Origin: an uncultured Clostridia bacterium
Lineage (GTDB): Bacteria; Bacillota; Clostridia; TANB77; CAG-508
Assembly: GCA_947628115.1 (NCBI GenBank)
Contig: CANQYS010000003.1
Coordinates: 168 to 64,167, forward strand
DNA: 64,000 bases
Direction of reading: 5' to 3'
Part shown: positions 1 to 64,000 of the stretch, piece by piece
Layout of the letters: each line of letters starts with the position of its first letter
How positions within the stretch are numbered: the first letter of the stretch is position 1
Made by a program: the position numbers and the translations under genes
Notes under the pieces: generated by a model
What the model was told of the DNA's origin: nothing
The model's database searches: none
What the model saw: only the letters and a program-made list of their open reading frames with translations

Positions 1-1075
1 AGTTCCAGTAATCCAATTGCATAAATCACCCGTTATACAAATATTAGGATTATTCTTGCCTCCCATAATATATCCTAAACCTGTTATTAATCCATCATCA
101 ATGCCATTAGTTAAATAACCCATATCATCTGAATTAACAATGCCTACGACAGTTCCATTAATTGGCCAATTAATATCCTCCAGTTCTAAACTACTTGAAT
201 CATAATACCAACCAGAATTATCGTATTCAGACATCTCATCATTTTCATCAGGAGTTTGTCCAAAAAGATAAGAACATTCAATTGAATCTGCTAGTGATCC
301 TCCCTCATCCATTCCATAAGGAGCATAGGCTAAATTTAATATAACATTATTGGTATCATTTATTCCAGTCATTAAGCCAATCATCCAAATTTCGTTATTT
401 TCTTCACCTTCTATAATAATTATTTGCATACCATTTTCTTCACTTGGTATCTCATTTGGTAAATTATTAAATGTTACATTTGTCCATTTATCTCCTAAAC
501 GTATTTCTGTAAGCGTATTACCCTTATCTTTATTTTCTTCTATTTGTCCTGTTTTCTTATTTACAGTATATGAATTTCCTGTACTATCACTCGTATAATC
601 GCCATTCTTTCCTTTTATTCCTTCTGGTAAATTTTTATCTAATTCGTCAAAATCAATACCATCACTATTAGGATTATATGCTACTGTAACTGCTGCCAAC
701 AATTGTTCTTTTTCAATTTCTTCTTTTGTCTTTTTTACTGCTGTATTTGCTTTATTAAATAATCCCCCATTTAATGCTACGCTTACTGTTACTCCTACTA
801 ATATTAGCATTACTATTATTGTTATTATTAATGCTATTAATGTAATTCCTTTTGGGTTAGAAGTTAGTGTTTGGATTTTGGAATTTGGATTTGAGTTTGC
901 CACTGGGGTATTTTTAGTATGTTCTCTGAAGAGCGGGCGGAAAGTCGCGTCCGCCCCTACAGTATTTACAATAGATTTGTTGTTGACATTTCTTATTTTC
1001 GGGTCGTCCATGTGTGCAATCCCTACAGCATTTGCATTGATTTTGTTACATTTTTTTGTTTTCTCTTTTAACATG
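1..1075 (-). CDS. Large secreted/surface protein, paralog 1. Partial: the C-terminus lies beyond the window start. Long N-terminal leader, then a prepilin-like TM segment (KGITLIALIITIIVMLIL). A GC-rich repeat element sits in frame in the leader.
   Basis: The reverse-strand reading frame is open from the ATG near 1075 to the window edge. The N-terminus is about 70% identical in DNA to the 1521..3140 paralog over about 200 bp. The G-[I/F]-TLIA motif resembles a type IV pilin class III signal but lacks Glu+5. Confidence 0.4.
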
Positions 1076-1276
1076 TGTTTTTTCTCTCCTTCTTTTGTTT
1101 ATTTTTATTTCTATAAAAGGATATTATCACATGTTATTTTATTTTTTAATATTTTTTATGTTTATTTGTAAATATATATTTTTGTTACTCATTCTTTGTT
1201 TATATTTTACATTTCTAATTTTTGTCTTTTTGCGAGCAGACACAAGGCCTGCCCCTACAGCATTTGCAGTTATTTT

Positions 1277-1440
1277 AGTTTTTCGGAATGTTACTTTGAA
1301 TGTTGTAAGAACCTTATCGATTTAATAAAAATTTAGATTTCTAAATTTTTATTAAATTGTTAAAAGCTAAAACAATTATTTTTTGACAAATGAGCATTCA
1401 TTTTCAAAAAATAATGTTTTAGCTTTAGTTTATTTTAATT
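1277..1440. repeat. Conserved ~165-bp upstream block of the pilin-like paralogs (copy 1). It contains two palindromes: aataaaaatttagatttctaaatttttatt, and gctaaaacaattatttttt...aaaaaataatgttttagc.
   Basis: Near-identical to 3388..3550. Both copies lie about 200-350 bp upstream of the paralog start codons on the minus strand. Confidence 0.6.
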
Positions 1441-1520
1441 ATTTTATCAATATTCAGATAATCTGGTATTTACTTAGACAAGGTAGACTAAATTTACATA
1501 TTAAGCTTTATAAGACCTCC

Positions 1521-3140
1521 CTAATTAATTTCATCTAGATTAAAAGGCACATCCTCAATGCCCTGTTCTACAAGTCTATTACGGATCTCATCGTTTAGGC
1601 TAACAACAGCGCGCACACCATACTGAAATGAATACGCTCCATATAGACCGCCACCCGCTGTCAAATAGTTGAAATGTGTAATACCAAATCCTAATTCGCT
1701 ATAGACTATTCGGAACGAAAATTGAATGGTCCAGGGCGGATACCACATAACGATGCGAGATGCCCAAATATAATCATCAGATACTTTAGTTATTCCTAAA
1801 GCTAATAGTCTTCCATAATCATCTTCATAATTTTGGTCTGTACTATATGATTTTTTGTCATATACTCCTTCTAACCATTCTCTTAGTTTACTTGAAGAAT
1901 ATAATTCTTTATTTTCACTATATGGAGACGTTGGATTACTTCCTACACATCTTATGCTTTCTATCACTTCATTACTATTATCTTTTCCTACTAATTCTTT
2001 GCATTTATCATTTAATGTTCCAATTGCATGATTATATGAATATATTGCTTTTTCTTTATCGCTTAATTCATTATTTTTATCTATATCAGTTTCATTTTTA
2101 ACTGCAGAATTATCCCATTGTATTGAGCTGTCATTTAAACCTATATCAATTTCTCCTAAAATGTCTTTGCTTATCATCTGTACTCCATTTATTTCATCAT
2201 CATATAACACAATCCACTTTTTACCATCATAAGTTACTTCTTTTCCCACTAATCCTCTATTTTGACTTTTATCATCTGGATCATATACTTTAATTTCTTC
2301 ATCTGGTCTTGTAGTTCCAGTCAAATTGTCCGCTGAATACTCTCCTACTCCAGATATTCTAACCTTATATACCGGGTTGTTCATATCATTATCATCATTA
2401 TCATCATCATATCTAAAGTATACATCAAAATCATAAATTAATTCATCTTCACTCTTTCTGTAACCTAAATCAACTATGTCTAAACCTTGTAATTTATCGG
2501 AAAATTTTTCTTCATTTGTTTCTGTATCATCTGAAAATAAAATTGTTGTTCCACTTCCTTCAATAGTAATAATTTTCGATAAATCCTTTCCTTTTCTTTG
2601 TCCATTTTCATCTGCTTTTCCAAATAAATAATCCTTTAATATTCCTATTTCTTCTGTTTCTGGTGGTTCTTCTCCCCCACTTATATCTGTTATATTTCCA
2701 TTTTTCTCTACTTCAAATGAATTATTATTCGGACTTGTACATGTTGCTTTATTTCCTGAAACTGTTACTTTCCATCCTAATTGTTTTAAATTATTTTCTA
2801 ATTGCGTAAAATCTATCTGTCCATTATCATCCATTGCATTTACTATTTCTGCTAATAATTGTTCTCTATCAACTTCTTTTCTTGTCTTAAATGTTGCTTC
2901 TTCTGCTGTGCTAAATAATCCTCCATTTAATGCCACGTTCACTGTTACTCCAACTAATATTAGCATTACTATTATGGTGATTATTAATGCTATTAATGTA
3001 ATTCCTTTGAGGTCAGAAGTTAGTGTTTGGATTTTGGAATTTGGATTTGAGTAAGTCTTTGAAGAACTAGTTGTCCAAGGCACATCCCCTACATCTTTTG
3101 AATTTGTTTTGTTGCATTTTCTTGTTTTTAATTTTAACAT
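1521..3140 (-). CDS. Large secreted/surface protein, paralog 2 (539 aa). It has a prepilin-like N-terminal TM segment, an acidic Asp/Asn-rich middle, and a C-terminal region with weak FGE/SUMF1-like motifs (GGG...GVRAV).
   Basis: ORF track 539 aa. The N-terminal KGITLIALIITIIVMLILVGVTV matches paralog 1. No confident family assignment. Confidence 0.45.
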   Translation of the reverse strand: MLKLKTRKCNKTNSKDVGDVPWTTSSSKTYSNPNSKIQTLTSDLKGITLIALIITIIVMLILVGVTVNVALNGGLFSTAEEATFKTRKEVDREQLLAEIVNAMDDNGQIDFTQLENNLKQLGWKVTVSGNKATCTSPNNNSFEVEKNGNITDISGGEEPPETEEIGILKDYLFGKADENGQRKGKDLSKIITIEGSGTTILFSDDTETNEEKFSDKLQGLDIVDLGYRKSEDELIYDFDVYFRYDDDNDDNDMNNPVYKVRISGVGEYSADNLTGTTRPDEEIKVYDPDDKSQNRGLVGKEVTYDGKKWIVLYDDEINGVQMISKDILGEIDIGLNDSSIQWDNSAVKNETDIDKNNELSDKEKAIYSYNHAIGTLNDKCKELVGKDNSNEVIESIRCVGSNPTSPYSENKELYSSSKLREWLEGVYDKKSYSTDQNYEDDYGRLLALGITKVSDDYIWASRIVMWYPPWTIQFSFRIVYSELGFGITHFNYLTAGGGLYGAYSFQYGVRAVVSLNDEIRNRLVEQGIEDVPFNLDEIN

Positions 3141-3387
3141 GTGTTATCCTCTCCTTCTTTTGTATTGTTTGCATTTATTTTCTTATTTATGTGTATTATA
3201 GGTTATATGTTTTTATTTGTCAATTAGTTCTGCACTTTTTTAAAATAAATTTCTTAAATTTAATTTTCTTAAAAAATATTACCACATATTATTTTATTTT
3301 TTAATATTTTTTATGTTTATTTATAAATATATATTTTAGTTTTTCATGTTATTTGTTTAAGCAATGTATGATTCTATTGTAATTTAG

Positions 3388-3550
3388 TTTTTCGGAATGT
3401 TACTTTGAATATTGTAGGAACCTTGTCGATTTAATAAAAATTTAGATTTCTAAATTTTTATTAAACTGTTAAAAGCTAAAACAATTATTTTTTGACAAAT
3501 GAGCATTCATTTTCAAAAAATAATGTTTTAGCTTTAGTTTATTTTAACAC
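3388..3550. repeat. Conserved upstream block of the pilin-like paralogs (copy 2), with the same two palindromes.
   Basis: Direct repeat of 1277..1440. Confidence 0.6.
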
Positions 3551-3759
3551 TAATTAATTTTATACAATTCCATCTTAATTTTTATATTTAAAGTCTATTC
3601 TATATTAGATTGGATTGAACCACATTATTGTAATTTTTCTATTATAATTCATATTCATTTGTGAATTTACCAAATTACAGTCTTGTAGCATTTTACTTAA
3701 AAATATATATTTTTGGTACTTGTTAAACTTAATAGCTATGATATAATATTATTTAACGA

Positions 3760-4272
3760 TTGGAGATGATTATTTTGAATTTAAATATAGTTTTAGTTGA
3801 ACCAGAAATACCACAAAACACCGGGAACATTGCAAGAACATGTGCAGCACTTGGAGCAAAACTTCACCTTGTAAAACCCTTAGGTTTTGATATATCTGAT
3901 AAATACTTAAAAAGAGCTGGACTTGATTACTGGGATAAATTAGAAATAGAAGAGCATAATAATTTAACTGATTTTTTAAGTAAATATCCACCAGAAAACA
4001 ATAATATGTTTTTTGTAACTACAAAAGGAAAACATTGCTACTCCGACATTAATTATTCTAATTTTAACACAATTTTTCTTCTATTTGGAAAGGAAACAAA
4101 AGGCTTGCCTGAAAATTTATTAATTAAATATATTGACAATGCAATTAGAATTCCTATGAGAAAAACATTACGTTCTCTTAATTTATCAAATTCAGTTGCA
4201 ATTGTTGCTTACGAAGTTCTAAGACAAAATAATTTTTATAATTTAGAAGAAACAAGTAATTATTTTGACTAG
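3760..4272 (+). CDS. trmL: tRNA (cytidine/uridine-2'-O-)-methyltransferase TrmL (SpoU/TrmH family).
   Basis: Motifs LNIVLVEPEIPQNTGNIARTCAA...LDYWDK...LLFGKETKGLP...IRIPM...SLNLSNSVAIVAYE are typical of TrmL/YibK. Confidence 0.8.
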   Translation: MEMIILNLNIVLVEPEIPQNTGNIARTCAALGAKLHLVKPLGFDISDKYLKRAGLDYWDKLEIEEHNNLTDFLSKYPPENNNMFFVTTKGKHCYSDINYSNFNTIFLLFGKETKGLPENLLIKYIDNAIRIPMRKTLRSLNLSNSVAIVAYEVLRQNNFYNLEETSNYFD

Positions 4273-4299
4273 TTAATATTTTATTTTTTCACATACATT

Positions 4300-4548
4300 A
4301 TATAATATTTATCCTAATTCTGATGCTTCAAGAATACCTGCACAGCTATTATCTGGTATTGGATTTATTGGTGCTGGAACTATTTTAAGAGATGGTTTTA
4401 ATATTAAAAAAATTAAAAATAATCAAAAAGATGAGAAGAAATCAAAAGAAGTTCAATTAATATTTAGGTATCATAGAGATATAAATATTAATTCTGTTCT
4501 AACTGAAATATCTGCTTTGGAAAATGTAATTGATTTAGAAGAATCTTA
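4300..4548 (+). pseudogene. C-terminal remnant of an MgtC/SapB-family gene (no start codon, about 80 codons).
   Basis: Translation ...ASRIPAQLLSGIGFIGAGTILRDG... matches the conserved MgtC core motif. It ends at the stop at 4546-4548. The rest of the gene is absent. Confidence 0.45.
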
Positions 4549-4643
4549 AATTAATTACTGTACCTCAATCTGTAAAGTTTTGCAGATTGAGGTTTTATTA
4601 AATATACTTTTATCCTGTTTTACTTAGTATATCTCTTTTCATT

Positions 4644-5342
4644 TTATTCATAATTTTCTTTTCTAATCTTGATATGTAACTTTGAGAAATTCCGAAGCAT
4701 ATCTGCAACTTCTTTTTGCGTTTTCTCTGTTCCACTAATAAACCCAAATCTAAGTTCCATTATATTTTTTTCTCTATTGCTTAATTTTTCTATAGATGCT
4801 TTTAAAAGTACTTTATCTACTTCATCCTCTAAACCTCTAGAAGTAATATCGGGCTCTGTTCCCAATATATCTGATAATAGTAACTCATTTCCGTCTCCAT
4901 CTTGATTTAATGGTTCGTCTATAGAAATTTCTCCTTTTATTCGATTACTTCTTCTTAAATACATTAATATTTCATTTTCTATACATCTGGATGCATATGT
5001 TGCAAGTTTTATATTTTTATTTGTATTAAAAGTATTAATTGCTTTCATTAATCCTATAGTACCTATTGAAATTAAATCTTCTATTCCAACTCCTGTATTT
5101 TCAAATTTTTTTGCAATATATACAACTAATCTTAAATTTCTCTCAACCAATACTTGTCTTGCCTCTATATCATTATTAGATAATCTATTTAAATACTCTT
5201 CTTCTTCCTTCGCATCCAATGGTGGTGGAAGAGTTTGACTTCCTCCTATATAATATATTGGAAATTCTTCAATTTCTTCATTATTTAAATATTTAACATA
5301 TATTGTACTAAGTTTAGATTTTAATATTTCTAATATATTCAT
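4644..5342 (-). CDS. sigE: RNA polymerase sporulation sigma factor SigE (pro-sigma-E).
   Basis: 232 aa with [13 protein letters not shown] pro-sequence region, [32 protein letters not shown] region 2, and an ELRFG region 4. It lies immediately downstream of spoIIGA. Confidence 0.85.
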
Positions 5343-6239
5343 CTTCTACACTCCTCTCATTATTATCTAATACTTCTAGACCTATTAATGATTGATATTT
5401 TCCTGATTTATTTAAAACTCCATTATAAATTCCTATTATTACATTATCTAAAACAATGTTCCTTTCTCCAGTTTCTACTACTACTTCATTAGCCTTTATT
5501 CCTAGTAGCATTCCATTTTCCTTTCCTAAAGATGTAAATGGAATTAATCTTATTCTGGAAATATATTCGCCTAATTCTATATCTTCTCCATTTACAATCT
5601 TATCTAGGTTATCTAAAATATGTTTTGGGATTATATCTTTTAAAACTTGTTTTTCAACAACTATTACTGGTGTTTTTGTTATTGGCTCTTTTAAAAAATT
5701 TCCTGTATCAATAATTGCTTTTATAAATGCACATTTATTATTCATATTTATTTTTACGGAACAAAACATATCCTTTTTTGTGAATTTTCCTTTTATATTT
5801 TTAAATGCTGTAGTTATTATTATAAATCCGAACAATTCCTCCTGCTAAAACTATTTTTATTGGATATGTACCTATTAATACTCCGTTTTTCCATTAATAT
5901 TTTTTGTGGATTTATAAAATATAAAAGTGCAAAAGAAACCCCTCCAAATGTAAATGATGTTAAATAAAAAATTATTAATTCTTTAAAAAAACTTTTTATA
6001 TTTTTTGGATTATATGCAATATATACCATACAAACTGATAAAATAATTTTTAAAAATATATTTGAATATATCTGTAAAAATGACATATATGCTATAATTG
6101 CATATATACTTCCCACAGTAGCAGATATTAAAGTTCTTATTATTTTTATTGGAGCTTTTAATATAATACTAGTTGCATATAAAATAATAAAATTCATAAA
6201 TAAATTTTCGAGGAAAATAATATCTATATATATTGTCAA
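5314..6239 (-). pseudogene. spoIIGA: Sporulation sigma-E processing protease SpoIIGA, split into two overlapping ORFs by a frameshift near 5820-5840. The N-terminal membrane domain is 5820..6239. The aspartic-protease domain with IIDTGN is 5314..5835.
   Basis: Track ORFs 139 aa and 173 aa are in different frames and together make about 310 aa. Conserved ftsA-ftsZ-spoIIGA-sigE order. Reading upstream in the ORF2 frame hits TAG four codons before its first codon, so the shift is -1 and lies within about 25 nt. Confidence 0.7.
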
Positions 6240-6317
6240 TAGGTCACCTCTTACTTAGTTAGTACTATTATATTTTACTCCAGCTTGTATAAATAATGTG
6301 TCGTATCTTGAGCGCGA

Positions 6318-6365
6318 AAAAAAGAAATAATCTACATTTTCAGATTATTTCTTTTTCATTTATCT
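6318..6365 (-). terminator. Rho-independent terminator downstream of ftsZ.
   Basis: Hairpin gaaataatct/agattatttc followed by a T-run on the minus strand. Confidence 0.5.
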
Positions 6366-6486
6366 TTTAATTTTTATTGTATAGGAAAAAACGACTTTTA
6401 TTTTGGCAATATTTAAACTACCTTTATTTGCGTTTTAAAATAGTAAATAAAATTATCTTGAAAGCAATCTTAGCAAAATGCCTTTA

Positions 6487-7602
6487 TTATTTATTTCCTT
6501 TCTTTCTTAAGAAAGATGGAATATCTAAGTCTCCTTGCGTATCTTTATTTTCTGTTGGTGTTGGAATAGAATTTATTTTTTTATTCCAAGTATTTGTTAC
6601 TAAATTTTCTACACCTATACTAGATATTGCTGGTTCTTTTTCAAATCCTGTAGCAATAACTGTAATTGTTATTTCATCACCTAATGTCTCATCTGTTACT
6701 ACACCAAATATAATATTGGCTTCTGGATCCACGCTTCTTTGAATAAGTTCTGCTGCAGTGTTAGCTTCTTGTAATCCCAATTCGCTTCCACCTGTTATGT
6801 TTATAATAACACCTCTTGCTCCTTCTATAGATGTTTCTAGTAATGGACTTTGAATTGCTTGTTTTGCAGCATCTTCTGCTCTGTTTTCTCCACTTGCTCT
6901 ACCAATTCCCATATGTGCCATTCCTGTATTTAACATTACCGTTTTAACATCTGCAAAATCTAAGTTTATTAATCCTGGTACCGAAATTAAATCTGATATA
7001 CCCTGAACACCTTGTCTTAAAACATCATCCGCCATTTTAAATGCCTCTACTATTGATGTTCTTCTATCTATAATTTGTAATAATTTATCATTTGGTATAA
7101 CAACTAATGTATCTACTTTTTCTTTTAAATTAGCAATTCCTTTTTCTGCTTGATTTAATCTTTTCTTTCCTTCAAAAGTAAATGGTTTTGTAACAACTCC
7201 TATTGTTAATATTCCAAGTTCTTTTGCTGCTGCTGCAACTATTGGAGCTGCTCCAGTTCCAGTTCCTCCTCCCATTCCTGCTGTAACAAATACCATATCT
7301 GCTCCTCTTAGTACTTCTGCTATTTCAGCCTTACTTTCTTCTGCAGCTTGCATACCAATATCTGGATTAGCACCTGCTCCTAATCCTCTTGTTAATTTTT
7401 CTCCTATTTGAATTCTTGAATTCGCTTTTGATAATTGAAGAGCTTGTCTATCTGTATTAACTGCTATAAATTCAACATTTTTTATTCCAGATTCAATCAT
7501 CCTGTTTATAGCATTATTTCCAGCACCTCCAACACCAATTACCTTTATTGTTGCTGTACCATCCATCATATAACTGTTTTCTTCATAATCTGTATCCATC
7601 AT
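6487..7602 (-). CDS. ftsZ: Cell division GTPase FtsZ.
   Basis: GGGTGTG tubulin signature, [22 protein letters not shown]. Confidence 0.95.
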
Positions 7603-7786
7603 TTTGTTTAATCCTCCTTTATATTTTGTTTTTAGAATTTTGAAGTTAGTATTCTGTATGTTATACCACTTATTATTCCATATATATTTTTTAAAATTTA
7701 TAACTTATTATCATTGTATTTAGTATTTGATATTTTGAATTTAAAAGTTATATATAATAAACTCATATCATTAAATACAAAATACT

Positions 7787-9031
7787 CTATGAGTAGAAAA
7801 ACTCTTTTATTCTTTCCATAACTGTTTTTAAAAAGTTTCCCTCTGTTTTAGCATCTATACTACTAGAAACAGTTTTAGCATATGGTCGAGATGCAATATA
7901 TTTTACTAATGCATAGCTTGATCTAAAATTTGGTTTAATTGTGCTTATTAATCTTCCTGTTGATATTTTTACTGGAATATTTAACGTTATTTTTCCAGCT
8001 ACATCACTTTTATTTATATTTGTAATTCCTTGACCTGTTAAAATAACATTATTTATATTAGATTTTATTCCTTCGTTTGAAATATTTTTATTTACTAATG
8101 AGAATATTTCTTCAACTCTTGCCTCTATTACTTCAATTAATTGAGAACTTTTTATAGTTTTAGTTCTTTCCTCACCTTTATATGTATTTAATATTATATC
8201 AGTATCATTATCAATAAAAGATTTTAATGCTAAACCATATTGTTTTTTTAATCTATCCGCTTCTTCTTCACTTATATTAAAAACATAAGCTATATCAGAG
8301 GTTATATTATCTCCTCCTAAAGGTATTGTATTATTATAAACAAAAGTTTCTCCTTCAAATACGCCTATATCAGTATTACTTGCTCCAATATCTAATATCA
8401 TTATATTATCTTTTAATTCATTTTTATCTAATATTAATTGTCTCTCTGCAAGAACATTTGAAACAATTCCATCTATTTCTATATTTGCCTTTTTAAAAAC
8501 ATTTGTTAGTTGCTTTACATATGCCTTGTCTGCTAAAATAACTTGTCCTTTTACTGTGAAAGTTGAACTTAAACTTCCCACAGGATCATCTATTATTCTA
8601 CCATTATCTAGTGAAAATTCACTTGCTACTATATCTATTAGCACTTTATCTTCCGGAATATCTATGTCTTTTACTTGCATTATCGCTGATATTACATCTT
8701 TTGTTGAAATACCTGCATATTTATCTTTTGCTTCTTTTAAAATACTATTTTGAACAATTGTTATATACTTTCCTGGTATTGTAACATATGCCGAATGTAT
8801 TTTCAGATTTGCTACATCTTCTACTTCTGAAATAGCTTTAGAGATAGCTGCAATTACTTCTTCTTCATCTGTAATTTTTGACTTCTTCATTCCAAAGCAT
8901 TTACACTCACTTGTTGCAATAAATTCAACCTGATTAAAGTTATTTACTTCTCCTACTACAACATTTACTTTGGAAGTACCTATGTCAATACCTACAATTA
9001 TATCACCTATAGCCAAGACAAATTCCTCCAT
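7787..9031 (-). CDS. ftsA: Cell division protein FtsA.
   Basis: 414 aa actin-like ATPase (IVGIDIGTSKV, ILDIGASNTDIGVF) directly upstream of ftsZ. Confidence 0.9.
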   Translation of the reverse strand: MEEFVLAIGDIIVGIDIGTSKVNVVVGEVNNFNQVEFIATSECKCFGMKKSKITDEEEVIAAISKAISEVEDVANLKIHSAYVTIPGKYITIVQNSILKEAKDKYAGISTKDVISAIMQVKDIDIPEDKVLIDIVASEFSLDNGRIIDDPVGSLSSTFTVKGQVILADKAYVKQLTNVFKKANIEIDGIVSNVLAERQLILDKNELKDNIMILDIGASNTDIGVFEGETFVYNNTIPLGGDNITSDIAYVFNISEEEADRLKKQYGLALKSFIDNDTDIILNTYKGEERTKTIKSSQLIEVIEARVEEIFSLVNKNISNEGIKSNINNVILTGQGITNINKSDVAGKITLNIPVKISTGRLISTIKPNFRSSYALVKYIASRPYAKTVSSSIDAKTEGNFLKTVMERIKEFFYS

Positions 9032-9291
9032 TTAATTACTATATTTTTCATTGGTATTAGAATATTATATTTTGAAAAAAAAGTCAATAGTAATGTTACA
9101 TTTTTGTCACGTTTTTGTAATCATCTTGTAATAAAATAGTAGCCCCTATATTTATATATCCTAGGGCTACTTGATTTTCATCTTCAGGCTTGATAAATAC
9201 TCCTTACTTTGGACGATGGACAATCCTCAGTCACAGGTATTCTCCTCATAGTTCGAGGGATGTTTTACAAGGTTTGAGGGTCCCCCTCGTT

Positions 9292-10347
9292 TTACTCGCC
9301 TTTTAATTTTTCTGCTCTGTCAGCAGCTATTAGATTATCTATCATTTCGTCTAAATCACCATTTAAAAAATTCTCCATTTGATATATACTCATCCCAATT
9401 CTATGATCTGTAATTCTTCCTTGAGGATAATTATATGTTCTTATTTTTTCACTTCTATCTCCACTACCTACTTGTGATTTTCTTTCGTTTGCAAGCTGAG
9501 CATCTTGCTTTGCTTTTTCTTGTTCGTATATTCTAGATTTTAATAACCTCATTGCATACTCTCTATTTTGAAGTTGAGATCTTTCAGTTTGACATTCTGC
9601 AACAATTCCTGTAGGTTCATGTATTAATCTTACAGCAGATGATGTTTTGTTTACATGTTGTCCTCCTGCACCTGATGCTCTATATACTTCCATTTTTACA
9701 TCTGCCGGATTTATTTCTATTTCTACATCTTCTACAACTGGTAGAACTGCGACAGTTGCTGTAGATGTATGTATTCTTCCACTACTTTCTGTATCAGGAA
9801 CTCTTTGTACTCTATGTACTCCACTTTCAAACTTTAATCTGCTATATGCACCTTTACCTGTAACCATAAAAGTTATTTCTTTATATCCACCAAGTCCTGT
9901 TTCATTTTCATTTAAAACATCTATTTTCCAATGCTTTGTCTCTGCATACATAGAATACATTCTAAATAACGTTCCAGCAAATAAAGCAGCTTCTTCTCCT
10001 CCAGCGCCTCCTCTTATTTCACAAATAATATTTTTATCATCATCTGGATCTTTAGGAATTAATAAAATTTTTAATTCTTCTTCTATTTTAGGCAATTTTT
10101 GTTTTGCCTCTTGATATTCAATTTCTGCAAGTTCTTTTAATTCTTTATCCTCTAGCATTAATTTTGCTTCTTCTAAATCAGCTTTTACTTTTTTATATTC
10201 TTTATATTTCTCTGCAACATCAGAAATTAATGCATGTTCTTTCATTAATTTTTGCCATTCACTTTGTTTGGCAATTATTTCTGGATCACTAATTTTTTTA
10301 TTTAATTCATCATACTTTTTTTCTACATCCTCTAATTTTTGAAACAT
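9292..10347 (-). CDS. prfA: Peptide chain release factor 1.
   Basis: RF1-type N-terminus, [13 protein letters not shown], and the GGQ motif region ([11 protein letters not shown]). Confidence 0.9.
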
Positions 10348-10432
10348 TATATATCTCCTCTTTATTTAATTTAACATGTATAATTATACATTATATTTTT
10401 ATAATTTTCAATCCTACACATATAAATTAATA

Positions 10433-10730
10433 AATTGGAGTTTGTGAGTGTAAACACTCACAGTGAATAGTGAAGATTGAATAGTGAATAATATAGGAAG
10501 AAAAATTGCATAAATGCAATTTTTCATACATTAATTATTAATTATTCACCATTAATTCTTCACTCTTCACTAAACAAACGCTGTAGAGGCGGACGACTCT
10601 GTCCGCCTGCAAATGGACCGCCCCCCAATGGTTAATTTAAGGTGAATTCTTTCGCAGTCCCAAAAATCCCCAAAATTAATGATTTTTAGGAACAGTCCCT
10701 AGAATTCCCCTTACACAAACTACAATTTAT
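10433..10730. mobile_element. MITE-like GC-rich palindromic repeat element (copy C). It has a degenerate left terminal inverted repeat (TIR), aattggagtttgtgag, and a right TIR, acaaactacaattt. Inside is a gcggac...gtccgcc hairpin unit plus the ctacagcgtttg motif.
   Basis: Shares TIRs and internal GC-rich hairpin units with the elements at 35341..35765 and 56908..57128. Confidence 0.5.
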
Positions 10731-12613
10731 AAATTAATTAAATTATAATTTATATTTAATTTATTTAATATTTCTTCCTCTCTATCAGAACATGTAAATA
10801 TTAAAACTTGATTATTTTTATAATTCTCGTAAATAAACTTTAAAATATTTTCTAATCTTTCATTATCATAATATGCAAATGTTTCATCTAATATAATTGG
10901 CATTTTTTCTTCTGTTATTTCATTCATCGTAGATAATCTAAGAGATAAATATAATTGATCAATTGTACCAATACTTAATTTATTACAATCTACGTATTCA
11001 CCGCTTTCTATTTCTACTTTAAGTCCATACTCACTATTAAAACTTACATTATTATATTTGCCATTAGATATTTTTTGCATTAATAAAGATAAATCTTTTG
11101 TAAATTTAGGTGTAATCTCATTTTTCATTTCATTATATGCTTCTTCTAAAGTTTCTTTTGCAATATTTATACTTTTTTCTAAATCTAGTAAATCTTTCAT
11201 TTGCTCTTTATAATATTCTAATTGTTCTTCACATTCAGATTTATTTTCTAATTTATTATCTATATCTTTTTCTTTAATAATTAATGTATTTAATTCTATT
11301 TTCTTATTATTATATTCTTTATTTAATATTTCTATTTGTTCATTTATAAATTCCAAATTATTATTAAATAATTTTATTATTTCTTCGTTATTAAAATATT
11401 TATTAAATTTATTTTTTATTAAAATTAATTCATCATTATTTTTTTTATTTATTTTTTCTTTTATATTTAATATTTCTTTTTCTTTATTATTTTTATTTTC
11501 TTCTAATATTTCTATTTCTTTTTCTATTTTTATTTCTTCTATTTTTTTATTTTTTTTAATTTTATTTAATTTATTTTTTCTAAAAATATAACTTAATATA
11601 TTTAATATTAAATAAACAATAGTACCATAAATAATTATTTTTTCTATAATTTTTGGTAAGTTAATAAAATTAATTAAAATATTTAATATTATTAATATTG
11701 AAATAAAAAATAAATTAATTATATTTTTTTTATTATTTTTTTCTTTTATTTTTTTATTATCATTTATTTTATTTTTTAAATAATTTATTTTTTCGCTATA
11801 TTCTTTTTTTATATTTTCATTAATATTAATTTTTTCATTTTCTTTTTCATTTTTTTCTTTAATATTTTTTATTTCATCAACTAAATTAATTTCTTTTTCT
11901 ATTATTTTTATTTGCTGTTCTACTTCTATTTTATTTTGTTTTATTTCTTTATTAATATCTAAAAAATAATCTATCTCTTTTTTATTTTTTTCTAATTCTT
12001 TTATTTTATCTGTAATATCATTTAATGGTCTTCCAACTGTTCTATCTGTTCCAACATCTTCAAGTAATTTTTTTGATAAATTTCCAACTACTTTTTTATA
12101 TGATGTATTATCTTCTCCCGAAGATAATATATTAGCTATTTTTTGTGTTAATAAGTTTTGATTGTTATTGTCTAAAATTACTCCTTGCTGTTCTATTAAA
12201 TTTGTATTTAAAAATAAAATTTCATCAATTTTCGTTTGATCATAAAAAAATTGATTTCCTTTATTTTTATCTATATTAAATTGCTTAGATATTTCTTCCA
12301 TATTATTATTATATATTTTTGGATTTTTTTTAGAAAATTCTCTAAAAATTTCAAATTCTTCTCCGTTATCTAATATATAATTTATTTTTCCAGAAAATTC
12401 TTCAGAATTCCATGGTTTATATTTTTCATAATCTGATATTTCTTTTCCATTTTTATTTTTTGAAATTCCATATAACATACAATATATAAATTTTAAAATT
12501 GTACTTTTACCTGATTCATTTTTTCCATATATTAAATTTATATTTTTTTCTAAATTAATTTCTTTATTTTTTATTTTTCCAAATCCATTTATTTTTAAAT
12601 AATTTATTTTCAA
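10727..12613 (-). CDS. YhaN/SbcC-like AAA ATPase (SMC-type head domains, coiled coil, two central TM helices).
   Basis: N-terminal Walker A GKNESGKST. C-terminal ABC signature LSIGTIDQLYLSLRL, Walker B IILDETFAYYD, and H-loop. Hydrophobic hairpin in the mid coiled-coil. Downstream of a Mre11/SbcD-like nuclease gene. Confidence 0.6.
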   Translation of the reverse strand: MKINYLKINGFGKIKNKEINLEKNINLIYGKNESGKSTILKFIYCMLYGISKNKNGKEISDYEKYKPWNSEEFSGKINYILDNGEEFEIFREFSKKNPKIYNNNMEEISKQFNIDKNKGNQFFYDQTKIDEILFLNTNLIEQQGVILDNNNQNLLTQKIANILSSGEDNTSYKKVVGNLSKKLLEDVGTDRTVGRPLNDITDKIKELEKNKKEIDYFLDINKEIKQNKIEVEQQIKIIEKEINLVDEIKNIKEKNEKENEKININENIKKEYSEKINYLKNKINDNKKIKEKNNKKNIINLFFISILIILNILINFINLPKIIEKIIIYGTIVYLILNILSYIFRKNKLNKIKKNKKIEEIKIEKEIEILEENKNNKEKEILNIKEKINKKNNDELILIKNKFNKYFNNEEIIKLFNNNLEFINEQIEILNKEYNNKKIELNTLIIKEKDIDNKLENKSECEEQLEYYKEQMKDLLDLEKSINIAKETLEEAYNEMKNEITPKFTKDLSLLMQKISNGKYNNVSFNSEYGLKVEIESGEYVDCNKLSIGTIDQLYLSLRLSTMNEITEEKMPIILDETFAYYDNERLENILKFIYENYKNNQVLIFTCSDREEEILNKLNINYNLINL

Positions 12614-13232
12614 AAAATCACCTCATATTTTTTATTGATTATTAATTAAGTTTAAATAATATTTTTTGGTCAAAATCATATTAAAAATTTGATAGCTAAA
12701 TTTTATTTTTTATATTTCATTATTTTACAAGTTTTTTGTTTTAATGTCAAAATCTGCTTTTCCATTTTCTTCAAATGCATTTTTATGTCTTTGAATTATA
12801 GTTTTCAAATTGACAATTTTTTCTTAGTATAATTTTCGATTTTTATTTCAAGTTGATTTTGAATAGTAATCCTTTTTTTCCCAATTATCGATTTTACATA
12901 ATTTATGCAGATCTACTTATTTACATAATTTTAGTGCTTGCGTCTGTCTTTATACTTTTGTTAACAATTTGTTTCTGTTTCTAAACTTTTGTTCGTATAT
13001 CTGTTCATTAATTTTAAATTTTAAATTCACAACTCTATTTAGTCAAGATTGAATTTTGAATTAAGTTTACATATTTTTTTGTTCCTATTGTTTGTATTTT
13101 ACGCCAATTTTGTCTTCTTCTATTTTCTCTCTATTTGATTGTTGTTTTCCCTTATTTCCCATATTTTTCAAAAGTTATCCACAGATAGTTTTTAGTCCTC
13201 TTTTTTGGCTATTTTTTACATTTTAGCAGTTT

Positions 13233-14711
13233 TTATTCAAAAGATTTTAAACCTATTTCTATTGCTTTTTTTATGTACTCTTCCTCTTCTGGTTTATCTT
13301 TTAATCTTTTTAACATCTTGTTTATAAATATGCCTTTTAAATTTTTTTGTTTAGACAAAATGTCAAAATTGTACTCTATTTTTGTTTTATCCTTTACTTT
13401 TAAAATATTTTCTTTAGCAATTAGTTTACATATTTTATTTTTGTTTATTTCTATTTTTTTGGTTCCTTCAAGTATAATTTTATAGAATTTATCTTCTTCT
13501 ACATCAACTTTATTTATCTCTTCTATTAAATTTTCTTCTGAATTAATATGAGAAATGTTTATACTTTTTTCTGCAAAAGTCCTATTATCTATTTTTATAA
13601 ATTTTATATTTTTTTGTTTTAAGTCATTTCCTTTACTATTATTTATTTTGTCATTTTGATAAGCAATTTTATTTAAATTGTTTCTTTCTTTTTTTATTAA
13701 ATTGTTTCTTATTATTAAATTATTTATTTTATTTTTTTCTAAATTATTTTCAATTTTTAATTTATTTATTTTATTTTCTTCTATATTATTTTTTATTTTT
13801 AATTTATTTATTTTATTTTTTTCTGAATTATTTTTTATTTTTAATTTATTTATTTTATTTTTTTCTGAATTATTTTTTATTTTTAATTTATTTATTTTAT
13901 TTTTTTCTAAATTGTTTTTTATTTTTAATTTATTTATTTTATTTTTTTCTGAATTATTTTTTATTTTTAATTTTATTTTTTTATTTTTTCCTGAATTACT
14001 TTCTTTTTTTAATTTATTTATTTCTATATCTAAAAAACCATGTTCTCCAAGTTCATCAAATCCAAAAGAAATTAATGAGCCTGGATATATAAAATTATTT
14101 TCATTATTATTGTAATTTGATTTGTGAATATGTCCTAATGCAACATAATCAAATCCTACCTTTTTTAATTTCACAGAATTTATTGGATTATATTGCATAT
14201 CCAAAGTCTTACTAGCATCTAATGACCCATGAATTATTAATATATTTATTTTATTTTTATTTTTTATTTCAATTTCATCTATTTTAGAATCAATACAATA
14301 AAAATCAGAAAATCCATATCCATAAATATCTACATCTTCCAATTCTATTCTTTTTATTTCTCCTTTAAATATGGTTACATTTTCGTTCCATTCATATGTA
14401 TTATAAAAAGAATTATTTAAAAATGGGTCATGATTTCCTGGTGAAATAAAAATTTTTGTTTCTGGAATTGTTTTAAATAAATTATTTATATATTCTATAG
14501 TACTTTCTCTAATATATTCTTGCTCATATAAATCCCCTGATATAAATAAAAAGGGGATTCGTTCTTTTTTTATATATTCAATTGCTTTCTTAAAAGCCTC
14601 TCTTTGTTCTAATCTTCTAATACTAGCTAATTCTTTTTTTGAAGCTAGCACTGTAAATGGGCTATCAAAATGAATATCAGCCATGTGTACAAACCTCATA
14701 TTTACCTCCAA
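13233..14711 (-). CDS. sbcD: SbcD/YhaO-like DNA repair exonuclease (calcineurin-like phosphoesterase) carrying an internal 42-bp tandem-repeat insertion.
   Basis: MRFVHMADIHFDSPF, GDLYE, GNHD, and GHIH motifs. The C-terminal half contains about 7 tandem 14-aa units, KNKINKLKIKNNSE. Confidence 0.7.
   Translation of the reverse strand: MEVNMRFVHMADIHFDSPFTVLASKKELASIRRLEQREAFKKAIEYIKKERIPFLFISGDLYEQEYIRESTIEYINNLFKTIPETKIFISPGNHDPFLNNSFYNTYEWNENVTIFKGEIKRIELEDVDIYGYGFSDFYCIDSKIDEIEIKNKNKINILIIHGSLDASKTLDMQYNPINSVKLKKVGFDYVALGHIHKSNYNNNENNFIYPGSLISFGFDELGEHGFLDIEINKLKKESNSGKNKKIKLKIKNNSEKNKINKLKIKNNLEKNKINKLKIKNNSEKNKINKLKIKNNSEKNKINKLKIKNNIEENKINKLKIENNLEKNKINNLIIRNNLIKKERNNLNKIAYQNDKINNSKGNDLKQKNIKFIKIDNRTFAEKSINISHINSEENLIEEINKVDVEEDKFYKIILEGTKKIEINKNKICKLIAKENILKVKDKTKIEYNFDILSKQKNLKGIFINKMLKRLKDKPEEEEYIKKAIEIGLKSFE
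13690..13990. repeat. About 7 tandem copies of a 42-bp unit inside sbcD, encoding the KNKINKLKIKNN(S/L)E repeats.
   Basis: Direct read: gaattattttttatttttaatttatttattttatttttttct repeated head to tail. Confidence 0.8.
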
Positions 14712-14730
14712 TTTATTTACTGTTTGACTT

Positions 14731-15291
14731 TTATTTATTTTCTAATAAAAAATTCCTTGCAATTATTCCATTAATATGTATTGGTGCTCTTTTTTTTATT
14801 TGTAATTCTATTTTTTTATCTAAAATATATAAAACCGCTTCATCTATTCCTTTGTCTGCTAAGCTATTTAAATATTCTAAATCCTCAAAATTTCTATCTT
14901 TACTTGTTCTATCTGCAATAAATAATATTTTAGAGTATATATCCATATTTTTATTTCCTGTAGTATGGTTTGCTATTGCTTGTCCCATACTTTCGGAAAA
15001 GCCAAATTGTTTTATGGCTATATCTTTTCCTATTTTGGCATGTAATAACCCTGTATTTACTTTTTCTGTTTCGTCTATTTCTATATTATTTTCCTTTACA
15101 TATTTTAATTTTTCTTCTTCCGTCATTTCTTTTGCAACATCATGTGCAATTCCTATTTTTGATGCAATTTCTACGTCTGCCCCATATTTTTTAGCAAGTT
15201 CTATTGAACGTTCCATAACACATTTGCTATGGTAATATCTTTTTTCTGATAACTTATCTTTTATATATTCTTGTATTTCATTTAAGTTCAT
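14731..15291 (-). CDS. yqeK: HD-domain bis(5'-nucleosyl)-tetraphosphatase YqeK.
   Basis: HSKCVMERSIELAKKYGAD...IAHDVAKE...IADRTS fits the YqeK family. Confidence 0.7.
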   Translation of the reverse strand: MNLNEIQEYIKDKLSEKRYYHSKCVMERSIELAKKYGADVEIASKIGIAHDVAKEMTEEEKLKYVKENNIEIDETEKVNTGLLHAKIGKDIAIKQFGFSESMGQAIANHTTGNKNMDIYSKILFIADRTSKDRNFEDLEYLNSLADKGIDEAVLYILDKKIELQIKKRAPIHINGIIARNFLLENK

Positions 15292-15307
15292 TTTCTGTCC
15301 CTTTCTT

Positions 15308-16492
15308 TTATTTTTTTGCGCCTTTTACTCCATTTCCTAATGCTAATATGTTTTGATCATAAGAATATGTTCTATTTTGTCTTTCTCTATTTCTTTTGAA
15401 AGCAATTTCCACTAATTCATCTAGTTCTTTTTCAAATGGTTTGTTAGTAGCTTCCCATAAATAGTATGATAATGCCCCAGGAATTGTATTAATTTCATTA
15501 ACATATATATTATTATCTTCCATATCAATCATAAAATCAATTCTTGCAACTCCACTACATCCCAATATCTTAAATGTTTTAACTGCTATATCTTGGATTT
15601 TCTTATGCATTTCTTCTGGTATATCTGCTGGCACTTTTCTTTGTAAAGTTGCCATACCTTTTGAACCGCCTGTTTTAGACTTGCTTCCCCCAACATATTT
15701 ATCTTTATAACTTAATATTTCATCACTACCTATTGGCTGTTCGCATGTAGATGGAATAGCATCTATCATATCCCCTAAAACTGAGCAGTTTATTTCTTTT
15801 AAGTTAGTAATAGCTTTTTCTACCATTATCCTATCTGAAAATTCCATTGCAAACTCGATAGCTTCTGCTAATCCTTCTCTATTATTTGCCTTTTTTATAC
15901 CTACGCTCGAGCCTAAATTTCCGGCTTTTACTATAACAGGATATGTTAATTTATCTTCAATTTCTTTTATATATTTATCTTCACCTTTTATATAATCTAG
16001 AGAGTAAAATGCAACATACTCTAATGAAGGTATATTTTGTTCTTTTAGAATTCTTCTCATCATTATTTTATCCATACCTATGCTTGATGCTAAAACGTCT
16101 GGTCCAATATATGGTATTCCTAAAATTTCTAAAAAGCCTTGTATTGAACCGTCCTCTCCGTTTGTTCCATGCATTATTGGAAATGCAACGTCTATTGTAT
16201 TTATAATATTGCTAGAAAACATCTTATTATTAACTCTTAAAACATTTGCTTTGTTTCCATTATTTACACACACTATTTCTTCGCATTTTTTTATTAATTT
16301 ATCCATATCTTTATATTCTTTTAAATCAAATAAGTTTTCTCCTGTATACATTTTTCCATTTTTACTAATATATATAGGTATTATTTCATACTTATCTTTA
16401 TTTAAGCTAGTTATTGCCTGATTTGCAGTAATTATAGATATTTCATGCTCTACTGATTTCCCTCCAAAAAAAACTCCTATTTTAATTTTCAT
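15308..16492 (-). CDS. ddl: D-alanine--D-alanine ligase.
   Basis: The likely start is MKIKIGVFFGGKSVEHEISI. ATP-grasp motifs are present (EDGSIQG, GSSVGI). The track ORF extends 19 codons upstream. Confidence 0.9.
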   Translation of the reverse strand: MKIKIGVFFGGKSVEHEISIITANQAITSLNKDKYEIIPIYISKNGKMYTGENLFDLKEYKDMDKLIKKCEEIVCVNNGNKANVLRVNNKMFSSNIINTIDVAFPIMHGTNGEDGSIQGFLEILGIPYIGPDVLASSIGMDKIMMRRILKEQNIPSLEYVAFYSLDYIKGEDKYIKEIEDKLTYPVIVKAGNLGSSVGIKKANNREGLAEAIEFAMEFSDRIMVEKAITNLKEINCSVLGDMIDAIPSTCEQPIGSDEILSYKDKYVGGSKSKTGGSKGMATLQRKVPADIPEEMHKKIQDIAVKTFKILGCSGVARIDFMIDMEDNNIYVNEINTIPGALSYYLWEATNKPFEKELDELVEIAFKRNRERQNRTYSYDQNILALGNGVKGAKK

Positions 16493-16508
16493 AAATATAC
16501 ACCCTTTC

Positions 16509-18062
16509 CTATAAATAATTATCTGGTAAATCATTTTCAAATAAAACAACTGTATCTTTATCTAAAAATTCATTCATTTTATTTATTGCATCTATTAAAT
16601 TTTTAGCTATATATACATTTTCTTTATTATATTTTTCTTCTAATATTCCTTCTAAAATTGGCTTTGCTTGTTTCTCTCCAACTAAAATTATATAATCGCA
16701 AGCTTTAGCTGCTTGTTTACCTAAATTTTTATTGTACTCTTCTACTTTTTCTCCTAAATCTACAATTCCTGGTGTTATCAAAATTCTTTTTTTGTTTTTA
16801 AAACTTTTAAGTACATCTAATGCCATTTTAGCACCTTTTACATTTGAATTATATGCATCATCAATTATTATTGAACCATTTAGATTTCTTTTTAATTCTA
16901 ATCTATGAGTAATAGGCTTCAAAAATCTTATTCCTGCAGTTATTTCCTCTTTATTTAATCCTAATTCATCACATACTGCAACTGCACCAACTATATTTAT
17001 TATATTATGAATTCCTAATAATTTCGTTTTTACCATTATTTCTTTATTGTTTTTCATATGGATATTAAAATTAGATCCAAATTCATTAATATTTATATCT
17101 GTTGCATAATAATCACATTTACTATCTAAGCCAAATTTTATATTGTTTTCTTTAAACGTAATTTGTTTTATATTTTCATCTTCATAATTAACAAATGATT
17201 TTCCTTCTTGAGGTAAACTTTCTATTAATTCCATTTTTGTTTTTCTTACATTTTCTATTGTTTTAAATGTTTCTAAATGTTGTGGTCCGATAGCTGTTAA
17301 TATTCCATAATTAGGCTTTACTAAATCACATATTTCTTTTATATCTCCAATATTTTTTGCTCCCATTTCACATACAAAAATCTGATGAGTATTATCTAGT
17401 TTTTCATTTATTGTTCTTACAACTCCCATTGTTGTATTATAGCTTTCTGGTGTTATTAGAGTATTATATTTTTGTGATAATATTGTTCCTAAGATATACT
17501 TTGTACTTGTTTTTCCATAACTTCCTGTAATTCCAATTACTTTTAAATTTTGATTTGACTTTAGTTTATTTTTTGCCATATTATAGTATTTAAGTTGTAT
17601 ACTTTTTTCTACTGGCAAGTTTATGATATTTACAAATAAAATAAATATATATGAAAATATAACTAAAATATTTAATATAATTATTAAATAAATATTTCTA
17701 TATATATTTAATATACTTCCTATTATTATTAATATAAATATTTCTGTTACATACATTCTTTTTATTCTAGAAGTTATAACTAATGGTTTTTTTTCTATAT
17801 ATTTGTCTCTACCTAAAAATAATACAAAAATCCAAATAACATTAATTATTAGCCCAAGATTCATGTTAAAAATTAATATTATACTAGGTATTAATAAAAC
17901 TAATTCTTTTATTTTTATTGTTTTATTATTTTTTATCCATTTAATATATCTTTCATTTTTATATGATTCTAATTGTAACATATGATATGCATGCCTTGAT
18001 TTATAATATATATATATATATATACTAATAATCAATATATTTAGTAATATAAAATTAGTCAT
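16509..18062 (-). CDS. murF: MurF-like Mur ligase (UDP-MurNAc-tripeptide--D-Ala-D-Ala ligase). In place of the usual soluble N-terminal domain it has a roughly 150-aa multi-TM N-terminal extension.
   Basis: Central VIGITGSYGKTSTK P-loop and DDAYNSN C-domain. ddl is adjacent. Residues 1-150 are strongly hydrophobic (3-4 predicted TM helices). A (TA)9 run sits at about 18008-18030 inside this extension. Confidence 0.7.
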   Translation of the reverse strand: MTNFILLNILIISIYIYIYYKSRHAYHMLQLESYKNERYIKWIKNNKTIKIKELVLLIPSIILIFNMNLGLIINVIWIFVLFLGRDKYIEKKPLVITSRIKRMYVTEIFILIIIGSILNIYRNIYLIIILNILVIFSYIFILFVNIINLPVEKSIQLKYYNMAKNKLKSNQNLKVIGITGSYGKTSTKYILGTILSQKYNTLITPESYNTTMGVVRTINEKLDNTHQIFVCEMGAKNIGDIKEICDLVKPNYGILTAIGPQHLETFKTIENVRKTKMELIESLPQEGKSFVNYEDENIKQITFKENNIKFGLDSKCDYYATDININEFGSNFNIHMKNNKEIMVKTKLLGIHNIINIVGAVAVCDELGLNKEEITAGIRFLKPITHRLELKRNLNGSIIIDDAYNSNVKGAKMALDVLKSFKNKKRILITPGIVDLGEKVEEYNKNLGKQAAKACDYIILVGEKQAKPILEGILEEKYNKENVYIAKNLIDAINKMNEFLDKDTVVLFENDLPDNYL

Positions 18063-18070
18063 ATTTCCTC

Positions 18071-18832
18071 CTATTTATCATTTTTAATAAATTCATCTAA
18101 AATTAATAAACATTCATTTAATTTATCTAAATATGAAAAATGTCCTGCTCCCTCTAATACTGCAATTCCACTATTAGGGATTAATTTTTCCATTTTTTTT
18201 GCATCTTCTAAAGGTGTTGCAGTGTCTTTATCTCCCCAAATCATTAGTGTTGGAACATTTATATTCGGCATAATATTTTGCTCATCTTCATTTAATATAA
18301 TATTCATAGTTTTTCTTAAGACTTCTGGAGAAGATTTATAGTCTGAAGATCCAAATTTACTTAATGCTTTCTCCCTTAATGGCTCTAATTTTTTCGGAAA
18401 TATTTTTACTATATTTTTTATTAATTTAAAAGTATATACTTTAAAATAATATGATAATTTTCTTTTTGGTTTAATACCTGCACTATCAATTAGCACTATT
18501 TTATTAATTTTCCCTAAATTTCTTCCTGCATAATTTATGATCATTCTTCCTCCATTTGAATGTCCTATAAGAATTGGATTTTCTATTTTTAATGCATTAA
18601 TAAAATCTGATAAAAAATTTCCAAAATCATTTGTACTCATTGGTTTATCTGGCAAATCGCTTTTACCAAATCCTATTATATCAACATTATATACTTTAAA
18701 ACTCTTAGCTAAATATTTTTGTAATGGTTTCATCGTTTCTAAAGAAGCAAGCCAACCATGTAATAGTATTACTGGTTTTCCTTCTCCTTCTATTTCATAG
18801 TTTATTTTTTTATTGTTTATTATAACTTCCAA
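18071..18832 (-). CDS. Alpha/beta-fold hydrolase.
   Basis: HGW...GHSNGG nucleophile elbow. C-terminal Asp/His region. Confidence 0.6.
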   Translation of the reverse strand: MEVIINNKKINYEIEGEGKPVILLHGWLASLETMKPLQKYLAKSFKVYNVDIIGFGKSDLPDKPMSTNDFGNFLSDFINALKIENPILIGHSNGGRMIINYAGRNLGKINKIVLIDSAGIKPKRKLSYYFKVYTFKLIKNIVKIFPKKLEPLREKALSKFGSSDYKSSPEVLRKTMNIILNEDEQNIMPNINVPTLMIWGDKDTATPLEDAKKMEKLIPNSGIAVLEGAGHFSYLDKLNECLLILDEFIKNDK

Positions 18833-19094
18833 TTTATATCACCATTACTTTTAATATTTATTAATATTTATTTTTTACTTATCTATTTTATAACATTTTT
18901 TTATAAATGAAAATACTTTTTCCGTAAATAAATACAAGACATTAATAAAAATGTCTTGTTACATTCTTCATAAAACATATTAATATTATTTTGTTCATTG
19001 TAACATGTATTAACTTTTTTTGTCTTCCAATATTATAACCTGGTCAATTATAATTCATCAGTATACCAAAAGTCAACTTTATAAACTAAAGTAA

Positions 19095-19482
19095 TTTTAA
19101 ATCTTTTATTATTTTAGTAGTTGATATTCCTCTTGTTCTATCCAAATATATTAAATTACAAAAATCTTTTAAATATTCAAACTTATCACTTCCTGTCCAA
19201 TCACTTCCGCATTACTGTTATATCTACCTTATATTTTTTTATATCCTCTATTTTTTGTGTCCAACTATTTTCTGGAATAACTAAATCAACATATCTTATT
19301 GCCTCAAGCATTTCTTTTCTAGTTTTAAAATCATTATATGCCTTCTTTCCTTTAATTTTATTAAATTCATCCGTAGACAAAGCTACTATTAAATAATCTC
19401 CTAATTCTTTTGCTCTTTTTAATAGTCTAATATGTCCATAATGTAATAAATCAAAAGTTCCATATGTCAAAACATTTTTCAT
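19095..19482 (-). pseudogene. tagD: Glycerol-3-phosphate cytidylyltransferase TagD. It is truncated at codon ~92 by a +1 frameshift (extra C in atgCggaag). The restored frame continues GSDWTG...ISTTKII to about 129 aa.
   Basis: MKNVLTYGTFDLLHYGHIRLLKRAKELGDYLIVALSTDEFN is a strong TagD match. The ORF stops at VMRK*. Removing one C gives VMGSDWTGSDKFEYLKD, the conserved TagD C-terminus. Confidence 0.7.
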
Positions 19483-19615
19483 TATATTTTCTTCTCCTTT
19501 TTTAATTGTTTTATCTATCATTAATATCATCTATTTTTAGTACTTTATTCATACTCCCTTATTTTTTATTAAAATTCTAGTAATTTGTTTTACTGTTGAC
19601 AAAATATGTTTTTAA

Positions 19616-20740
19616 ATGTACAATCATTACGGAACATTAAATGAGGAGGATTTTATGTGGGGAGATATAGCAATTACTTTTTTGTTAGCTTTTATAACTT
19701 CTTACGTTTTTACGCCATATACAGTAAGACTAGCAAGAAAAGTTAAAGCATTAGATATACCAAAAGATCGTAGAAAAATTCATAAAAAAATAATGCCAAG
19801 ACTTGGCGGACTTGCAATAGTTATAGGATTTTTTATTTCTGCTATTTATTTAATCATTGTAATGATAATAGAAAAAAAATTAGATATATTTACAAATTAC
19901 TATTATATAAAATTAATAGGTTTTTTTATTGCTGTTATTGTATTAGAAATCTTCTGCTATTTTGATGATACAAAAGGTATTAAACCAATAGTAAAACTAA
20001 TTGGTCAATTAATAGCTGCTGTAATTGTAGTTTGTAGTGGATTAGTAATAGATAGAATAGTTATAACAGGATCTGAAAGAATTATATCAAATGAAATATT
20101 TTTAAAAATATTTACTATTATATGGATAATTGGAATAACAAATGCTATAAATTTAATTGATGGGTTAGATGGACTATCAACAGGTGTGTCTTTAATATCT
20201 TCAATTTGTTTAATGATAATATTTATATTTAATGGTTCTCCTATTATTTCAATAATACTTGCAGCAGCATTGTCAGGATCATTACTTGGGTTTTTACCAT
20301 TTAATTTTAACCCGGCAAGAACATTTATGGGTGATACAGGCTCAAATTTTATAGGCTTTACATTAGCGATAATATCAATAATGGGTGTAGCCAAAACATA
20401 TACTGCAATAATAATTGTAGCTCCATTATTGGTACTTGCTTTGCCAATATTTGATACTTCATTTGCAATAGTAAGAAGAGTATTTAAAGAAAAATCCCTT
20501 AAAGCTATTTTTAAAGCTGATAGGGGACATCTTCACCACAAATTAATAGATAGGGGATATACCCAAAAACAAGCAGTATTTATATTGTATGGAATAAGTG
20601 CTACATTTGGTCTTTTTGCAATTATTCTTTTAGAAAGCGGATTTTGGAAAGCTATATCGTTTGCATTACTTGTAATTGCTATTACTGCAATCGGTTATAA
20701 AGATATATTTAGAATTAAAAAAAATAAAAAGAATATATAA
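19616..20740 (+). CDS. tagO: Undecaprenyl-phosphate N-acetylhexosamine-1-phosphate transferase (TagO/WecA, MraY/GT4 family).
   Basis: Multi-TM protein with the NAINLIDGLDGL motif and DRGHLHH. Confidence 0.8.
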   Translation: MYNHYGTLNEEDFMWGDIAITFLLAFITSYVFTPYTVRLARKVKALDIPKDRRKIHKKIMPRLGGLAIVIGFFISAIYLIIVMIIEKKLDIFTNYYYIKLIGFFIAVIVLEIFCYFDDTKGIKPIVKLIGQLIAAVIVVCSGLVIDRIVITGSERIISNEIFLKIFTIIWIIGITNAINLIDGLDGLSTGVSLISSICLMIIFIFNGSPIISIILAAALSGSLLGFLPFNFNPARTFMGDTGSNFIGFTLAIISIMGVAKTYTAIIIVAPLLVLALPIFDTSFAIVRRVFKEKSLKAIFKADRGHLHHKLIDRGYTQKQAVFILYGISATFGLFAIILLESGFWKAISFALLVIAITAIGYKDIFRIKKNKKNI

Positions 20741-20799
20741 ACCTCATTTATTCTTATAATTAATAGATAGAGGTTTTTTAAAATAAAATATATAATTAT

Positions 20800-22407
20800 T
20801 TGGAGGTTTTTATGAACGTAGTAATGATAATGGCTGGAGGTGTAGGGAATAGATTTGGTAGCAATATACCAAAACAATATATAAGACTTAACGGAAAACC
20901 AATTATTGATTATGTAATAGAAAATGTACAAAAATCTAAATCTACAGATAAAATATTAATTGTAATTGACAAAAAATATATAAAATACTCTCATATTCTT
21001 TCAAATAATTCATTTGACTTTGCTGAAAATGGCAATGAAAGATATGAATCTATTAAAAATGGATTTAATTATATCAAAGCACATTATAATTGCAATAAAA
21101 TTCTTATAGCTGATGCCGTTGCTCCTTTTATATATCCAGAGTTAATAGACGATTATTTTTCTAAATTAGATGATTATGATGCTGTTATTACTTCCCAAAA
21201 AATAACTGGTGCATTAGGTAACTATTACTATGATCCATTGGATAGAGAGGATTTTTACATTACACAATCTCCAGAAGCATTTAAATTTGATTTAATATAT
21301 GAAAATTTTAATCCAAATTTTAAAAGCCAAGAATTAGCATGGCAGTTGCCAAAAGAAACTAAAAAATACTTGAATTTTAATTTTAAAAATAATTTAAAAA
21401 TTACATATAATTTTGAACTAGAATATGCTGAATATTTAATAAAGTATCTTCAATTAAAAAAATCAAATGGCTTCTTGAATGTTCATGATAAAAACTTTTT
21501 TGTTACAGAAGGTATTAGTAATTATTTATTACGAATATATCCAGAAGAAACAGACAAATGGTTAAATAAATTATATTTATACTATAAAGAACTTACTAAT
21601 AAATATGGAGATTTTAAGCAAGTTATTGCAAATCAGTCTTCTCGCTATGGCTCTGTACTATTAATACAGGATAATAATGAAAATGAATTTATAATAAAAG
21701 TAATACCAGAATTTTTGCATAGATATGAAAGTGAACGTGATTCTTATAAGGTTTTATCAAATAAATTTCTATGTAAATTGCTAGATTATGATAATAGTAA
21801 TAATTCTATTATTTTAAAAAAATTAAGAAATGCAACACCTGCATTTTTTGAAGATAATATAAATTTAACTAACTTTTTCTCAAGAGTATTTACCAATACA
21901 ACACTTTATACAAATGCTCTAAAAGATAAAGCCTTCATAAATTTTTATAATAATCTGAAAGAAAAATTAACTAATAAAGATAAAATAAAATATTTATCAT
22001 CTGAAATAACATATTGTTTAGGAAAAGCTGTAGACTTTTTTAATAATTATTTTAGTAATTCTAAGCTATATATAATACATGGAGACCTAAGAAAAGATAA
22101 TATTTTAAAAGATGATAATGATTATTATGCAATTGATCCAATCGGTTACATTGCACCAATTGAATTTGAAACTTCTAGGTTTATTATTGATGATATAACT
22201 TCTAATAATTTATTTAATATGAATGATAGATTAGATTTACTATTAAATTATTTTTCAAAATGGTTTAACAAAAAAAATATACTAATTGCTACATACATAT
22301 TTACTGCATTTATAACATATAATAGTACATTTGAAAATGTTGATATGTCTCAAACAAAGGATTATATAAAACTAATGGATATAATAGAACGTGAAATAGA
22401 GGAATAG
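20800..22407 (+). CDS. Bifunctional protein. The N-terminus is an IspD/TarI-like cytidylyltransferase. The C-terminus is an APH/choline-kinase-like phosphotransferase domain.
   Basis: N-terminal MIMAGGVGNRFG...PKQYI...ENGNERYESIKNG is IspD/TarI-like. C-terminal IIHGDLRKDNIL...DPIGY matches the HGD-x-x-x-x-N kinase catalytic loop. Confidence 0.6.
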   Translation: MEVFMNVVMIMAGGVGNRFGSNIPKQYIRLNGKPIIDYVIENVQKSKSTDKILIVIDKKYIKYSHILSNNSFDFAENGNERYESIKNGFNYIKAHYNCNKILIADAVAPFIYPELIDDYFSKLDDYDAVITSQKITGALGNYYYDPLDREDFYITQSPEAFKFDLIYENFNPNFKSQELAWQLPKETKKYLNFNFKNNLKITYNFELEYAEYLIKYLQLKKSNGFLNVHDKNFFVTEGISNYLLRIYPEETDKWLNKLYLYYKELTNKYGDFKQVIANQSSRYGSVLLIQDNNENEFIIKVIPEFLHRYESERDSYKVLSNKFLCKLLDYDNSNNSIILKKLRNATPAFFEDNINLTNFFSRVFTNTTLYTNALKDKAFINFYNNLKEKLTNKDKIKYLSSEITYCLGKAVDFFNNYFSNSKLYIIHGDLRKDNILKDDNDYYAIDPIGYIAPIEFETSRFIIDDITSNNLFNMNDRLDLLLNYFSKWFNKKNILIATYIFTAFITYNSTFENVDMSQTKDYIKLMDIIEREIEE

Positions 22408-22410
22408 CAT

Positions 22411-23568
22411 ATGAAAGAAAAAATTAAAAAAATTATATATAATTTACCCATATATCTTAAAAATTACATAATATTAGAAAGCAATCCAGATTTATCAGAT
22501 AATACATATTCCCTATATAAAATGCTACTAGAAAACAACGTCAATAAAAAATATAAACTTTTCTGGTTCGTTTACGACAAAAATATGTATAAACATATTA
22601 AAATAAAAAATGTATATTTTATTAATGCATTTGGACAAATTAGTTTATTTGATAAAATAAAAAAAATATATATAAATTTTAAAGCAAAATATATAATAGA
22701 TTGTAATAAGTTTATATATAAAATGAATAAAAATCAAAAAAGATTGCATCTTGGACATGGCATGCCATATAAATTAGTTCCAGAGTATTGTAATTTAACA
22801 GGTGAAACAGATTATATATTAAGTCTTTCTAATTTTTTTAATGATAACATAGCAAAACTACATCTTGTAGATAAAAGTAAAATAGTTACACTTGGATTGC
22901 CCAGAAATGATGATTTATTTTCTAGAAATAAAAATATAAAAAATTTATTTAAAATTATTAATTATGAAAAAGTCGTAATTTGGCTTCCTACTTACAGGCA
23001 ACACAAAAACAAAAATGCAGAATTATCTATGAATAGTTTATTTACTTTAGGAATTCCAATTATATATAATCTTGAAAATCTAAAAAAGTTAAATAGTACA
23101 TTAAAAGAACTTAACATTTTATTAGTATTAAAACCACATCCAGCACAAGATTTATCTGCAATTAAAGCAGAAAATTTGTCTAATTTTATTATACTTTCTG
23201 ATTTAGATTTAAAACAAAATAATATAAATTTATATGAATTTTTAGGACAAACTGATGCATTAATTACAGATTACTCATCCGTATATTATGATTATTTATT
23301 ATTAGATAAACCAATTGCAATTACTGTAGATGACTTTGAAGATTATAAAAAAACTTTTAATTTTGTATATGATGATATATTTAAAGTAATAAAAGGTGAA
23401 TATATAAATAACTATGATAATTTAATAACATTTTTTAAAAATATATCTACTAATAATGATGTAGCACAAAAAGAAAGAGAAAAATCAAAGAAATTGTTAC
23501 ATAATTATTATGATGGAAATTCTAGTAAAAGAGTTTATGAATTTTTATTAAATAGTATGGGACTATGA
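22411..23568 (+). CDS. CDP-glycerol glycerophosphotransferase (TagB/TagF family).
   Basis: VIWLPTYRQ motif, C-terminal ITDYSSVYYDY region, size typical of TagB/F. Confidence 0.7.
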   Translation: MKEKIKKIIYNLPIYLKNYIILESNPDLSDNTYSLYKMLLENNVNKKYKLFWFVYDKNMYKHIKIKNVYFINAFGQISLFDKIKKIYINFKAKYIIDCNKFIYKMNKNQKRLHLGHGMPYKLVPEYCNLTGETDYILSLSNFFNDNIAKLHLVDKSKIVTLGLPRNDDLFSRNKNIKNLFKIINYEKVVIWLPTYRQHKNKNAELSMNSLFTLGIPIIYNLENLKKLNSTLKELNILLVLKPHPAQDLSAIKAENLSNFIILSDLDLKQNNINLYEFLGQTDALITDYSSVYYDYLLLDKPIAITVDDFEDYKKTFNFVYDDIFKVIKGEYINNYDNLITFFKNISTNNDVAQKEREKSKKLLHNYYDGNSSKRVYEFLLNSMGL

Positions 23569-23587
23569 TAATATAAGGAGTTTAAAC

Positions 23588-25105
23588 ATGAAAGACCAAA
23601 TAAAAATTGGAAGTATTTTATCATATATAGTAATTATTCTTAATATATTAGTTGGATTAATTTATACTCCTATAATGTTAAGGATAATGGGCCAATCTGA
23701 ATATGGAACATACTCACTAATTTCTTCGATTATAGGATATTTAACTGTTTTAGATTTGGGCTTTGGTAATGCTATTATTATATATACATCAAGATATAGA
23801 ACAAAAAACCAAAAAGATGAACAAGCAAAATTAAATGGAATGTTTCTAATAATATATTCTATAATTGGTATTATTTCTGGAATTTTGGGTGGAATCCTCT
23901 ATGCAAATATTGATACTATGTTTGCTTCTACAATGAATTCCTTAGAGTTACAGAAAGCAAAAATAATGACAATTATATTAATAATAAACTTAGTATTTAC
24001 ATTTCCATTAAGTATTTTTGGTTCTATAATAACAGCCTATGAAAAATTCATATTTTCAAAAATAATAAATATATTAAGAATTATACTTATGCCAATTATT
24101 ATGCTTCCATTGCTTTATATGGGCTATAGATCTGTAGCAATGACAGTAGTTACCACAATATTAAACATATCCTCTTTAGTTATTAACTTAATTTATTGCT
24201 TAAAAGTTATAAAAATAAATTTTATCTTTGGGAAATTTGATACAAAATTACTTAAAGAAATATTTGGATATTCATTTTTTATTTTCTTAGCTATAATCGT
24301 GGATAAAATAAATTTAAATATAGATCAATTTATTTTAGGTTCTGTTGTTGGAACAGTTGAAGTAGCTATTTATACAGTTGCAGCGCAAATACATACAATA
24401 TATGTTTCTTTATCCACCGCAATAAATGGAGTTTTACTTCCAAAAATTACAATGCTTGTAGAAAATAAAGAACCTGATGAAAAAATTTCGGATATATTTA
24501 TCCAAACAGGAAGGCTTCAATATATAATAATGGCTTTAATAACAACTGGATTTATTATTTTTGGACAGGAATTTATTAAAATATGGGCAGGAGATGGTTA
24601 TAATAAATCTTACTGGACAGAATTAATATTAATGATTCCTGCTATTGTTCCGTTGATACAAAATGTTGGAATAAATATACTTCAAGCCAAAAATATGCAT
24701 AAATTTAGAACAGTTGTATATTTCTTTATAGCTATTGCAAACTTATTCATTAGTATACCACTTGCTAAAAAATTCGGATCAGTAGGCTCTGCAATTGGAA
24801 CAAGTATTGCTTGTTTAATTGGGCAATGGATTATAATGAATATTTATTATTATAAAAAGGCCAATATAAATATACCAAAATTTTGGAATAATATTTTTAA
24901 AATGTCAATTCCTATATTAGTTATATTTATACCTACCCTTATAATTAATAATATGATTATTTCATATAATATAATTATTGTAGGATTAAAAATTATATTA
25001 TATACTATAATATATTCAGTATTATTATGGCTATTTGCATTAAATGATTATGAAAAATCTTTAATAAAAAAGCCTATTAGTAAAATTTTTAAAGTTAATA
25101 TATAA
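23588..25105 (+). CDS. wzx: Polysaccharide flippase Wzx (MOP/PST superfamily).
   Basis: 505 aa with about 12-14 TM helices. The N-terminus is typical of oligosaccharide flippases. Confidence 0.7.
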   Translation: MKDQIKIGSILSYIVIILNILVGLIYTPIMLRIMGQSEYGTYSLISSIIGYLTVLDLGFGNAIIIYTSRYRTKNQKDEQAKLNGMFLIIYSIIGIISGILGGILYANIDTMFASTMNSLELQKAKIMTIILIINLVFTFPLSIFGSIITAYEKFIFSKIINILRIILMPIIMLPLLYMGYRSVAMTVVTTILNISSLVINLIYCLKVIKINFIFGKFDTKLLKEIFGYSFFIFLAIIVDKINLNIDQFILGSVVGTVEVAIYTVAAQIHTIYVSLSTAINGVLLPKITMLVENKEPDEKISDIFIQTGRLQYIIMALITTGFIIFGQEFIKIWAGDGYNKSYWTELILMIPAIVPLIQNVGINILQAKNMHKFRTVVYFFIAIANLFISIPLAKKFGSVGSAIGTSIACLIGQWIIMNIYYYKKANINIPKFWNNIFKMSIPILVIFIPTLIINNMIISYNIIIVGLKIILYTIIYSVLLWLFALNDYEKSLIKKPISKIFKVNI

Positions 25106-25116
25106 CGGAGGTAAAA

Positions 25117-26067
25117 ATGTGCAAACTAAGTATAATAGTTCCTATTTATAATACTGAAAAATATTTATCTAGATGTTTAGATTCTTTAATACACCAGACA
25201 TTAGATAATATTGAAATCATATTAATAAATGATGGCTCTACTGATAATTCTCAGGAAATTATTAATAAATATTTAAATACATATCCTTCAATTTTAAAAA
25301 GTTTTACACAAAATAATTCTGGTCAAGCATGTGCAAGAAATTTAGGAATTAAAAATTCTATGGGAGAATTCATTGCATTTGTTGATAGCGATGATTATGT
25401 TGAATTAGATGCATATAAAAAGTCCTATAAATACGCTACAGAAAATAACTTAGATATTGTTTGTTTTAATTTTTACGAAGAAAAAAATAATATTAAACAA
25501 AAAAGTTCTTATTATAAATTTGATAATTATAATAATGTTGTAAAATATATTTTAAATGAAACATCTCCTTGTAACAAAATAATAAGAAAAGATTTGTTTG
25601 AAAAAAATAATATTAAGTTTGTTGAAAATTACATATATGAAGATTTAGAATTGATTCCAAGATTAGCTTTATATACAAACAAAATAGGCTTTTTAAATGA
25701 TTACTTATATAATTATGTTATACATGAAAATTCTACTATGCATCAAAAAAAATATAATACGAAATTAGATAGTATTTATTTTGTAGCAGAATCTTTAAAA
25801 AATAATTTTAAAAACACAAAATATAATAAGGAACTAGAATTTTTATTTATTGAACATTTATTGCATGGTGCAGTTTTACGATATTTAGAATATGAAGAAG
25901 GAAACAGCGATATTGAAAAAATATCTAACATTATAAAATCAGATTTTCCAAATTGGAGAAAAAATATTTATTATAAAGAACAAAATATAAAATATAAAAT
26001 AATATGTGAATTAGCTTATTATAAAAAAATTAAAATACTAAAAAAAATATTAAAAAATAGAGGTTAA
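25117..26067 (+). CDS. Family 2 glycosyltransferase.
   Basis: SIIVPIYNTEKYLSRCLDSL...INDGSTDNS...DSDD GT-A motifs. Confidence 0.75.
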   Translation: MCKLSIIVPIYNTEKYLSRCLDSLIHQTLDNIEIILINDGSTDNSQEIINKYLNTYPSILKSFTQNNSGQACARNLGIKNSMGEFIAFVDSDDYVELDAYKKSYKYATENNLDIVCFNFYEEKNNIKQKSSYYKFDNYNNVVKYILNETSPCNKIIRKDLFEKNNIKFVENYIYEDLELIPRLALYTNKIGFLNDYLYNYVIHENSTMHQKKYNTKLDSIYFVAESLKNNFKNTKYNKELEFLFIEHLLHGAVLRYLEYEEGNSDIEKISNIIKSDFPNWRKNIYYKEQNIKYKIICELAYYKKIKILKKILKNRG

Positions 26068-26071
26068 CAAA

Positions 26072-27223
26072 TTGAAAAAAAATATTTTATTTGTAGTAGA
26101 TAATTTAAAATTAGGAGGAGTTACTAAAGTTTTAACAAATCTTCTTAAAAATTTAAATTATAATAAATACAATATTGATTTACTAGTATTACACTATTAT
26201 GAAGATATGCAAATTAAGCTTCCTGATGAAGTTAACATATTAAAAGGTAGCAAAATATTTTCTTTAATTGATGAAAATATTAGTACATTATTAAGAGAAA
26301 AAAATATAAAAAAATTATTTGGGAAATGCATATTGGTATTTCAAATTAAAACAGGTATAATAAAAAATAAAATAATTAAATATAGAAAAAAAAGTACTAC
26401 TAAGCAATATGATATAGAAGTTGCATTTGGTGATGGTTTTCCGTATCTTTATACTGCATATGGAAATTCCAAAAAAAAGGTATCTTGGATGCATTCAGAT
26501 GTAATTATAAAAGATTATTCTGCTAGATATTTTAAAAGAATTAAAAAAGCTTTATCTATGATGGATATTAATGTTGCAGTTTCAGATAAAGTAGCCAAAG
26601 CTTATCAAACCCGTTATGAAATAAAAAATATAGAAGTTATTAATAATATTATGGATACGGAAGAAATTATAGAAAAATCTAACTTAATTGAACCAGTTCC
26701 TTTTGATAATAACCAATTAAATTTTATTTCTGTTGGAAGATTAGATTATTCTAAAAATTATGAAATGCTTTTAAATGTTACCAAGCACTTAATTGATGAT
26801 GGGTATAATTTTAAAGTTTATATAGTTGGTGATGGATCTGAAAAGAAAAAATTAGAAAAAAACATTACTAAATTTAAAATGGAAAAAAACTTTATTTTAC
26901 TTGGTAGAAAGGATAATCCATACCCTTACATAAAAAACTCTGATATTTTTTTACTTTCTTCTAGATATGAAGGATTACCAACAGTTATATTAGAGGCTTT
27001 GATATTACATGTACCATGTATATCAACAGAAGTTGCAGGTATTTACCAAATACTTAACAAAAGCTATGGAATTATTACTAAAAATGATGAACAAGATTTT
27101 TACTTAAACTTAAAAAATGTACTTAATAACCCTGAAAAAATAAAAAAAATGAAAAATAATTTACTAAATTACAAATATGATAACAAAGAACTTATTAATA
27201 AAATAGAAGAAATATTAAAATAA
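26072..27223 (+). CDS. Family 4 (GT-B) glycosyltransferase.
   Basis: C-terminal EGLPTVILEALILHVPCISTEVAG is the GT4 donor-binding motif. Confidence 0.75.
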   Translation: MKKNILFVVDNLKLGGVTKVLTNLLKNLNYNKYNIDLLVLHYYEDMQIKLPDEVNILKGSKIFSLIDENISTLLREKNIKKLFGKCILVFQIKTGIIKNKIIKYRKKSTTKQYDIEVAFGDGFPYLYTAYGNSKKKVSWMHSDVIIKDYSARYFKRIKKALSMMDINVAVSDKVAKAYQTRYEIKNIEVINNIMDTEEIIEKSNLIEPVPFDNNQLNFISVGRLDYSKNYEMLLNVTKHLIDDGYNFKVYIVGDGSEKKKLEKNITKFKMEKNFILLGRKDNPYPYIKNSDIFLLSSRYEGLPTVILEALILHVPCISTEVAGIYQILNKSYGIITKNDEQDFYLNLKNVLNNPEKIKKMKNNLLNYKYDNKELINKIEEILK

Positions 27224-27244
27224 ATTACTTTATAGGAGATACTA

Positions 27245-29488
27245 ATGGAAACAAAAAAATTAGAAAAAATAAATAAAATAAATAAATATTTTTTAATTGT
27301 ATTTTTTATATTACAACCAATTTTAGAATTAATATTATCTATATTCAATGATGAATTTTTTGCAATAGCTGGTATATCAATAGCTACTTTAATAAGATAT
27401 GCCTTGATAGCAATTATTATTTTTCTTGCAATATTTGCTAATTTGCATAAAAAAAGTACAAAGATCTTTATCGGAACATTAACATTATATGCTATTTTTG
27501 TATGCTTACATTATTTCAATATTAAAGATTTTGATATAGTTATTCTTAATATAAGTATGAAAAAAAGTTTTATAACAAGCGCAATATATTTATCTAAATT
27601 TATTATTCCTATATGTATAATGTTTTTAGTTTATATATTAGATTTTAAATACAATGATTTAAAAATTACAGTTTTGTCTGTTGTTACTATTGTTTCACTT
27701 ATTATATTAATTACAAATTTATTTGGAATCGATAATATAGCATACTCATTCAATTCTATTGTTCATCCTTCTACTAATATAATAGGATGGTTTACAATTG
27801 ATTATAATGATATTAATTGGAGATATCTTACTTCTAGAGGATTATATCCATCTGGTAACGAAATAGCTTCACTTCTTACATTGTTATTTCCATTAACAAT
27901 ATGGATATCACTTAAAGAAAAAAATATTTCATATTTTACTATCGTTTTTATTCAAATGATTTCATTGCTAATGGTTGGAACTAAAGTTGCAGTATATGGA
28001 GAAATTATTTTATTTGTATCTGTAATTTGTATATGGATATTTGAAAAAATATTAAAAAAGGAAAAAATTACAAAAGACAAAATATTATGCATAATTTTAA
28101 TATTAATATTATTTGGAATATGTTTTGCTTACTCACCATTTTTTAATAGAATAATAGTTGGTGAAGCTGGCTCTGGTTCTTATACCGAAATAATCGATGA
28201 TGAATCTGATAAGGGAATAGAAGATCCTTCGCCAAACGACGATTCAAATATTATTTATATAAAAGAAAATTATTCAAAACAAAGCATTCCATCTCAGCTT
28301 GTAGAAAATGCATATAATTATATAGAACACACTGATTTTTGGGTTCATTTAATAAAAGACGTAGATTTTTCTCAAAGAAACAGTGCAAGAAAAATAAAAA
28401 CATTAATATTACAAGATATTAAAGAAAATAATTCTGGTGTATTAGATGATTTTGTTGGGATTGGAGAAATTCCTATTTATCCTGAAAAGGATTTTATAGC
28501 ACAATATTATTATATCGGTATTATTGGAATATTAATATTTATAATACCATTTATATTAGTTGCTTTAACTTCTGTAGGATATAATTTTATAAGAATATTA
28601 AAGAAAAAATTTGATGGTACTCAATTAGTACTACTTTTATCATTTTTCTTTATAGAATTTGTAGCTTATTTTTCAGGGCACACATTAGAACCAATCTATA
28701 TAAATTCATATATAGCTTTAATTTGTGGTATGCTGATTTCTTTATTAATTAAAAGAAACAATAATACTTTAGGTAAATTAGAAAAATATATAAAAAAAAT
28801 ATATTGTAATGAAAAAGAAAATTTTGTAACTATATTAAAAAATAATATAAAAAATAATAAAAAGACTTTCATAGTTACTGCTAATCCAGAAACTCTTATG
28901 ATAGCAAGTAAAAATAAAGGATTTGACAAATGTTTAATGGATGAAGATACAATAATTACCCCTGATGGTATTGGTATTGTAAAAGGAGCTAAATTATTAT
29001 CTTATAATATAAAAGAAACAATTACTGGTGTTGAATTATGTAATGATATTTTCAAAATTTTAAATGATTACAATAAATCCATATATTTATTTGGTTCAAG
29101 AAAAGAAATTGTTGAGAAACTAAAAAATAATTTAAAAATACAATATCCAAATATAAATATTATTGGAATAGAAAATGGATATGTAAAAGATAGGCAAAAA
29201 GTATTTGAAAACATAAAAAAATTAAAACCTGATGCTGTTTTAGTTGCTTTAGGAATACCTGAACAAGAATTATTAATATATAATAATTTAAAAGATTTCG
29301 ATAAGGGTATTTTTATGGGTGTAGGTGGAAGTTTTGATGTTTTAAGTGGCAGTAAAAAACGTGCCCCACAATTTTTTATAAATATGCATTTAGAATGGCT
29401 ATATAGAATTATTTGTGAACCCACCCGTTTAAAAAGATTTTTTAAAAGTAATGTAATATATATATTTAAAATAATACAAGAAAGATAA
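27245..29488 (+). CDS. Fusion protein. The N-terminus is a multi-TM Wzy/O-antigen-ligase-like polymerase domain. The C-terminus is a WecB/TagA/CpsF (GT26) N-acetylmannosaminyltransferase domain.
   Basis: About 450 aa with 10 or more TM helices and a large exoloop. The C-terminal 250 aa (VTANPE...GIPEQE...GVGGSFDVLSG...WLYR) is a clear TagA/WecG match. Confidence 0.6.
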   Translation: METKKLEKINKINKYFLIVFFILQPILELILSIFNDEFFAIAGISIATLIRYALIAIIIFLAIFANLHKKSTKIFIGTLTLYAIFVCLHYFNIKDFDIVILNISMKKSFITSAIYLSKFIIPICIMFLVYILDFKYNDLKITVLSVVTIVSLIILITNLFGIDNIAYSFNSIVHPSTNIIGWFTIDYNDINWRYLTSRGLYPSGNEIASLLTLLFPLTIWISLKEKNISYFTIVFIQMISLLMVGTKVAVYGEIILFVSVICIWIFEKILKKEKITKDKILCIILILILFGICFAYSPFFNRIIVGEAGSGSYTEIIDDESDKGIEDPSPNDDSNIIYIKENYSKQSIPSQLVENAYNYIEHTDFWVHLIKDVDFSQRNSARKIKTLILQDIKENNSGVLDDFVGIGEIPIYPEKDFIAQYYYIGIIGILIFIIPFILVALTSVGYNFIRILKKKFDGTQLVLLLSFFFIEFVAYFSGHTLEPIYINSYIALICGMLISLLIKRNNNTLGKLEKYIKKIYCNEKENFVTILKNNIKNNKKTFIVTANPETLMIASKNKGFDKCLMDEDTIITPDGIGIVKGAKLLSYNIKETITGVELCNDIFKILNDYNKSIYLFGSRKEIVEKLKNNLKIQYPNINIIGIENGYVKDRQKVFENIKKLKPDAVLVALGIPEQELLIYNNLKDFDKGIFMGVGGSFDVLSGSKKRAPQFFINMHLEWLYRIICEPTRLKRFFKSNVIYIFKIIQER

Positions 29489-29498
29489 GGAGTTAAAA

Positions 29499-30515
29499 AT
29501 GCCCAAAATAAGTATCATAATACCTGTCTATAACACAGAACTTTATTTAAAAAAATGTTTAGATAGTATTATTAGTCAAACATATCAAGATTATGAAGTA
29601 ATAATAGTAAATGACGGTAGTACTGATAATTCTCAAAATATTATTTCTGAATATGAAAAAAAATATAAAGACAAAATATTTGCATATTATAAAGAAAATG
29701 AAGGTGTTTCTATAGCTAGAAATTTTGGAATTGAGAAATCTAAAGGAGAATTCATTACATTTGTTGATAGTGATGATTATATAGATAAATATATGCTTGA
29801 AAAAATGATAAAAAAAGCAAATGAAGATAATTTTGATATGATTATATGCAATTTATTATATATTTATCCTAATAAAAAAGTAATTGGTAAAAGTAATATA
29901 AAAGGTGATTTATTAACAAAAGATCAAATTAAAAATAATATAATAAATATTCTTCCTGCAATGTGTGGAAAATTAATAAAAAGAAATTTATATACTAATT
30001 TTAAATTTAAACCTAATATTTGGTATGAAGATGTTGAAAGCTACTTTAGAATGTACCCTAAATTAAATAAAATCGGTTATATAAATCAAGATTTATATTT
30101 TTATCCTCAGAGAAATGATTCTATTACATATACATATAATGAAAAATTATATGATATTATTTATATGTGGGATGGAATAATTAAAGAATATAAAAAAAAT
30201 AATTATTTTGATGAATATAAAAGTGAGTTAGAAATTTCTGTTATACGATACAGTTTCGCAACATTTGTAAAAAGATTAGCAAAAACAAAAAACAAAAAAA
30301 TGTTTAAACTGGGTGTTGATAAAGCAATAGAAAATGTAAACAATTTGTTTCCAAATTATAAAAATAATATTTATTTAAAAACATTCTCAATAAAAAATAT
30401 ATACTTAAAATATTTTAATAAATCGTTTGCTTGTATATTATTTCATTTAATTAATGGTATATCTATTAAAAAAAATAATAAAATAATTATCTTAAGAGGT
30501 AAAAATAATGATTAA
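29499..30515 (+). CDS. Family 2 glycosyltransferase.
   Basis: ISIIIPVYNTELYLKKCLDSI...VNDGSTDNS...DSDD. Confidence 0.75.
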   Translation: MPKISIIIPVYNTELYLKKCLDSIISQTYQDYEVIIVNDGSTDNSQNIISEYEKKYKDKIFAYYKENEGVSIARNFGIEKSKGEFITFVDSDDYIDKYMLEKMIKKANEDNFDMIICNLLYIYPNKKVIGKSNIKGDLLTKDQIKNNIINILPAMCGKLIKRNLYTNFKFKPNIWYEDVESYFRMYPKLNKIGYINQDLYFYPQRNDSITYTYNEKLYDIIYMWDGIIKEYKKNNYFDEYKSELEISVIRYSFATFVKRLAKTKNKKMFKLGVDKAIENVNNLFPNYKNNIYLKTFSIKNIYLKYFNKSFACILFHLINGISIKKNNKIIILRGKNND

Positions 30516-31614
30516 AGTAATGACAATTTTTGGTACAAGACCAGAAGCCATAAAAATGGCTCCATTAGTAAAAGAATTAAAATCTAGAAAAGAAATTAAA
30601 TGTATTGTGTGTGTAACTGCTCAGCATAGACAAATGCTTGATCAAGTATTAGATGTTTTTAATATTGTACCTGATTATGATTTAAATATAATGAAACAAG
30701 GGCAAACACTAAGTGACATTACTAGTAAAGTTTTAAAGGGATTAGAAGAAATTATAAATAAAGAAAAGCCTAATATTGTTCTTGTTCATGGAGATACAAC
30801 AACAACATTTGCTGGAGCACTAGCTGCTTACTATTGTCAAACAGATATAGGACATGTTGAAGCAGGTCTACGTACCTGGAATAAATATTCTCCATATCCA
30901 GAAGAAATGAATAGACAAATGGTTGGCGTTTTAGCCGACATGCATTTTGCACCAACTGAAAAAAGTAAACAAAGTTTGCTAAATGAAGGTAAAAATCCTA
31001 AATCAATTTATGTTACAGGTAATACAGCAATAGATGCTCTTAGTACAACTGTTAATCCAAACTATAAACATGAATTATTTGATTGGATAGGAAATGATAA
31101 ATTAATACTTCTTACTGCTCATAGAAGAGAAAATTTAGGAGAACCAATGCGTGGAATGTTTAAAGCAATAAAAAGAATTGTGGATGAAACTCCTGATGCT
31201 AAAGTTATATATCCTGTACACTTAAATCCTAAAGTAAAAGAAATTGCTGATGAAATATTAGGAAATAATGAAAGAATTAAATTAATTTCTCCTTTAGAAG
31301 TAATTGATTTTCATAATTTTATAAACAAATCATATATAATTTTAACTGATAGTGGTGGTATACAAGAAGAGGCTCCTTCTCTTGGAAAGCCAGTTTTAGT
31401 GCTTAGAGATACAACAGAAAGACCTGAAGGAATAGAATCAGGAACTCTTAAACTTGCAGGAACTAATGAAGAAACTATTTATAAATTAACTAAGCAATTA
31501 TTAACTGATAAAAGTGAATACGAAAAAATGAGCAAAGCTTCAAATCCCTATGGTGATGGAAAAGCAAGTATTAGAATTGTTGATTCAATAATCAATAAAT
31601 ATAGTAAAAGGTGA
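30508..31614 (+). CDS. mnaA: UDP-N-acetylglucosamine 2-epimerase (non-hydrolysing).
   Basis: MTIFGTRPEAIKMAPLV...HVEAGLRT...DSGGIQEEAPSLGKPVLVLRDTTERPE. Confidence 0.9.
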   Translation: MIKVMTIFGTRPEAIKMAPLVKELKSRKEIKCIVCVTAQHRQMLDQVLDVFNIVPDYDLNIMKQGQTLSDITSKVLKGLEEIINKEKPNIVLVHGDTTTTFAGALAAYYCQTDIGHVEAGLRTWNKYSPYPEEMNRQMVGVLADMHFAPTEKSKQSLLNEGKNPKSIYVTGNTAIDALSTTVNPNYKHELFDWIGNDKLILLTAHRRENLGEPMRGMFKAIKRIVDETPDAKVIYPVHLNPKVKEIADEILGNNERIKLISPLEVIDFHNFINKSYIILTDSGGIQEEAPSLGKPVLVLRDTTERPEGIESGTLKLAGTNEETIYKLTKQLLTDKSEYEKMSKASNPYGDGKASIRIVDSIINKYSKR

Positions 31615-31620
31615 TTAAAT

Positions 31621-32556
31621 ATGAAAAAAATATCAATAGTTGTACCAATGTATTATGAAGAAGAAGTGGCTAAAGAATGTTACTCTAGACTTACCTCAGT
31701 ATGCAATTCCATAAAAAATTATACATATGAAATAATTTTTGTAAATGACGGAAGTAAAGATAAAACACAAGAAATACTAGAAAACATAGCTCAGAATGAT
31801 AAAAACGTAAAAGTAATTTCTTTTTCGCGTAATTTTGGACATCAATGTGCTGTTACAGCAGGACTTAAATATGTAACTGGTGACGCAATTGTTATAATTG
31901 ATGCTGACCTTCAAGATTCACCAGAATTAATTCCGGAAATGCTACATCTTTGGGAGCAAGGAAATGAAGTAATATATGGCAAGCGAAAAAAACGTGATGG
32001 AGAATCTAAATTTAAATTACTTACTGCCAGTATGTTTTATAAAACACTAAATGCACTTTCTGATGTTGATATTCCAAAAGATACAGGTGATTTTAGATTA
32101 GTAGATAGAAAAGTTATTGATGTTATAAATTCCCTTCCAGAACACAATAAATTTTTAAGAGGATTATTTAGCTGGGTTGGATATAAACAATATGCCTTTG
32201 AATATGAACGAAAAGAACGTTTTGCAGGGAAAACAAAATATCCTTTAAAAAAAATGCTAAAGCTTGCTGCTGATGGTATTATAGGATTTTCAACAAAACC
32301 TTTAAAACTTTTAGGTGGACTTGGAATATTATCAATTTTTATATCATTTATTATTCTTATTTATGCTTTATTATCATTCATATTTAGCCTAAACAATATA
32401 ACTGCAGGCTGGACATCTATTATGGTTGCAATAACCTTTTTTGCGGGGGTTCAACTATTATCTCTTTGGATGATGTCAGAATATATAGGTAGAATTTATG
32501 ATGAAACAAAGCAGAGACCACAATATATAATTAATAAAACAATAAATATAGATTAA
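31621..32556 (+). CDS. GtrB/ArnC-like polyprenyl-phosphate glycosyltransferase (GT2 domain plus C-terminal TM helices).
   Basis: ISIVVPMYYEEE...VNDGSKD...IDADLQDSPE, with two C-terminal TM helices. Confidence 0.7.
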   Translation: MKKISIVVPMYYEEEVAKECYSRLTSVCNSIKNYTYEIIFVNDGSKDKTQEILENIAQNDKNVKVISFSRNFGHQCAVTAGLKYVTGDAIVIIDADLQDSPELIPEMLHLWEQGNEVIYGKRKKRDGESKFKLLTASMFYKTLNALSDVDIPKDTGDFRLVDRKVIDVINSLPEHNKFLRGLFSWVGYKQYAFEYERKERFAGKTKYPLKKMLKLAADGIIGFSTKPLKLLGGLGILSIFISFIILIYALLSFIFSLNNITAGWTSIMVAITFFAGVQLLSLWMMSEYIGRIYDETKQRPQYIINKTINID

Positions 32557-32565
32557 GGAGTAAAA

Positions 32566-32997
32566 ATGATAAAAAAAATATTAGAATTATATAAAAAAAA
32601 TAAAGAAATAATTAATTATTTAATATTTGGAGTATTAACAACAATTGTTGCTTTAGGAACATATGTTATATGTGCATCCACATTCTTAGATGTAAGCAAT
32701 CCTTTTGAACTTCAAATTGCAAATATTATATCATGGATATTAGCACTTGTTTTTGCATATTTAACTAATAGAAAATATGTATTTGAAAGTAATAATCCAA
32801 ATAAAATTAAGGAATTTATTAAATTTACTTCTTCTAGGTTAACTACATTAATTTTAGATATGCTAATAATGTTTTTAGGAGTAACCTTATTAAAATATAA
32901 TGATAAAATAGTAAAAATTATTTCTCAAATATTTGTAATTTTAGGAAATTATATTTTTAGTAAATTATTTGTATTTAAAAAGACGGATAAAATTTAA
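32566..32997 (+). CDS. GtrA-family small membrane protein (flippase accessory).
   Basis: 143 aa, four TM helices, YLIFGVLTTIVALGTYV N-terminus. Directly downstream of the gtrB-like gene. Confidence 0.6.
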   Translation: MIKKILELYKKNKEIINYLIFGVLTTIVALGTYVICASTFLDVSNPFELQIANIISWILALVFAYLTNRKYVFESNNPNKIKEFIKFTSSRLTTLILDMLIMFLGVTLLKYNDKIVKIISQIFVILGNYIFSKLFVFKKTDKI

Positions 32998-33023
32998 AAT
33001 TTATCCGTCCTTTTTTGTTGGTC

Positions 33024-33194
33024 CTACACTTTTCTGTTAGCTATTTCTATAGCTTTAGCAATCATACTTCCACATTCTTTTGATGATACATTTCCCCATC
33101 CACCATCTTGTTTTACTTTTTCGTATACTCCTAATTCTTTTGCTATTTCTTCTTTTAGATTTTCAGACATTAGATTTTTGTTTCTTGACATCAT
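33024..33194 (-). CDS. Alpha/beta-type small acid-soluble spore protein.
   Basis: KEEIAKELGV...GGWGNVSSKECGSMIAKAIEIA matches the SASP alpha/beta signature. Confidence 0.8.
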   Translation of the reverse strand: MMSRNKNLMSENLKEEIAKELGVYEKVKQDGGWGNVSSKECGSMIAKAIEIANRKV

Positions 33195-33454
33195 AAAAAC
33201 CTCCATTCGAGTATTTTATAATCACCAAAAACCTCTAATTAAATTGTGAAAATGAAAGAGGTTTTTATTTGCCGATTTGAATTTGCGAATAAAATGAGCA
33301 AATTTCAAAGGCAATAGCGATTATAGCTTATTTAATGTAATAAATTTATTTTTTACATTAAATACTCCTTTAGAAAAATAAATTTTTATTTTTCCTCTAT
33401 TATTATTTGCAATAAAACTTTTTTTATTTTAACAATTTATTCTATTTTTTAATC

Positions 33455-34843
33455 CTATTGTGTTAAAATTCCATTTGGAGTATCTATTATTACTAATATA
33501 TTCTCTTCTCTGCCCGTTTGCGCATTTATATATACTAAGAAATCTGTTTCATTTATTTTACCTTTAAATTCATAGCAAAGTATTTCTGTTTTCCACTCTG
33601 TTGGAATAATTGCAAGCCCTTCACTAAATATTTCCAAATTTTTATTTAAATCAGATTTTGCTTCTTCTATTGATATTTTTGCTTTTGGAATATTTCTTTC
33701 TGTGTGATTATTTAAATATCCACTAGTTTCCATTCCTAAAATCTCACCATTATCTAAAGCAACTTTTAGTTTTATTAAGTCCGGATATATAGTAACATCA
33801 TCTTGTTCATAAGCATAATTTATAGTTACAATTCCACCTTCTTTTAAATAATACGTTTCTTTCATGTTGTTAATTCCTCTAGAACTTAGGAAATCTTTTC
33901 CTATTTTATTTGCATCATCTTGAGATAATACTTCCGCTTCTATATCTCTATTATAATTCATATTAACTATATGCCCACCTTTTTTAGAAATTGATATTGT
34001 AAGTGGATTATTATCATCTCCATCCGTAACTTTTCCATTAAAATCATATACTTGTATATCACCATTTTCTATTAATCCATTTGAATTTAATTCAACTAGT
34101 CTATCTTGCCCTATAAAATCTTTTGCTATTTGTTTTGCTTTTTCTTCATCTATTTCATCACCAGTTAGACCTTTTTTTTCTACAGATTCCATGTGTTCAG
34201 AAAAAGCTCCATCATAAATTAATCCTGCGTACTCTCCAAAATTTTCATCTAAATTGCTAAATGTAGCTGCAGACAAATTATCTACTTGCTGTGCAAATGC
34301 AACTTCTGTATTTTTTGTTAATTCATCCCAACTAATTCTTCCTTCATTCATATCTGTACATAGTTGATCTAATGTATTTTTAAGTTCAGTACTATAATCA
34401 TGTAATTGCTTTAAATTGTCCAAATCTTCTTGTGAAAGTTTTTCATTATATATATTTTTTCTTGATAAAGAATAACTATACTCACTTACTTGATTTAAAA
34501 ATTTTGCAGTATTTGAAAGTTCATTACTCGAAATAGGAAGCTGCGCTAAATATACTTGTGCTAAGTTTGCTTCTCTCCATACTTTTGTAAGTGTTTCCGC
34601 TCCATGCTGAGGAGTACTTGTAATTGTAGCCTTTGCAAGATAATTTTCAACATCTTGCACATAATCAGTTAATTCATATAAAGCAAGATTATATTGATTT
34701 TGTGTAGCTGTTGTATATTCTTGGTTTTTCTTATATAAAAAATATCCTAACACTATACTAATTATAATTAATATAATCATAATTCCATAAAGATAATTTT
34801 TTTTCATTGTACTTAAATATTTATTCATGTATCTTCTCTCCAA
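33455..34843 (-). CDS. ypeB: YpeB-like sporulation/germination protein (N-terminal TM anchor, PepSY-like repeats).
   Basis: Size 462 aa, signal-anchor, and position immediately downstream of a sleB-like gene. Confidence 0.55.
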   Translation of the reverse strand: MERRYMNKYLSTMKKNYLYGIMIILIIISIVLGYFLYKKNQEYTTATQNQYNLALYELTDYVQDVENYLAKATITSTPQHGAETLTKVWREANLAQVYLAQLPISSNELSNTAKFLNQVSEYSYSLSRKNIYNEKLSQEDLDNLKQLHDYSTELKNTLDQLCTDMNEGRISWDELTKNTEVAFAQQVDNLSAATFSNLDENFGEYAGLIYDGAFSEHMESVEKKGLTGDEIDEEKAKQIAKDFIGQDRLVELNSNGLIENGDIQVYDFNGKVTDGDDNNPLTISISKKGGHIVNMNYNRDIEAEVLSQDDANKIGKDFLSSRGINNMKETYYLKEGGIVTINYAYEQDDVTIYPDLIKLKVALDNGEILGMETSGYLNNHTERNIPKAKISIEEAKSDLNKNLEIFSEGLAIIPTEWKTEILCYEFKGKINETDFLVYINAQTGREENILVIIDTPNGILTQ

Positions 34844-34862
34844 TCAAAATTTATTATTATAT

Positions 34863-35339
34863 CTATTTACAAAAATGATGTTTTCCAATTGTCTTTACTA
34901 TAGTTTTTGACCATATCCAACTGCTTGTTGCCGTATTTGGATTAAAATAATAAATGCAACCATTTGTTGGATCCCAGCCATTTATAGCATCTTGTGCTGC
35001 TTTTACTACAGTAGAATTTTCATCTATTGGCTGATTTATTTGTCCATCTGAAACAGCAGTAAAAGCTCCCGGTTGATAAATTACACCAGCAATTGTATTT
35101 GGGAAATCGCTATGTTTTACCCTATTCATAATTACTGCTCCAACCGCTACTTGTCCTTCATAACTTTCTCCCCTTGCTTCTCCATTTATTGCCCTTGCAA
35201 TAAGTTGTAGGTCAGAAGTAGAATTTCCATTTGCAGCTAATACTTTATTATTTTCTAAATTGCCAGAAAAATATATTAGGCAAATAGAAAAAATAATTAT
35301 TATAAAAAAATAAAATATCGTTCTCATTTTTATCTCCAT
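34863..35339 (-). CDS. sleB: Spore cortex-lytic enzyme catalytic domain (SleB/CwlJ Hydrolase_2 family). Signal peptide present, no peptidoglycan-binding domain.
   Basis: ARAINGEARGESYEGQVAVGAVIMNRV...GAFTAV...YYFNP motifs. Confidence 0.7.
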   Translation of the reverse strand: MEIKMRTIFYFFIIIIFSICLIYFSGNLENNKVLAANGNSTSDLQLIARAINGEARGESYEGQVAVGAVIMNRVKHSDFPNTIAGVIYQPGAFTAVSDGQINQPIDENSTVVKAAQDAINGWDPTNGCIYYFNPNTATSSWIWSKTIVKTIGKHHFCK

Positions 35340-35340
35340 T

Positions 35341-35765
35341 TATATTATTAATTAAATAAATTGTAGTTTGTAGGGATAAATTCATTTTCAAATCTGTAGG
35401 GGCAGATTCCATATCTGCCCGGAATTATTTATTGTTTTTCGGGCGGAAATTGATTCCGCCCCTACGTTGTTTGCAATTGGTTGATTTGCTGATTTCTTTT
35501 GCGGGCGGACAGGGCCTCGTCCGCCCCTACACTTTATATGCCGAAATTCAAACAATTATTATAATTAAAAAATCTGAATTGACGAATGCGAGCGGAATGT
35601 TTGTATAAATTCTTAAAGGAAATCAATGGAGGAAGCGGTTACCGAGAGGCTCGATTGATTTACTTTTAGAATTTATAAAACACGCAGACGAAGCCGAGGA
35701 AACCGAAGATTTTTAATTATAATAATTGAATTCAATCATCAAAAAGAAATTTACAAACTACAATT
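35341..35765. mobile_element. MITE-like GC-rich palindromic element (copy D, about 425 bp). Its TIRs are aattgtagtttgta and tacaaactacaatt.
   Basis: Perfect 14-bp TIRs. Internal GC-rich hairpins tgtaggggcagat..atctgcccgg, cgggcggaaattgattccgcccctac, and gcgggcggacagggcctcgtccgcccctac, set in a roughly 25% GC background. Confidence 0.6.
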
Positions 35766-35883
35766 TTTATTTTCAAAGTATTTTAAATATAGTTTATATT
35801 GTTTTTGAAAATTTATACATTTTTTATAAATTTTTATGATATAATAAATTAAAATTTATTTTAATCTTTATGGAGGCTTTATT

Positions 35884-37015
35884 ATGAAAAAAATTATAAT
35901 TTTTTATGGTTCATATGGCGGTGGTCATTTATCTGCTGCTAGAAGTATAAAAGAATATATAGACACAAATTATTCAGATACCGAAACATGTTTAATTGAT
36001 TGTATTGAATATATTAATAAAGCCTTAAACAAAGTTACTACAAAAGCATATTCAGAAATGGCTAAAAATGCACATTGGGTATGGAAAAAAGTTTATTATA
36101 GTGCAGAAAAAGGAACTATTGCAACAATGAGTAATACTACTCAAAAGATAATGGCAATAAAATTAAATAAACTTTTGCAATACTATCAGCCTGACTTAAT
36201 AATTTCTACTCATCCTTTTAGTAGCCATATGTGTGCAATATTAAAGAAAAAGAAAAAAATAAACTCAAAAATTGCAACAATTATTACAGATTATGCACCT
36301 CATGGACAATGGCTTATGCATCCAGCATATATAGATTTTTTCTTTGTTGCACATGAAGGAATGAAACAAGATTTATTAAAAAGAGGAATAAAAGAAAATC
36401 AAATAAAAGTAACAGGAATCCCTTTATCGAATAGATTTTTAGCTAACTATAATAAAGAAAAAATATTAGCAGATTTTAATTTATCTTTAAATAAAAAAAC
36501 TATACTGTTTTTTGCCGGTCGGGGAACAAGGATTTGGCAAAGATAAAGTATTTAATATATTAAAAACTTTAATTGAAAAATTTCCATATATTCAAATAAT
36601 TGCTATTTCAGGAAAAAATGAAAAAATGAAACATCAATTTGATAATCTTGTTGCTGAAACTAATTCTACTAATAATGTAAAAGTATTAAAATTTACTAAT
36701 AAAATTCCAGAACTAATGAGTATATCTGATTTAGTTATAACAAAACCTGGTGGACTAACTACCACAGAAAGTTTAGCATCCGGTCTTCCTATAATAGTAA
36801 TTAACCCAATACCTGGTCAAGAAGAAGAAAATGCAAATTTTTTAGAAGAAAAGGGTGTTGCTATATGGATAAAAAAACATGATAATATTGAAGAAAAATT
36901 ATATAAACTATTAAATTCTCCAGATAAATTACAAACAATGAAAATAAATGCAAGACTTTTAGCTAAAAAAAATTCAACCAAAGATATTTGTGAAATATTG
37001 TTAGGACATATATAA
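35884..37015 (+). pseudogene. ugtP: UgtP-like processive diacylglycerol beta-glucosyltransferase (MGDG synthase N-domain plus GT-B C-domain). Frameshifted by an extra C at about 36530 (ggtCgggg).
   Basis: Two overlapping ORFs of 220 aa and 167 aa. Removing one C restores ...ILFFAGGEQGFGKDKV.... Strong match to UgtP: ITKPGGLTTTESLASGLPIIVINPIPGQEEENANFLEEKG. Confidence 0.75.
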
Positions 37016-37199
37016 AAAAACATCTCATATATTAAAATAAGAGGTGCTTTTTATGTGTATATCTGATTTTTCAAATTGTGAACTTGTTGCTCTTGCTAGT
37101 ACTATTGCAATTGCTCTTAGCAAGGAACTTTCTAAAGAAGACTTATCTGTTCTTTCTGGTTTCTTCTCTGCCATTGGTGATAATTTAGCTATTCTTTCA

Positions 37200-37799
37200 T
37201 CATAATTCTCTTCTTCCTTCTAGAGCTTTCATAAGAGTTATTTCATCTGTATATTCTAAATCTCCACCAACTGGTATGCCGTGTGCAATTCTTGTTACTT
37301 TTATTCCAAGTGGTTTTATTATTTTTGATAAATATATTGCAGTTGCTTCACCTTCTACTCTAGGATTTGTAGCTATTATTATTTCTTTTATAGTTTGATT
37401 ACTTATACGATTTAAAAGTTCTTTTATTTTTATATCTTCTGGTCCAATTCCATTCATAGGAGATATTGTTCCATGTAATACATGGTAAACTCCTTTAAAT
37501 TCATGGGTTCTTTCCATTGCCATAATATCCCTTACATCTTCTACAACACATATTATAGAATTATCTCTTTTGGGACTAGCACATATTGGACATGGATCTG
37601 TATCTGAAATATTATAACAAATGCTACAATATTTTAAATTCTTTTTTGCATTAACAATTGAACTTATAAATTCATTAATATCTTCCTGATTTAAATCCAA
37701 CATGTGAAATGCAAGTCTTACAGCTGTTTTGTGTCCAATACTTGGTAATTTTTCGAAACTTTCAATTAATTTTTCTATTGATGGTGAATAGTATGACAT
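37200..37799 (-). CDS. recR: Recombination protein RecR.
   Basis: [16 protein letters not shown]4 zinc finger [16 protein letters not shown], Toprim domain. Confidence 0.9.
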
Positions 37800-37904
37800 A
37801 TTACATCATCCCTTCATAAATTGTATAGGGACAAAGCTTTTCCTGTTAGAATTACTAATCTTGATACGCTATGTCCCTATTACGCACCAATAAGTTATGT
37901 CATA

Positions 37905-38246
37905 TTAAAACATACCAGGTATATTATACTTTCCCATAGATGCGCTTTGTGCACTATCTACTTTCCTTAACGCTTCATTAATGCAAGTAATAATTAAATC
38001 TTGAAGCATTTCTACATCATCAGGATCTACCACTTCTTTACTAATTTTTATTTCTTTTATTTCTTTATTTCCACCGACTTTTACACTTATTGCTCCTCCA
38101 CCACTGCTAGCCTCAAATTCCTTAGCTTGAAGTTCCTCTTGAGATTTTTCTAAATCTGCTTGCATCTTTTTTGCTTCTTTCATTAGTTGGTTGATATTCA
38201 TTCCTCCAAATCCGCCCATTCCTGGGAATCCTCCCTTTTTCGACAT
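37905..38246 (-). CDS. ybaB: Nucleoid-associated protein YbaB/EbfC.
   Basis: 113 aa, MGGFGGMNINQLMKEAKKMQ..., conserved dnaX-ybaB-recR order. Confidence 0.85.
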   Translation of the reverse strand: MSKKGGFPGMGGFGGMNINQLMKEAKKMQADLEKSQEELQAKEFEASSGGGAISVKVGGNKEIKEIKISKEVVDPDDVEMLQDLIITCINEALRKVDSAQSASMGKYNIPGMF

Positions 38247-38263
38247 ATTAAATTCTCCTTTCT

Positions 38264-39829
38264 TTATTCATCTATAATATTAATTGGAATATCTAACCCT
38301 GTTATCATATTCTCAATTGAATCTGCATTATTTTTAGATTGTTTATTGCTTTCCTGGCTTGTAAATTTTATATTCATGGTCTTCCCTGCTTCAATTGATA
38401 CAAGTTTTTCAAGTTCTGATTTATTTTCATATGTTTCTAATACTTGTTTTGCAAATGAATTCTTATTAGCAAGTTCAACTTCTATTGTCATATCATTAAT
38501 TTCTCTTGCAACACTACCAATAAGATTAACATATATTCCCATTTTTCCATTTTGTTTTACTTTATCAATTACATTATTCCAGTATGGAAGATTGCCTCCA
38601 TTTGAAGATTTATTATTTTTTTCGTTACTTTCTATTTTTGAGTGAACTTTGTTAGTCTCTACATCATTTTTTTCTATATTCATTTTATTTGTATTTTCAT
38701 TTAGCTGTTCCTTGCTTATCTTTTGTGGTATTGTTGTATCATTTCTAACTTCTAATTCAATACAAGCTTTTATTAATCCTACTTGAAACATTATAACTTT
38801 TTGTGATGACCATTTTATATTATTAGAAAGTTCAGATAAATCATAAATTAAACTTAATAATTTATCTTTAGTTACAATCTTTGATAGATTGGCCATTTGT
38901 TCTTTTTCTTCTGCATTATATATATCTAAATTATTGCAAGATTTATATACAAGTAAATCCTTTATATATTTTATTATTTCCCATAAAAAATTGTCTATAT
39001 CTTTACCTTGATTTATAATATTATTTGTTGTTTCTAATACTATATTACTATTATTCTCCAATATTCCTTTAACTACTTCGTATATTTGCTTATTTTGAGG
39101 TATTCCCACTAACTCTCTTACATAGCTTTCATCTATTATCCCGTTTTTTTCTCCTGTACACCTTTCTAATATACTAATAGCATCTCTCATTGCACCTTCA
39201 GATAATACTGCAATTATCTTTAATGCTTCATCAGTTATTTCAATATTACTTTCTTTGCATATTACTTTTAATCTTTTTACTACATCCTCATTACAAATTC
39301 TTTTAAAGTCAAATCTTTGACATCTTGAGAGTATTGTAGCTGGTAATTTTTGAGGTTCCGTTGTAGCAAGTATAAATTTTACATGTTCTGGTGGCTCCTC
39401 CAAAGTCTTTAAAAGTGCATTAAATGCCCCTGTTGATAGCATATGTACCTCGTCTATAATATATACTCTATATTTTGCACGCGTTGGTAAAAAATTTACT
39501 TCTTCCCTTATACTTCTTATATCTTCAACACTATTATTAGATGCCGCATCCATTTCTACTACATCTGTAAGTGAGCCTGAAATTATAGCTTTGCATATTT
39601 CACATTCATTACATGGTTCTCCATCATGTGGATTCAAGCAGTTTACAGCTCTTGCCAGAATTTTAGCAGCGGATGTTTTACCAGTTCCTCTTCCTCCATT
39701 AAAAAGATATGCATGTCCAACTCTATTTGCAATAATTTGTCTTTTTAATGTTTCAGTTATGTGTTCTTGACCTACCATCTCATTAAAATTTAATGGTCTA
39801 AATTTTCTATATAAAGCTGTATAAGCCAT
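38264..39829 (-). CDS. dnaX: DNA polymerase III subunit gamma/tau.
   Basis: FRPLNFNEMVGQEH, GGRGTGKTS Walker A, zinc module CNECEIC. Confidence 0.9.
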   Translation of the reverse strand: MAYTALYRKFRPLNFNEMVGQEHITETLKRQIIANRVGHAYLFNGGRGTGKTSAAKILARAVNCLNPHDGEPCNECEICKAIISGSLTDVVEMDAASNNSVEDIRSIREEVNFLPTRAKYRVYIIDEVHMLSTGAFNALLKTLEEPPEHVKFILATTEPQKLPATILSRCQRFDFKRICNEDVVKRLKVICKESNIEITDEALKIIAVLSEGAMRDAISILERCTGEKNGIIDESYVRELVGIPQNKQIYEVVKGILENNSNIVLETTNNIINQGKDIDNFLWEIIKYIKDLLVYKSCNNLDIYNAEEKEQMANLSKIVTKDKLLSLIYDLSELSNNIKWSSQKVIMFQVGLIKACIELEVRNDTTIPQKISKEQLNENTNKMNIEKNDVETNKVHSKIESNEKNNKSSNGGNLPYWNNVIDKVKQNGKMGIYVNLIGSVAREINDMTIEVELANKNSFAKQVLETYENKSELEKLVSIEAGKTMNIKFTSQESNKQSKNNADSIENMITGLDIPINIIDE

Positions 39830-39847
39830 TTTGCCTCCCTAAATTAT

Positions 39848-39967
39848 AAGTTAACTTCTCTATGGAAAGCACTCCACATAGAAATAAACTATTTATCGCT
39901 GCTTCCTTCCGGACCTGACGAGGTTCATAGGTTTCTATTGAATTGCTCTCCATACAAAAGTTAACTT
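39848..39967 (-). ncRNA. ffs: Signal recognition particle RNA (4.5S/scRNA, small type).
   Basis: The minus-strand sequence contains the conserved domain IV motif GTCAGGTCCGGAAGGAAGCAGC. It is closed by terminal helix aagttaactt...aagttaactt. Canonical position just upstream of dnaX. Confidence 0.7.
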
Positions 39968-40028
39968 ATTATTTTTACTATCTAATTATATAATTTTATT
40001 TGAATATAATCAAGCATTTTAAATATTT

Positions 40029-40775
40029 TTAAAATCTTTTAAATATAACATTTTCAAGTTTTGTATCTTCTAATATTCCTACTCCATCTTCTAATATATT
40101 TCCTGTAGGTAAATCAAGAGTAATATTAGATTTAAATTTTTTATTAGATTCAGTTTCAATTATCAAATCAAAAGATACTTTGAATTTAATATTTTCAAGT
40201 TGTATGCTTGCTTTTGTAAGTAAAGTTCCATCACTTGGTACTTTTTCATTTTGTGAGAAAACATATTTTCCAATATTATTAGTAACAATACTAAAGCCTA
40301 TAGTACCACCTTGATTATTAATTTGCAAAGTTTCTGCATTTGTATTCTGACCACCTAAATATTCTAATGAATTTTCAAATTTATACTCTTCTGAATAGCT
40401 ATATGTATTTATAGAAGTATAAGGTCTATAACTACTAATTATTATATCATTATTTGATTTTGTTATTTGGAAATTTTCAAAGTTTATTTTTTTTATAGCT
40501 TCTTCCTTTTTATAATTACTGTTTTTTTCAATCACAAAATAAATATCGTTTTTTTGCAATATATTAGCATACCAAGCTCCAGTCTCATCATTATTAATTT
40601 CTGGTTCGGCAGTGCTAATTATACTAATTTTTTTTAAGTTAAAGGGTAAATTTTTTTCACCTTCAACATGATATTTAAGCATTAAAGCCATTGCAATTAA
40701 TATTATTATTATGAATATAAAAAAAATAATATATGTATGTATAACTCTTTTTTTTGAGAAACTACTTCGTTTCAT
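40029..40775 (-). CDS. Hypothetical membrane-anchored protein (N-terminal TM helix, extracytoplasmic domain).
   Basis: ORF 248 aa. It overlaps the tadA stop by 4 nt, consistent with translational coupling. No recognised family. Confidence 0.45.
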   Translation of the reverse strand: MKRSSFSKKRVIHTYIIFFIFIIIILIAMALMLKYHVEGEKNLPFNLKKISIISTAEPEINNDETGAWYANILQKNDIYFVIEKNSNYKKEEAIKKINFENFQITKSNNDIIISSYRPYTSINTYSYSEEYKFENSLEYLGGQNTNAETLQINNQGGTIGFSIVTNNIGKYVFSQNEKVPSDGTLLTKASIQLENIKFKVSFDLIIETESNKKFKSNITLDLPTGNILEDGVGILEDTKLENVIFKRF

Positions 40776-41239
40776 TTTTTCCTCCGTTTCTTTGTCCTTA
40801 ACATTTTAAAAAAATCTTTTAAAATATATTCACATTCATCTTTTAGTATTCCTGTTTCTATTTCGACTGTATGATTAAATTTGTAATTTTCAATATTTAT
40901 AACCGATTTGCATGAACCAGTTTTAGGATCAAGTGTTCCTATATAGATTTTTTTTATTCTAGAATTTATAATTGCCCCCATACACATCATACATGGTTCT
41001 AGAGTTATATACATTTCACATTCTTCTAATCTCCATGCTTTTAATTTTTTATTAGCTTTTTGAATTGCTAATATTTCTGCATGTGAAATACCGCTATTTT
41101 TTAATTCTTTTAAATTATGTCCTCTTGCAATTATTTTTCCATTTTTAACAATAATTGCACCTACCGGTATTTCCTCTTTTTTATATGCTTTTTTTGCTTC
41201 TTTCAAAGCCTCTTTCATAAATTTTTCTTTTTCTAACAT
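40772..41239 (-). CDS. tadA: tRNA-specific adenosine deaminase.
   Basis: HAEILAI...LEPCMMCMGAI CDA zinc-binding motifs, 155 aa. Confidence 0.85.
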   Translation of the reverse strand: MLEKEKFMKEALKEAKKAYKKEEIPVGAIIVKNGKIIARGHNLKELKNSGISHAEILAIQKANKKLKAWRLEECEMYITLEPCMMCMGAIINSRIKKIYIGTLDPKTGSCKSVINIENYKFNHTVEIETGILKDECEYILKDFFKMLRTKKRRKK

Positions 41240-41253
41240 ATTAAACCTTCTTA

Positions 41254-41288
41254 TGGTGCACTTAGCTGGATTCGAACCAGCGGCCTCT
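41254..41288 (-). repeat. 35-bp fragment identical to the 3' end (T-arm, acceptor, and CCA) of tRNA-Arg(CCU). Putative att site marking the far end of an integrated island.
   Basis: tggtgcacttagctggattcgaaccagcggcctct is identical at 41254..41288 and 48981..49015, in the same orientation. Confidence 0.7.
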
Positions 41289-41590
41289 GCCTTATGAGAA
41301 ACTCGGTTACAATTTCAAATAGTGTTTGATTTTTTTAAAAGCCTTCATAAATCTAATAAATTGCTATGTTTTTTTAAATTATTTTTTTAATTCGATTTGT
41401 TTTTTTAAATAATTTTAAATACTATTTTATAGAATTCGCGACAATTTAGCGACACACTATTTAAAAATTCTATCCTAATCTTCTAGTCCTCCGTACACTA
41501 TAAAATTCATTCTTTTATATTTTACTTATAATATTCTAGCATAAATTTTATTATTATACAATATACTTACAAGATTATAATATACAAAAC

Positions 41591-41625
41591 TGGATAGAGG
41601 TAATAACCCCTATCCAGTCAAAGTC
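41591..41625 (-). terminator. Rho-independent terminator after the 491-aa MazF-like gene.
   Basis: ctggatagaggtaataacccctatccag hairpin plus T-run on the minus strand. Confidence 0.5.
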
Positions 41626-41643
41626 ATTTTGTGGATTATAGTT

Positions 41644-43119
41644 TTATGCAAATCTCTTGGCAAATACTTTTAATACAGCCATAAGAGAAATCTTCGGACA
41701 ACTCTCCACTAATTCAGGATGCAAATCCAACCATTTCTTAAAGTTTTCCTTCAAAATCGACTTAATGATCTCCTTTTTTACTTTAGGGTACATATTGTGC
41801 AATTCAAGGATAACATTTTCGTAGTTGATTCTCTTAATATCACAAGCAGCCACAAAGGACTGAGTAACAATTCTCTCTGATGTTGTCATACCAATATCAG
41901 TCAAAAAGTTATCAACCTGTTCTTTGACTTTTTTGGTAGGATCAAGTTTTTTCAGAGATTCTCCAATAATATCTAACAGGAAAGATTCCTCACTACCGAC
42001 CTTTTTTGCAGCTTTTTTAGGTTTAGGCTCAGTTGTAGTAACATCCGAGTTGTCAGCATTTACAGGCTTTGACTCTGTATCATCACCTTCAGTTGCATTC
42101 TCCTCACAAGTAGTTTTGACTGTTTCCTCATCCATAGCTACATTTGTTTCGGCTACTGCTGTTTCATCTTCGGTTTTGGCAACTTCAACAATTTCATTGT
42201 CAAAATCAGTTTTGATATCATCATCAGTCATTACAATATTACCTGTAAAATCAAATGTAGTACTTAACTTATCCAAAACCTTAGCAAAGAATTCAGGAGT
42301 AGCCTTGCCGATAACCTCTTGGAATCTTTCAGCTCTCAAGTATCTTCCCTTATCCAACAATGCTGTGCCACCAGTATAATAGTCGTTTTTATAAACGACA
42401 TCTTCAGGAACATCAAATGTAAGATAGGAAAGAGAAGTCAAGTTTTCCCTGATTTTGGTAATAGGCACTAAATATGCCATACCACCATTGGTAGTGCTAC
42501 ATACAATAGCAGAAACATGACCACCGTTGATTTCTCCTGCAAGGTGAATACCATAGTTACAATCTACAATATCTCCTACAGAGTATTCGATAGATCCCTT
42601 TTTGTTATATCTCATTGAGATTTCATTTATGGAAGTCAAGATAAACTCTCCGATTTCCTTTTCAGGGACATTCATCCTATACATTGCCCAGTAGGCAGTT
42701 CTCATAAATTTGTTGATTAAATTTTCAACATATTCATTTTCAAACTCTACCTTCTGGATAATCAAGTCATCTTCACTCTGTGGACCAACTACAGTAGGCT
42801 TGTTTTCAGGTTCGGCGGTTTCTTCGACAGTATCCTCAGACTTCGGCTCATCAACAATAGTAACACTATGAGAAGTTTCTACCGAAGTAGATTCATCAGA
42901 GGTATTGTCAATCATAACATTCAAAATGTTGTAATACTGGTCGATTAACTCTATAACAGAATCAATCATAGTATCATCAACATTTTCAACTGCGACAAAG
43001 CTGTTTTCTAAGTCAATCTGAATCCGACAGGAAATCTTGTTGACCCTTTTAATTAAGGAAACAACACTTCCTTCTTTTTTGGTAGTTACCTTAAATGTTA
43101 TTTTCTTCATTCTGTTCAT
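41644..43119 (-). CDS. Multi-domain protein. N-terminal domain shared with the upstream paralog, acidic linker, divergent MazF/PemK-like domain, acidic low-complexity region, and a C-terminal Spo0A_C-like helix-turn-helix domain.
   Basis: Residues ~180-290 (GDIVDCNYGIHLAGEINGGHVSAIVCSTTNGG...TALLDKGRYLRAERFQEVIG) align to the EndoA/MazF fold. The C-terminal ~70 aa resemble the Spo0A C-terminal domain. GC content is about 38%, against about 25% for the host. Confidence 0.5.
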   Translation of the reverse strand: MNRMKKITFKVTTKKEGSVVSLIKRVNKISCRIQIDLENSFVAVENVDDTMIDSVIELIDQYYNILNVMIDNTSDESTSVETSHSVTIVDEPKSEDTVEETAEPENKPTVVGPQSEDDLIIQKVEFENEYVENLINKFMRTAYWAMYRMNVPEKEIGEFILTSINEISMRYNKKGSIEYSVGDIVDCNYGIHLAGEINGGHVSAIVCSTTNGGMAYLVPITKIRENLTSLSYLTFDVPEDVVYKNDYYTGGTALLDKGRYLRAERFQEVIGKATPEFFAKVLDKLSTTFDFTGNIVMTDDDIKTDFDNEIVEVAKTEDETAVAETNVAMDEETVKTTCEENATEGDDTESKPVNADNSDVTTTEPKPKKAAKKVGSEESFLLDIIGESLKKLDPTKKVKEQVDNFLTDIGMTTSERIVTQSFVAACDIKRINYENVILELHNMYPKVKKEIIKSILKENFKKWLDLHPELVESCPKISLMAVLKVFAKRFA

Positions 43120-44275
43120 CCTCCTTTTTGATTAGGAAACTGTTTACTAAACGGATAAAATCGATAGTAGGAGATTTTCTGAACTTAAACTGTTCTTTTA
43201 TTCTCGCTACAATCAGCCTCTTAATCTCATCTTTCTCAACATTGTGCTCACTTTTAGCAACACTATCACATAATGTTTCTACATTGAAATAAGCATCTTT
43301 GGGCGAGATGAGTATTGCTTTGAAAAGGTATTGTACGCCGTTTCTTTGCATATCAAAGCCAAACAACTCAAGGATTTTTTCGGCTTTTATCTTATCAGAA
43401 TCTCTAGCTTGAGCAATTTTTAAAAGCTCGTTTACATCAATCAGAGATAACAACTGTACTTGTACCATATTCAAGTCTTTGCGTTCTTTAGGTGCATTAG
43501 TATCAAACTGGGGTACATCTCTATACACAGGCTTATCCACATACACCTTTTCAGTTTTGGTAATTACTTTTTCTTGCCTTTGCAAATTCAGCGAAATATC
43601 TATGATCTCCTGCATCTTATTCATGAATTCAGGTGTCATAGTTCCAATAAATTTGCGTAATCTTGTCTTGTCAACTGTTCGGATTTGTTCAGCCATAACA
43701 ACATTTTCTTCCATTCCAACACGAATTACATCATAGTCAATCATGTTTTCATTGGAAAAAACGAAGTGATAGTGAACAGGAACTCTTTTTTTTTGCTTGG
43801 TCGTACAAGATAGTACAATAGTAGTAGGCGAATGAGAATTTCCATCATCATTTTGCACAACTATTACATACCTCTTGTTTCCTTGCTCGCTGCCATAGGG
43901 TTCTCCGAAATCGCACAGATATACCTCACCTCGTTTTACAGTAGAATAGAGTAAATCATATTTCTCTGTGATTTGAGGTGCAAGTACAACATCCGAAGTT
44001 TTTTCTTCAACAACAGCTTTTCCTTTAGTGGAACTGGAAACAATTTCATCACTTTTAGGAAGATCAAATTCATTCAGAGTGAGTGGAAATACTTCACCAA
44101 AGAAGTTTTTAACATTTCTAATGGTTAGACCATTACAAAGTTCATCCAACAACTCATCAGAAATTTCACCATCTAAAGTGATTACCTGGTCAGAAATACT
44201 TGCCCTGATTTTATATTTGACAAGCAATTTACTAACCCGGCAGATGTCGAATGTTCTTGTTTGTAATTGTAACAC
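43091..44275 (-). CDS. Multi-domain protein containing a canonical EndoA/MazF (PemK) toxin domain between an N-terminal domain and a Spo0A_C-like C-terminal domain. Apparent GTG start with an AAGGAGGG ribosome-binding site.
   Basis: VKRGEVYLCDFGEPYGSEQGNKRYVIVVQNDDGNSHSPTTIVLSCTT...EQIRTVDKTRLRKFIGTMTPEFMNKMQEIIDISL aligns nearly motif for motif to B. subtilis EndoA. C-terminal GVQYLFKAIL...LCDSVAKSEHNVEKDEIKRLIVARI resembles the Spo0A_C domain. It overlaps the downstream gene by 29 nt. Confidence 0.6.
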   Translation of the reverse strand: MLQLQTRTFDICRVSKLLVKYKIRASISDQVITLDGEISDELLDELCNGLTIRNVKNFFGEVFPLTLNEFDLPKSDEIVSSSTKGKAVVEEKTSDVVLAPQITEKYDLLYSTVKRGEVYLCDFGEPYGSEQGNKRYVIVVQNDDGNSHSPTTIVLSCTTKQKKRVPVHYHFVFSNENMIDYDVIRVGMEENVVMAEQIRTVDKTRLRKFIGTMTPEFMNKMQEIIDISLNLQRQEKVITKTEKVYVDKPVYRDVPQFDTNAPKERKDLNMVQVQLLSLIDVNELLKIAQARDSDKIKAEKILELFGFDMQRNGVQYLFKAILISPKDAYFNVETLCDSVAKSEHNVEKDEIKRLIVARIKEQFKFRKSPTIDFIRLVNSFLIKKEDEQNEENNI

Positions 44276-44517
44276 TATGTAGCCCTCCTTATTAAATTTT
44301 TTTGGTTCTGGTTACAAAATACTTGTAATATCACACTCCTTTTTTATTGACATTTGCTAGACTCCAAAAAATATATTTTCTGGAATTTTCACAAAATTAT
44401 GTAAATATTATATCATTATTTTTTTGATTTTTCAATAGTATTACCACTAATTCAAATAAAATATAAAATGCAACTTAAAACAGCTAATACATCAACTGTT
44501 TTGAGTTGCATAAAATA

Positions 44518-45006
44518 TTACTTATTAAGATTTCTTTGACACTTTCTGTAAAGCTTGCGCCACGTCATTCTTTCGCCCATCCTAGAAAAAATGTTAGTAG
44601 TATGAAGCCAATAATATGTGGACGAATCACAGAAGCGATGTCCTATTGCTCTGATATGCCTTTTGATTGCGTGCATTATTTTTACTAACGCAACATCATC
44701 AGCAGTGCTAAGAATCTGCTCCAAAACCTTGTCTGAGACATAAGGCAAAATCCAGCTTACTTTGTACGCAAGATATTCTTCCTGCTTTATCTGCGCTGCC
44801 AAATTACTTACAATTTTGACCTGATCATCAGTTGAGAACACCTGGATATATCTATAGTGATATTTCACTAAATCTTTCATAAGTTTTTTGCGACAGCCTT
44901 CTTTAGTCTCGATGCAGTTTTGAATACTTGCTAATGTTTGGCGATTACCTGTCTCCAGATACGCATCAATTGAGTTTGTAAGTTCCCGATATTCGTTATA
45001 ATCCAT
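44518..45006 (-). CDS. Hypothetical Arg-rich protein (162 aa) in the GC-richer part of the island.
   Basis: ORF with locally elevated GC content. No recognisable family. Confidence 0.4.
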   Translation of the reverse strand: MDYNEYRELTNSIDAYLETGNRQTLASIQNCIETKEGCRKKLMKDLVKYHYRYIQVFSTDDQVKIVSNLAAQIKQEEYLAYKVSWILPYVSDKVLEQILSTADDVALVKIMHAIKRHIRAIGHRFCDSSTYYWLHTTNIFSRMGERMTWRKLYRKCQRNLNK

Positions 45007-45145
45007 AATGATTTCCTCCTTTACAAGTGTTTAATTTAACTTTTCGGTGTTTTTGATATATTAAAAGTGGTCCAAAAAATTAGGAAGTTCTAATTGAAAA
45101 ATGGTCCACTTTTAAAATACTCTAAATATATAGTAAAATATATAT

Positions 45146-45910
45146 TTGGAGGCGAAAGGAATGATAAAATTAATGGATAAAGGAGCAATAATTAAATTAA
45201 AGGAACAAGGATATTCTAATAGACAAATACAGAAATTAACAAAAATAGATAGAAAAACAGTTAGTAAATATTGGAATGAATATTTAGAAAATCTTAAAAA
45301 ATTAAGTAATGAAAAAGATTCTTTGAAAATAATAGAAATACAAGAAGCAATAACTTCAGAACCTAGATATAATGTTCAAAGTAGAATGAGAAGAAAATTA
45401 ACAGATGACTTTTTTGTTCATCTAAAAGACATTTTAAATTCAGAAGAAGCTGCTATTGAGTATATGGAAAGTATTTTAATAAAACTAAATGAAAATAGTA
45501 AAATTGAAGAAGAAAAATTACATTTAAAGACTACTAAACCGCCACTAGAATTAGCTAATATAAAAGAAAGTATTGTTAATAAATACAGTTTCATACAAGT
45601 TGAAAATAATTTTTACTCTGTTCCTGAATACTTAGTTGGTTTTAAAGTTACAAGCAAAATTTACTACAATAAAATTCTCATTTATTCAAATAATGAATTT
45701 GTTTGTGAGCATAAAAAATTAGATGGATGTAAGAAGATAAGTGCCGATATTAGACATTACTTAAAAACACTTACCTTCAAACCTGGTGCCTTGAAAAACT
45801 CCTATGTTTTAAAAAGTAATCCAAAACTCAAATCCATCTATGATAGATATTATACCAATAATCCTAAAAAATTCATAGATATAATATCAAAAAATAAAGA
45901 AAAAAAATGA
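45146..45910 (+). pseudogene. istA: IS21 transposase IstA remnant. The DDE catalytic core is deleted.
   Basis: See the IS21 element. 254 aa against about 400-500 aa for intact IstA. Confidence 0.55.
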
Positions 45911-46045
45911 TGAAGAATTATCTAAAATCCTAACGACTAATTCAGAAAATTTATCTGAACTAACAAGATATAGTAATAATATAAATAATTTAACGAGAGT
46001 TCAAACTAGTATGTATAATAAAATAATGATAGGAGTTGTAAATAA

Positions 46046-46482
46046 ATGAATATAAAAGAAAATTGTAAAATATTAAAATTGTCATATATATTTAAAAATT
46101 ATGAAGAAGAAATAAAGGAAGCAAAACAAACTAAAAAAGATGTTGGAGATTTTCTAGATGAACTTTTAGAAGGAGTGCCTTAAATGCATATAAGAAAAAG
46201 TTTGAGAAATACGATTTAGTAATACTAGATGAATTAGGTTATGTATCATTTGATAAAGAAGGATGTGAAATATTATTTAATCTATTATCGAATAGAAATG
46301 ATAAAGGATCTATCATAATAACAACAAATTTAACATTTGATAGATGGGAAGAAATATTTAAAGATGCAATGCTCACAGGAGCTATGGTAGATAGGCTAGC
46401 ATACAAAGCACATATACTTGATATATCAAGAGATGTAAGTCATAGATATGAAGAAACTTTATCTTGGAAAGAAAATAAATAA
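46046..46482 (+). pseudogene. istB: IS21 helper ATPase IstB remnant. The AAA core is deleted and the frame is disrupted.
   Basis: Conserved C-terminal IstB motifs are present. An internal stop at about 46183 breaks the N-terminal piece. Confidence 0.55.
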
Positions 46483-46764
46483 CTAATTTTTATGTTTGAA
46501 AAAGTGGACCATTTTTTCAAATATAACTTGGACCAATTTTCACTTGACAAATACAGTAATCTCAAAAATCAGTAGTCTAAATAAATTTCGGATTTCGGTA
46601 AGAAGAAATCCTACTAAAAGCTTATGCTATCCATATAATTCTCAAAATTTGAACTTTATTCAGAATTATGGTATACTTTATATAGATGGTAAATTTATGT
46701 TAATGCCATCCGATATTTCGGAGGTATTAACTCCGAAATATGAAAATTCATAGGAGGTTTTACC

Positions 46765-47073
46765 ATGGAAAAAATGAAAGTTGCACTTATTGGACTAAGG
46801 TTCAATGCGGATAAGGCGGTGAACACAGCAACAATTAACTTACCCATGTATTCAAAAATTTTATCTGTAACGGCAAAAAATGATAAACCTTGCCTGTGGG
46901 TAAATTTTATGGCTCCATCAAATTATTTCTTTACTAAAAAAGCATGGCGTGAGTTCCAATTTGTTATTGTGCGGTGCAATTATGACGAATTTGAAATTGA
47001 TGGGCACAATTATATTGCCACTATCGAGGTTGACAACAATTTATTCGCCATATTTTACAAAAAGATACAGTAA
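46765..47073 (+). CDS. Hypothetical protein (102 aa).
   Basis: ORF with an RBS-like aggaggtt upstream, followed by a palindromic terminator. Confidence 0.4.
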   Translation: MEKMKVALIGLRFNADKAVNTATINLPMYSKILSVTAKNDKPCLWVNFMAPSNYFFTKKAWREFQFVIVRCNYDEFEIDGHNYIATIEVDNNLFAIFYKKIQ

Positions 47074-47084
47074 TTCATTTTTTT

Positions 47085-47140
47085 TCAAGTATTAATAAAC
47101 GGTGCACATAGAAATATGTGTACCGTTTATTAATACCATT
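47085..47140. terminator. Bidirectional palindromic terminator between convergent genes.
   Basis: ttaataaacggtgcacatagaaatatgtgtaccgtttattaa, a near-perfect 19-bp inverted repeat. Confidence 0.5.
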
Positions 47141-47591
47141 TTTCATATCTATCTTTTTTCTTTGTTTTAGCAATATCTTCTTGCTCTTTCCTCATTTGTT
47201 TTTCAATTTCTATAACTTTCTTAACATTTGGTGTATCTTCTAAAATATAATTTGCTATTTTTATATTTTTTCTGTGTCTATTCAATATTGTAGTACAATT
47301 ATCTCGTTTTGATTTATACTCTTTTATTAAGTTATCATCTATGCAATTTCTTAATTTATTCCTATATTTTTGCCTTAAGTTAGTAATGTCTTCAATTTCT
47401 TTTTCAGTTTGTGAAATATAACTTTTTACATCATCTACTGTTTTTAGTTTTTCTGATACAATAAGTCTAATCCCATTAGAATATCGCTCCAATTTTCTAA
47501 CCTCTTGTTTCATTTCTGGAGATAATGGAGTATAGCGTGGCTTTTCTTTTGGTAGTAGATCCATAAAATAGTAAAAAGATAAGAATAACAT
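47130..47591 (-). CDS. Hypothetical charged coiled-coil protein (153 aa). Possibly a mobilization/replication protein remnant.
   Basis: ORF only. Upstream (47603..47960) are out-of-frame fragments suggesting a decayed larger gene. Confidence 0.3.
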   Translation of the reverse strand: MLFLSFYYFMDLLPKEKPRYTPLSPEMKQEVRKLERYSNGIRLIVSEKLKTVDDVKSYISQTEKEIEDITNLRQKYRNKLRNCIDDNLIKEYKSKRDNCTTILNRHRKNIKIANYILEDTPNVKKVIEIEKQMRKEQEDIAKTKKKDRYEKWY

Positions 47592-48040
47592 ATCAATTCC
47601 ACTTAATTTTTTATATTTTTAAAATTTCCTTTTAATCTATGAACTTTGTATTTATTCTTCTTTCTAGGCTTAGTAAATTCTAAATATCTATTTTGATAAT
47701 AATATGGGTTATTTTCAACTGTTATTGCAATATTTTGTGGTAAATATTTTTCTCCTAAATGATACATTCTTACAGCCTTTTTATGATATGTATCCATTAA
47801 ATTTTGATAGTGGATATTTATTTTCCAAACTACCTATGTAAAAGTAATTAGGTTCGTTAAAGAATAAGTATAGTCTATTCTTAATAATTACTTGATGTGG
47901 CTCTACATACGCTAAATTGGTATGTTCCACAATGTGCAGGTAACCTTCTTTAATTTCTGGTTTAACCTGCTTTTTTCAATATTTTTGGTCAAAAAAAGAC
48001 CGTTCCTTAATTTTTATTTTAAATAAAACTTGGAAATATT

Positions 48041-48817
48041 GTGTTTTTATGTTATACTTATAAAAAATATATGGAGGATACGATAATGGGAGAAAGATTT
48101 GACGACGATAGAAAAGAAACTATAACTGAAGAACAAAAAGCAGCAAGATGGGATGCAATACATTCACGAGTAACAAATGTTGAAAAAATCAGACAGCAAT
48201 ATGATGGATGGCTAGAAACAGATGAAAGACTAGCCAAACAATTAGAACAATGTAAAACACCTATTTTAGATTTAGGATGTGGAATAGGAATAGATACATT
48301 GCATTTAGTTGAAAATGGACATAGAGTTATTGCTTGTGATTTTTCAACTGAAGCTCTTAACCAAGTAAAACAAAATATTCCAAACGAAAAAGTAAAAGTA
48401 TTAAAGTTTAATATGAAAGAAAAATTTCCTTTTGGTTCAGAGCTTTTTGAATTTATAATTGCCAACAAATCTATTCATTATTTCTCTGAAAAGGAAACAA
48501 AAAATTTAATACATGAGTTATATAGAATACTTAAAACTAATGGAATATTTGCATTTGTTGTAAATTCAACTAATGATAGCAATTTTGGTGCAGGACAAGG
48601 TAAAATGCTTGAAGAGAATTTTTATGAAGTTAGAGGAACTACTAAAAGATTTTTTGATGAAGAATCCTTAAAAAATTTTTTTGATAATGAACATTGGGAA
48701 TTTATTTATATGAAAGAAGATGAAATACAGGGAGATAGAATAAAAACAATACAACTACAGAATAATAGTGATAACAACAAAAAAATAACATGGACTTGTA
48801 TGGTAAGAAAAAAATAA
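48041..48817 (+). CDS. Class I SAM-dependent methyltransferase.
   Basis: ILDLGCGIGIDTLHLVENGHRVIACDFS motif I and post-I acidic residue. Confidence 0.7.
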   Translation: MFLCYTYKKYMEDTIMGERFDDDRKETITEEQKAARWDAIHSRVTNVEKIRQQYDGWLETDERLAKQLEQCKTPILDLGCGIGIDTLHLVENGHRVIACDFSTEALNQVKQNIPNEKVKVLKFNMKEKFPFGSELFEFIIANKSIHYFSEKETKNLIHELYRILKTNGIFAFVVNSTNDSNFGAGQGKMLEENFYEVRGTTKRFFDEESLKNFFDNEHWEFIYMKEDEIQGDRIKTIQLQNNSDNNKKITWTCMVRKK

Positions 48818-48980
48818 ATATTATTTGTCTTTGTCATTGACGCAAGTCCTAACCCCCTATGAGTTTTGACCTGTGGTACAAAACTCGGGGGATACATACT
48901 GAAAAAACTAATAAAAAAATACCATCCTTTTTAGAATGGTATTATATATTCTGTTCTATTAGTTCGAACAGATACGTTAT

Positions 48981-49057
48981 TGGTGCACTTAGCTGGATTC
49001 GAACCAGCGGCCTCTCCCTTAGGAGGGGAGCGCTCTATCCTACTGAGCTATAAGTGC
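48981..49057 (-). tRNA. tRNA-Arg (anticodon CCU).
   Basis: The minus-strand sequence folds as a cloverleaf, GCACTTATAGCTCAGTAGGATAGAGCGCTCCCCTCCTAAGGGAGAGGCCGCTGGTTCGAATCCAGCTAAGTGCACCA. The anticodon loop is CUCCUAA, so the anticodon is CCU. The T-loop is TTCGAAT and the 3' end is CCA. Confidence 0.85.
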
Positions 49058-49181
49058 ATACATTGCATATTATACACTATTTAAAAAACTTTTACAAGAC
49101 ACACAAAAAATTAAACAAGACATTGGAATTTTATTGCAATGCCTTGCTTAAAGATACTGGAATTTTTAAATTATATACAAT

Positions 49182-50909
49182 TTATTTTTTATTGTTATAA
49201 AGTTCTTTATAATATCCATTTAAAACTATGAGTTCGTCATGCGTTCCCATTTCTTTTATTTTTCCGTCTTTTATGAAAATTATTAAATCTGCTTCTTTTA
49301 TTGTTTTTAATCTATGTGCAATTATAAAAGAAAATTTATTTCTTAAAACTTCTTGTGTTGCTTTTATTACTTTTTGTTCGAATTCTAAATCTAGATTAGA
49401 TGTAACCTCATCTAAAATAAGAATATCAGTATTCTTCAATATTGCTCTTGCAAAATTTAAAAGTTGTTTTTCTCCATATGATATTTTATCAGTATAAATA
49501 TCTATTAGTGTATTATATCCTTCTTCTAAAGAAGTTATTTTATCATGGAGTCCTATTTTTTTGCATACATTAACAACCTCATCGTCACTTATTTCTCTAT
49601 TGTTTCCGTATTTTATATTTTCCATTATGCTCATATGAAAAATTATAGGTTCTTGAAATACATAACTAATATTTTTTCTCAAACTGTTTAAATCATATTC
49701 TAAATAATTTATATTATTTATTAAAATTTCGCCACCGGTTATATCATAAAATCTTGGTATTAAATTAACTAATGTAGTCTTTCCGCATCCACTTTTACCA
49801 ACCAAAGCAATTTTTATTGGTCTATTAACTTCAAAATTAATATCTTTTAATATCTCATTTATTCCATCATAACTCATTTTAACATGATTGAATTTTATGC
49901 TTTTAACATTTTCTAATTTTACAGTAGATTCTTTTTTTTCTTTTTCTGTTTTTACCATATTATATATTTTCATGTAAGAATTATAATTACTAGTAGCTTC
50001 ATTTTTAAATTCTACAATTATATTAATACGATAATCTAAATCTGCAATGTAATTTCTAAATAAAATAATTAATGCTAAAGAACTCATTCCTGAAGCAATA
50101 TTAATTCCACCAATATATATGATAGCTAAAGTAGTAAAAAAACTTACAAAGCTAAATAAATATTTATGTATATATATAATTTTATTATATTTTAGTACTT
50201 CATTAGTAGTATTCTTAAGCAATTCATCTATTTCACTTATATTACTTTCTTCAATTCTTAAAGATTTATTAGTAGCATAGCTATTTATAAATTCATTGGT
50301 TTTAGACGATAATTTAAGTCTTATATCTTGTAATTTTTTTATTACACTATAATTTTTTTTATATAATGGTTTCAAGGAAAAATAACAACTAAAAAATATT
50401 ATTGTTGTAATTAATGCTAGTTTATAATTCAAAAATAATATAATAATTATTATATAAAAAATATCTTTATATTCTATTGGATATATTCTCATATAAGTCC
50501 AAGGAAATAGTAAAGATGCATTTTTAGCTTCTGTTGTATTTAAAGAAATAAGTTCTCCTACTTGATAATTGTCAATATCCTTAATTTTAGACTTAATCAC
50601 GCTTCTAAAAAATTTACCCTGTATTGCTTTATCTTCGTCTACCATTAAGTCAGCACGTTTTTGATTATATATATATATTTGCGCTGTTCTTAAAATAATT
50701 AAAAAAATATAAATGCAAATACAAAAATAAACATGCTCAAATTTATTATTAGTCAAATATGTATCAATTATTAGTGATGTAATTATCGGCCCAGAAAATA
50801 CTAAAATACTTGGTAATAGTCTAAATAAATACCAAAAAATAATTCTTGATTTATTACCTCCAAACTCTAGTAATCTTTTTTTATTGCTTATATTATTCAT
50901 AATTATCAC
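49182..50909 (-). CDS. ABC exporter, fused permease and ATP-binding subunit (half-transporter B).
   Basis: Six-TM N-domain. GKSGCGKTT Walker A, LSYGEKQLL signature, ILILDEVTS Walker B. Confidence 0.85.
   Translation of the reverse strand: MIIMNNISNKKRLLEFGGNKSRIIFWYLFRLLPSILVFSGPIITSLIIDTYLTNNKFEHVYFCICIYIFLIILRTAQIYIYNQKRADLMVDEDKAIQGKFFRSVIKSKIKDIDNYQVGELISLNTTEAKNASLLFPWTYMRIYPIEYKDIFYIIIIILFLNYKLALITTIIFFSCYFSLKPLYKKNYSVIKKLQDIRLKLSSKTNEFINSYATNKSLRIEESNISEIDELLKNTTNEVLKYNKIIYIHKYLFSFVSFFTTLAIIYIGGINIASGMSSLALIILFRNYIADLDYRINIIVEFKNEATSNYNSYMKIYNMVKTEKEKKESTVKLENVKSIKFNHVKMSYDGINEILKDINFEVNRPIKIALVGKSGCGKTTLVNLIPRFYDITGGEILINNINYLEYDLNSLRKNISYVFQEPIIFHMSIMENIKYGNNREISDDEVVNVCKKIGLHDKITSLEEGYNTLIDIYTDKISYGEKQLLNFARAILKNTDILILDEVTSNLDLEFEQKVIKATQEVLRNKFSFIIAHRLKTIKEADLIIFIKDGKIKEMGTHDELIVLNGYYKELYNNKK

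Positions 50910-64000: not shown

Follow-up and report, generated by a model that had tools for sequence, protein, structure and literature searches.

Enterobacterial BIMEs and neisserial NIME/dRS3 repeats are intergenic mosaics in which constant short repeats alternate with variable modules, and related species share the locations of these arrays but not their repeat content. REP and REPIN sequences, together with their RAYT (TnpA-REP) transposases, are known in Escherichia coli, Pseudomonas, and Stenotrophomonas (PMC2817692, PMC3116915, PMC3733652, PMC3686654). These repeats are GC-rich imperfect palindromes of 20-30 nt with a 5' GTAG, arranged as singlets, in tandem, or as inverted doublets. 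They lie mostly between genes, with some units inside genes, and several REP classes are found per genome, each with its own lineage of Y1 HUH transposase. TIRtrons, or TIRYT-associated families of terminal inverted repeats (TIRs), are moderately abundant, are defined by their inverted repeats rather than by GTAG hairpins, coexist with REPs, and are often dimeric or clustered; RAYT-like Y1 mobility has been proposed for them (Di Nocera et al. 2013, PMC3733652). The Correia/NEMIS elements of Neisseria are intergenic and 100-200 bp long, with conserved inverted ends, TA flanks, a hairpin fold, several subtypes, and no known transposase (PMC10969869).

The repeats analyzed here lie in a window of 64,000 nucleotides, the whole stretch of DNA that we examined from an uncultured Clostridia bacterium, and they resemble each of these systems in the respects just listed. 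They also depart from each. Unlike the described REP/RAYT systems, the host is a spore-forming Clostridium of 26% GC, a Clostridium-like spore former being indicated by sleB, ypeB, and spoIIR in the window together with the low GC. A 5' TGCAAAY is conserved in the units, many of which lie within a second kind of repeat that has AT-rich inverted ends, and the RAYT genes seen here contain a REP pair in frame around the HUH region, besides or instead of flanking REPs. The TIRs of TIRtrons flank a transposase gene, whereas the RAYT genes examined here are without such ends, and we draw the link from our inverted ends to TIRtrons by analogy only. The likeness to Correia elements is one of form: the 26-bp Correia end and the cores are unrelated, the phylum differs, and the cores here are unrelated modules, REP hairpins among them, rather than deletion variants. 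With BIMEs and NIME/dRS3 there is no sequence in common; BIME spacer motifs and dRS3 repeats are absent, and the mosaics here are framed by two convergent ends. A literature search for the end and REP sequences returned unrelated primer matches only, and we found no account of these sequences, or of any MITE or REP in Clostridia, either in the literature that could be searched or in a review of prokaryotic MITEs from 2024. The elements extend known repeat types (REP/REPIN and MITE) and are not a new kind of system. The reading we prefer, at roughly even confidence, is that at least three independent kinds of small, non-coding, palindromic selfish repeat make up the inserts as nested mosaics, among them REPs moved by RAYT/Y1 enzymes and elements framed by TIRs (TIR frames).

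Anatomy of the framed inserts

Copies A, B, and C are each bounded by TAAATTGTAGTTTGT and its inverse. The 14-mer AATTGTAGTTTGTA occurs exactly five times in the 64-kb window and ten times with up to two mismatches, versus 3.0 +/- 1.7 in shuffled sequences, none of which reached ten; the TIR-bounded inserts with GC-rich hairpins that an earlier note on this DNA had described at three sites are real. The convergent pairs formed by the 14-mer span 10433-10727 in copy A (two mismatches on the left, one on the right), 35359-35765 in copy B, and 56910-57125 in copy C, all ends of the latter two being exact. The full repeat end, T-AAATTGTAGTTTGT, is longer than the 14-mer and extends the elements to 10431-10729 (A, 299 bp), 35357-35767 (B, 411 bp), and 56908-57127 (C, 220 bp). 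Copy B, for which a start at 35341 had been given, is indeed a bounded insert and begins 16-18 nt later, at 35357 or 35359, with the ends TAAATTGTAGTTTGTA (35357-35372) and TACAAACTACAATTTT (35752-35767). The degenerate left end previously attributed to copy C belongs to copy A, whose ends are imperfect (left end, AATTGGAGTTTGTG); both ends of copy C are perfect. The one remaining exact match, the fifth, falls within a coding region (20023-20036), with no partner end found nearby.

Copy B sits between divergent promoters in the spacer separating sleB from the MGDG synthase gene and contains three REP units. R1 (35392-35420, plus strand) reads GTAG-GGGCAGAT-tccat-ATCTGCCC and, with its T-tract, is the sole terminator-like site in the copy B region. 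R2 (35441-35469, minus strand; GTAG-GGGCGGAA-tcaat-TTCCGCCC) is inverted relative to R1, giving a REPIN-like doublet, and R3 (35503-35534, minus strand; GTAG-GGGCGGAC-gaggccct-GTCCGCCC) is missing from the orthologous element of a related species (L127). The right part of copy B holds a nested element of 176 bp (35553-35728) with inverted ends of about 20 bp, CAATTATTATAATTAAAAA, and a long internal hairpin. It is surrounded by an 8-bp direct repeat, AATTCAAA (35545-35552) and AATTCAAT (35729-35736), and alignment of copy B with copy C shows this site filled in B and unfilled in C. It has the classical features of a MITE, inserted in the conventional way with duplication of an 8-bp target, and such nesting produces differences in copy size. 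Copy C carries R1 at 56943-56971 (plus strand), R2 at 56992-57020 (minus), and R3 at 57051-57080 (minus). Copy A is built differently, with heptamer-repeat hairpins at 10447-10575, a REP at 10579-10615 (plus strand), and at 10655-10713 half of a core that we call type-2; its final T is part of the stop codon of the ORF at 10727-12613.

Further units, which had been reported as partial copies, are likewise real. A decayed element on the minus strand between the PGM and UDPGP genes (55401-55572) contains two REPs in the same orientation (55401-55429 and 55460-55491) and heptamer repeats (55505-55558); it retains one degenerate end, TCTAAACTGCAATTTA, at 55557-55572 and has lost the other. Two REPs on the minus strand at 935-1040, the first intact (935-964) and the second degenerate (1000-1040), are read in frame as part of the long leader of a pilin-like gene on that strand. 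A single minus-strand unit with an ATTTGCA tail (1229-1276) is absent from a 97%-identical paralogous stretch near 3380, an indel of one unit. A minus-strand REP remnant, GATGTAGGGGATGTGCC (3060-3095), codes for part of the leader of the ORF at 1521-3140. The elements had been placed in intergenic regions next to terminators. This holds in part: copy B is intergenic but lies between promoters, and two pilin-like paralogues contain the units at about 905-1090 and 3060-3095 in frame within their 5' coding regions. The modules of 60-70% GC described earlier correspond to the hairpin units alone, which range from 52 to 78% GC; whole elements have only 35-36%, in a window of 25.7%.

Folded as single-stranded DNA, copies A, B, and C form structures closed by their inverted ends, with energies of -55.3, -80.4, and -40 kcal/mol and z scores of -10.6, -8.7, and -7.5, respectively. 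Such stable folds, the intergenic positions, and the one REP with a terminator-like T-tract could suggest that the elements are kept as host RNA or DNA structures (terminators, mRNA stabilizers, small RNAs, or insulators) and are now immobile, and the REPs of E. coli do have side roles of this kind. We consider this highly improbable here. In most REP units the T-run lies 5' of the hairpin and not 3', units occur in coding leaders and across stop codons, and indels separate both paralogues and species. No Rfam family covers the elements at gathering or E-value thresholds, and the unrelated cores found at one site in different species (see below) speak against a sequence-specific role.

REP hairpins and their counterparts in RAYT-family genes

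The GC-rich hairpins are GTAG-tagged REP units by structure. The motif CCGCCCCTACA, allowing one mismatch, occurs 10 times in the window versus 0.07 expected. In the window and its relatives together, some 20 units follow the plan (TGCAAAYGNT)-GTAG-stem-loop-stem-(GAAAA), approximately 45 nt in length, with GC-rich stems of 6-9 bp and loops of 3-9 nt. GTAG abuts the 5' side of the stem in every genuine unit, as in described REPs, where GTAG or GTGG lies 0-2 nt 5' of it. Pairing is retained in 134 of 137 stem cells. At positions 4, 5, 7, and 8 of the stem, the pairs are of three Watson-Crick types. The stems covary as GGAA/TTCC, AGAT/ATCT, GGAC/GTCC, GAAC/GTTC, and TCGCCG/CGGCGA. The window holds about 12 units at six sites, arranged singly (1229-1276), in tandem (55401-55491 and 935-1040), or as the inverted R1/R2 doublet of copies B and C, which recurs at two sites in L127 with 86-91% identity.

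The REP pattern turned up in more than 120 loci, which come from many phyla and range from 25 to 73% GC. A 28-nt unit identical to window positions 57050-57077 (approximate limits) is present in Vescimonas fastidiosa, whose replicon has 26 places matching the REP pattern. Phage and plasmid collections gave no match beyond this Vescimonas REP; in IMG/VR, five viral contigs carry the same unit, and no paired TIR ends were found in viral contigs. No within-strain polymorphism was detected, the available contigs (L121, L142, and L143) being either 99-100% identical to the window or ending in repeats; L121 and L142 end inside repeats, where short-read assemblies break.

Among the loci from the REP scan, the low-GC locus L017 contains a Y1-type gene whose reading frame includes three REP hairpins. 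This gene and 1524 relatives encode Y1_Tnp proteins, many with precomputed PF01797 matches. The best NCBIfam match of the relatives is 'REP-associated tyrosine transposase', with E values of 1e-15 to 1e-22, below the curated equivalog cut-off, and the sole PDB match of proteins of this type is E. coli TnpA-REP (4ER8). One relative is named RayT by its source. In four such proteins, P0208, P0200, P0224, and P0240, in-frame REPs lie at two fixed positions that bracket the HUH region, and their orientation is inverted. The REP of P0208, whose gene lies between a DUF4321 gene and groES (L135/L136), is GGGCGGAC and is identical to window positions 57051-57076 over 26 of 26 nt. P0200 (L140/L141) carries GGGCGGAA, the R2 type of the window, and P0240 carries GGGCAGAT, the R1 type, read as the peptides VGADSISAQ and RADMESAPT. 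The gene for P0224, between rpoB and rpoC (L139), has a related stem, GGGCGGAT, with no identical stem in the window, and three further REPs upstream. Searches with tblastn found a REP inside RAYT genes of Faecousia (L050) and of a member of the Nitrospirota (L067) as well. The RAYT genes with matching REPs lie on low-GC metagenome contigs, which may or may not derive from the genus of the window.

By sequence identity, the three window types GGGCAGAT, GGGCGGAA, and GGGCGGAC match three RAYT lineages that carry them in-gene. The REP/RAYT option that had been raised suits the GC-rich hairpins well: they have the GTAG tag and covarying stems, and the same units are found inside RAYT-family genes elsewhere. 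The assignment of the window REPs to RAYT enzymes draws on this identity and on established REP systems (PMC2817692, PMC3479197, PMC8266576), and this genome would accordingly be expected to encode a RAYT. Neither the window nor some 150 kb of related loci yielded a RAYT or other cognate transposase for the elements; the only transposase content of the window is an IS21/Mu-like fragment within an unrelated tRNA-Arg island. The RAYT genes of L017 and L135-L141 are not flanked by the 14-nt TIR ends, and neither these genes nor those of L050 and L067 carry TAAATTGT..TTT ends, in contrast to the arrangement in TIRtrons.

Origin of the inserts from a decayed RAYT gene was also considered and rejected, as a six-frame comparison gave REP-coded peptides only. 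Compared by eye, the REP tail ATTTGCA and the codons after the REP of P0200 agree at only 15 of 24 nt. Searching proteins with the spurious ORF across copy B gave no match.

TIR frames at orthologous sites and in metagenomes

Across 27 ends, the consensus is T-AAATTGT-WR-TTTG-T, with positions 1-7 and 10-12 nearly invariant and variation limited to positions 8-9 and beyond 13. The GTAG within the window's ends becomes GTTG, GTAA, or GTGA in relatives, and its interpretation as a RAYT tag was dropped because it is unconserved. TIR frames have ends of 13-16 bp, sizes of 100-411 bp, and no ORF, as is usual for MITEs. Their flanks consist of T...A (TA) only, with T 5' of the element at 23 of 27 ends and A as its first base at all 27. 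We looked for a target-site duplication and found none; TA is its own reverse complement, and a palindromic flank of this kind cannot prove one.

Homologues of SleB led to syntenic contigs of related species with 82-89% DNA identity (L123-126, L127-130, L132, and L134; L128 is GCA_947629355.1 and L134 is GCA_947588635.1). TIR-bounded copies are accordingly not confined to the window and occur both in these species, at several sites, and in metagenome contigs, and the outcome that the earlier note had named as a refutation did not arise. In five species, the spacer between sleB and the MGDG synthase gene holds a framed palindrome with nearly the same junctions and five unrelated cores. The core is the REP doublet with a third REP and the nested MITE in the window, the REP doublet alone in L127, and the type-2 core in L123 (GGAAAATCCTAGGGACTGTCCC...TTTTGGGGATTTTTGGGACTG; module sequence GGGACTGTCCC), which is also seen as the right half of copy A. 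In L132 it is a perfect 100-bp palindrome, and in L134 it consists of heptamer-repeat arms (GAGAAGT-like), of which a decayed version is seen at 55505-55558 of the window. A more distant relative, L133, has no element at this site. At three other orthologous spacers (the recR-MGDG 3' end, upstream of the SRP RNA, and UDPGP-PGM), a full element, a solo end, or nothing is present depending on the species. Deletion between short direct repeats at the base of a hairpin could account for the solo ends. No clean empty site was found in L123, L127, L132, or L134, where flanks are too diverged or hold solo-end remnants only.

The inverted ends form a module separable from the GC-rich hairpins, because they also frame unrelated cores that contain no REP. 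The earlier note's single family of GC-rich MITEs does not survive this observation; REPs also occur without the ends, and copy B contains another MITE altogether. The inverted ends are a foldback family separate from REPs, and they define a repeat family without description in the searchable literature.

The constancy of sites under changing cores raises an explanation in which the paired ends are fixed host sites for docking, recombination, or protein binding that predate the species split, with cores swapped by a recombinase or by gene conversion. The elements would then reflect cassette exchange and not a transposon. The sleB-side flank junction is identical in four of the five species over unrelated cores, end variation is restricted to positions 8-9 and beyond 13, and solo ends persist after core loss, as such sites would predict, yet a frame with both ends abutting and no core was absent from 1.3 Mb of loci, and no recombinase is linked to the elements. 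Core type is often common to copies of one species, the type-2 core occupying three sites in L123, but cores are mixed within L127, L132, L134, and the window. The element is wholly missing at some sites, and nested insertion combined with palindrome deletion gives the same picture. On balance we regard fixed host sites as improbable.

A metagenome scan for paired ends 70-100 nt apart identified 31 loci with GC contents of 25-58%, of which about two thirds are, by our reading, clear family members; some of the 31 matches are probably due to chance in generic palindromes or fold-back contigs (L153 and L160, the latter a fold-back contig). Eleven loci, on different contigs, show the type-2 core at a single site of a human-gut organism, and second copies lie close by; heptamer cores were found in L159, L163, and L177. 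A metagenome scan for the type-1 core itself gave no match. Contigs of about 50% GC contain a TIR-framed GTAG-REP doublet (L150 and L165), and fusions of a TIR with a GTAG-REP occur in L170 and also in L134. Nearly all members are palindromic throughout. Non-palindromic members lie in contigs of about 55% GC beside mnmE- or coaE-like genes, as judged from ORF translations (L161 and L173).

The ends invite a second explanation, that TIR frames are cut-and-paste MITEs. In this view, the 13-15-bp ends would be bound by an IS630/Tc1-mariner-like DDE transposase whose gene lies elsewhere, insertion would occur at TA and duplicate it, and the REP hairpins and other palindromes would be passengers or later insertions. 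Inverted ends with a conserved sequence and TA flanks are classically a mark of such MITEs and not of Y1 elements. The sizes of 100-410 bp, the lack of an ORF, the presence or absence of copies from species to species, and the unrelated cores under common ends, as in MITE superfamilies, all agree with it. Three metagenome members lie at the central TA of a palindromic flank, a known target preference of Tc1/mariner enzymes. However, the self-complementary TA may merely lengthen the inverted repeat, and an empty site with a single TA did not turn up. Nor did an insertion sequence with these ends: the window and genus-level loci were checked for pairs no more than 520 bp apart, and the metagenome-scan loci (L144-L179) contained neither long-range end pairs nor an end-adjacent transposase. 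Were insertion at TA random, the recurrence of elements with different cores at four shared intergenic sites, in as many as five species, would be left unexplained, and DDE enzymes do not need palindromy of the whole element. We judge the DDE explanation rather unlikely, while noting that it has nearly as much in its favor as the Y1 mechanism considered below.

Proposed mobility of the elements and its consequences

As no element encodes its own enzyme, all must be moved in trans. For the REP layer, the best supported mechanism is mobilization by RAYT-type Y1 (HUH) transposases, which would bind the GTAG-tagged hairpin on single-stranded DNA, cut it, and rejoin it. For the TIR frames, within our overall account and at somewhat less than even confidence, we lean toward a hairpin-based Y1-type mechanism in preference to cut-and-paste by a DDE enzyme. 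The frames would move as single-stranded hairpins in which a RAYT- or TIRYT-like Y1 enzyme recognizes the stem formed by the two ends. We favor this because of the palindromy of whole elements, the recurrent TIR-GTAG-REP fusions, and the TIR/RAYT-like precedent (PMC3733652). Palindromy and folds with z scores of -7.5 to -10.6 are expected if the hairpin is the substrate. Counting against it, most cores are without a GTAG hairpin, and neither the Y1 nor the DDE model accounts cleanly for ends that stay in place while their cores change.

Under the preferred mosaic account, only the ends of a TIR frame are constant, and the core may be a REP doublet, the type-2 module, heptamer arms, or another perfect palindrome. 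Cores would turn over by nested insertion, by copying between copies, and by hairpin-stimulated deletion. Copy B has gained an ordinary MITE with its 8-bp target duplication. Effects on the host, such as transcript hairpins, extra leader residues, and replaced stop codons, would be by-products.

A more far-reaching proposal is that T-AAATTGT-WR-TTTG-T represents the recognition arms of an unrecognized hairpin system widespread in Clostridia, with hosts of 25-58% GC. Palindromic cores, including RAYT-type REP doublets, would be exchanged at fixed docking sites by a dedicated enzyme, which could be a new TIR-specific Y1 transposase or recombinase. We consider both the system and such exchange a long shot. 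If a docking or cassette system were true, it would join REP biology to cassette-like turnover.

For the organisms themselves, the repeats alter gene ends, as seen in stop codons, long pilin leaders, and one synteny break at copy C, and they break short-read assemblies of the clade (L121 and L142). Work on REPs and RAYTs has so far been almost wholly confined to Proteobacteria, and several REP classes are found here in a gut Clostridium of 26% GC. New to the REP/RAYT picture are RAYT-family genes with their own in-frame REP pair around the catalytic HUH region and one REP sequence common to many phyla. The TIR frames add a family with constant ends and interchangeable cores at the same intergenic sites across species, and if a cognate enzyme is found, they would offer a tractable case for studying how hairpin elements are recognized, nested, and replaced.

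REP units within coding sequences

The REP unit, a GC-rich hairpin tagged by GTAG, was also encountered inside protein-coding genes. In metagenome loci from several phyla, genes of the RAYT family (Y1 HUH transposases) have REP hairpins of their own inside the ORF, read in frame (L135, 1615-2160; L139, 4001-4585; L140, 1193-1723; L017, 6690-7286; L050; and L067). The first in-frame REP follows the first beta-strand and is translated into peptides such as VGADDPVRP, while the second is inverted, lies just past the HUH motif, and yields RAEMDSAPT, GGQGRPPLH, or similar peptides. One of these genes is located between rpoB and rpoC.

In-frame translation of REP sequence was likewise seen in two pilin-like paralogues encoded on the minus strand of the window, where it falls inside unusually long leaders (about 905-1090 and about 3040-3140). 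These leaders comprise 45-90 residues upstream of a KG|ITLIALI cleavage-type motif and include REP-derived peptides such as ...NTVGADATFRPLF... and ...KDVGDVPWTT....

Rearrangements, split genes, and a tRNA-Arg island

Synteny between the window (56886-57196) and a related species locus, L127 (1-206), stops exactly at copy C, one of the inserts framed by the AT-rich 14-nt inverted end (TIR). Upstream of the promoter common to both at this point lies a different neighboring gene, and copy C therefore marks a breakpoint of rearrangement. The 14-nt end also recurs without mismatch at 20023-20036, within the coding region of an ORF (19616-20740) read as a putative glycosyl-phosphate transferase-like membrane protein; no partner for this end was found nearby in the window.

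The MGDG synthase gene (35884-37015) is present as two ORFs, as is the UDP-sugar pyrophosphorylase gene (55574-56822). MGDG synthase is unbroken, at 376 aa, in three related species (L123, L127, and L134). Both splits recur in two contigs of the same strain (L121 and L143), so they represent frameshifts or pseudogenes rather than mistakes confined to this one assembly.

A 7.7-kb island of raised GC (33-37%) occupies 41268-48995, with tRNA-Arg (48981-49057) as its insertion point, and is bounded at 41268 and 48995 by a direct repeat of the tRNA-Arg 3' end, GGATTCGAACCAGCGGCCTCT. Its coding content comprises an IS21/Mu-like transposase fragment plus two large proteins that contain PemK/MazF-like domains. 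The island is missing from L123 and L127, in which tRNA-Arg directly adjoins a deaminase gene. Also absent from the syntenic regions of these loci are two ABC-transporter-like genes (49182-52659) that adjoin tRNA-Arg in the window.

Other palindromes and repeats

The ATP_bind_3 and PGM genes converge on a perfect 74-nt palindrome (53544-53617), and a related palindrome holds the same position in a further related species (L132). The window palindrome, which is devoid of the TIR motif, probably serves as a bidirectional terminator. The ybaB-recR spacer contains a hairpin (GGGACA.AG...CTATGTCCC) kept across species (window, 37820-37890; L123, 7650-7720; L132, 7710-7780) and not present in L127; this hairpin may be a further small palindromic element, or else a structure with a regulatory role. 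An ORF (13233-14711) read as a putative phosphoesterase-like protein contains eight to nine tandem 42-nt repeats (13680-14030), which code for a lysine/asparagine-rich repeat (KNKINKLKIKNNSE).

Distribution of the R3 REP class

In Vescimonas fastidiosa (NZ_AP023416.1, 316477-316640), a 57%-GC-type Oscillospiraceae replicon bears BIME-like REP arrays that include an exact match to R3, a REP unit of the window. The same 26-mer of the R3-type REP is present in five IMG/VR viral contigs (L144-L148). Its occurrence in Vescimonas and the viral contigs suggests that the R3 class has spread horizontally or is under very strong constraint.

What the first reader, a model, noticed from the sequence alone, without database searches (positions are those of the whole stretch)
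41254..49015. About 7.8 kb island integrated at tRNA-Arg(CCU), bounded by a 35-bp direct repeat of the tRNA 3' end
The intact tRNA-Arg (48981..49057, minus strand) has its 3' 35 nt duplicated exactly at 41254..41288 next to tadA, in the orientation expected for site-specific integration into a tRNA gene. Between the repeats lie genes of foreign character. The left 3.7 kb is about 38% GC against about 25% elsewhere. There is also an IS21 remnant and several decayed fragments. No integrase gene remains, so this looks like an old, immobilised island.
Basis: partly seen in the sequence, partly recalled or inferred. Interest (0 to 1): 0.6.

Follow-up and report, generated by a model that had tools for sequence, protein, structure and literature searches.

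The report
Decayed island in tRNA-Arg gene
This is the immobilised remnant of a small mobile element that inserted into the anticodon loop of a tRNA-Arg(CCU) gene in an uncultured gut Clostridia bacterium; it is an ordinary kind of feature, but intact relatives carry an uncharacterised MazF-type gene pair and, unusually, break the host tRNA and bring their own replacement.

Summary
tRNA-Arg(CCU) lies at 48981-49057 (-). Its 3' 35 nt recur exactly at 41254-41288, 14 bp from tadA, and nowhere else in the window. The repeat really spans 45 nt (43/45 identical) and reaches the anticodon loop.

Five related genomes have tRNA-Arg(CCU) directly upstream of tadA-p248-SRP RNA-dnaX, which is the empty site.

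The tadA-proximal 3.1 kb holds a ~290-bp arm and two genes, p491 and p394. It is 92-96% identical to a 5-kb element in another species whose flanking genes are only 60-84% identical. That element keeps a 524-aa tyrosine integrase. The same arm end abuts at least four different host tRNA-Arg 3' halves at the anticodon loop, which shows site-specific mobility.

The window has no integrase. Between cargo and tRNA lie IS21 istA/istB remnants, the C-terminal half of a Tn4451-like relaxase, p162, p102 and a methyltransferase. The attR core is mutated (CTCATAAG).

The cargo is a conserved pair: a MazF endoribonuclease fusion (p394) and a MazF-fold paralogue lacking the catalytic Arg (p491). I infer a toxin/antitoxin-like module.

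The intact relatives split the host tRNA and carry their own. This resembles phage "tRNA-dependent lysogeny".

The parts
48981..49057 (-). Intact tRNA-Arg(CCU), the attL side. The 45-nt repeat copy is 48981-49025 and the anticodon-loop core CTCCTAAG lies at about 49018-49025.
   Evidence: ARAGORN; Rfam tRNA 73.4 bits; near-identical to the tRNA at the empty site of L003.
41254..41298 (-). attR: orphan 3' half of tRNA-Arg(CCU). It matches the intact gene at 43 of 45 positions (35 exact). The core is mutated to CTCATAAG. It lies 14 bp upstream of tadA.
   Evidence: The junction lies at the same position as in L083, L127, L128 and L131.
41299..41643 (-). Conserved right arm of the integrative element. 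It holds the p491 terminator hairpin, then about 290 bp of AT-rich sequence with repeated TTTTAAAAAAAT..ATTTTGAAA motifs (putative integrase arm sites), and ends ...ACCGAGTTT at the core.
   Evidence: Alignment with L083, L127 and L131: conserved up to the core, then host-specific; repeat family D1 in L083.
41644..43119 (-). p491 (488 aa from the start called in the NCBI record). Three-domain protein: N-terminal alpha/beta domain, degenerate MazF-fold domain (no Arg at the catalytic position), C-terminal helical domain. It is the cargo partner of p394.
   Evidence: Pfam PemK E 0.008, below cutoff; PHROG MazF-like 6e-5; hhalign to the p394 family; AF2 model and Foldseek MazF hits with TM 0.71-0.79 at 14-18% identity; 195 homologues.
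43091..44275 (-). p394: N-terminal beta-alpha-beta-beta-alpha-beta domain, bona fide MazF/PemK endoribonuclease domain (residues about 112-231), C-terminal helical domain.
   Evidence: Pfam PF02452 E 2.4e-23, 82.9 bits against a cutoff of 23.1; phmmer to B. subtilis EndoA/MazF 4mdx E 4e-19, with the residues aligned to Arg25 and Thr48 conserved; Foldseek 43-44% identity; 288 homologues.
44276..44452 (-). Upstream (promoter) region of the cargo operon. Homology to every other copy of the cassette ends here.
   Evidence: blastn end points 44447-44468 in L083, L088, L118, L124 and L127; the sliding-identity drop.
44518..45006 (-). p162: intact small ORF of unknown function, GC 33%. It belongs to a small family of about 160-aa proteins and is not an integrase fragment.
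   Evidence: No Pfam, PHROG or NCBIfam hit; 31 representatives, full length.
45146..46460 (+). IS21-family remnant: istA' at 45146-45910 (HTH plus Mu-transposase C-terminal domain, DDE core missing) and istB fragments at about 46046-46460.
46765..47073 (+). p102: small ORF with a weak DUF7352 hit, function unknown.
   Evidence: Pfam E 0.0034, below cutoff; identical in strain contig L095.
47130..47933 (-). Remnant of a Tn4451-like mobilisable element. It holds the C-terminal ~210 aa of a ~456-aa PF03432 relaxase (frameshifted; nuclease domain missing), fused by an internal deletion to a piece of the element's far end (47800-47933).
   Evidence: Homologues of 455-462 aa with PF03432 at 81-84% identity covering only the C-terminal part; 89% nucleotide identity to L096-L099, which encode resolvase, TnpV, NikA-like and relaxase.
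48041..48817 (+). Class I SAM-dependent methyltransferase (ORF as listed; in L095 it is called at 243 aa, so it probably starts at a later ATG). Convergent with the tRNA; a hairpin plus T-run lies between them. It is unclear which element brought it in.
   Evidence: Pfam Methyltransf_25/11 E 1e-18; identical in L095; absent from relatives L083 and L085.

Best explanation
The region 41254-49025 is the immobilised, composite remnant of a tyrosine-integrase integrative element that targets the anticodon loop of tRNA-Arg(CCU).

Shown: ancestrally, tRNA-Arg(CCU) lay directly upstream of tadA. An element whose conserved right arm ends ...ACCGAGTTT[CTCCTAAG] recombined with the anticodon loop. This left the displaced host 3' half next to tadA as attR, 41254-41298. 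The element's cargo is a two-gene operon, p394 (a MazF endoribonuclease fusion) and p491 (a MazF-fold paralogue).

Inferred: in this lineage the incoming element carried a copy of the tRNA 3' half in its attP. This is the canonical mode with a ~45-bp common core, so an intact tRNA was rebuilt at attL (48981-49057). Later an IS21-family IS and a Tn4451-like mobilisable element landed in the integrase-proximal part. Deletions then removed the integrase and most of those invaders, and the attR core picked up a substitution (CTCATAAG). The island can therefore no longer excise.

Inferred, cargo function: p394 and p491 form a toxin/pseudo-toxin module, either addiction or defence, that favours retention of the DNA carrying it. 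p394 keeps the catalytic Arg and Thr of MazF. p491 has the fold but not the Arg, and may cap or regulate p394 in a heterodimer.
For: The repeat and its orientation are.

The empty site occurs in five relatives, one with a near-identical tRNA.

Identity to L083 changes sharply at the island edges. It is 92-96% across 41400-44450, 76-78% in tadA, and 60-84% across the other flanking genes (p248, SRP RNA, dnaX, ybaB).

L083/L084 and L127-L129/L132 carry a 524-aa Phage_integrase gene immediately upstream of the same gene pair.

The same arm end joins at least four different host tRNA-Arg 3' halves, exactly at the anticodon loop.

An element 99.85% identical between L127 and L128 sits in two different host tRNA-Arg genes, with matching 5' and 3' halves on either side.

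The window has no integrase.

The junk is identified.

The p491 fold and the loss of the Arg are.

The gene pair is always adjacent. It was seen in about 30 loci at 33-92% identity, in several element types and chromosomal contexts.

There is precedent for closely related integrases using the same tRNA attB with either a ~43-bp tRNA-restoring core or a ~10-bp core plus their own tRNA (PMC10865867).
Against: No relative with the inferred canonical attP (tRNA 3' half next to the integrase) was found. Every integrase-bearing relative seen (L083, L084, L127, L128) uses the other mode, with an 8-bp core and its own tRNA.

The window keeps nothing of the element's left arm, its tRNA or its integrase. 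The way the intact tRNA was restored is therefore inferred, not shown.

Both mismatches between the repeat copies lie in the first 10 nt. This could mean the crossover occurred inside the 35-bp identical block rather than in the loop.

Which element brought in MT258, p102 and p162 is unknown.

The cargo function rests on homology and models of only moderate confidence (mean pLDDT 60 and 66). No PADLOC hit was significant.
Confidence: 0.8

Rival explanations
1. Tandem accretion. An unrelated canonical tRNA-Arg element integrated first. It rebuilt the tRNA and left a host 3' half at its far end. The MazF-pair element, of the tRNA-splitting type seen in L083 and L127, then integrated into the anticodon-loop core still present in that orphan half. 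Later deletions removed the second element's left arm, tRNA and integrase, together with the first element's integrase. On this reading the 44453-48980 debris is partly the first element.
For: All integrase-bearing relatives found have only an 8-bp core and carry their own tRNA, so no canonical variant of this element is documented. The orphan half keeps the core sequence. The interval contains debris of several elements. In relatives, the stretch between the tRNA and the gene pair varies (L085, L124, L005).
Against: It needs an extra, unseen element and integrase. The recognisable debris (IS21, Tn4451-like) belongs to families that, to my knowledge, do not target tRNA genes. It also needs more steps than a canonical attP variant, and canonical variants have direct precedent among related phage integrases.
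Confidence: 0.12
2. Not an integration event. The tRNA 3' half next to tadA is the leftover of a local duplication or rearrangement of the tRNA-Arg locus. The intervening genes are a variable chromosomal region that accumulated insertions.
For: The interval between tRNA-Arg and tadA also varies in relatives without any repeat (L005 has 3.3 kb of ordinary genes, L085 has none of the arm). The gene pair also occurs in plain chromosomal contexts (L091 next to rpoB, L133).
Against: The junction between the conserved arm and the tRNA half lies at exactly the same nucleotide as in elements that carry an integrase and split different host tRNAs. Identity steps sharply at that junction. The GC content is foreign.
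Confidence: 0.03
3. The element first integrated in the tRNA-splitting mode, as in L083. The host tRNA was later repaired by homologous recombination with DNA from a relative carrying an intact tRNA-Arg, and this replaced the element's left part.
For: The left flank (PGM, ATP_bind_3, tRNA-Arg) is syntenic among relatives, so homology for one recombination end exists. L124 shows that the left part of such elements can be remodelled.
Against: There is no homology for the second recombination end inside the element. It does not explain why the junk lies where it does.
Confidence: 0.05

Closest known systems
Canonical tRNA-integrated genomic islands and prophages with tyrosine integrases, anticodon-loop class (common core = 3' half of the tRNA; my own knowledge of Williams 2002 NAR, plus the 30-45-bp cores described in PMC10865867)
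   Same: An intact tRNA at one end and an orphan 3' half (45 nt, starting in the anticodon loop) at the other, in direct orientation. Foreign GC content. An empty site in relatives. A tyrosine integrase next to the tRNA in intact relatives.
   Different: The window has no integrase and no left arm. Its interior is a patchwork of other elements' debris. The intact relatives actually found use a different (short-core) mode.
tRNA-dependent lysogeny of actinobacteriophages (Guerrero-Bustamante & Hatfull, mBio 2024, PMC10865867); also prophage Lj965 of Lactobacillus johnsonii, cited there
   Same: In relatives L083/L084 and L127/L128 the attP-attB common core is only 8 bp (CTCCTAAG). The host tRNA-Arg(CCU) is left split in two halves. 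The element encodes its own tRNA of the same isotype about 126 bp inside attL. As in that paper, canonical and short-core variants seem to coexist among related elements that use the same attB.
   Different: These are not phages. They are 5-8 kb elements with an integrase, a tRNA and a MazF-type gene pair (plus a kinase in L127), and there were no hits in IMG/VR. The hosts are gut Clostridia. The window itself does NOT show this mode, because its tRNA is intact and host-type. Dependence on the element's tRNA is untested.
MazEF/PemIK type II toxin-antitoxin systems (B. subtilis EndoA/MazF, PDB 4mdx and 1ne8)
   Same: p394 residues 112-231 are a MazF domain (E 4e-19; about 43% identity). The residues aligned to catalytic Arg25 and Thr48 are conserved. 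It forms a two-gene operon with overlapping genes, carried on mobile elements.
   Different: p394 is 394 aa, with extra N-terminal (ferredoxin-like) and C-terminal (helical) domains. There is no MazE/AbrB-type antitoxin gene. The partner p491 is itself a three-domain MazF-fold protein lacking the catalytic Arg. Gene order and size are unlike any described MazEF.
Tn4451/Tn4453-type mobilisable transposons and IS21-family insertion sequences
   Same: Window 47130-47933 is 77-89% identical at the nucleotide level to elements encoding resolvase/TnpX-like, TnpV, NikA-like and PF03432 relaxase proteins. Window 45146-46460 has istA and istB homology.
   Different: Both are non-functional fragments. 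The relaxase lacks its nuclease domain and is frameshifted. IstA lacks the DDE core, and IstB is reduced to fragments.

Membership tests
tRNA-integrated genomic island (tyrosine-integrase type) | Direct repeat of the tRNA 3' portion at both ends, with an intact tRNA at one end | tested here: met
   35 nt exact and 43/45 overall; 41254-41298 vs 48981-49025; 0 matches in shuffles.
tRNA-integrated genomic island (tyrosine-integrase type) | An uninterrupted target (empty site) in related genomes | tested here: met
   L003, L004, L006, L009 and L011 have tRNA-Arg(CCT) immediately upstream of tadA.
tRNA-integrated genomic island (tyrosine-integrase type) | Integrase gene within the island, usually next to the tRNA | tested here: not met
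   None in the window. Present (524 aa, PF00589) at that position in relatives L083, L084, L127-L129 and L132. The window copy is therefore a remnant, not a functional member.
tRNA-integrated genomic island (tyrosine-integrase type) | Evidence of horizontal origin or mobility | tested here: met
   GC 34-36% against 25%. Identity of 92-96% inside against 60-84% in the flanks. The same arm joined to at least four host tRNA halves.
tRNA-dependent integration (short core plus element-encoded replacement tRNA) | Common core too short to rebuild the tRNA, so the host tRNA is left split | tested here: not met
   The window has an intact host-type tRNA and a 45-nt repeat. The feature is met in relatives L083 and L127/L128, which have an 8-bp core and both halves present.
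tRNA-dependent integration (short core plus element-encoded replacement tRNA) | [quoted passage not shown] | tested here: not met
   The window has only one tRNA. Relatives L083, L127 and L124 carry a 79-nt tRNA-Arg(CCT) scoring 57 bits.
tRNA-dependent integration (short core plus element-encoded replacement tRNA) | The element's tRNA is required for viability of integrants | not testable with these tools
   This needs genetics. It also needs the full tRNA gene set of the host genomes.
MazF/PemK endoribonuclease toxin (PF02452) | Domain match above the curated cutoff | tested here: met
   p394 scores 82.9 bits against a cutoff of 23.1, with PDB EndoA E 4e-19. p491 scores 16.8 bits, below the cutoff, and shows the fold only.
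MazF/PemK endoribonuclease toxin (PF02452) | Catalytic Arg and Thr (B. subtilis Arg25 and Thr48; roles stated from my own knowledge) | tested here: met
   In p394, R135 and T158 align to them and are nearly invariant in the family. In p491 the aligned position is His/Val rather than Arg.
MazEF type II toxin-antitoxin system | An adjacent small MazE/PemI (AbrB- or RHH-type) antitoxin gene | tested here: not met
   No such ORF lies next to p394 in the window or in relatives. The invariable neighbour is the 440-490-aa p491. I therefore do not file the pair as a MazEF system.
MazEF type II toxin-antitoxin system | Toxicity neutralised by the partner | not testable with these tools
   This requires expression experiments.
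IS21-family insertion sequence | IstA with a DDE (rve) catalytic core and an intact IstB ATPase | tested here: not met
   IstA' has only an HTH and the Mu-transposase C-terminal domain, and istB is reduced to about 250 bp of homology. It is a remnant.
MOB relaxase (PF03432) of Tn4451-like mobilisable elements | N-terminal relaxase/nuclease domain | tested here: not met
   Only the C-terminal ~210 aa are present, with a frameshift. Full-length homologues are 455-462 aa with PF03432. It is a remnant.

The most novel reading that the evidence does not exclude
The window's island is a dead copy of an undescribed family of minimal, non-phage integrative elements of gut Clostridia, each made of a tyrosine integrase, a tRNA-Arg(CCU) gene and a two-gene MazF/pseudo-MazF module. 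Their live members integrate by cutting the host's tRNA-Arg(CCU) in the anticodon loop without repairing it, and make the host depend on the element's own tRNA. That would be a tRNA-based addiction, doubled by a new kind of MazF toxin whose antitoxin is a degenerate paralogue. Some lineages (L124) would then have had their native tRNA-Arg(CCU) permanently replaced by the element's.
Probability: 0.4. Interest if true: 0.6.

Novelty: new member of a known kind. Interest (0 to 1): 0.4.

Why it matters
For the window itself, the result is a clean worked example of how a tRNA-targeting island is acquired, colonised by other mobile elements and then frozen. This helps annotation but is not surprising.

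The wider value lies in the relatives it led to. They extend the recently described 'tRNA-dependent lysogeny' logic from actinobacteriophages to tiny non-phage elements in uncultured gut Clostridia. They also show in silico that one element (99.85% identical copies) sits in two different hosts' tRNA-Arg genes.

The relatives also define a widespread, strictly paired and uncharacterised MazF-fusion/pseudo-MazF gene family that moves between several element types. It is a candidate new toxin-antitoxin or defence architecture and could be tested directly.

Tried and rejected
- Megablast of the whole island against PLSDB plasmids and INPHARED phages found no match. A distant blastn of 44453-48980 against plasmids hit only istB.
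- An IMG/VR scan with the p394 family profile found only an unrelated stand-alone MazF, so a prophage origin is not supported.
- PADLOC gave no significant defence-system hit for p394, p491 or p162. The only one was for MT258, a generic methyltransferase match to mad2.
- I tested whether p162 is an integrase fragment and rejected it. It is a full-length member of a small ~160-aa family with no similarity to the L083 integrase.
- From reading the sequence I suspected that the p394 C-terminal domain is Spo0A_C-like. Neither Pfam nor Foldseek supported this, so I dropped it.
- I suspected a serine recombinase fragment upstream of tadA in L008. Pfam did not support it.
- The CAU 'anticodon' in the orphan half suggested a tRNA-Met/Ile origin. 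I rejected this because 43 of 45 nt match tRNA-Arg.
- Exact-protein look-ups of tadA found only near-identical strain contigs (L001, L002). No within-species empty-site allele was recovered.
- I looked for an integrase-bearing relative with a canonical attP carrying the tRNA 3' half. None was found in the 12 context look-ups allowed.
- The profile search of p491 against PDB sequences found nothing. Only the fold search detected the MazF domain.

Full report
OBSERVATION. ARAGORN and Rfam find one tRNA in the window, tRNA-Arg(CCT), at 48981-49057 on the minus strand. Its 3'-terminal 35 nt occur again exactly at 41254-41288 on the same strand. No third copy appears even with 3 mismatches, and 100 shuffles gave none. 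Reading the two sites shows that the similarity runs 10 nt further. 41254-41298 matches 48981-49025 at 43 of 45 positions and stops in the anticodon loop, where the copy reads CTCATAAGGC and the gene reads CTCCTAAGGG. The copy ends 14 bp from the start codon of tadA (40772-41239, minus strand). In tRNA orientation the order is tRNA-Arg, 7.7 kb, orphan 3' half, tadA. This is the arrangement a tRNA-targeting integrase produces. The 41400-44452 segment is 33.8% GC (its genes 35-36%). The rest of the window is 25.0%, and the highest of 200 equal-sized outside windows is 30.1%.

EMPTY SITE. The organism is an uncultured, low-GC gut Clostridia bacterium. The best DnaX match among GTDB species representatives is 73%. 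In five of the closest relatives (L003, L004, L006, L009, L011) a tRNA-Arg(CCT) lies on the same strand roughly 10-120 bp upstream of tadA. It is followed by the same p248, SRP RNA, dnaX and ybaB genes as in the window. L003's tRNA differs from the window's at only three positions, all in the 5' part, and is identical over all 45 nt of the repeat. Contigs carrying exactly the window's tadA protein (L001, L002) are the same strain with the same structure. No within-species empty allele was found.

WHAT WAS INSERTED. The tadA-proximal 3.1 kb contains two overlapping genes, p491 (41644-43119) and p394 (43091-44275), and a ~350-bp non-coding arm (41299-41643).

Homologue searches show that both proteins belong to large families with conserved lengths (288 and 195 hits). 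The two genes were adjacent in every locus examined, about 30 loci at 33-92% identity.

In contig L083 (p394 92% identical) the order is: host tRNA-Arg 5' half, 126 bp, a complete 79-nt tRNA-Arg(CCT), a 524-aa Phage_integrase gene, p393, p488, arm, host tRNA-Arg 3' half, tadA, p252, dnaX. The window is 92-96% identical to L083 across 41400-44450. Identity drops to 76-78% in tadA and to 60-84% in the other flanking genes (p248, SRP RNA, dnaX, ybaB). The steps fall at the tRNA half and at about 44450. The module therefore moved horizontally after the two host lineages diverged.

The arm is conserved in the window, L083, L127 and L131 up to ...ACCGAGTTTCTC. The sequence then becomes host-specific, with four different tRNA-Arg 3' halves. 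L127 and L128 carry an 8.1-kb version of the element that is 99.85% identical between them. It lies in two different host tRNA-Arg genes, whose 5' and 3' halves match each other within each host. Together these results show site-specific integration into the anticodon loop (core CTCCTAAG) and recent mobility of the family.

WHAT IS MISSING OR BROKEN IN THE WINDOW. Homology to all other copies of the cassette stops at 44447-44468, just upstream of p394. No integrase remains: there are no Pfam hits, and tblastn with the L083 integrase gives nothing. Nothing of the left arm or of an element-borne tRNA remains either. Instead, 44453-48980 holds the following:
- p162, an intact ORF of a small unknown family.
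- An IS21 remnant: IstA without its DDE core, and about 250 bp of istB.
- p102, of unknown function.
- The frameshifted C-terminal half of a PF03432 relaxase. It is 89% identical at the nucleotide level to Tn4451-like elements encoding resolvase, TnpV, NikA-like protein and relaxase, and is fused by an internal deletion to another piece of that element.
- A SAM-dependent methyltransferase.
The attR core also carries a substitution in the overlap region (CTCATAAG). The island is therefore a composite and cannot excise. The core module is young relative to the species divergence, so 'old' is only partly right.

HOW THE INTACT tRNA FITS. The integrase-bearing relatives do not rebuild the host tRNA. 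They share only 8 bp with it and bring a tRNA-Arg(CCU) of their own (57 bits in Rfam). This is the logic described as tRNA-dependent lysogeny in actinobacteriophages (PMC10865867).

The window is different. Its tRNA is intact and of the host type (as in L003), and the repeat is 45 nt long. The same paper documents closely related integrases (78% identical) that use one tRNA attB in two ways. One uses a 43-bp imperfect core that rebuilds the tRNA. The other uses a 10-bp core plus a phage tRNA.

I therefore infer that the copy which entered the window's lineage had a canonical attP carrying the tRNA 3' half. This step is inferred, because no such variant was found among the contexts I could inspect.

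Three alternatives remain: tandem accretion into the orphan half of an earlier element; later recombinational repair; and a crossover inside the 35-bp identical block, with the two mismatches inherited from attP. They are listed as rivals or caveats. L124 shows a further end state. There the element-type tRNA is the only tRNA-Arg(CCT) at the locus, the integrase is deleted and no host halves are left.

CARGO. p394 residues 112-231 are a genuine MazF/PemK domain. The Pfam score is 82.9 bits. The phmmer match to B. subtilis EndoA is E 4e-19, and Foldseek identity is about 43%. The residues aligned to the catalytic Arg25 and Thr48 are nearly invariant in the family. The roles of those residues are from my own knowledge. 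The MazF domain is flanked by an N-terminal beta-alpha-beta-beta-alpha-beta domain and a well-modelled C-terminal helical domain with no PDB match.

p491 has the same three-part layout and a MazF fold (TM 0.71-0.79, 14-18% identity). It has no Arg at the catalytic position. No MazE-like gene is present.

I propose that the pair works as a toxin plus a degenerate-paralogue regulator, serving addiction or defence. This is inference. PADLOC and PHROGs give nothing beyond 'MazF-like'. The pair also rides in other integrase-bearing elements (L118, L134) and sits in plain chromosomal contexts (L091 next to rpoB, L133). It is absent from IMG/VR.

VERDICT. As a feature of this window it is an ordinary decayed tRNA island, a new member of a known kind. 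It gains some interest from its uncharacterised MazF/pseudo-MazF cargo. It also led to related live elements that use tRNA-disrupting integration with a replacement tRNA, outside phages and outside Actinobacteria.

Noticed in passing
L127 1-8170 and L128 1-8150 (Logan SRR27999951, SRR30814260); L083 7921-13024: Small non-phage elements (5-8 kb) hold a tRNA-Arg(CCT), an integrase and the MazF pair; L127 also has a Ser/Thr kinase and a 218-aa ORF. They split the host tRNA-Arg(CCT) at the anticodon loop (8-bp core CTCCTAAG) and do not rebuild it. Copies 99.85% identical sit in two different host tRNA genes. This is an analogue of phage tRNA-dependent lysogeny in gut Clostridia.
   Followed up: partly
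L124 9474-9552 and flanks: The element-type tRNA-Arg(CCT) is the only one at this locus. Only the integrase's upstream region survives, and no host tRNA halves or arms remain. The native tRNA gene appears to have been permanently replaced by the mobile element's copy.
   Followed up: partly
window 39858-39954 (-): Bacterial small SRP RNA (64 bits) lies between dnaX and p248. This is the conserved tadA-SRP-dnaX-ybaB-recR neighbourhood of Firmicutes, with an extra 248-aa membrane-anchored ORF (p248) between tadA and the SRP RNA that is conserved in all close relatives.
   Followed up: no
L006 699-792, L008 3941-4033, L085 13347-13443: Relatives have a tRNA-Ser(CGA) between tadA and p248. The window has none there, and its tadA and p248 overlap by 4 nt.
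   Followed up: no
L096 8407-9880, L097 8289-9762: The intact Tn4451-like mobilisable elements closest to the window's relaxase remnant carry KwaA/KwaB (Kiwa defence) genes and a Bro-N protein as cargo.
   Followed up: no
L005 5168-8432; L085 7248-9813: The interval between tRNA-Arg(CCT) and tadA, or between the tRNA and the MazF pair, differs in each relative. L005 has glyoxalase, AraC, GNAT and choloylglycine-hydrolase genes; L085 has an unknown 260-aa ORF plus NUDIX. Neither has repeats, so this junction is a general hotspot of gene turnover.
   Followed up: partly
window 49182-52659 (-): Two tandem ABC exporter genes (575 and 588 aa, about 21-23% GC) lie between tRNA-Arg and the conserved ATP_bind_3/PGM genes. 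L085 has a divergent pair at the same place (29-40% identity). L083, L005 and L124 do not, so this may be another insertion on the other side of the tRNA.
   Followed up: no
L091 9374-9449, L101 4868-4943, L106 9636-9711: In more distant copies of the MazF pair (50-60% identity), a tRNA-Met(CAT) on the opposite strand lies 300-550 bp upstream of the p394 homologue. L106 also has an integrase homologue nearby. This may be a second tRNA target for elements carrying this cargo.
   Followed up: no

Follow-up and report, generated by a model that had tools for sequence, protein, structure and literature searches.

A two-gene operon of uncultured gut Clostridia encodes a MazF-type protein with a Spo0A_C-like C-terminus and its degenerate paralogue

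MazF toxins are normally small single-domain proteins restrained by a labile MazE that also represses the operon, and toxins of this type can function in phage defence. In Bacillus subtilis, EndoA/MazF (NdoA, YdcE; PDB 4mdx, 4me7, 1ne8) is a single domain of about 116 aa with the small MazE gene (EndoAI) upstream, and we take its catalytic pair to be Arg25 and Thr48. Spo0A (PF08769; PDB 1fc3, 1lq1) has a receiver domain, and its 0A box is TGTCGAA. In Myxococcus xanthus a solitary MazF-mx is under the transcription factor MrpC, the two acting jointly in development (PMC2701414), and a 2009 census of type II toxin-antitoxin systems lists tandem MazF/CcdB-family gene neighbours (PMC2701414).

The locus described here lies in the window, by which we mean the whole 64,000-nucleotide stretch of DNA that was analysed, and consists of two genes, A and B (Table 1). 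The EndoA fold recurs in residues 113-231 of A, which are about 42% identical to it in the Foldseek alignment and retain its catalytic Arg/Thr pair and EQIRTxDK motif. However, this domain of A sits inside 394 aa, and the partner of A is a downstream paralogue, B, rather than MazE. Neither protein has the receiver domain of Spo0A, and the candidate DNA site, TTTACATAA, differs from the Spo0A 0A box. The locus recalls MazF-mx in being a MazE-free MazF nuclease tied to a DNA-binding regulator and, putatively, in serving a host programme and not addiction (PMC2701414); the regulator of MazF-mx is, however, a separate protein encoded elsewhere, whereas at this locus the nuclease itself carries the putative DNA-binding domain and shares its transcript with a paralogue. 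As in the census, two MazF-superfamily genes adjoin, but the census entry is a neighbour count in a table, silent on sensor-like or helix-turn-helix domains or an Arg-less partner (PMC2701414). The three-part arrangement of MazF, sensor-like and Spo0A-like domains without a separate antitoxin appears undescribed, as had been proposed: no description of it was met in literature searches, no source gives a name for the matches listed in the A or B families, the PemK domain is the sole Pfam match on either, and in NCBIfam A has a far sub-threshold MazF match only and B nothing meaningful.

Table 1. Features of the A-B locus, in positions of the window.
Feature	Position	Strand	Remarks
45-nt copy of tRNA-Arg(CCT) 3' end	41254..41298	-	between B and tadA; 43/45 nt as in 48981-49025
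Intrinsic-terminator-like hairpin (14 bp), T-rich tail	41588..41619	-	25 nt past B stop codon
Gene B, 488 aa from ATG at 43110	41644..43110	-	20-nt overlap with A
B C-terminal helical domain (aa 374-491)	41647..42000	-	pLDDT 80-91; homologous to A C-domain
B acidic disordered linker (aa 294-373)	42001..42240	-	pLDDT below 35
B MazF-like domain (aa 180-293)	42241..42582	-	His201 in place of catalytic Arg; EQIRT motif lost
B-specific conserved region with two-helix hairpin (aa 113-175)	42595..42783	-	from family alignment
B N-terminal domain (aa 4-73)	42901..43110	-	predicted beta-alpha-beta-beta-alpha-beta, pLDDT 67-85
Gene A, 394 aa	43091..44275	-	GTG start, AAGGAGG upstream
A C-terminal helical domain (aa 268-386)	43118..43474	-	helix-turn-helix fold like that of Spo0A_C; E..RLIVAR.KE helix invariant
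A MazF/EndoA endoribonuclease domain (aa 113-231)	43583..43939	-	R135 and T158
A N-terminal domain (aa 1-58)	44102..44275	-	predicted beta-alpha-beta-beta-alpha-beta
Second palindrome TTACA-N7-TGTAA	44312..44328	-	within conserved leader block AACAAATGTC..AAGGAG.GTGATATTACAAG
8-bp stem-loop near leader RNA 5' end	44364..44383	-	covariation
Box TTTACATAATTTTGTG, partial palindrome, candidate operator	44390..44405	-	family-specific, directly past -10
Sigma-70-type promoter of the A-B operon	44407..44435	-	TTGAAA, 17 nt, TATAAT, extended -10 TG
Intact tRNA-Arg(CCT)	48981..49057	-	3' half is the other repeat copy

The pair appears as two long minus-strand open reading frames, 43091-44275 (394 aa, GTG start) and 41644-43119 (491 aa), and the preliminary description took the second at its full length, with a 29-nt overlap. 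The start of B is almost certainly the ATG at 43110, because an AGGAGG precedes it at 9 nt, every member of the family starts with MKK... and the NCBI copy has 488 aa; the length is thus corrected to 488 aa and the overlap to 20 nt, and residue numbers for the parts of B follow the 491-aa frame from 43119.

Both proteins are, as first described, multi-domain proteins centred on a MazF-type domain. In A, residues 114-228 match Pfam PemK_toxin (PF02452) with E 2.4e-23 and 82.9 bits (gathering cut-off 23.1 bits) over profile positions 1-108 of 109, and the B. subtilis structures 4mdx and 1ne8 with E 4e-19; the domain has the MazF/Kid/CcdB fold, and the extra residues reported on its two sides number about 113 N-terminal and 166 C-terminal. 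R135 and T158 align with R25 and T48 of B. subtilis MazF and both are present. Across the family of A the catalytic Arg is found in 28/32 and the Thr in 30/32 members, and the RNA-contact motif, EQIxTxDK, differs little from that of EndoA, a pattern of retention expected from selection for catalysis. A looks catalytically competent on these sequence grounds. Homologues of A numbered 288, and the 120 listed are 56-100% identical and mostly full-length.

The flanking domains are less readily placed. No response-receiver (Response_reg) match was returned by Pfam in A or B, the N-domain of A being a unit of about 58 aa. The claim that both C-termini resemble Spo0A_C holds in part: A resembles the helical, helix-turn-helix effector domain of Spo0A by predicted fold only, in models of modest overall confidence (mean pLDDT 59.5 for A and 61.8 for B), whereas the C-domains of the A family score 12.8-14 bits against Spo0A_C (PF08769), below the cut-off of 25, and hhalign of the A C-domain to the Spo0A sequence is not significant (E 0.057). 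The B C-domain has no Pfam match to Spo0A_C and is tied to Spo0A only via the C-domain of A. Against PDB sequences the A and B C-domain profiles found nothing relevant and no Spo0A, and a word-indexed search with the C-domain profile returned fragments of the same family only, with no other architectures.

B is a degenerate paralogue of A. Whole-protein hhalign of the two is weak and pairwise BLASTP gives a 31-residue match only, so the relationship needed domain-by-domain hhalign, in which the MazF domains align over 107 columns (probability 91%, E 1e-6) and the C-domains over 86 (probability 82%, E 1.1e-5); these two modules are paralogous. A common N-terminal domain had also been claimed, and here only the fold stands: both models give beta-alpha-beta-beta-alpha-beta at moderate confidence, but by sequence the relationship is undetectable (hhalign probability 1.5%). 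Foldseek matches the N-domain of B to PstA, Atx1 and ACT-type ferredoxin-like folds with E of about 0.02-0.2; among the 50 PDB matches listed for the B model there was no MazF and no Spo0A, only these weak ferredoxin-like N-domain matches. The divergent MazF-like core ascribed to B does align with the domain of A, but it stays below the Pfam cut-off of PF02452, scoring 16.8 bits when all of B is used and 20.7 bits (E 0.0005) when the domain is taken alone. A few B family members have a precomputed PF02452 match, and PHROG 1936 matches the B domain with E 6.4e-5. Position 201 is His in 27/34 family members and Arg in only one; Though B is without the catalytic Arg, purifying selection on it is strong. 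The MazF cores of A and B could not be told apart by domain charge.

The B-specific region had no Pfam match, and its hairpin is formed by helices 129-148 and 153-171 (pLDDT about 72-80). The acidic linker noted in B was borne out, with 23 acidic and 9 basic residues over about 294-373 and a net charge of -14. Its net charge is zero or negative in all family members but one; the charge pattern is conserved, the linker sequences are not. The family of B is a small one that stays separate from canonical MazF: when 1.84 billion representative proteins were searched in full by HMMER with the B profile, only 305 reached E<=0.001, and none of these lay outside the family.

The A-B locus is a self-contained two-gene operon, limited to a single lineage of gut Clostridia that are uncultured and low in GC, with a strong promoter, ribosome-binding sites, the 20-nt gene overlap and a terminator of its own. 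The promoter has 11/12 hexamer matches and aligns across 22 loci. It is overlapped by the conserved palindromic TTTACATAA box, and the palindrome of TTTACATAATTTTGTG reads TTACA-N6-TGTGA here, with a consensus arm of TGTAA; there are two palindromic TTACA-N6-8-TGTAA sites upstream of A. TTACATAA occurs in the promoter window of 26/36 loci, at 5.5 per kb as against 0.025 per kb elsewhere, an enrichment of more than 200-fold at family promoters that is inflated by shared ancestry. In distant clades, whose proteins are only 32-38% identical, TTACATAA lies in the -35/-10 spacer and not after the -10. Its staying with the promoter while changing position is consistent with an operator in DNA more than with an element in RNA. 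A search of the window for further copies of the box, which would have hinted at a wider regulon, found none beyond chance; the full 16-mer occurs once there.

Below the box, the leader stem-loop is supported across 18 homologous leaders, where 84.7% of cells pair as against 68.1% in shuffles (0/500 reach this value) and compensatory changes are found in 8/8 pairs, with slid controls giving at most 55%. The leader has no match in Rfam. A leader peptide was considered and rejected, as the short leader ORF, which overlaps the conserved leader block, shifts frame and gains stop codons between genomes and so encodes no conserved peptide. Avoidance of UACAU, the cleavage motif to be expected of an EndoA-like A, was not significant in the A and B mRNA (z about -1.7).

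The pair is present in about 36 genomes of uncultured gut Clostridia, with A followed by B in 36/36 loci, B as the sole conserved neighbour of A and one locus returned per genome assembly. Groups of related loci have flanking genes in common, which suggests vertical descent of the pair within them. The GC of the pair exceeds that of the flanks in 33/36 loci, by 1-17 points, and this could instead reflect a foreign origin. The neighbours seen are housekeeping genes, e.g., tadA, dnaX and rpoB, with some transposase-type genes, and recognised defence genes are absent among them. Phage, plasmid and IMG/VR viral-contig collections gave no match to the pair.

One alternative is that the pair forms a toxin-antitoxin (type II) or addiction module of the classical kind on a tRNA-integrated island, with A as the toxin and B as a neutralising pseudo-toxin antitoxin. 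In its favour, the MazF domain of A is intact, the genes overlap and are paired in all loci, B has acidic, MazE-like disordered segments, the GC is raised relative to the flanks, and tandem MazF-MazF neighbours are known from the toxin-antitoxin census (PMC2701414). In the window, 45-nt direct repeats of the 3' end of tRNA-Arg(CCT) also enclose a 7.7-kb segment that holds the pair, alongside insertion-sequence debris, and a tRNA gene lies within 0.6 kb of the pair in 9/29 loci scanned. The tRNA island proposed earlier is borne out in part by the repeats that bound it, but it is peculiar to this genome: repeats of tRNA fragments were sought around the pair at the other loci and not found, and the island holds no integrase. 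ARAGORN calls no tRNA at the 41254..41298 copy. The absence of MazE stands as first reported, since Pfam, NCBIfam and a small-ORF scan found no MazE-, AbrB- or RHH-like ORF in the operon or its two intergenic gaps. Against an addiction module stand the toxin-first gene order, the single locus per assembly with neighbours common within subclades, and the lack of matches in phage, plasmid and IMG/VR collections.

In a MazEF module the partner would be required wherever the toxin is intact; in one locus (L015), an internal deletion has left only 64 aa of B, and A, apparently intact, keeps R, T and the EQIxT motif, an observation from a single metagenome-assembled genome and so of moderate weight. 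In L017, B is without its MazF-like core although A keeps Arg and Thr. Overall, B lacks the C-domain in four loci and the MazF-like core in three, so some lineages do without any role that B may have. The suggestion that B acts as an antitoxin is left unsupported by the L015 remnant, and with the losses in A described below the addiction and abortive-infection readings proposed at the outset are both weakened; we consider an addiction module unlikely.

The losses in A lend themselves to another explanation, that A and B are a pair of transcription factors whose MazF-type domains serve as non-nuclease scaffolds (for dimerisation or for RNA or ligand binding) between the sensor and the Spo0A-like domain. 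The always-present parts of A are only its N- and C-domains: L030 and L036 have lost the MazF domain and L031-L034 carry Glu for the Arg, the rest of A being conserved in each case. The Arg has already gone from the core of B, the promoter box is conserved, and MazF and MrpC offer a joint precedent in Myxococcus development (PMC2701414). Retention of the Arg in 28/32 and the Thr in 30/32 members, with EQIxTxDK near that of EndoA, argues against it, and we regard a purely transcriptional role as improbable, to much the same degree as addiction. Anti-phage abortive infection, in which the N-domain or the helix-turn-helix domain would sense infection and release the MazF nuclease, is less probable still: the part that MazF-type toxins can play in phage defence, the match of PHROG 1936 ('MazF-like growth inhibitor') to A (E 2.8e-24) and a sensor-plus-effector architecture speak for it, but PADLOC models gave only spurious, unrelated matches (E 0.001-0.007), the neighbours are housekeeping and some transposase-type genes without recognised defence genes, conservation looks vertical with one locus per assembly rather than patchy, and the promoter and leader are conserved far beyond what is usual for defence islands.

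We tentatively favour, at a little under an even chance, a self-regulating pair or switch of toxin-derived nuclease and regulator, as distinct from a classical addiction module. Both proteins are built on one plan of three modules: a small N-domain of predicted ferredoxin-like fold, a domain of MazF type, and a predicted helix-turn-helix domain resembling Spo0A_C. Since A keeps the catalytic residues of EndoA (Arg/Thr) together with its RNA-contact motif, EQIRT, it may be an active sequence-specific endoribonuclease. The Spo0A_C-like domains of A, and probably of B, would bind the TTTACATAA box over the promoter, and such binding would lead to self-repression of the operon. B probably modulates A by joining it in mixed oligomers, in which the paralogous MazF-like and C-terminal domains would make the contacts, and the consistently acidic linkers of both proteins may fill the RNA groove by analogy with the acidic tail of MazE. 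The ACT/PII-like N-domains are the likely input, through ligand or oligomerisation. A wider claim, which we offer as a possible if rather doubtful one, is that the pair represents an unrecognised class of regulator, derived from a toxin, that combines MazF, Spo0A-type and ACT/PII-like sensor domains in one polypeptide with a catalytically altered paralogue, the complex repressing its promoter and cleaving RNA on a signal, antitoxin-free and chromosomally fixed in one gut Clostridia lineage.

In the A-B pair a putative DNA-binding function is apparently fused to a nuclease and the partner is a degenerate toxin copy, and the unit resembles a conserved pair of host genes more than it does a selfish module. 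The natural domain-loss variants (A without the nuclease; B without the core, without the C-domain, or deleted) provide a ready-made deletion set. If the favoured reading is true, the locus would offer a MazF homologue with a determinable cleavage specificity, a DNA-binding domain of Spo0A type that recognises a new site, and one route by which a toxin-antitoxin nuclease may become a host regulator.

A, the 394-aa MazF-containing protein, is a MazF-family member on every point that can be tested. Its residues 114-228 are clearly recognised as MazF/PemK (Pfam E 2.4e-23) and also match PHROG 1936 (E 2.8e-24) and structures of B. subtilis EndoA (E 4e-19), which bears out the embedded toxin-fold domain of the preliminary description. 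The catalytic residues of B. subtilis MazF, Arg25 and Thr48, align with R135 and T158 of A, and the EQIRTxDK segment is nearly unaltered. In the AlphaFold model (mean pLDDT 59.5) disordered linkers connect three predicted folded units. The C-terminus had been called Spo0A_C-like, and this holds for the predicted fold but not at the Pfam cut-off: Spo0A_C is the top or near-top match for three of four diverse A C-domains, in constant register at a sub-cut-off E of 0.05-0.12, and hhalign to the 1lq1 Spo0A sequence gives the same register without significance. As both comparisons are sub-significant, we term the domain Spo0A_C-like in fold, with a weak but consistent sequence link, and not a member of PF08769.

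In B, the downstream partner, no Pfam domain exceeded its cut-off. Domain-by-domain comparison with A, using family alignments, paired B residues 180-293 (491-aa numbering) with the MazF domain of A (probability 91%, E 1e-6) and the last 118 residues of B with the C-domain of A (probability 82%, E 1.1e-5), and the MazF-like core and Spo0A_C-like end previously proposed for B thus stand as homologues of the A domains though not as Pfam assignments. The N-domains gave no signal in this comparison, and the shared N-terminal domain survives only as a common predicted fold, beta-alpha-beta-beta-alpha-beta. The B model further predicts a two-helix hairpin specific to B, the MazF-like core at low confidence, an acidic disordered linker of 80 residues, as earlier described, and a confident helical C-domain. 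The catalytic-Arg position is His in 27 of 34 B members and the EQIRT motif is lost; the core is nonetheless rich in invariant residues, which argues that it is conserved, not decaying. From these alignments and the shared module plan, A and B look like diverged duplicates of one three-module gene.

Features of the A-B operon, of protein A and of other parts of the window
Feature	Position	Strand	Description
A-B promoter	44435-44407	minus	TTGAAA, 17 nt, TATAAT with extended TG; near-consensus
Promoter box			TTTACATAA(T/C)TTTGT(A/G); directly after -10; partial palindrome TTACA-N6-TGTAA
RNA hairpin	44364-44383	minus	8 bp; between two palindromes, 5' end of A-B leader
Gene A	43091-44275	minus	394 aa, GTG start
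Gene B	41644-43110	minus	ATG chosen at 43110; longest ORF 41644-43119, 491 aa
Terminator-like hairpin	41619-41588	minus	14 bp; 3' of gene B
162-aa ORF	44518-45006	minus	Just upstream of A promoter
254-aa ORF	45146-45910	plus	N-terminal helix-turn-helix motif and Mu-transposase C-terminal domain, without catalytic core
tRNA-Arg(CCT)	48981-49057		Intact
Long ORF	10727-12613	minus	628 aa; overlaps AT-rich 11000-14000
Long ORF	13233-14711	minus	492 aa; overlaps AT-rich 11000-14000
A N-terminal unit	aa 1-57		Predicted beta-alpha-beta-beta-alpha-beta; pLDDT ~65
A MazF barrel	aa 117-228		AlphaFold model
A C-terminal domain	aa 270-378		Seven helices; AlphaFold model, pLDDT 79-91

The start of B was revised. 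The AGGAGG directly abuts the first ATG and lies 9 nt before the second, B homologues all begin MKK... and the NCBI version has 488 aa; we therefore take the second ATG, and the 29-nt overlap with A reported for the longest ORF becomes 20 nt. Gene A follows a leader of ~130 nt, with AAGGAGG before its GTG. Elsewhere in the window, 11000-14000 is extremely AT-rich (GC 0.12-0.19), and GC skew and gene orientation switch to plus for ~13 kb (19600-33000; co-oriented ORFs at 19616-32997) before reverting to minus.

Homologues in a set of 5.8 billion proteins numbered 288 for A and 195 for B, with no named protein among the matches listed, and an exhaustive HMMER run over 1.84 billion representatives, using the B profile, recovered just 305 proteins. 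In species-representative genomes A-type proteins are encoded at 36 loci, all from metagenome-assembled genomes of uncultured Clostridia (one labelled Bacilli), mostly of gut origin, with record titles including rabbit, goat, sheep and Hadza human. B or a B remnant directly follows A at all 36. The phage, plasmid and IMG/VR collections yielded no relatives. Clustering of all neighbouring ORFs found no other gene travelling with the pair, whose neighbours are common only within subclades, and no credible small ORF was found in either intergenic gap, in agreement with the earlier statement that a MazE-like gene is absent. The 162-aa ORF, without a match in Pfam, NCBIfam or PHROGs, is absent beside the pair in other species and accompanies it only on contigs with an identical A protein (L045, L046).

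Promoter and leader are kept across genomes whose A proteins share 39-70% identity. The box lies between -35 and -10 instead in the two most distant clades, and at both positions in one locus (L021); it keeps to the promoter but lies inside the transcribed region in some clades and outside it in others, which suits a candidate DNA operator more than an RNA element. Of the 36 loci, 26 have the 8-mer TTACATAA in their promoter window, at a density of 5.5 per kb compared with 0.025 per kb in the remainder of these loci, a ratio inflated by shared ancestry. Exact TTTACATAA copies at 12893 and 12920 are within chance expectation. About 53 nt ahead of A's start codon is another palindrome, TTACA-N7-8-TGTAA. 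Homologous leaders in 17 other loci carry the covarying 8-bp stem-loop: all eight pairs show compensatory changes, and the fraction of cells that pair is 84.7%, compared with 68% in shuffles (0/500 attain that) and at most 55% in slid controls. A near-invariant, apparently unstructured block follows, AACAAATGTCTATAAAAAGGAGnGTGATATTACAAG, with a second Shine-Dalgarno-like AAGGAG; the leader matched no Rfam family. A leader peptide was rejected, the short ORF not being conserved as a peptide. At L011, L016 and L035 that ORF (MST/IKKE.DIT...) shares the reading frame of A, and ORF callers extend A N-terminally to 409-424 aa, an extension not conserved as protein.

The pair had been placed on a tRNA island. 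The B-tadA gap does contain a 45-nt duplicate of the tRNA-Arg(CCT) 3' end (41254-41298; 43/45 identical to 48981-49025), and the 7.7 kb between the repeats hold the pair, the 162-aa ORF, a methyltransferase, small unknown ORFs and the 254-aa ORF, which resembles an IS21/Mu-type transposase with an internal deletion. Only short broken ORFs follow it (45.9-46.8 kb). GC is raised in the 42-45 kb part (0.33-0.37 vs ~0.25), and pair GC exceeds flank GC in 33/36 loci, by 1-17 points. With no integrase detectable inside, the segment resembles a decayed integrative element or rearrangement scar. tRNA genes often adjoin the pair; in the closest relatives tRNA-Arg(CCT) immediately precedes A (L006, L014) or sits in the B-tadA gap (L030), and none has the repeat, which is therefore real but confined to this genome.

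Natural variants bear on function. The N- and C-domains of A are constant, as is the N-domain of B wherever B persists. A lacks its MazF domain at L030 and L036 and has Arg-to-Glu with the EQ motif lost at L031-L034, so the nuclease can be lost without loss of the gene; this favours non-catalytic transcription factors, a reading we nevertheless hold unlikely. B lacks the MazF-like core at L017, L032 and L033 and the C-domain at L016, L019, L020 and L035. At L015 (9034-9228) it is a 64-aa ORF, its first ~10 residues fused to its last ~25, downstream of an intact A keeping R, T and EQ. A SigH-like sigma factor gene lies immediately upstream of A there. The variants argue that B is not an indispensable antitoxin; that it might serve as an antitoxin partner had been suggested earlier. 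We hold a classical island-borne toxin-antitoxin module to be as unlikely as the non-catalytic reading. With no MazE, and a partner dispensable in one genome, the pair does not qualify as MazEF. Abortive infection we consider very unlikely.

The analysis establishes the anatomy, paralogy, conservation and cis elements of the pair, an architecture for which we found no description in the literature; its closest analogies are EndoA/EndoAI, the effector domain of Spo0A and, in Myxococcus, MazF-mx together with MrpC (PMC2701414). A published study reports Spo0A_C-type domains to be enriched among the mobile elements of gut Firmicutes (PMC6907783). Its activities we infer, and our preferred model, put forward tentatively, is an autoregulated nuclease-regulator unit. 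A would act as an EndoA-like endoribonuclease with a Spo0A-type helix-turn-helix domain attached; this domain, probably with that of B, would repress the operon by binding at the promoter box, while B would join A through the paralogous domains and tune its action. Nearly all members have acidic sequence in the linker ahead of each MazF-type domain and in the long linker of B, while the linker joining A's MazF and helix-turn-helix domains is basic; the acidic ones may imitate the acidic tail of MazE. Input would come from the ACT/PII-like N-domains.
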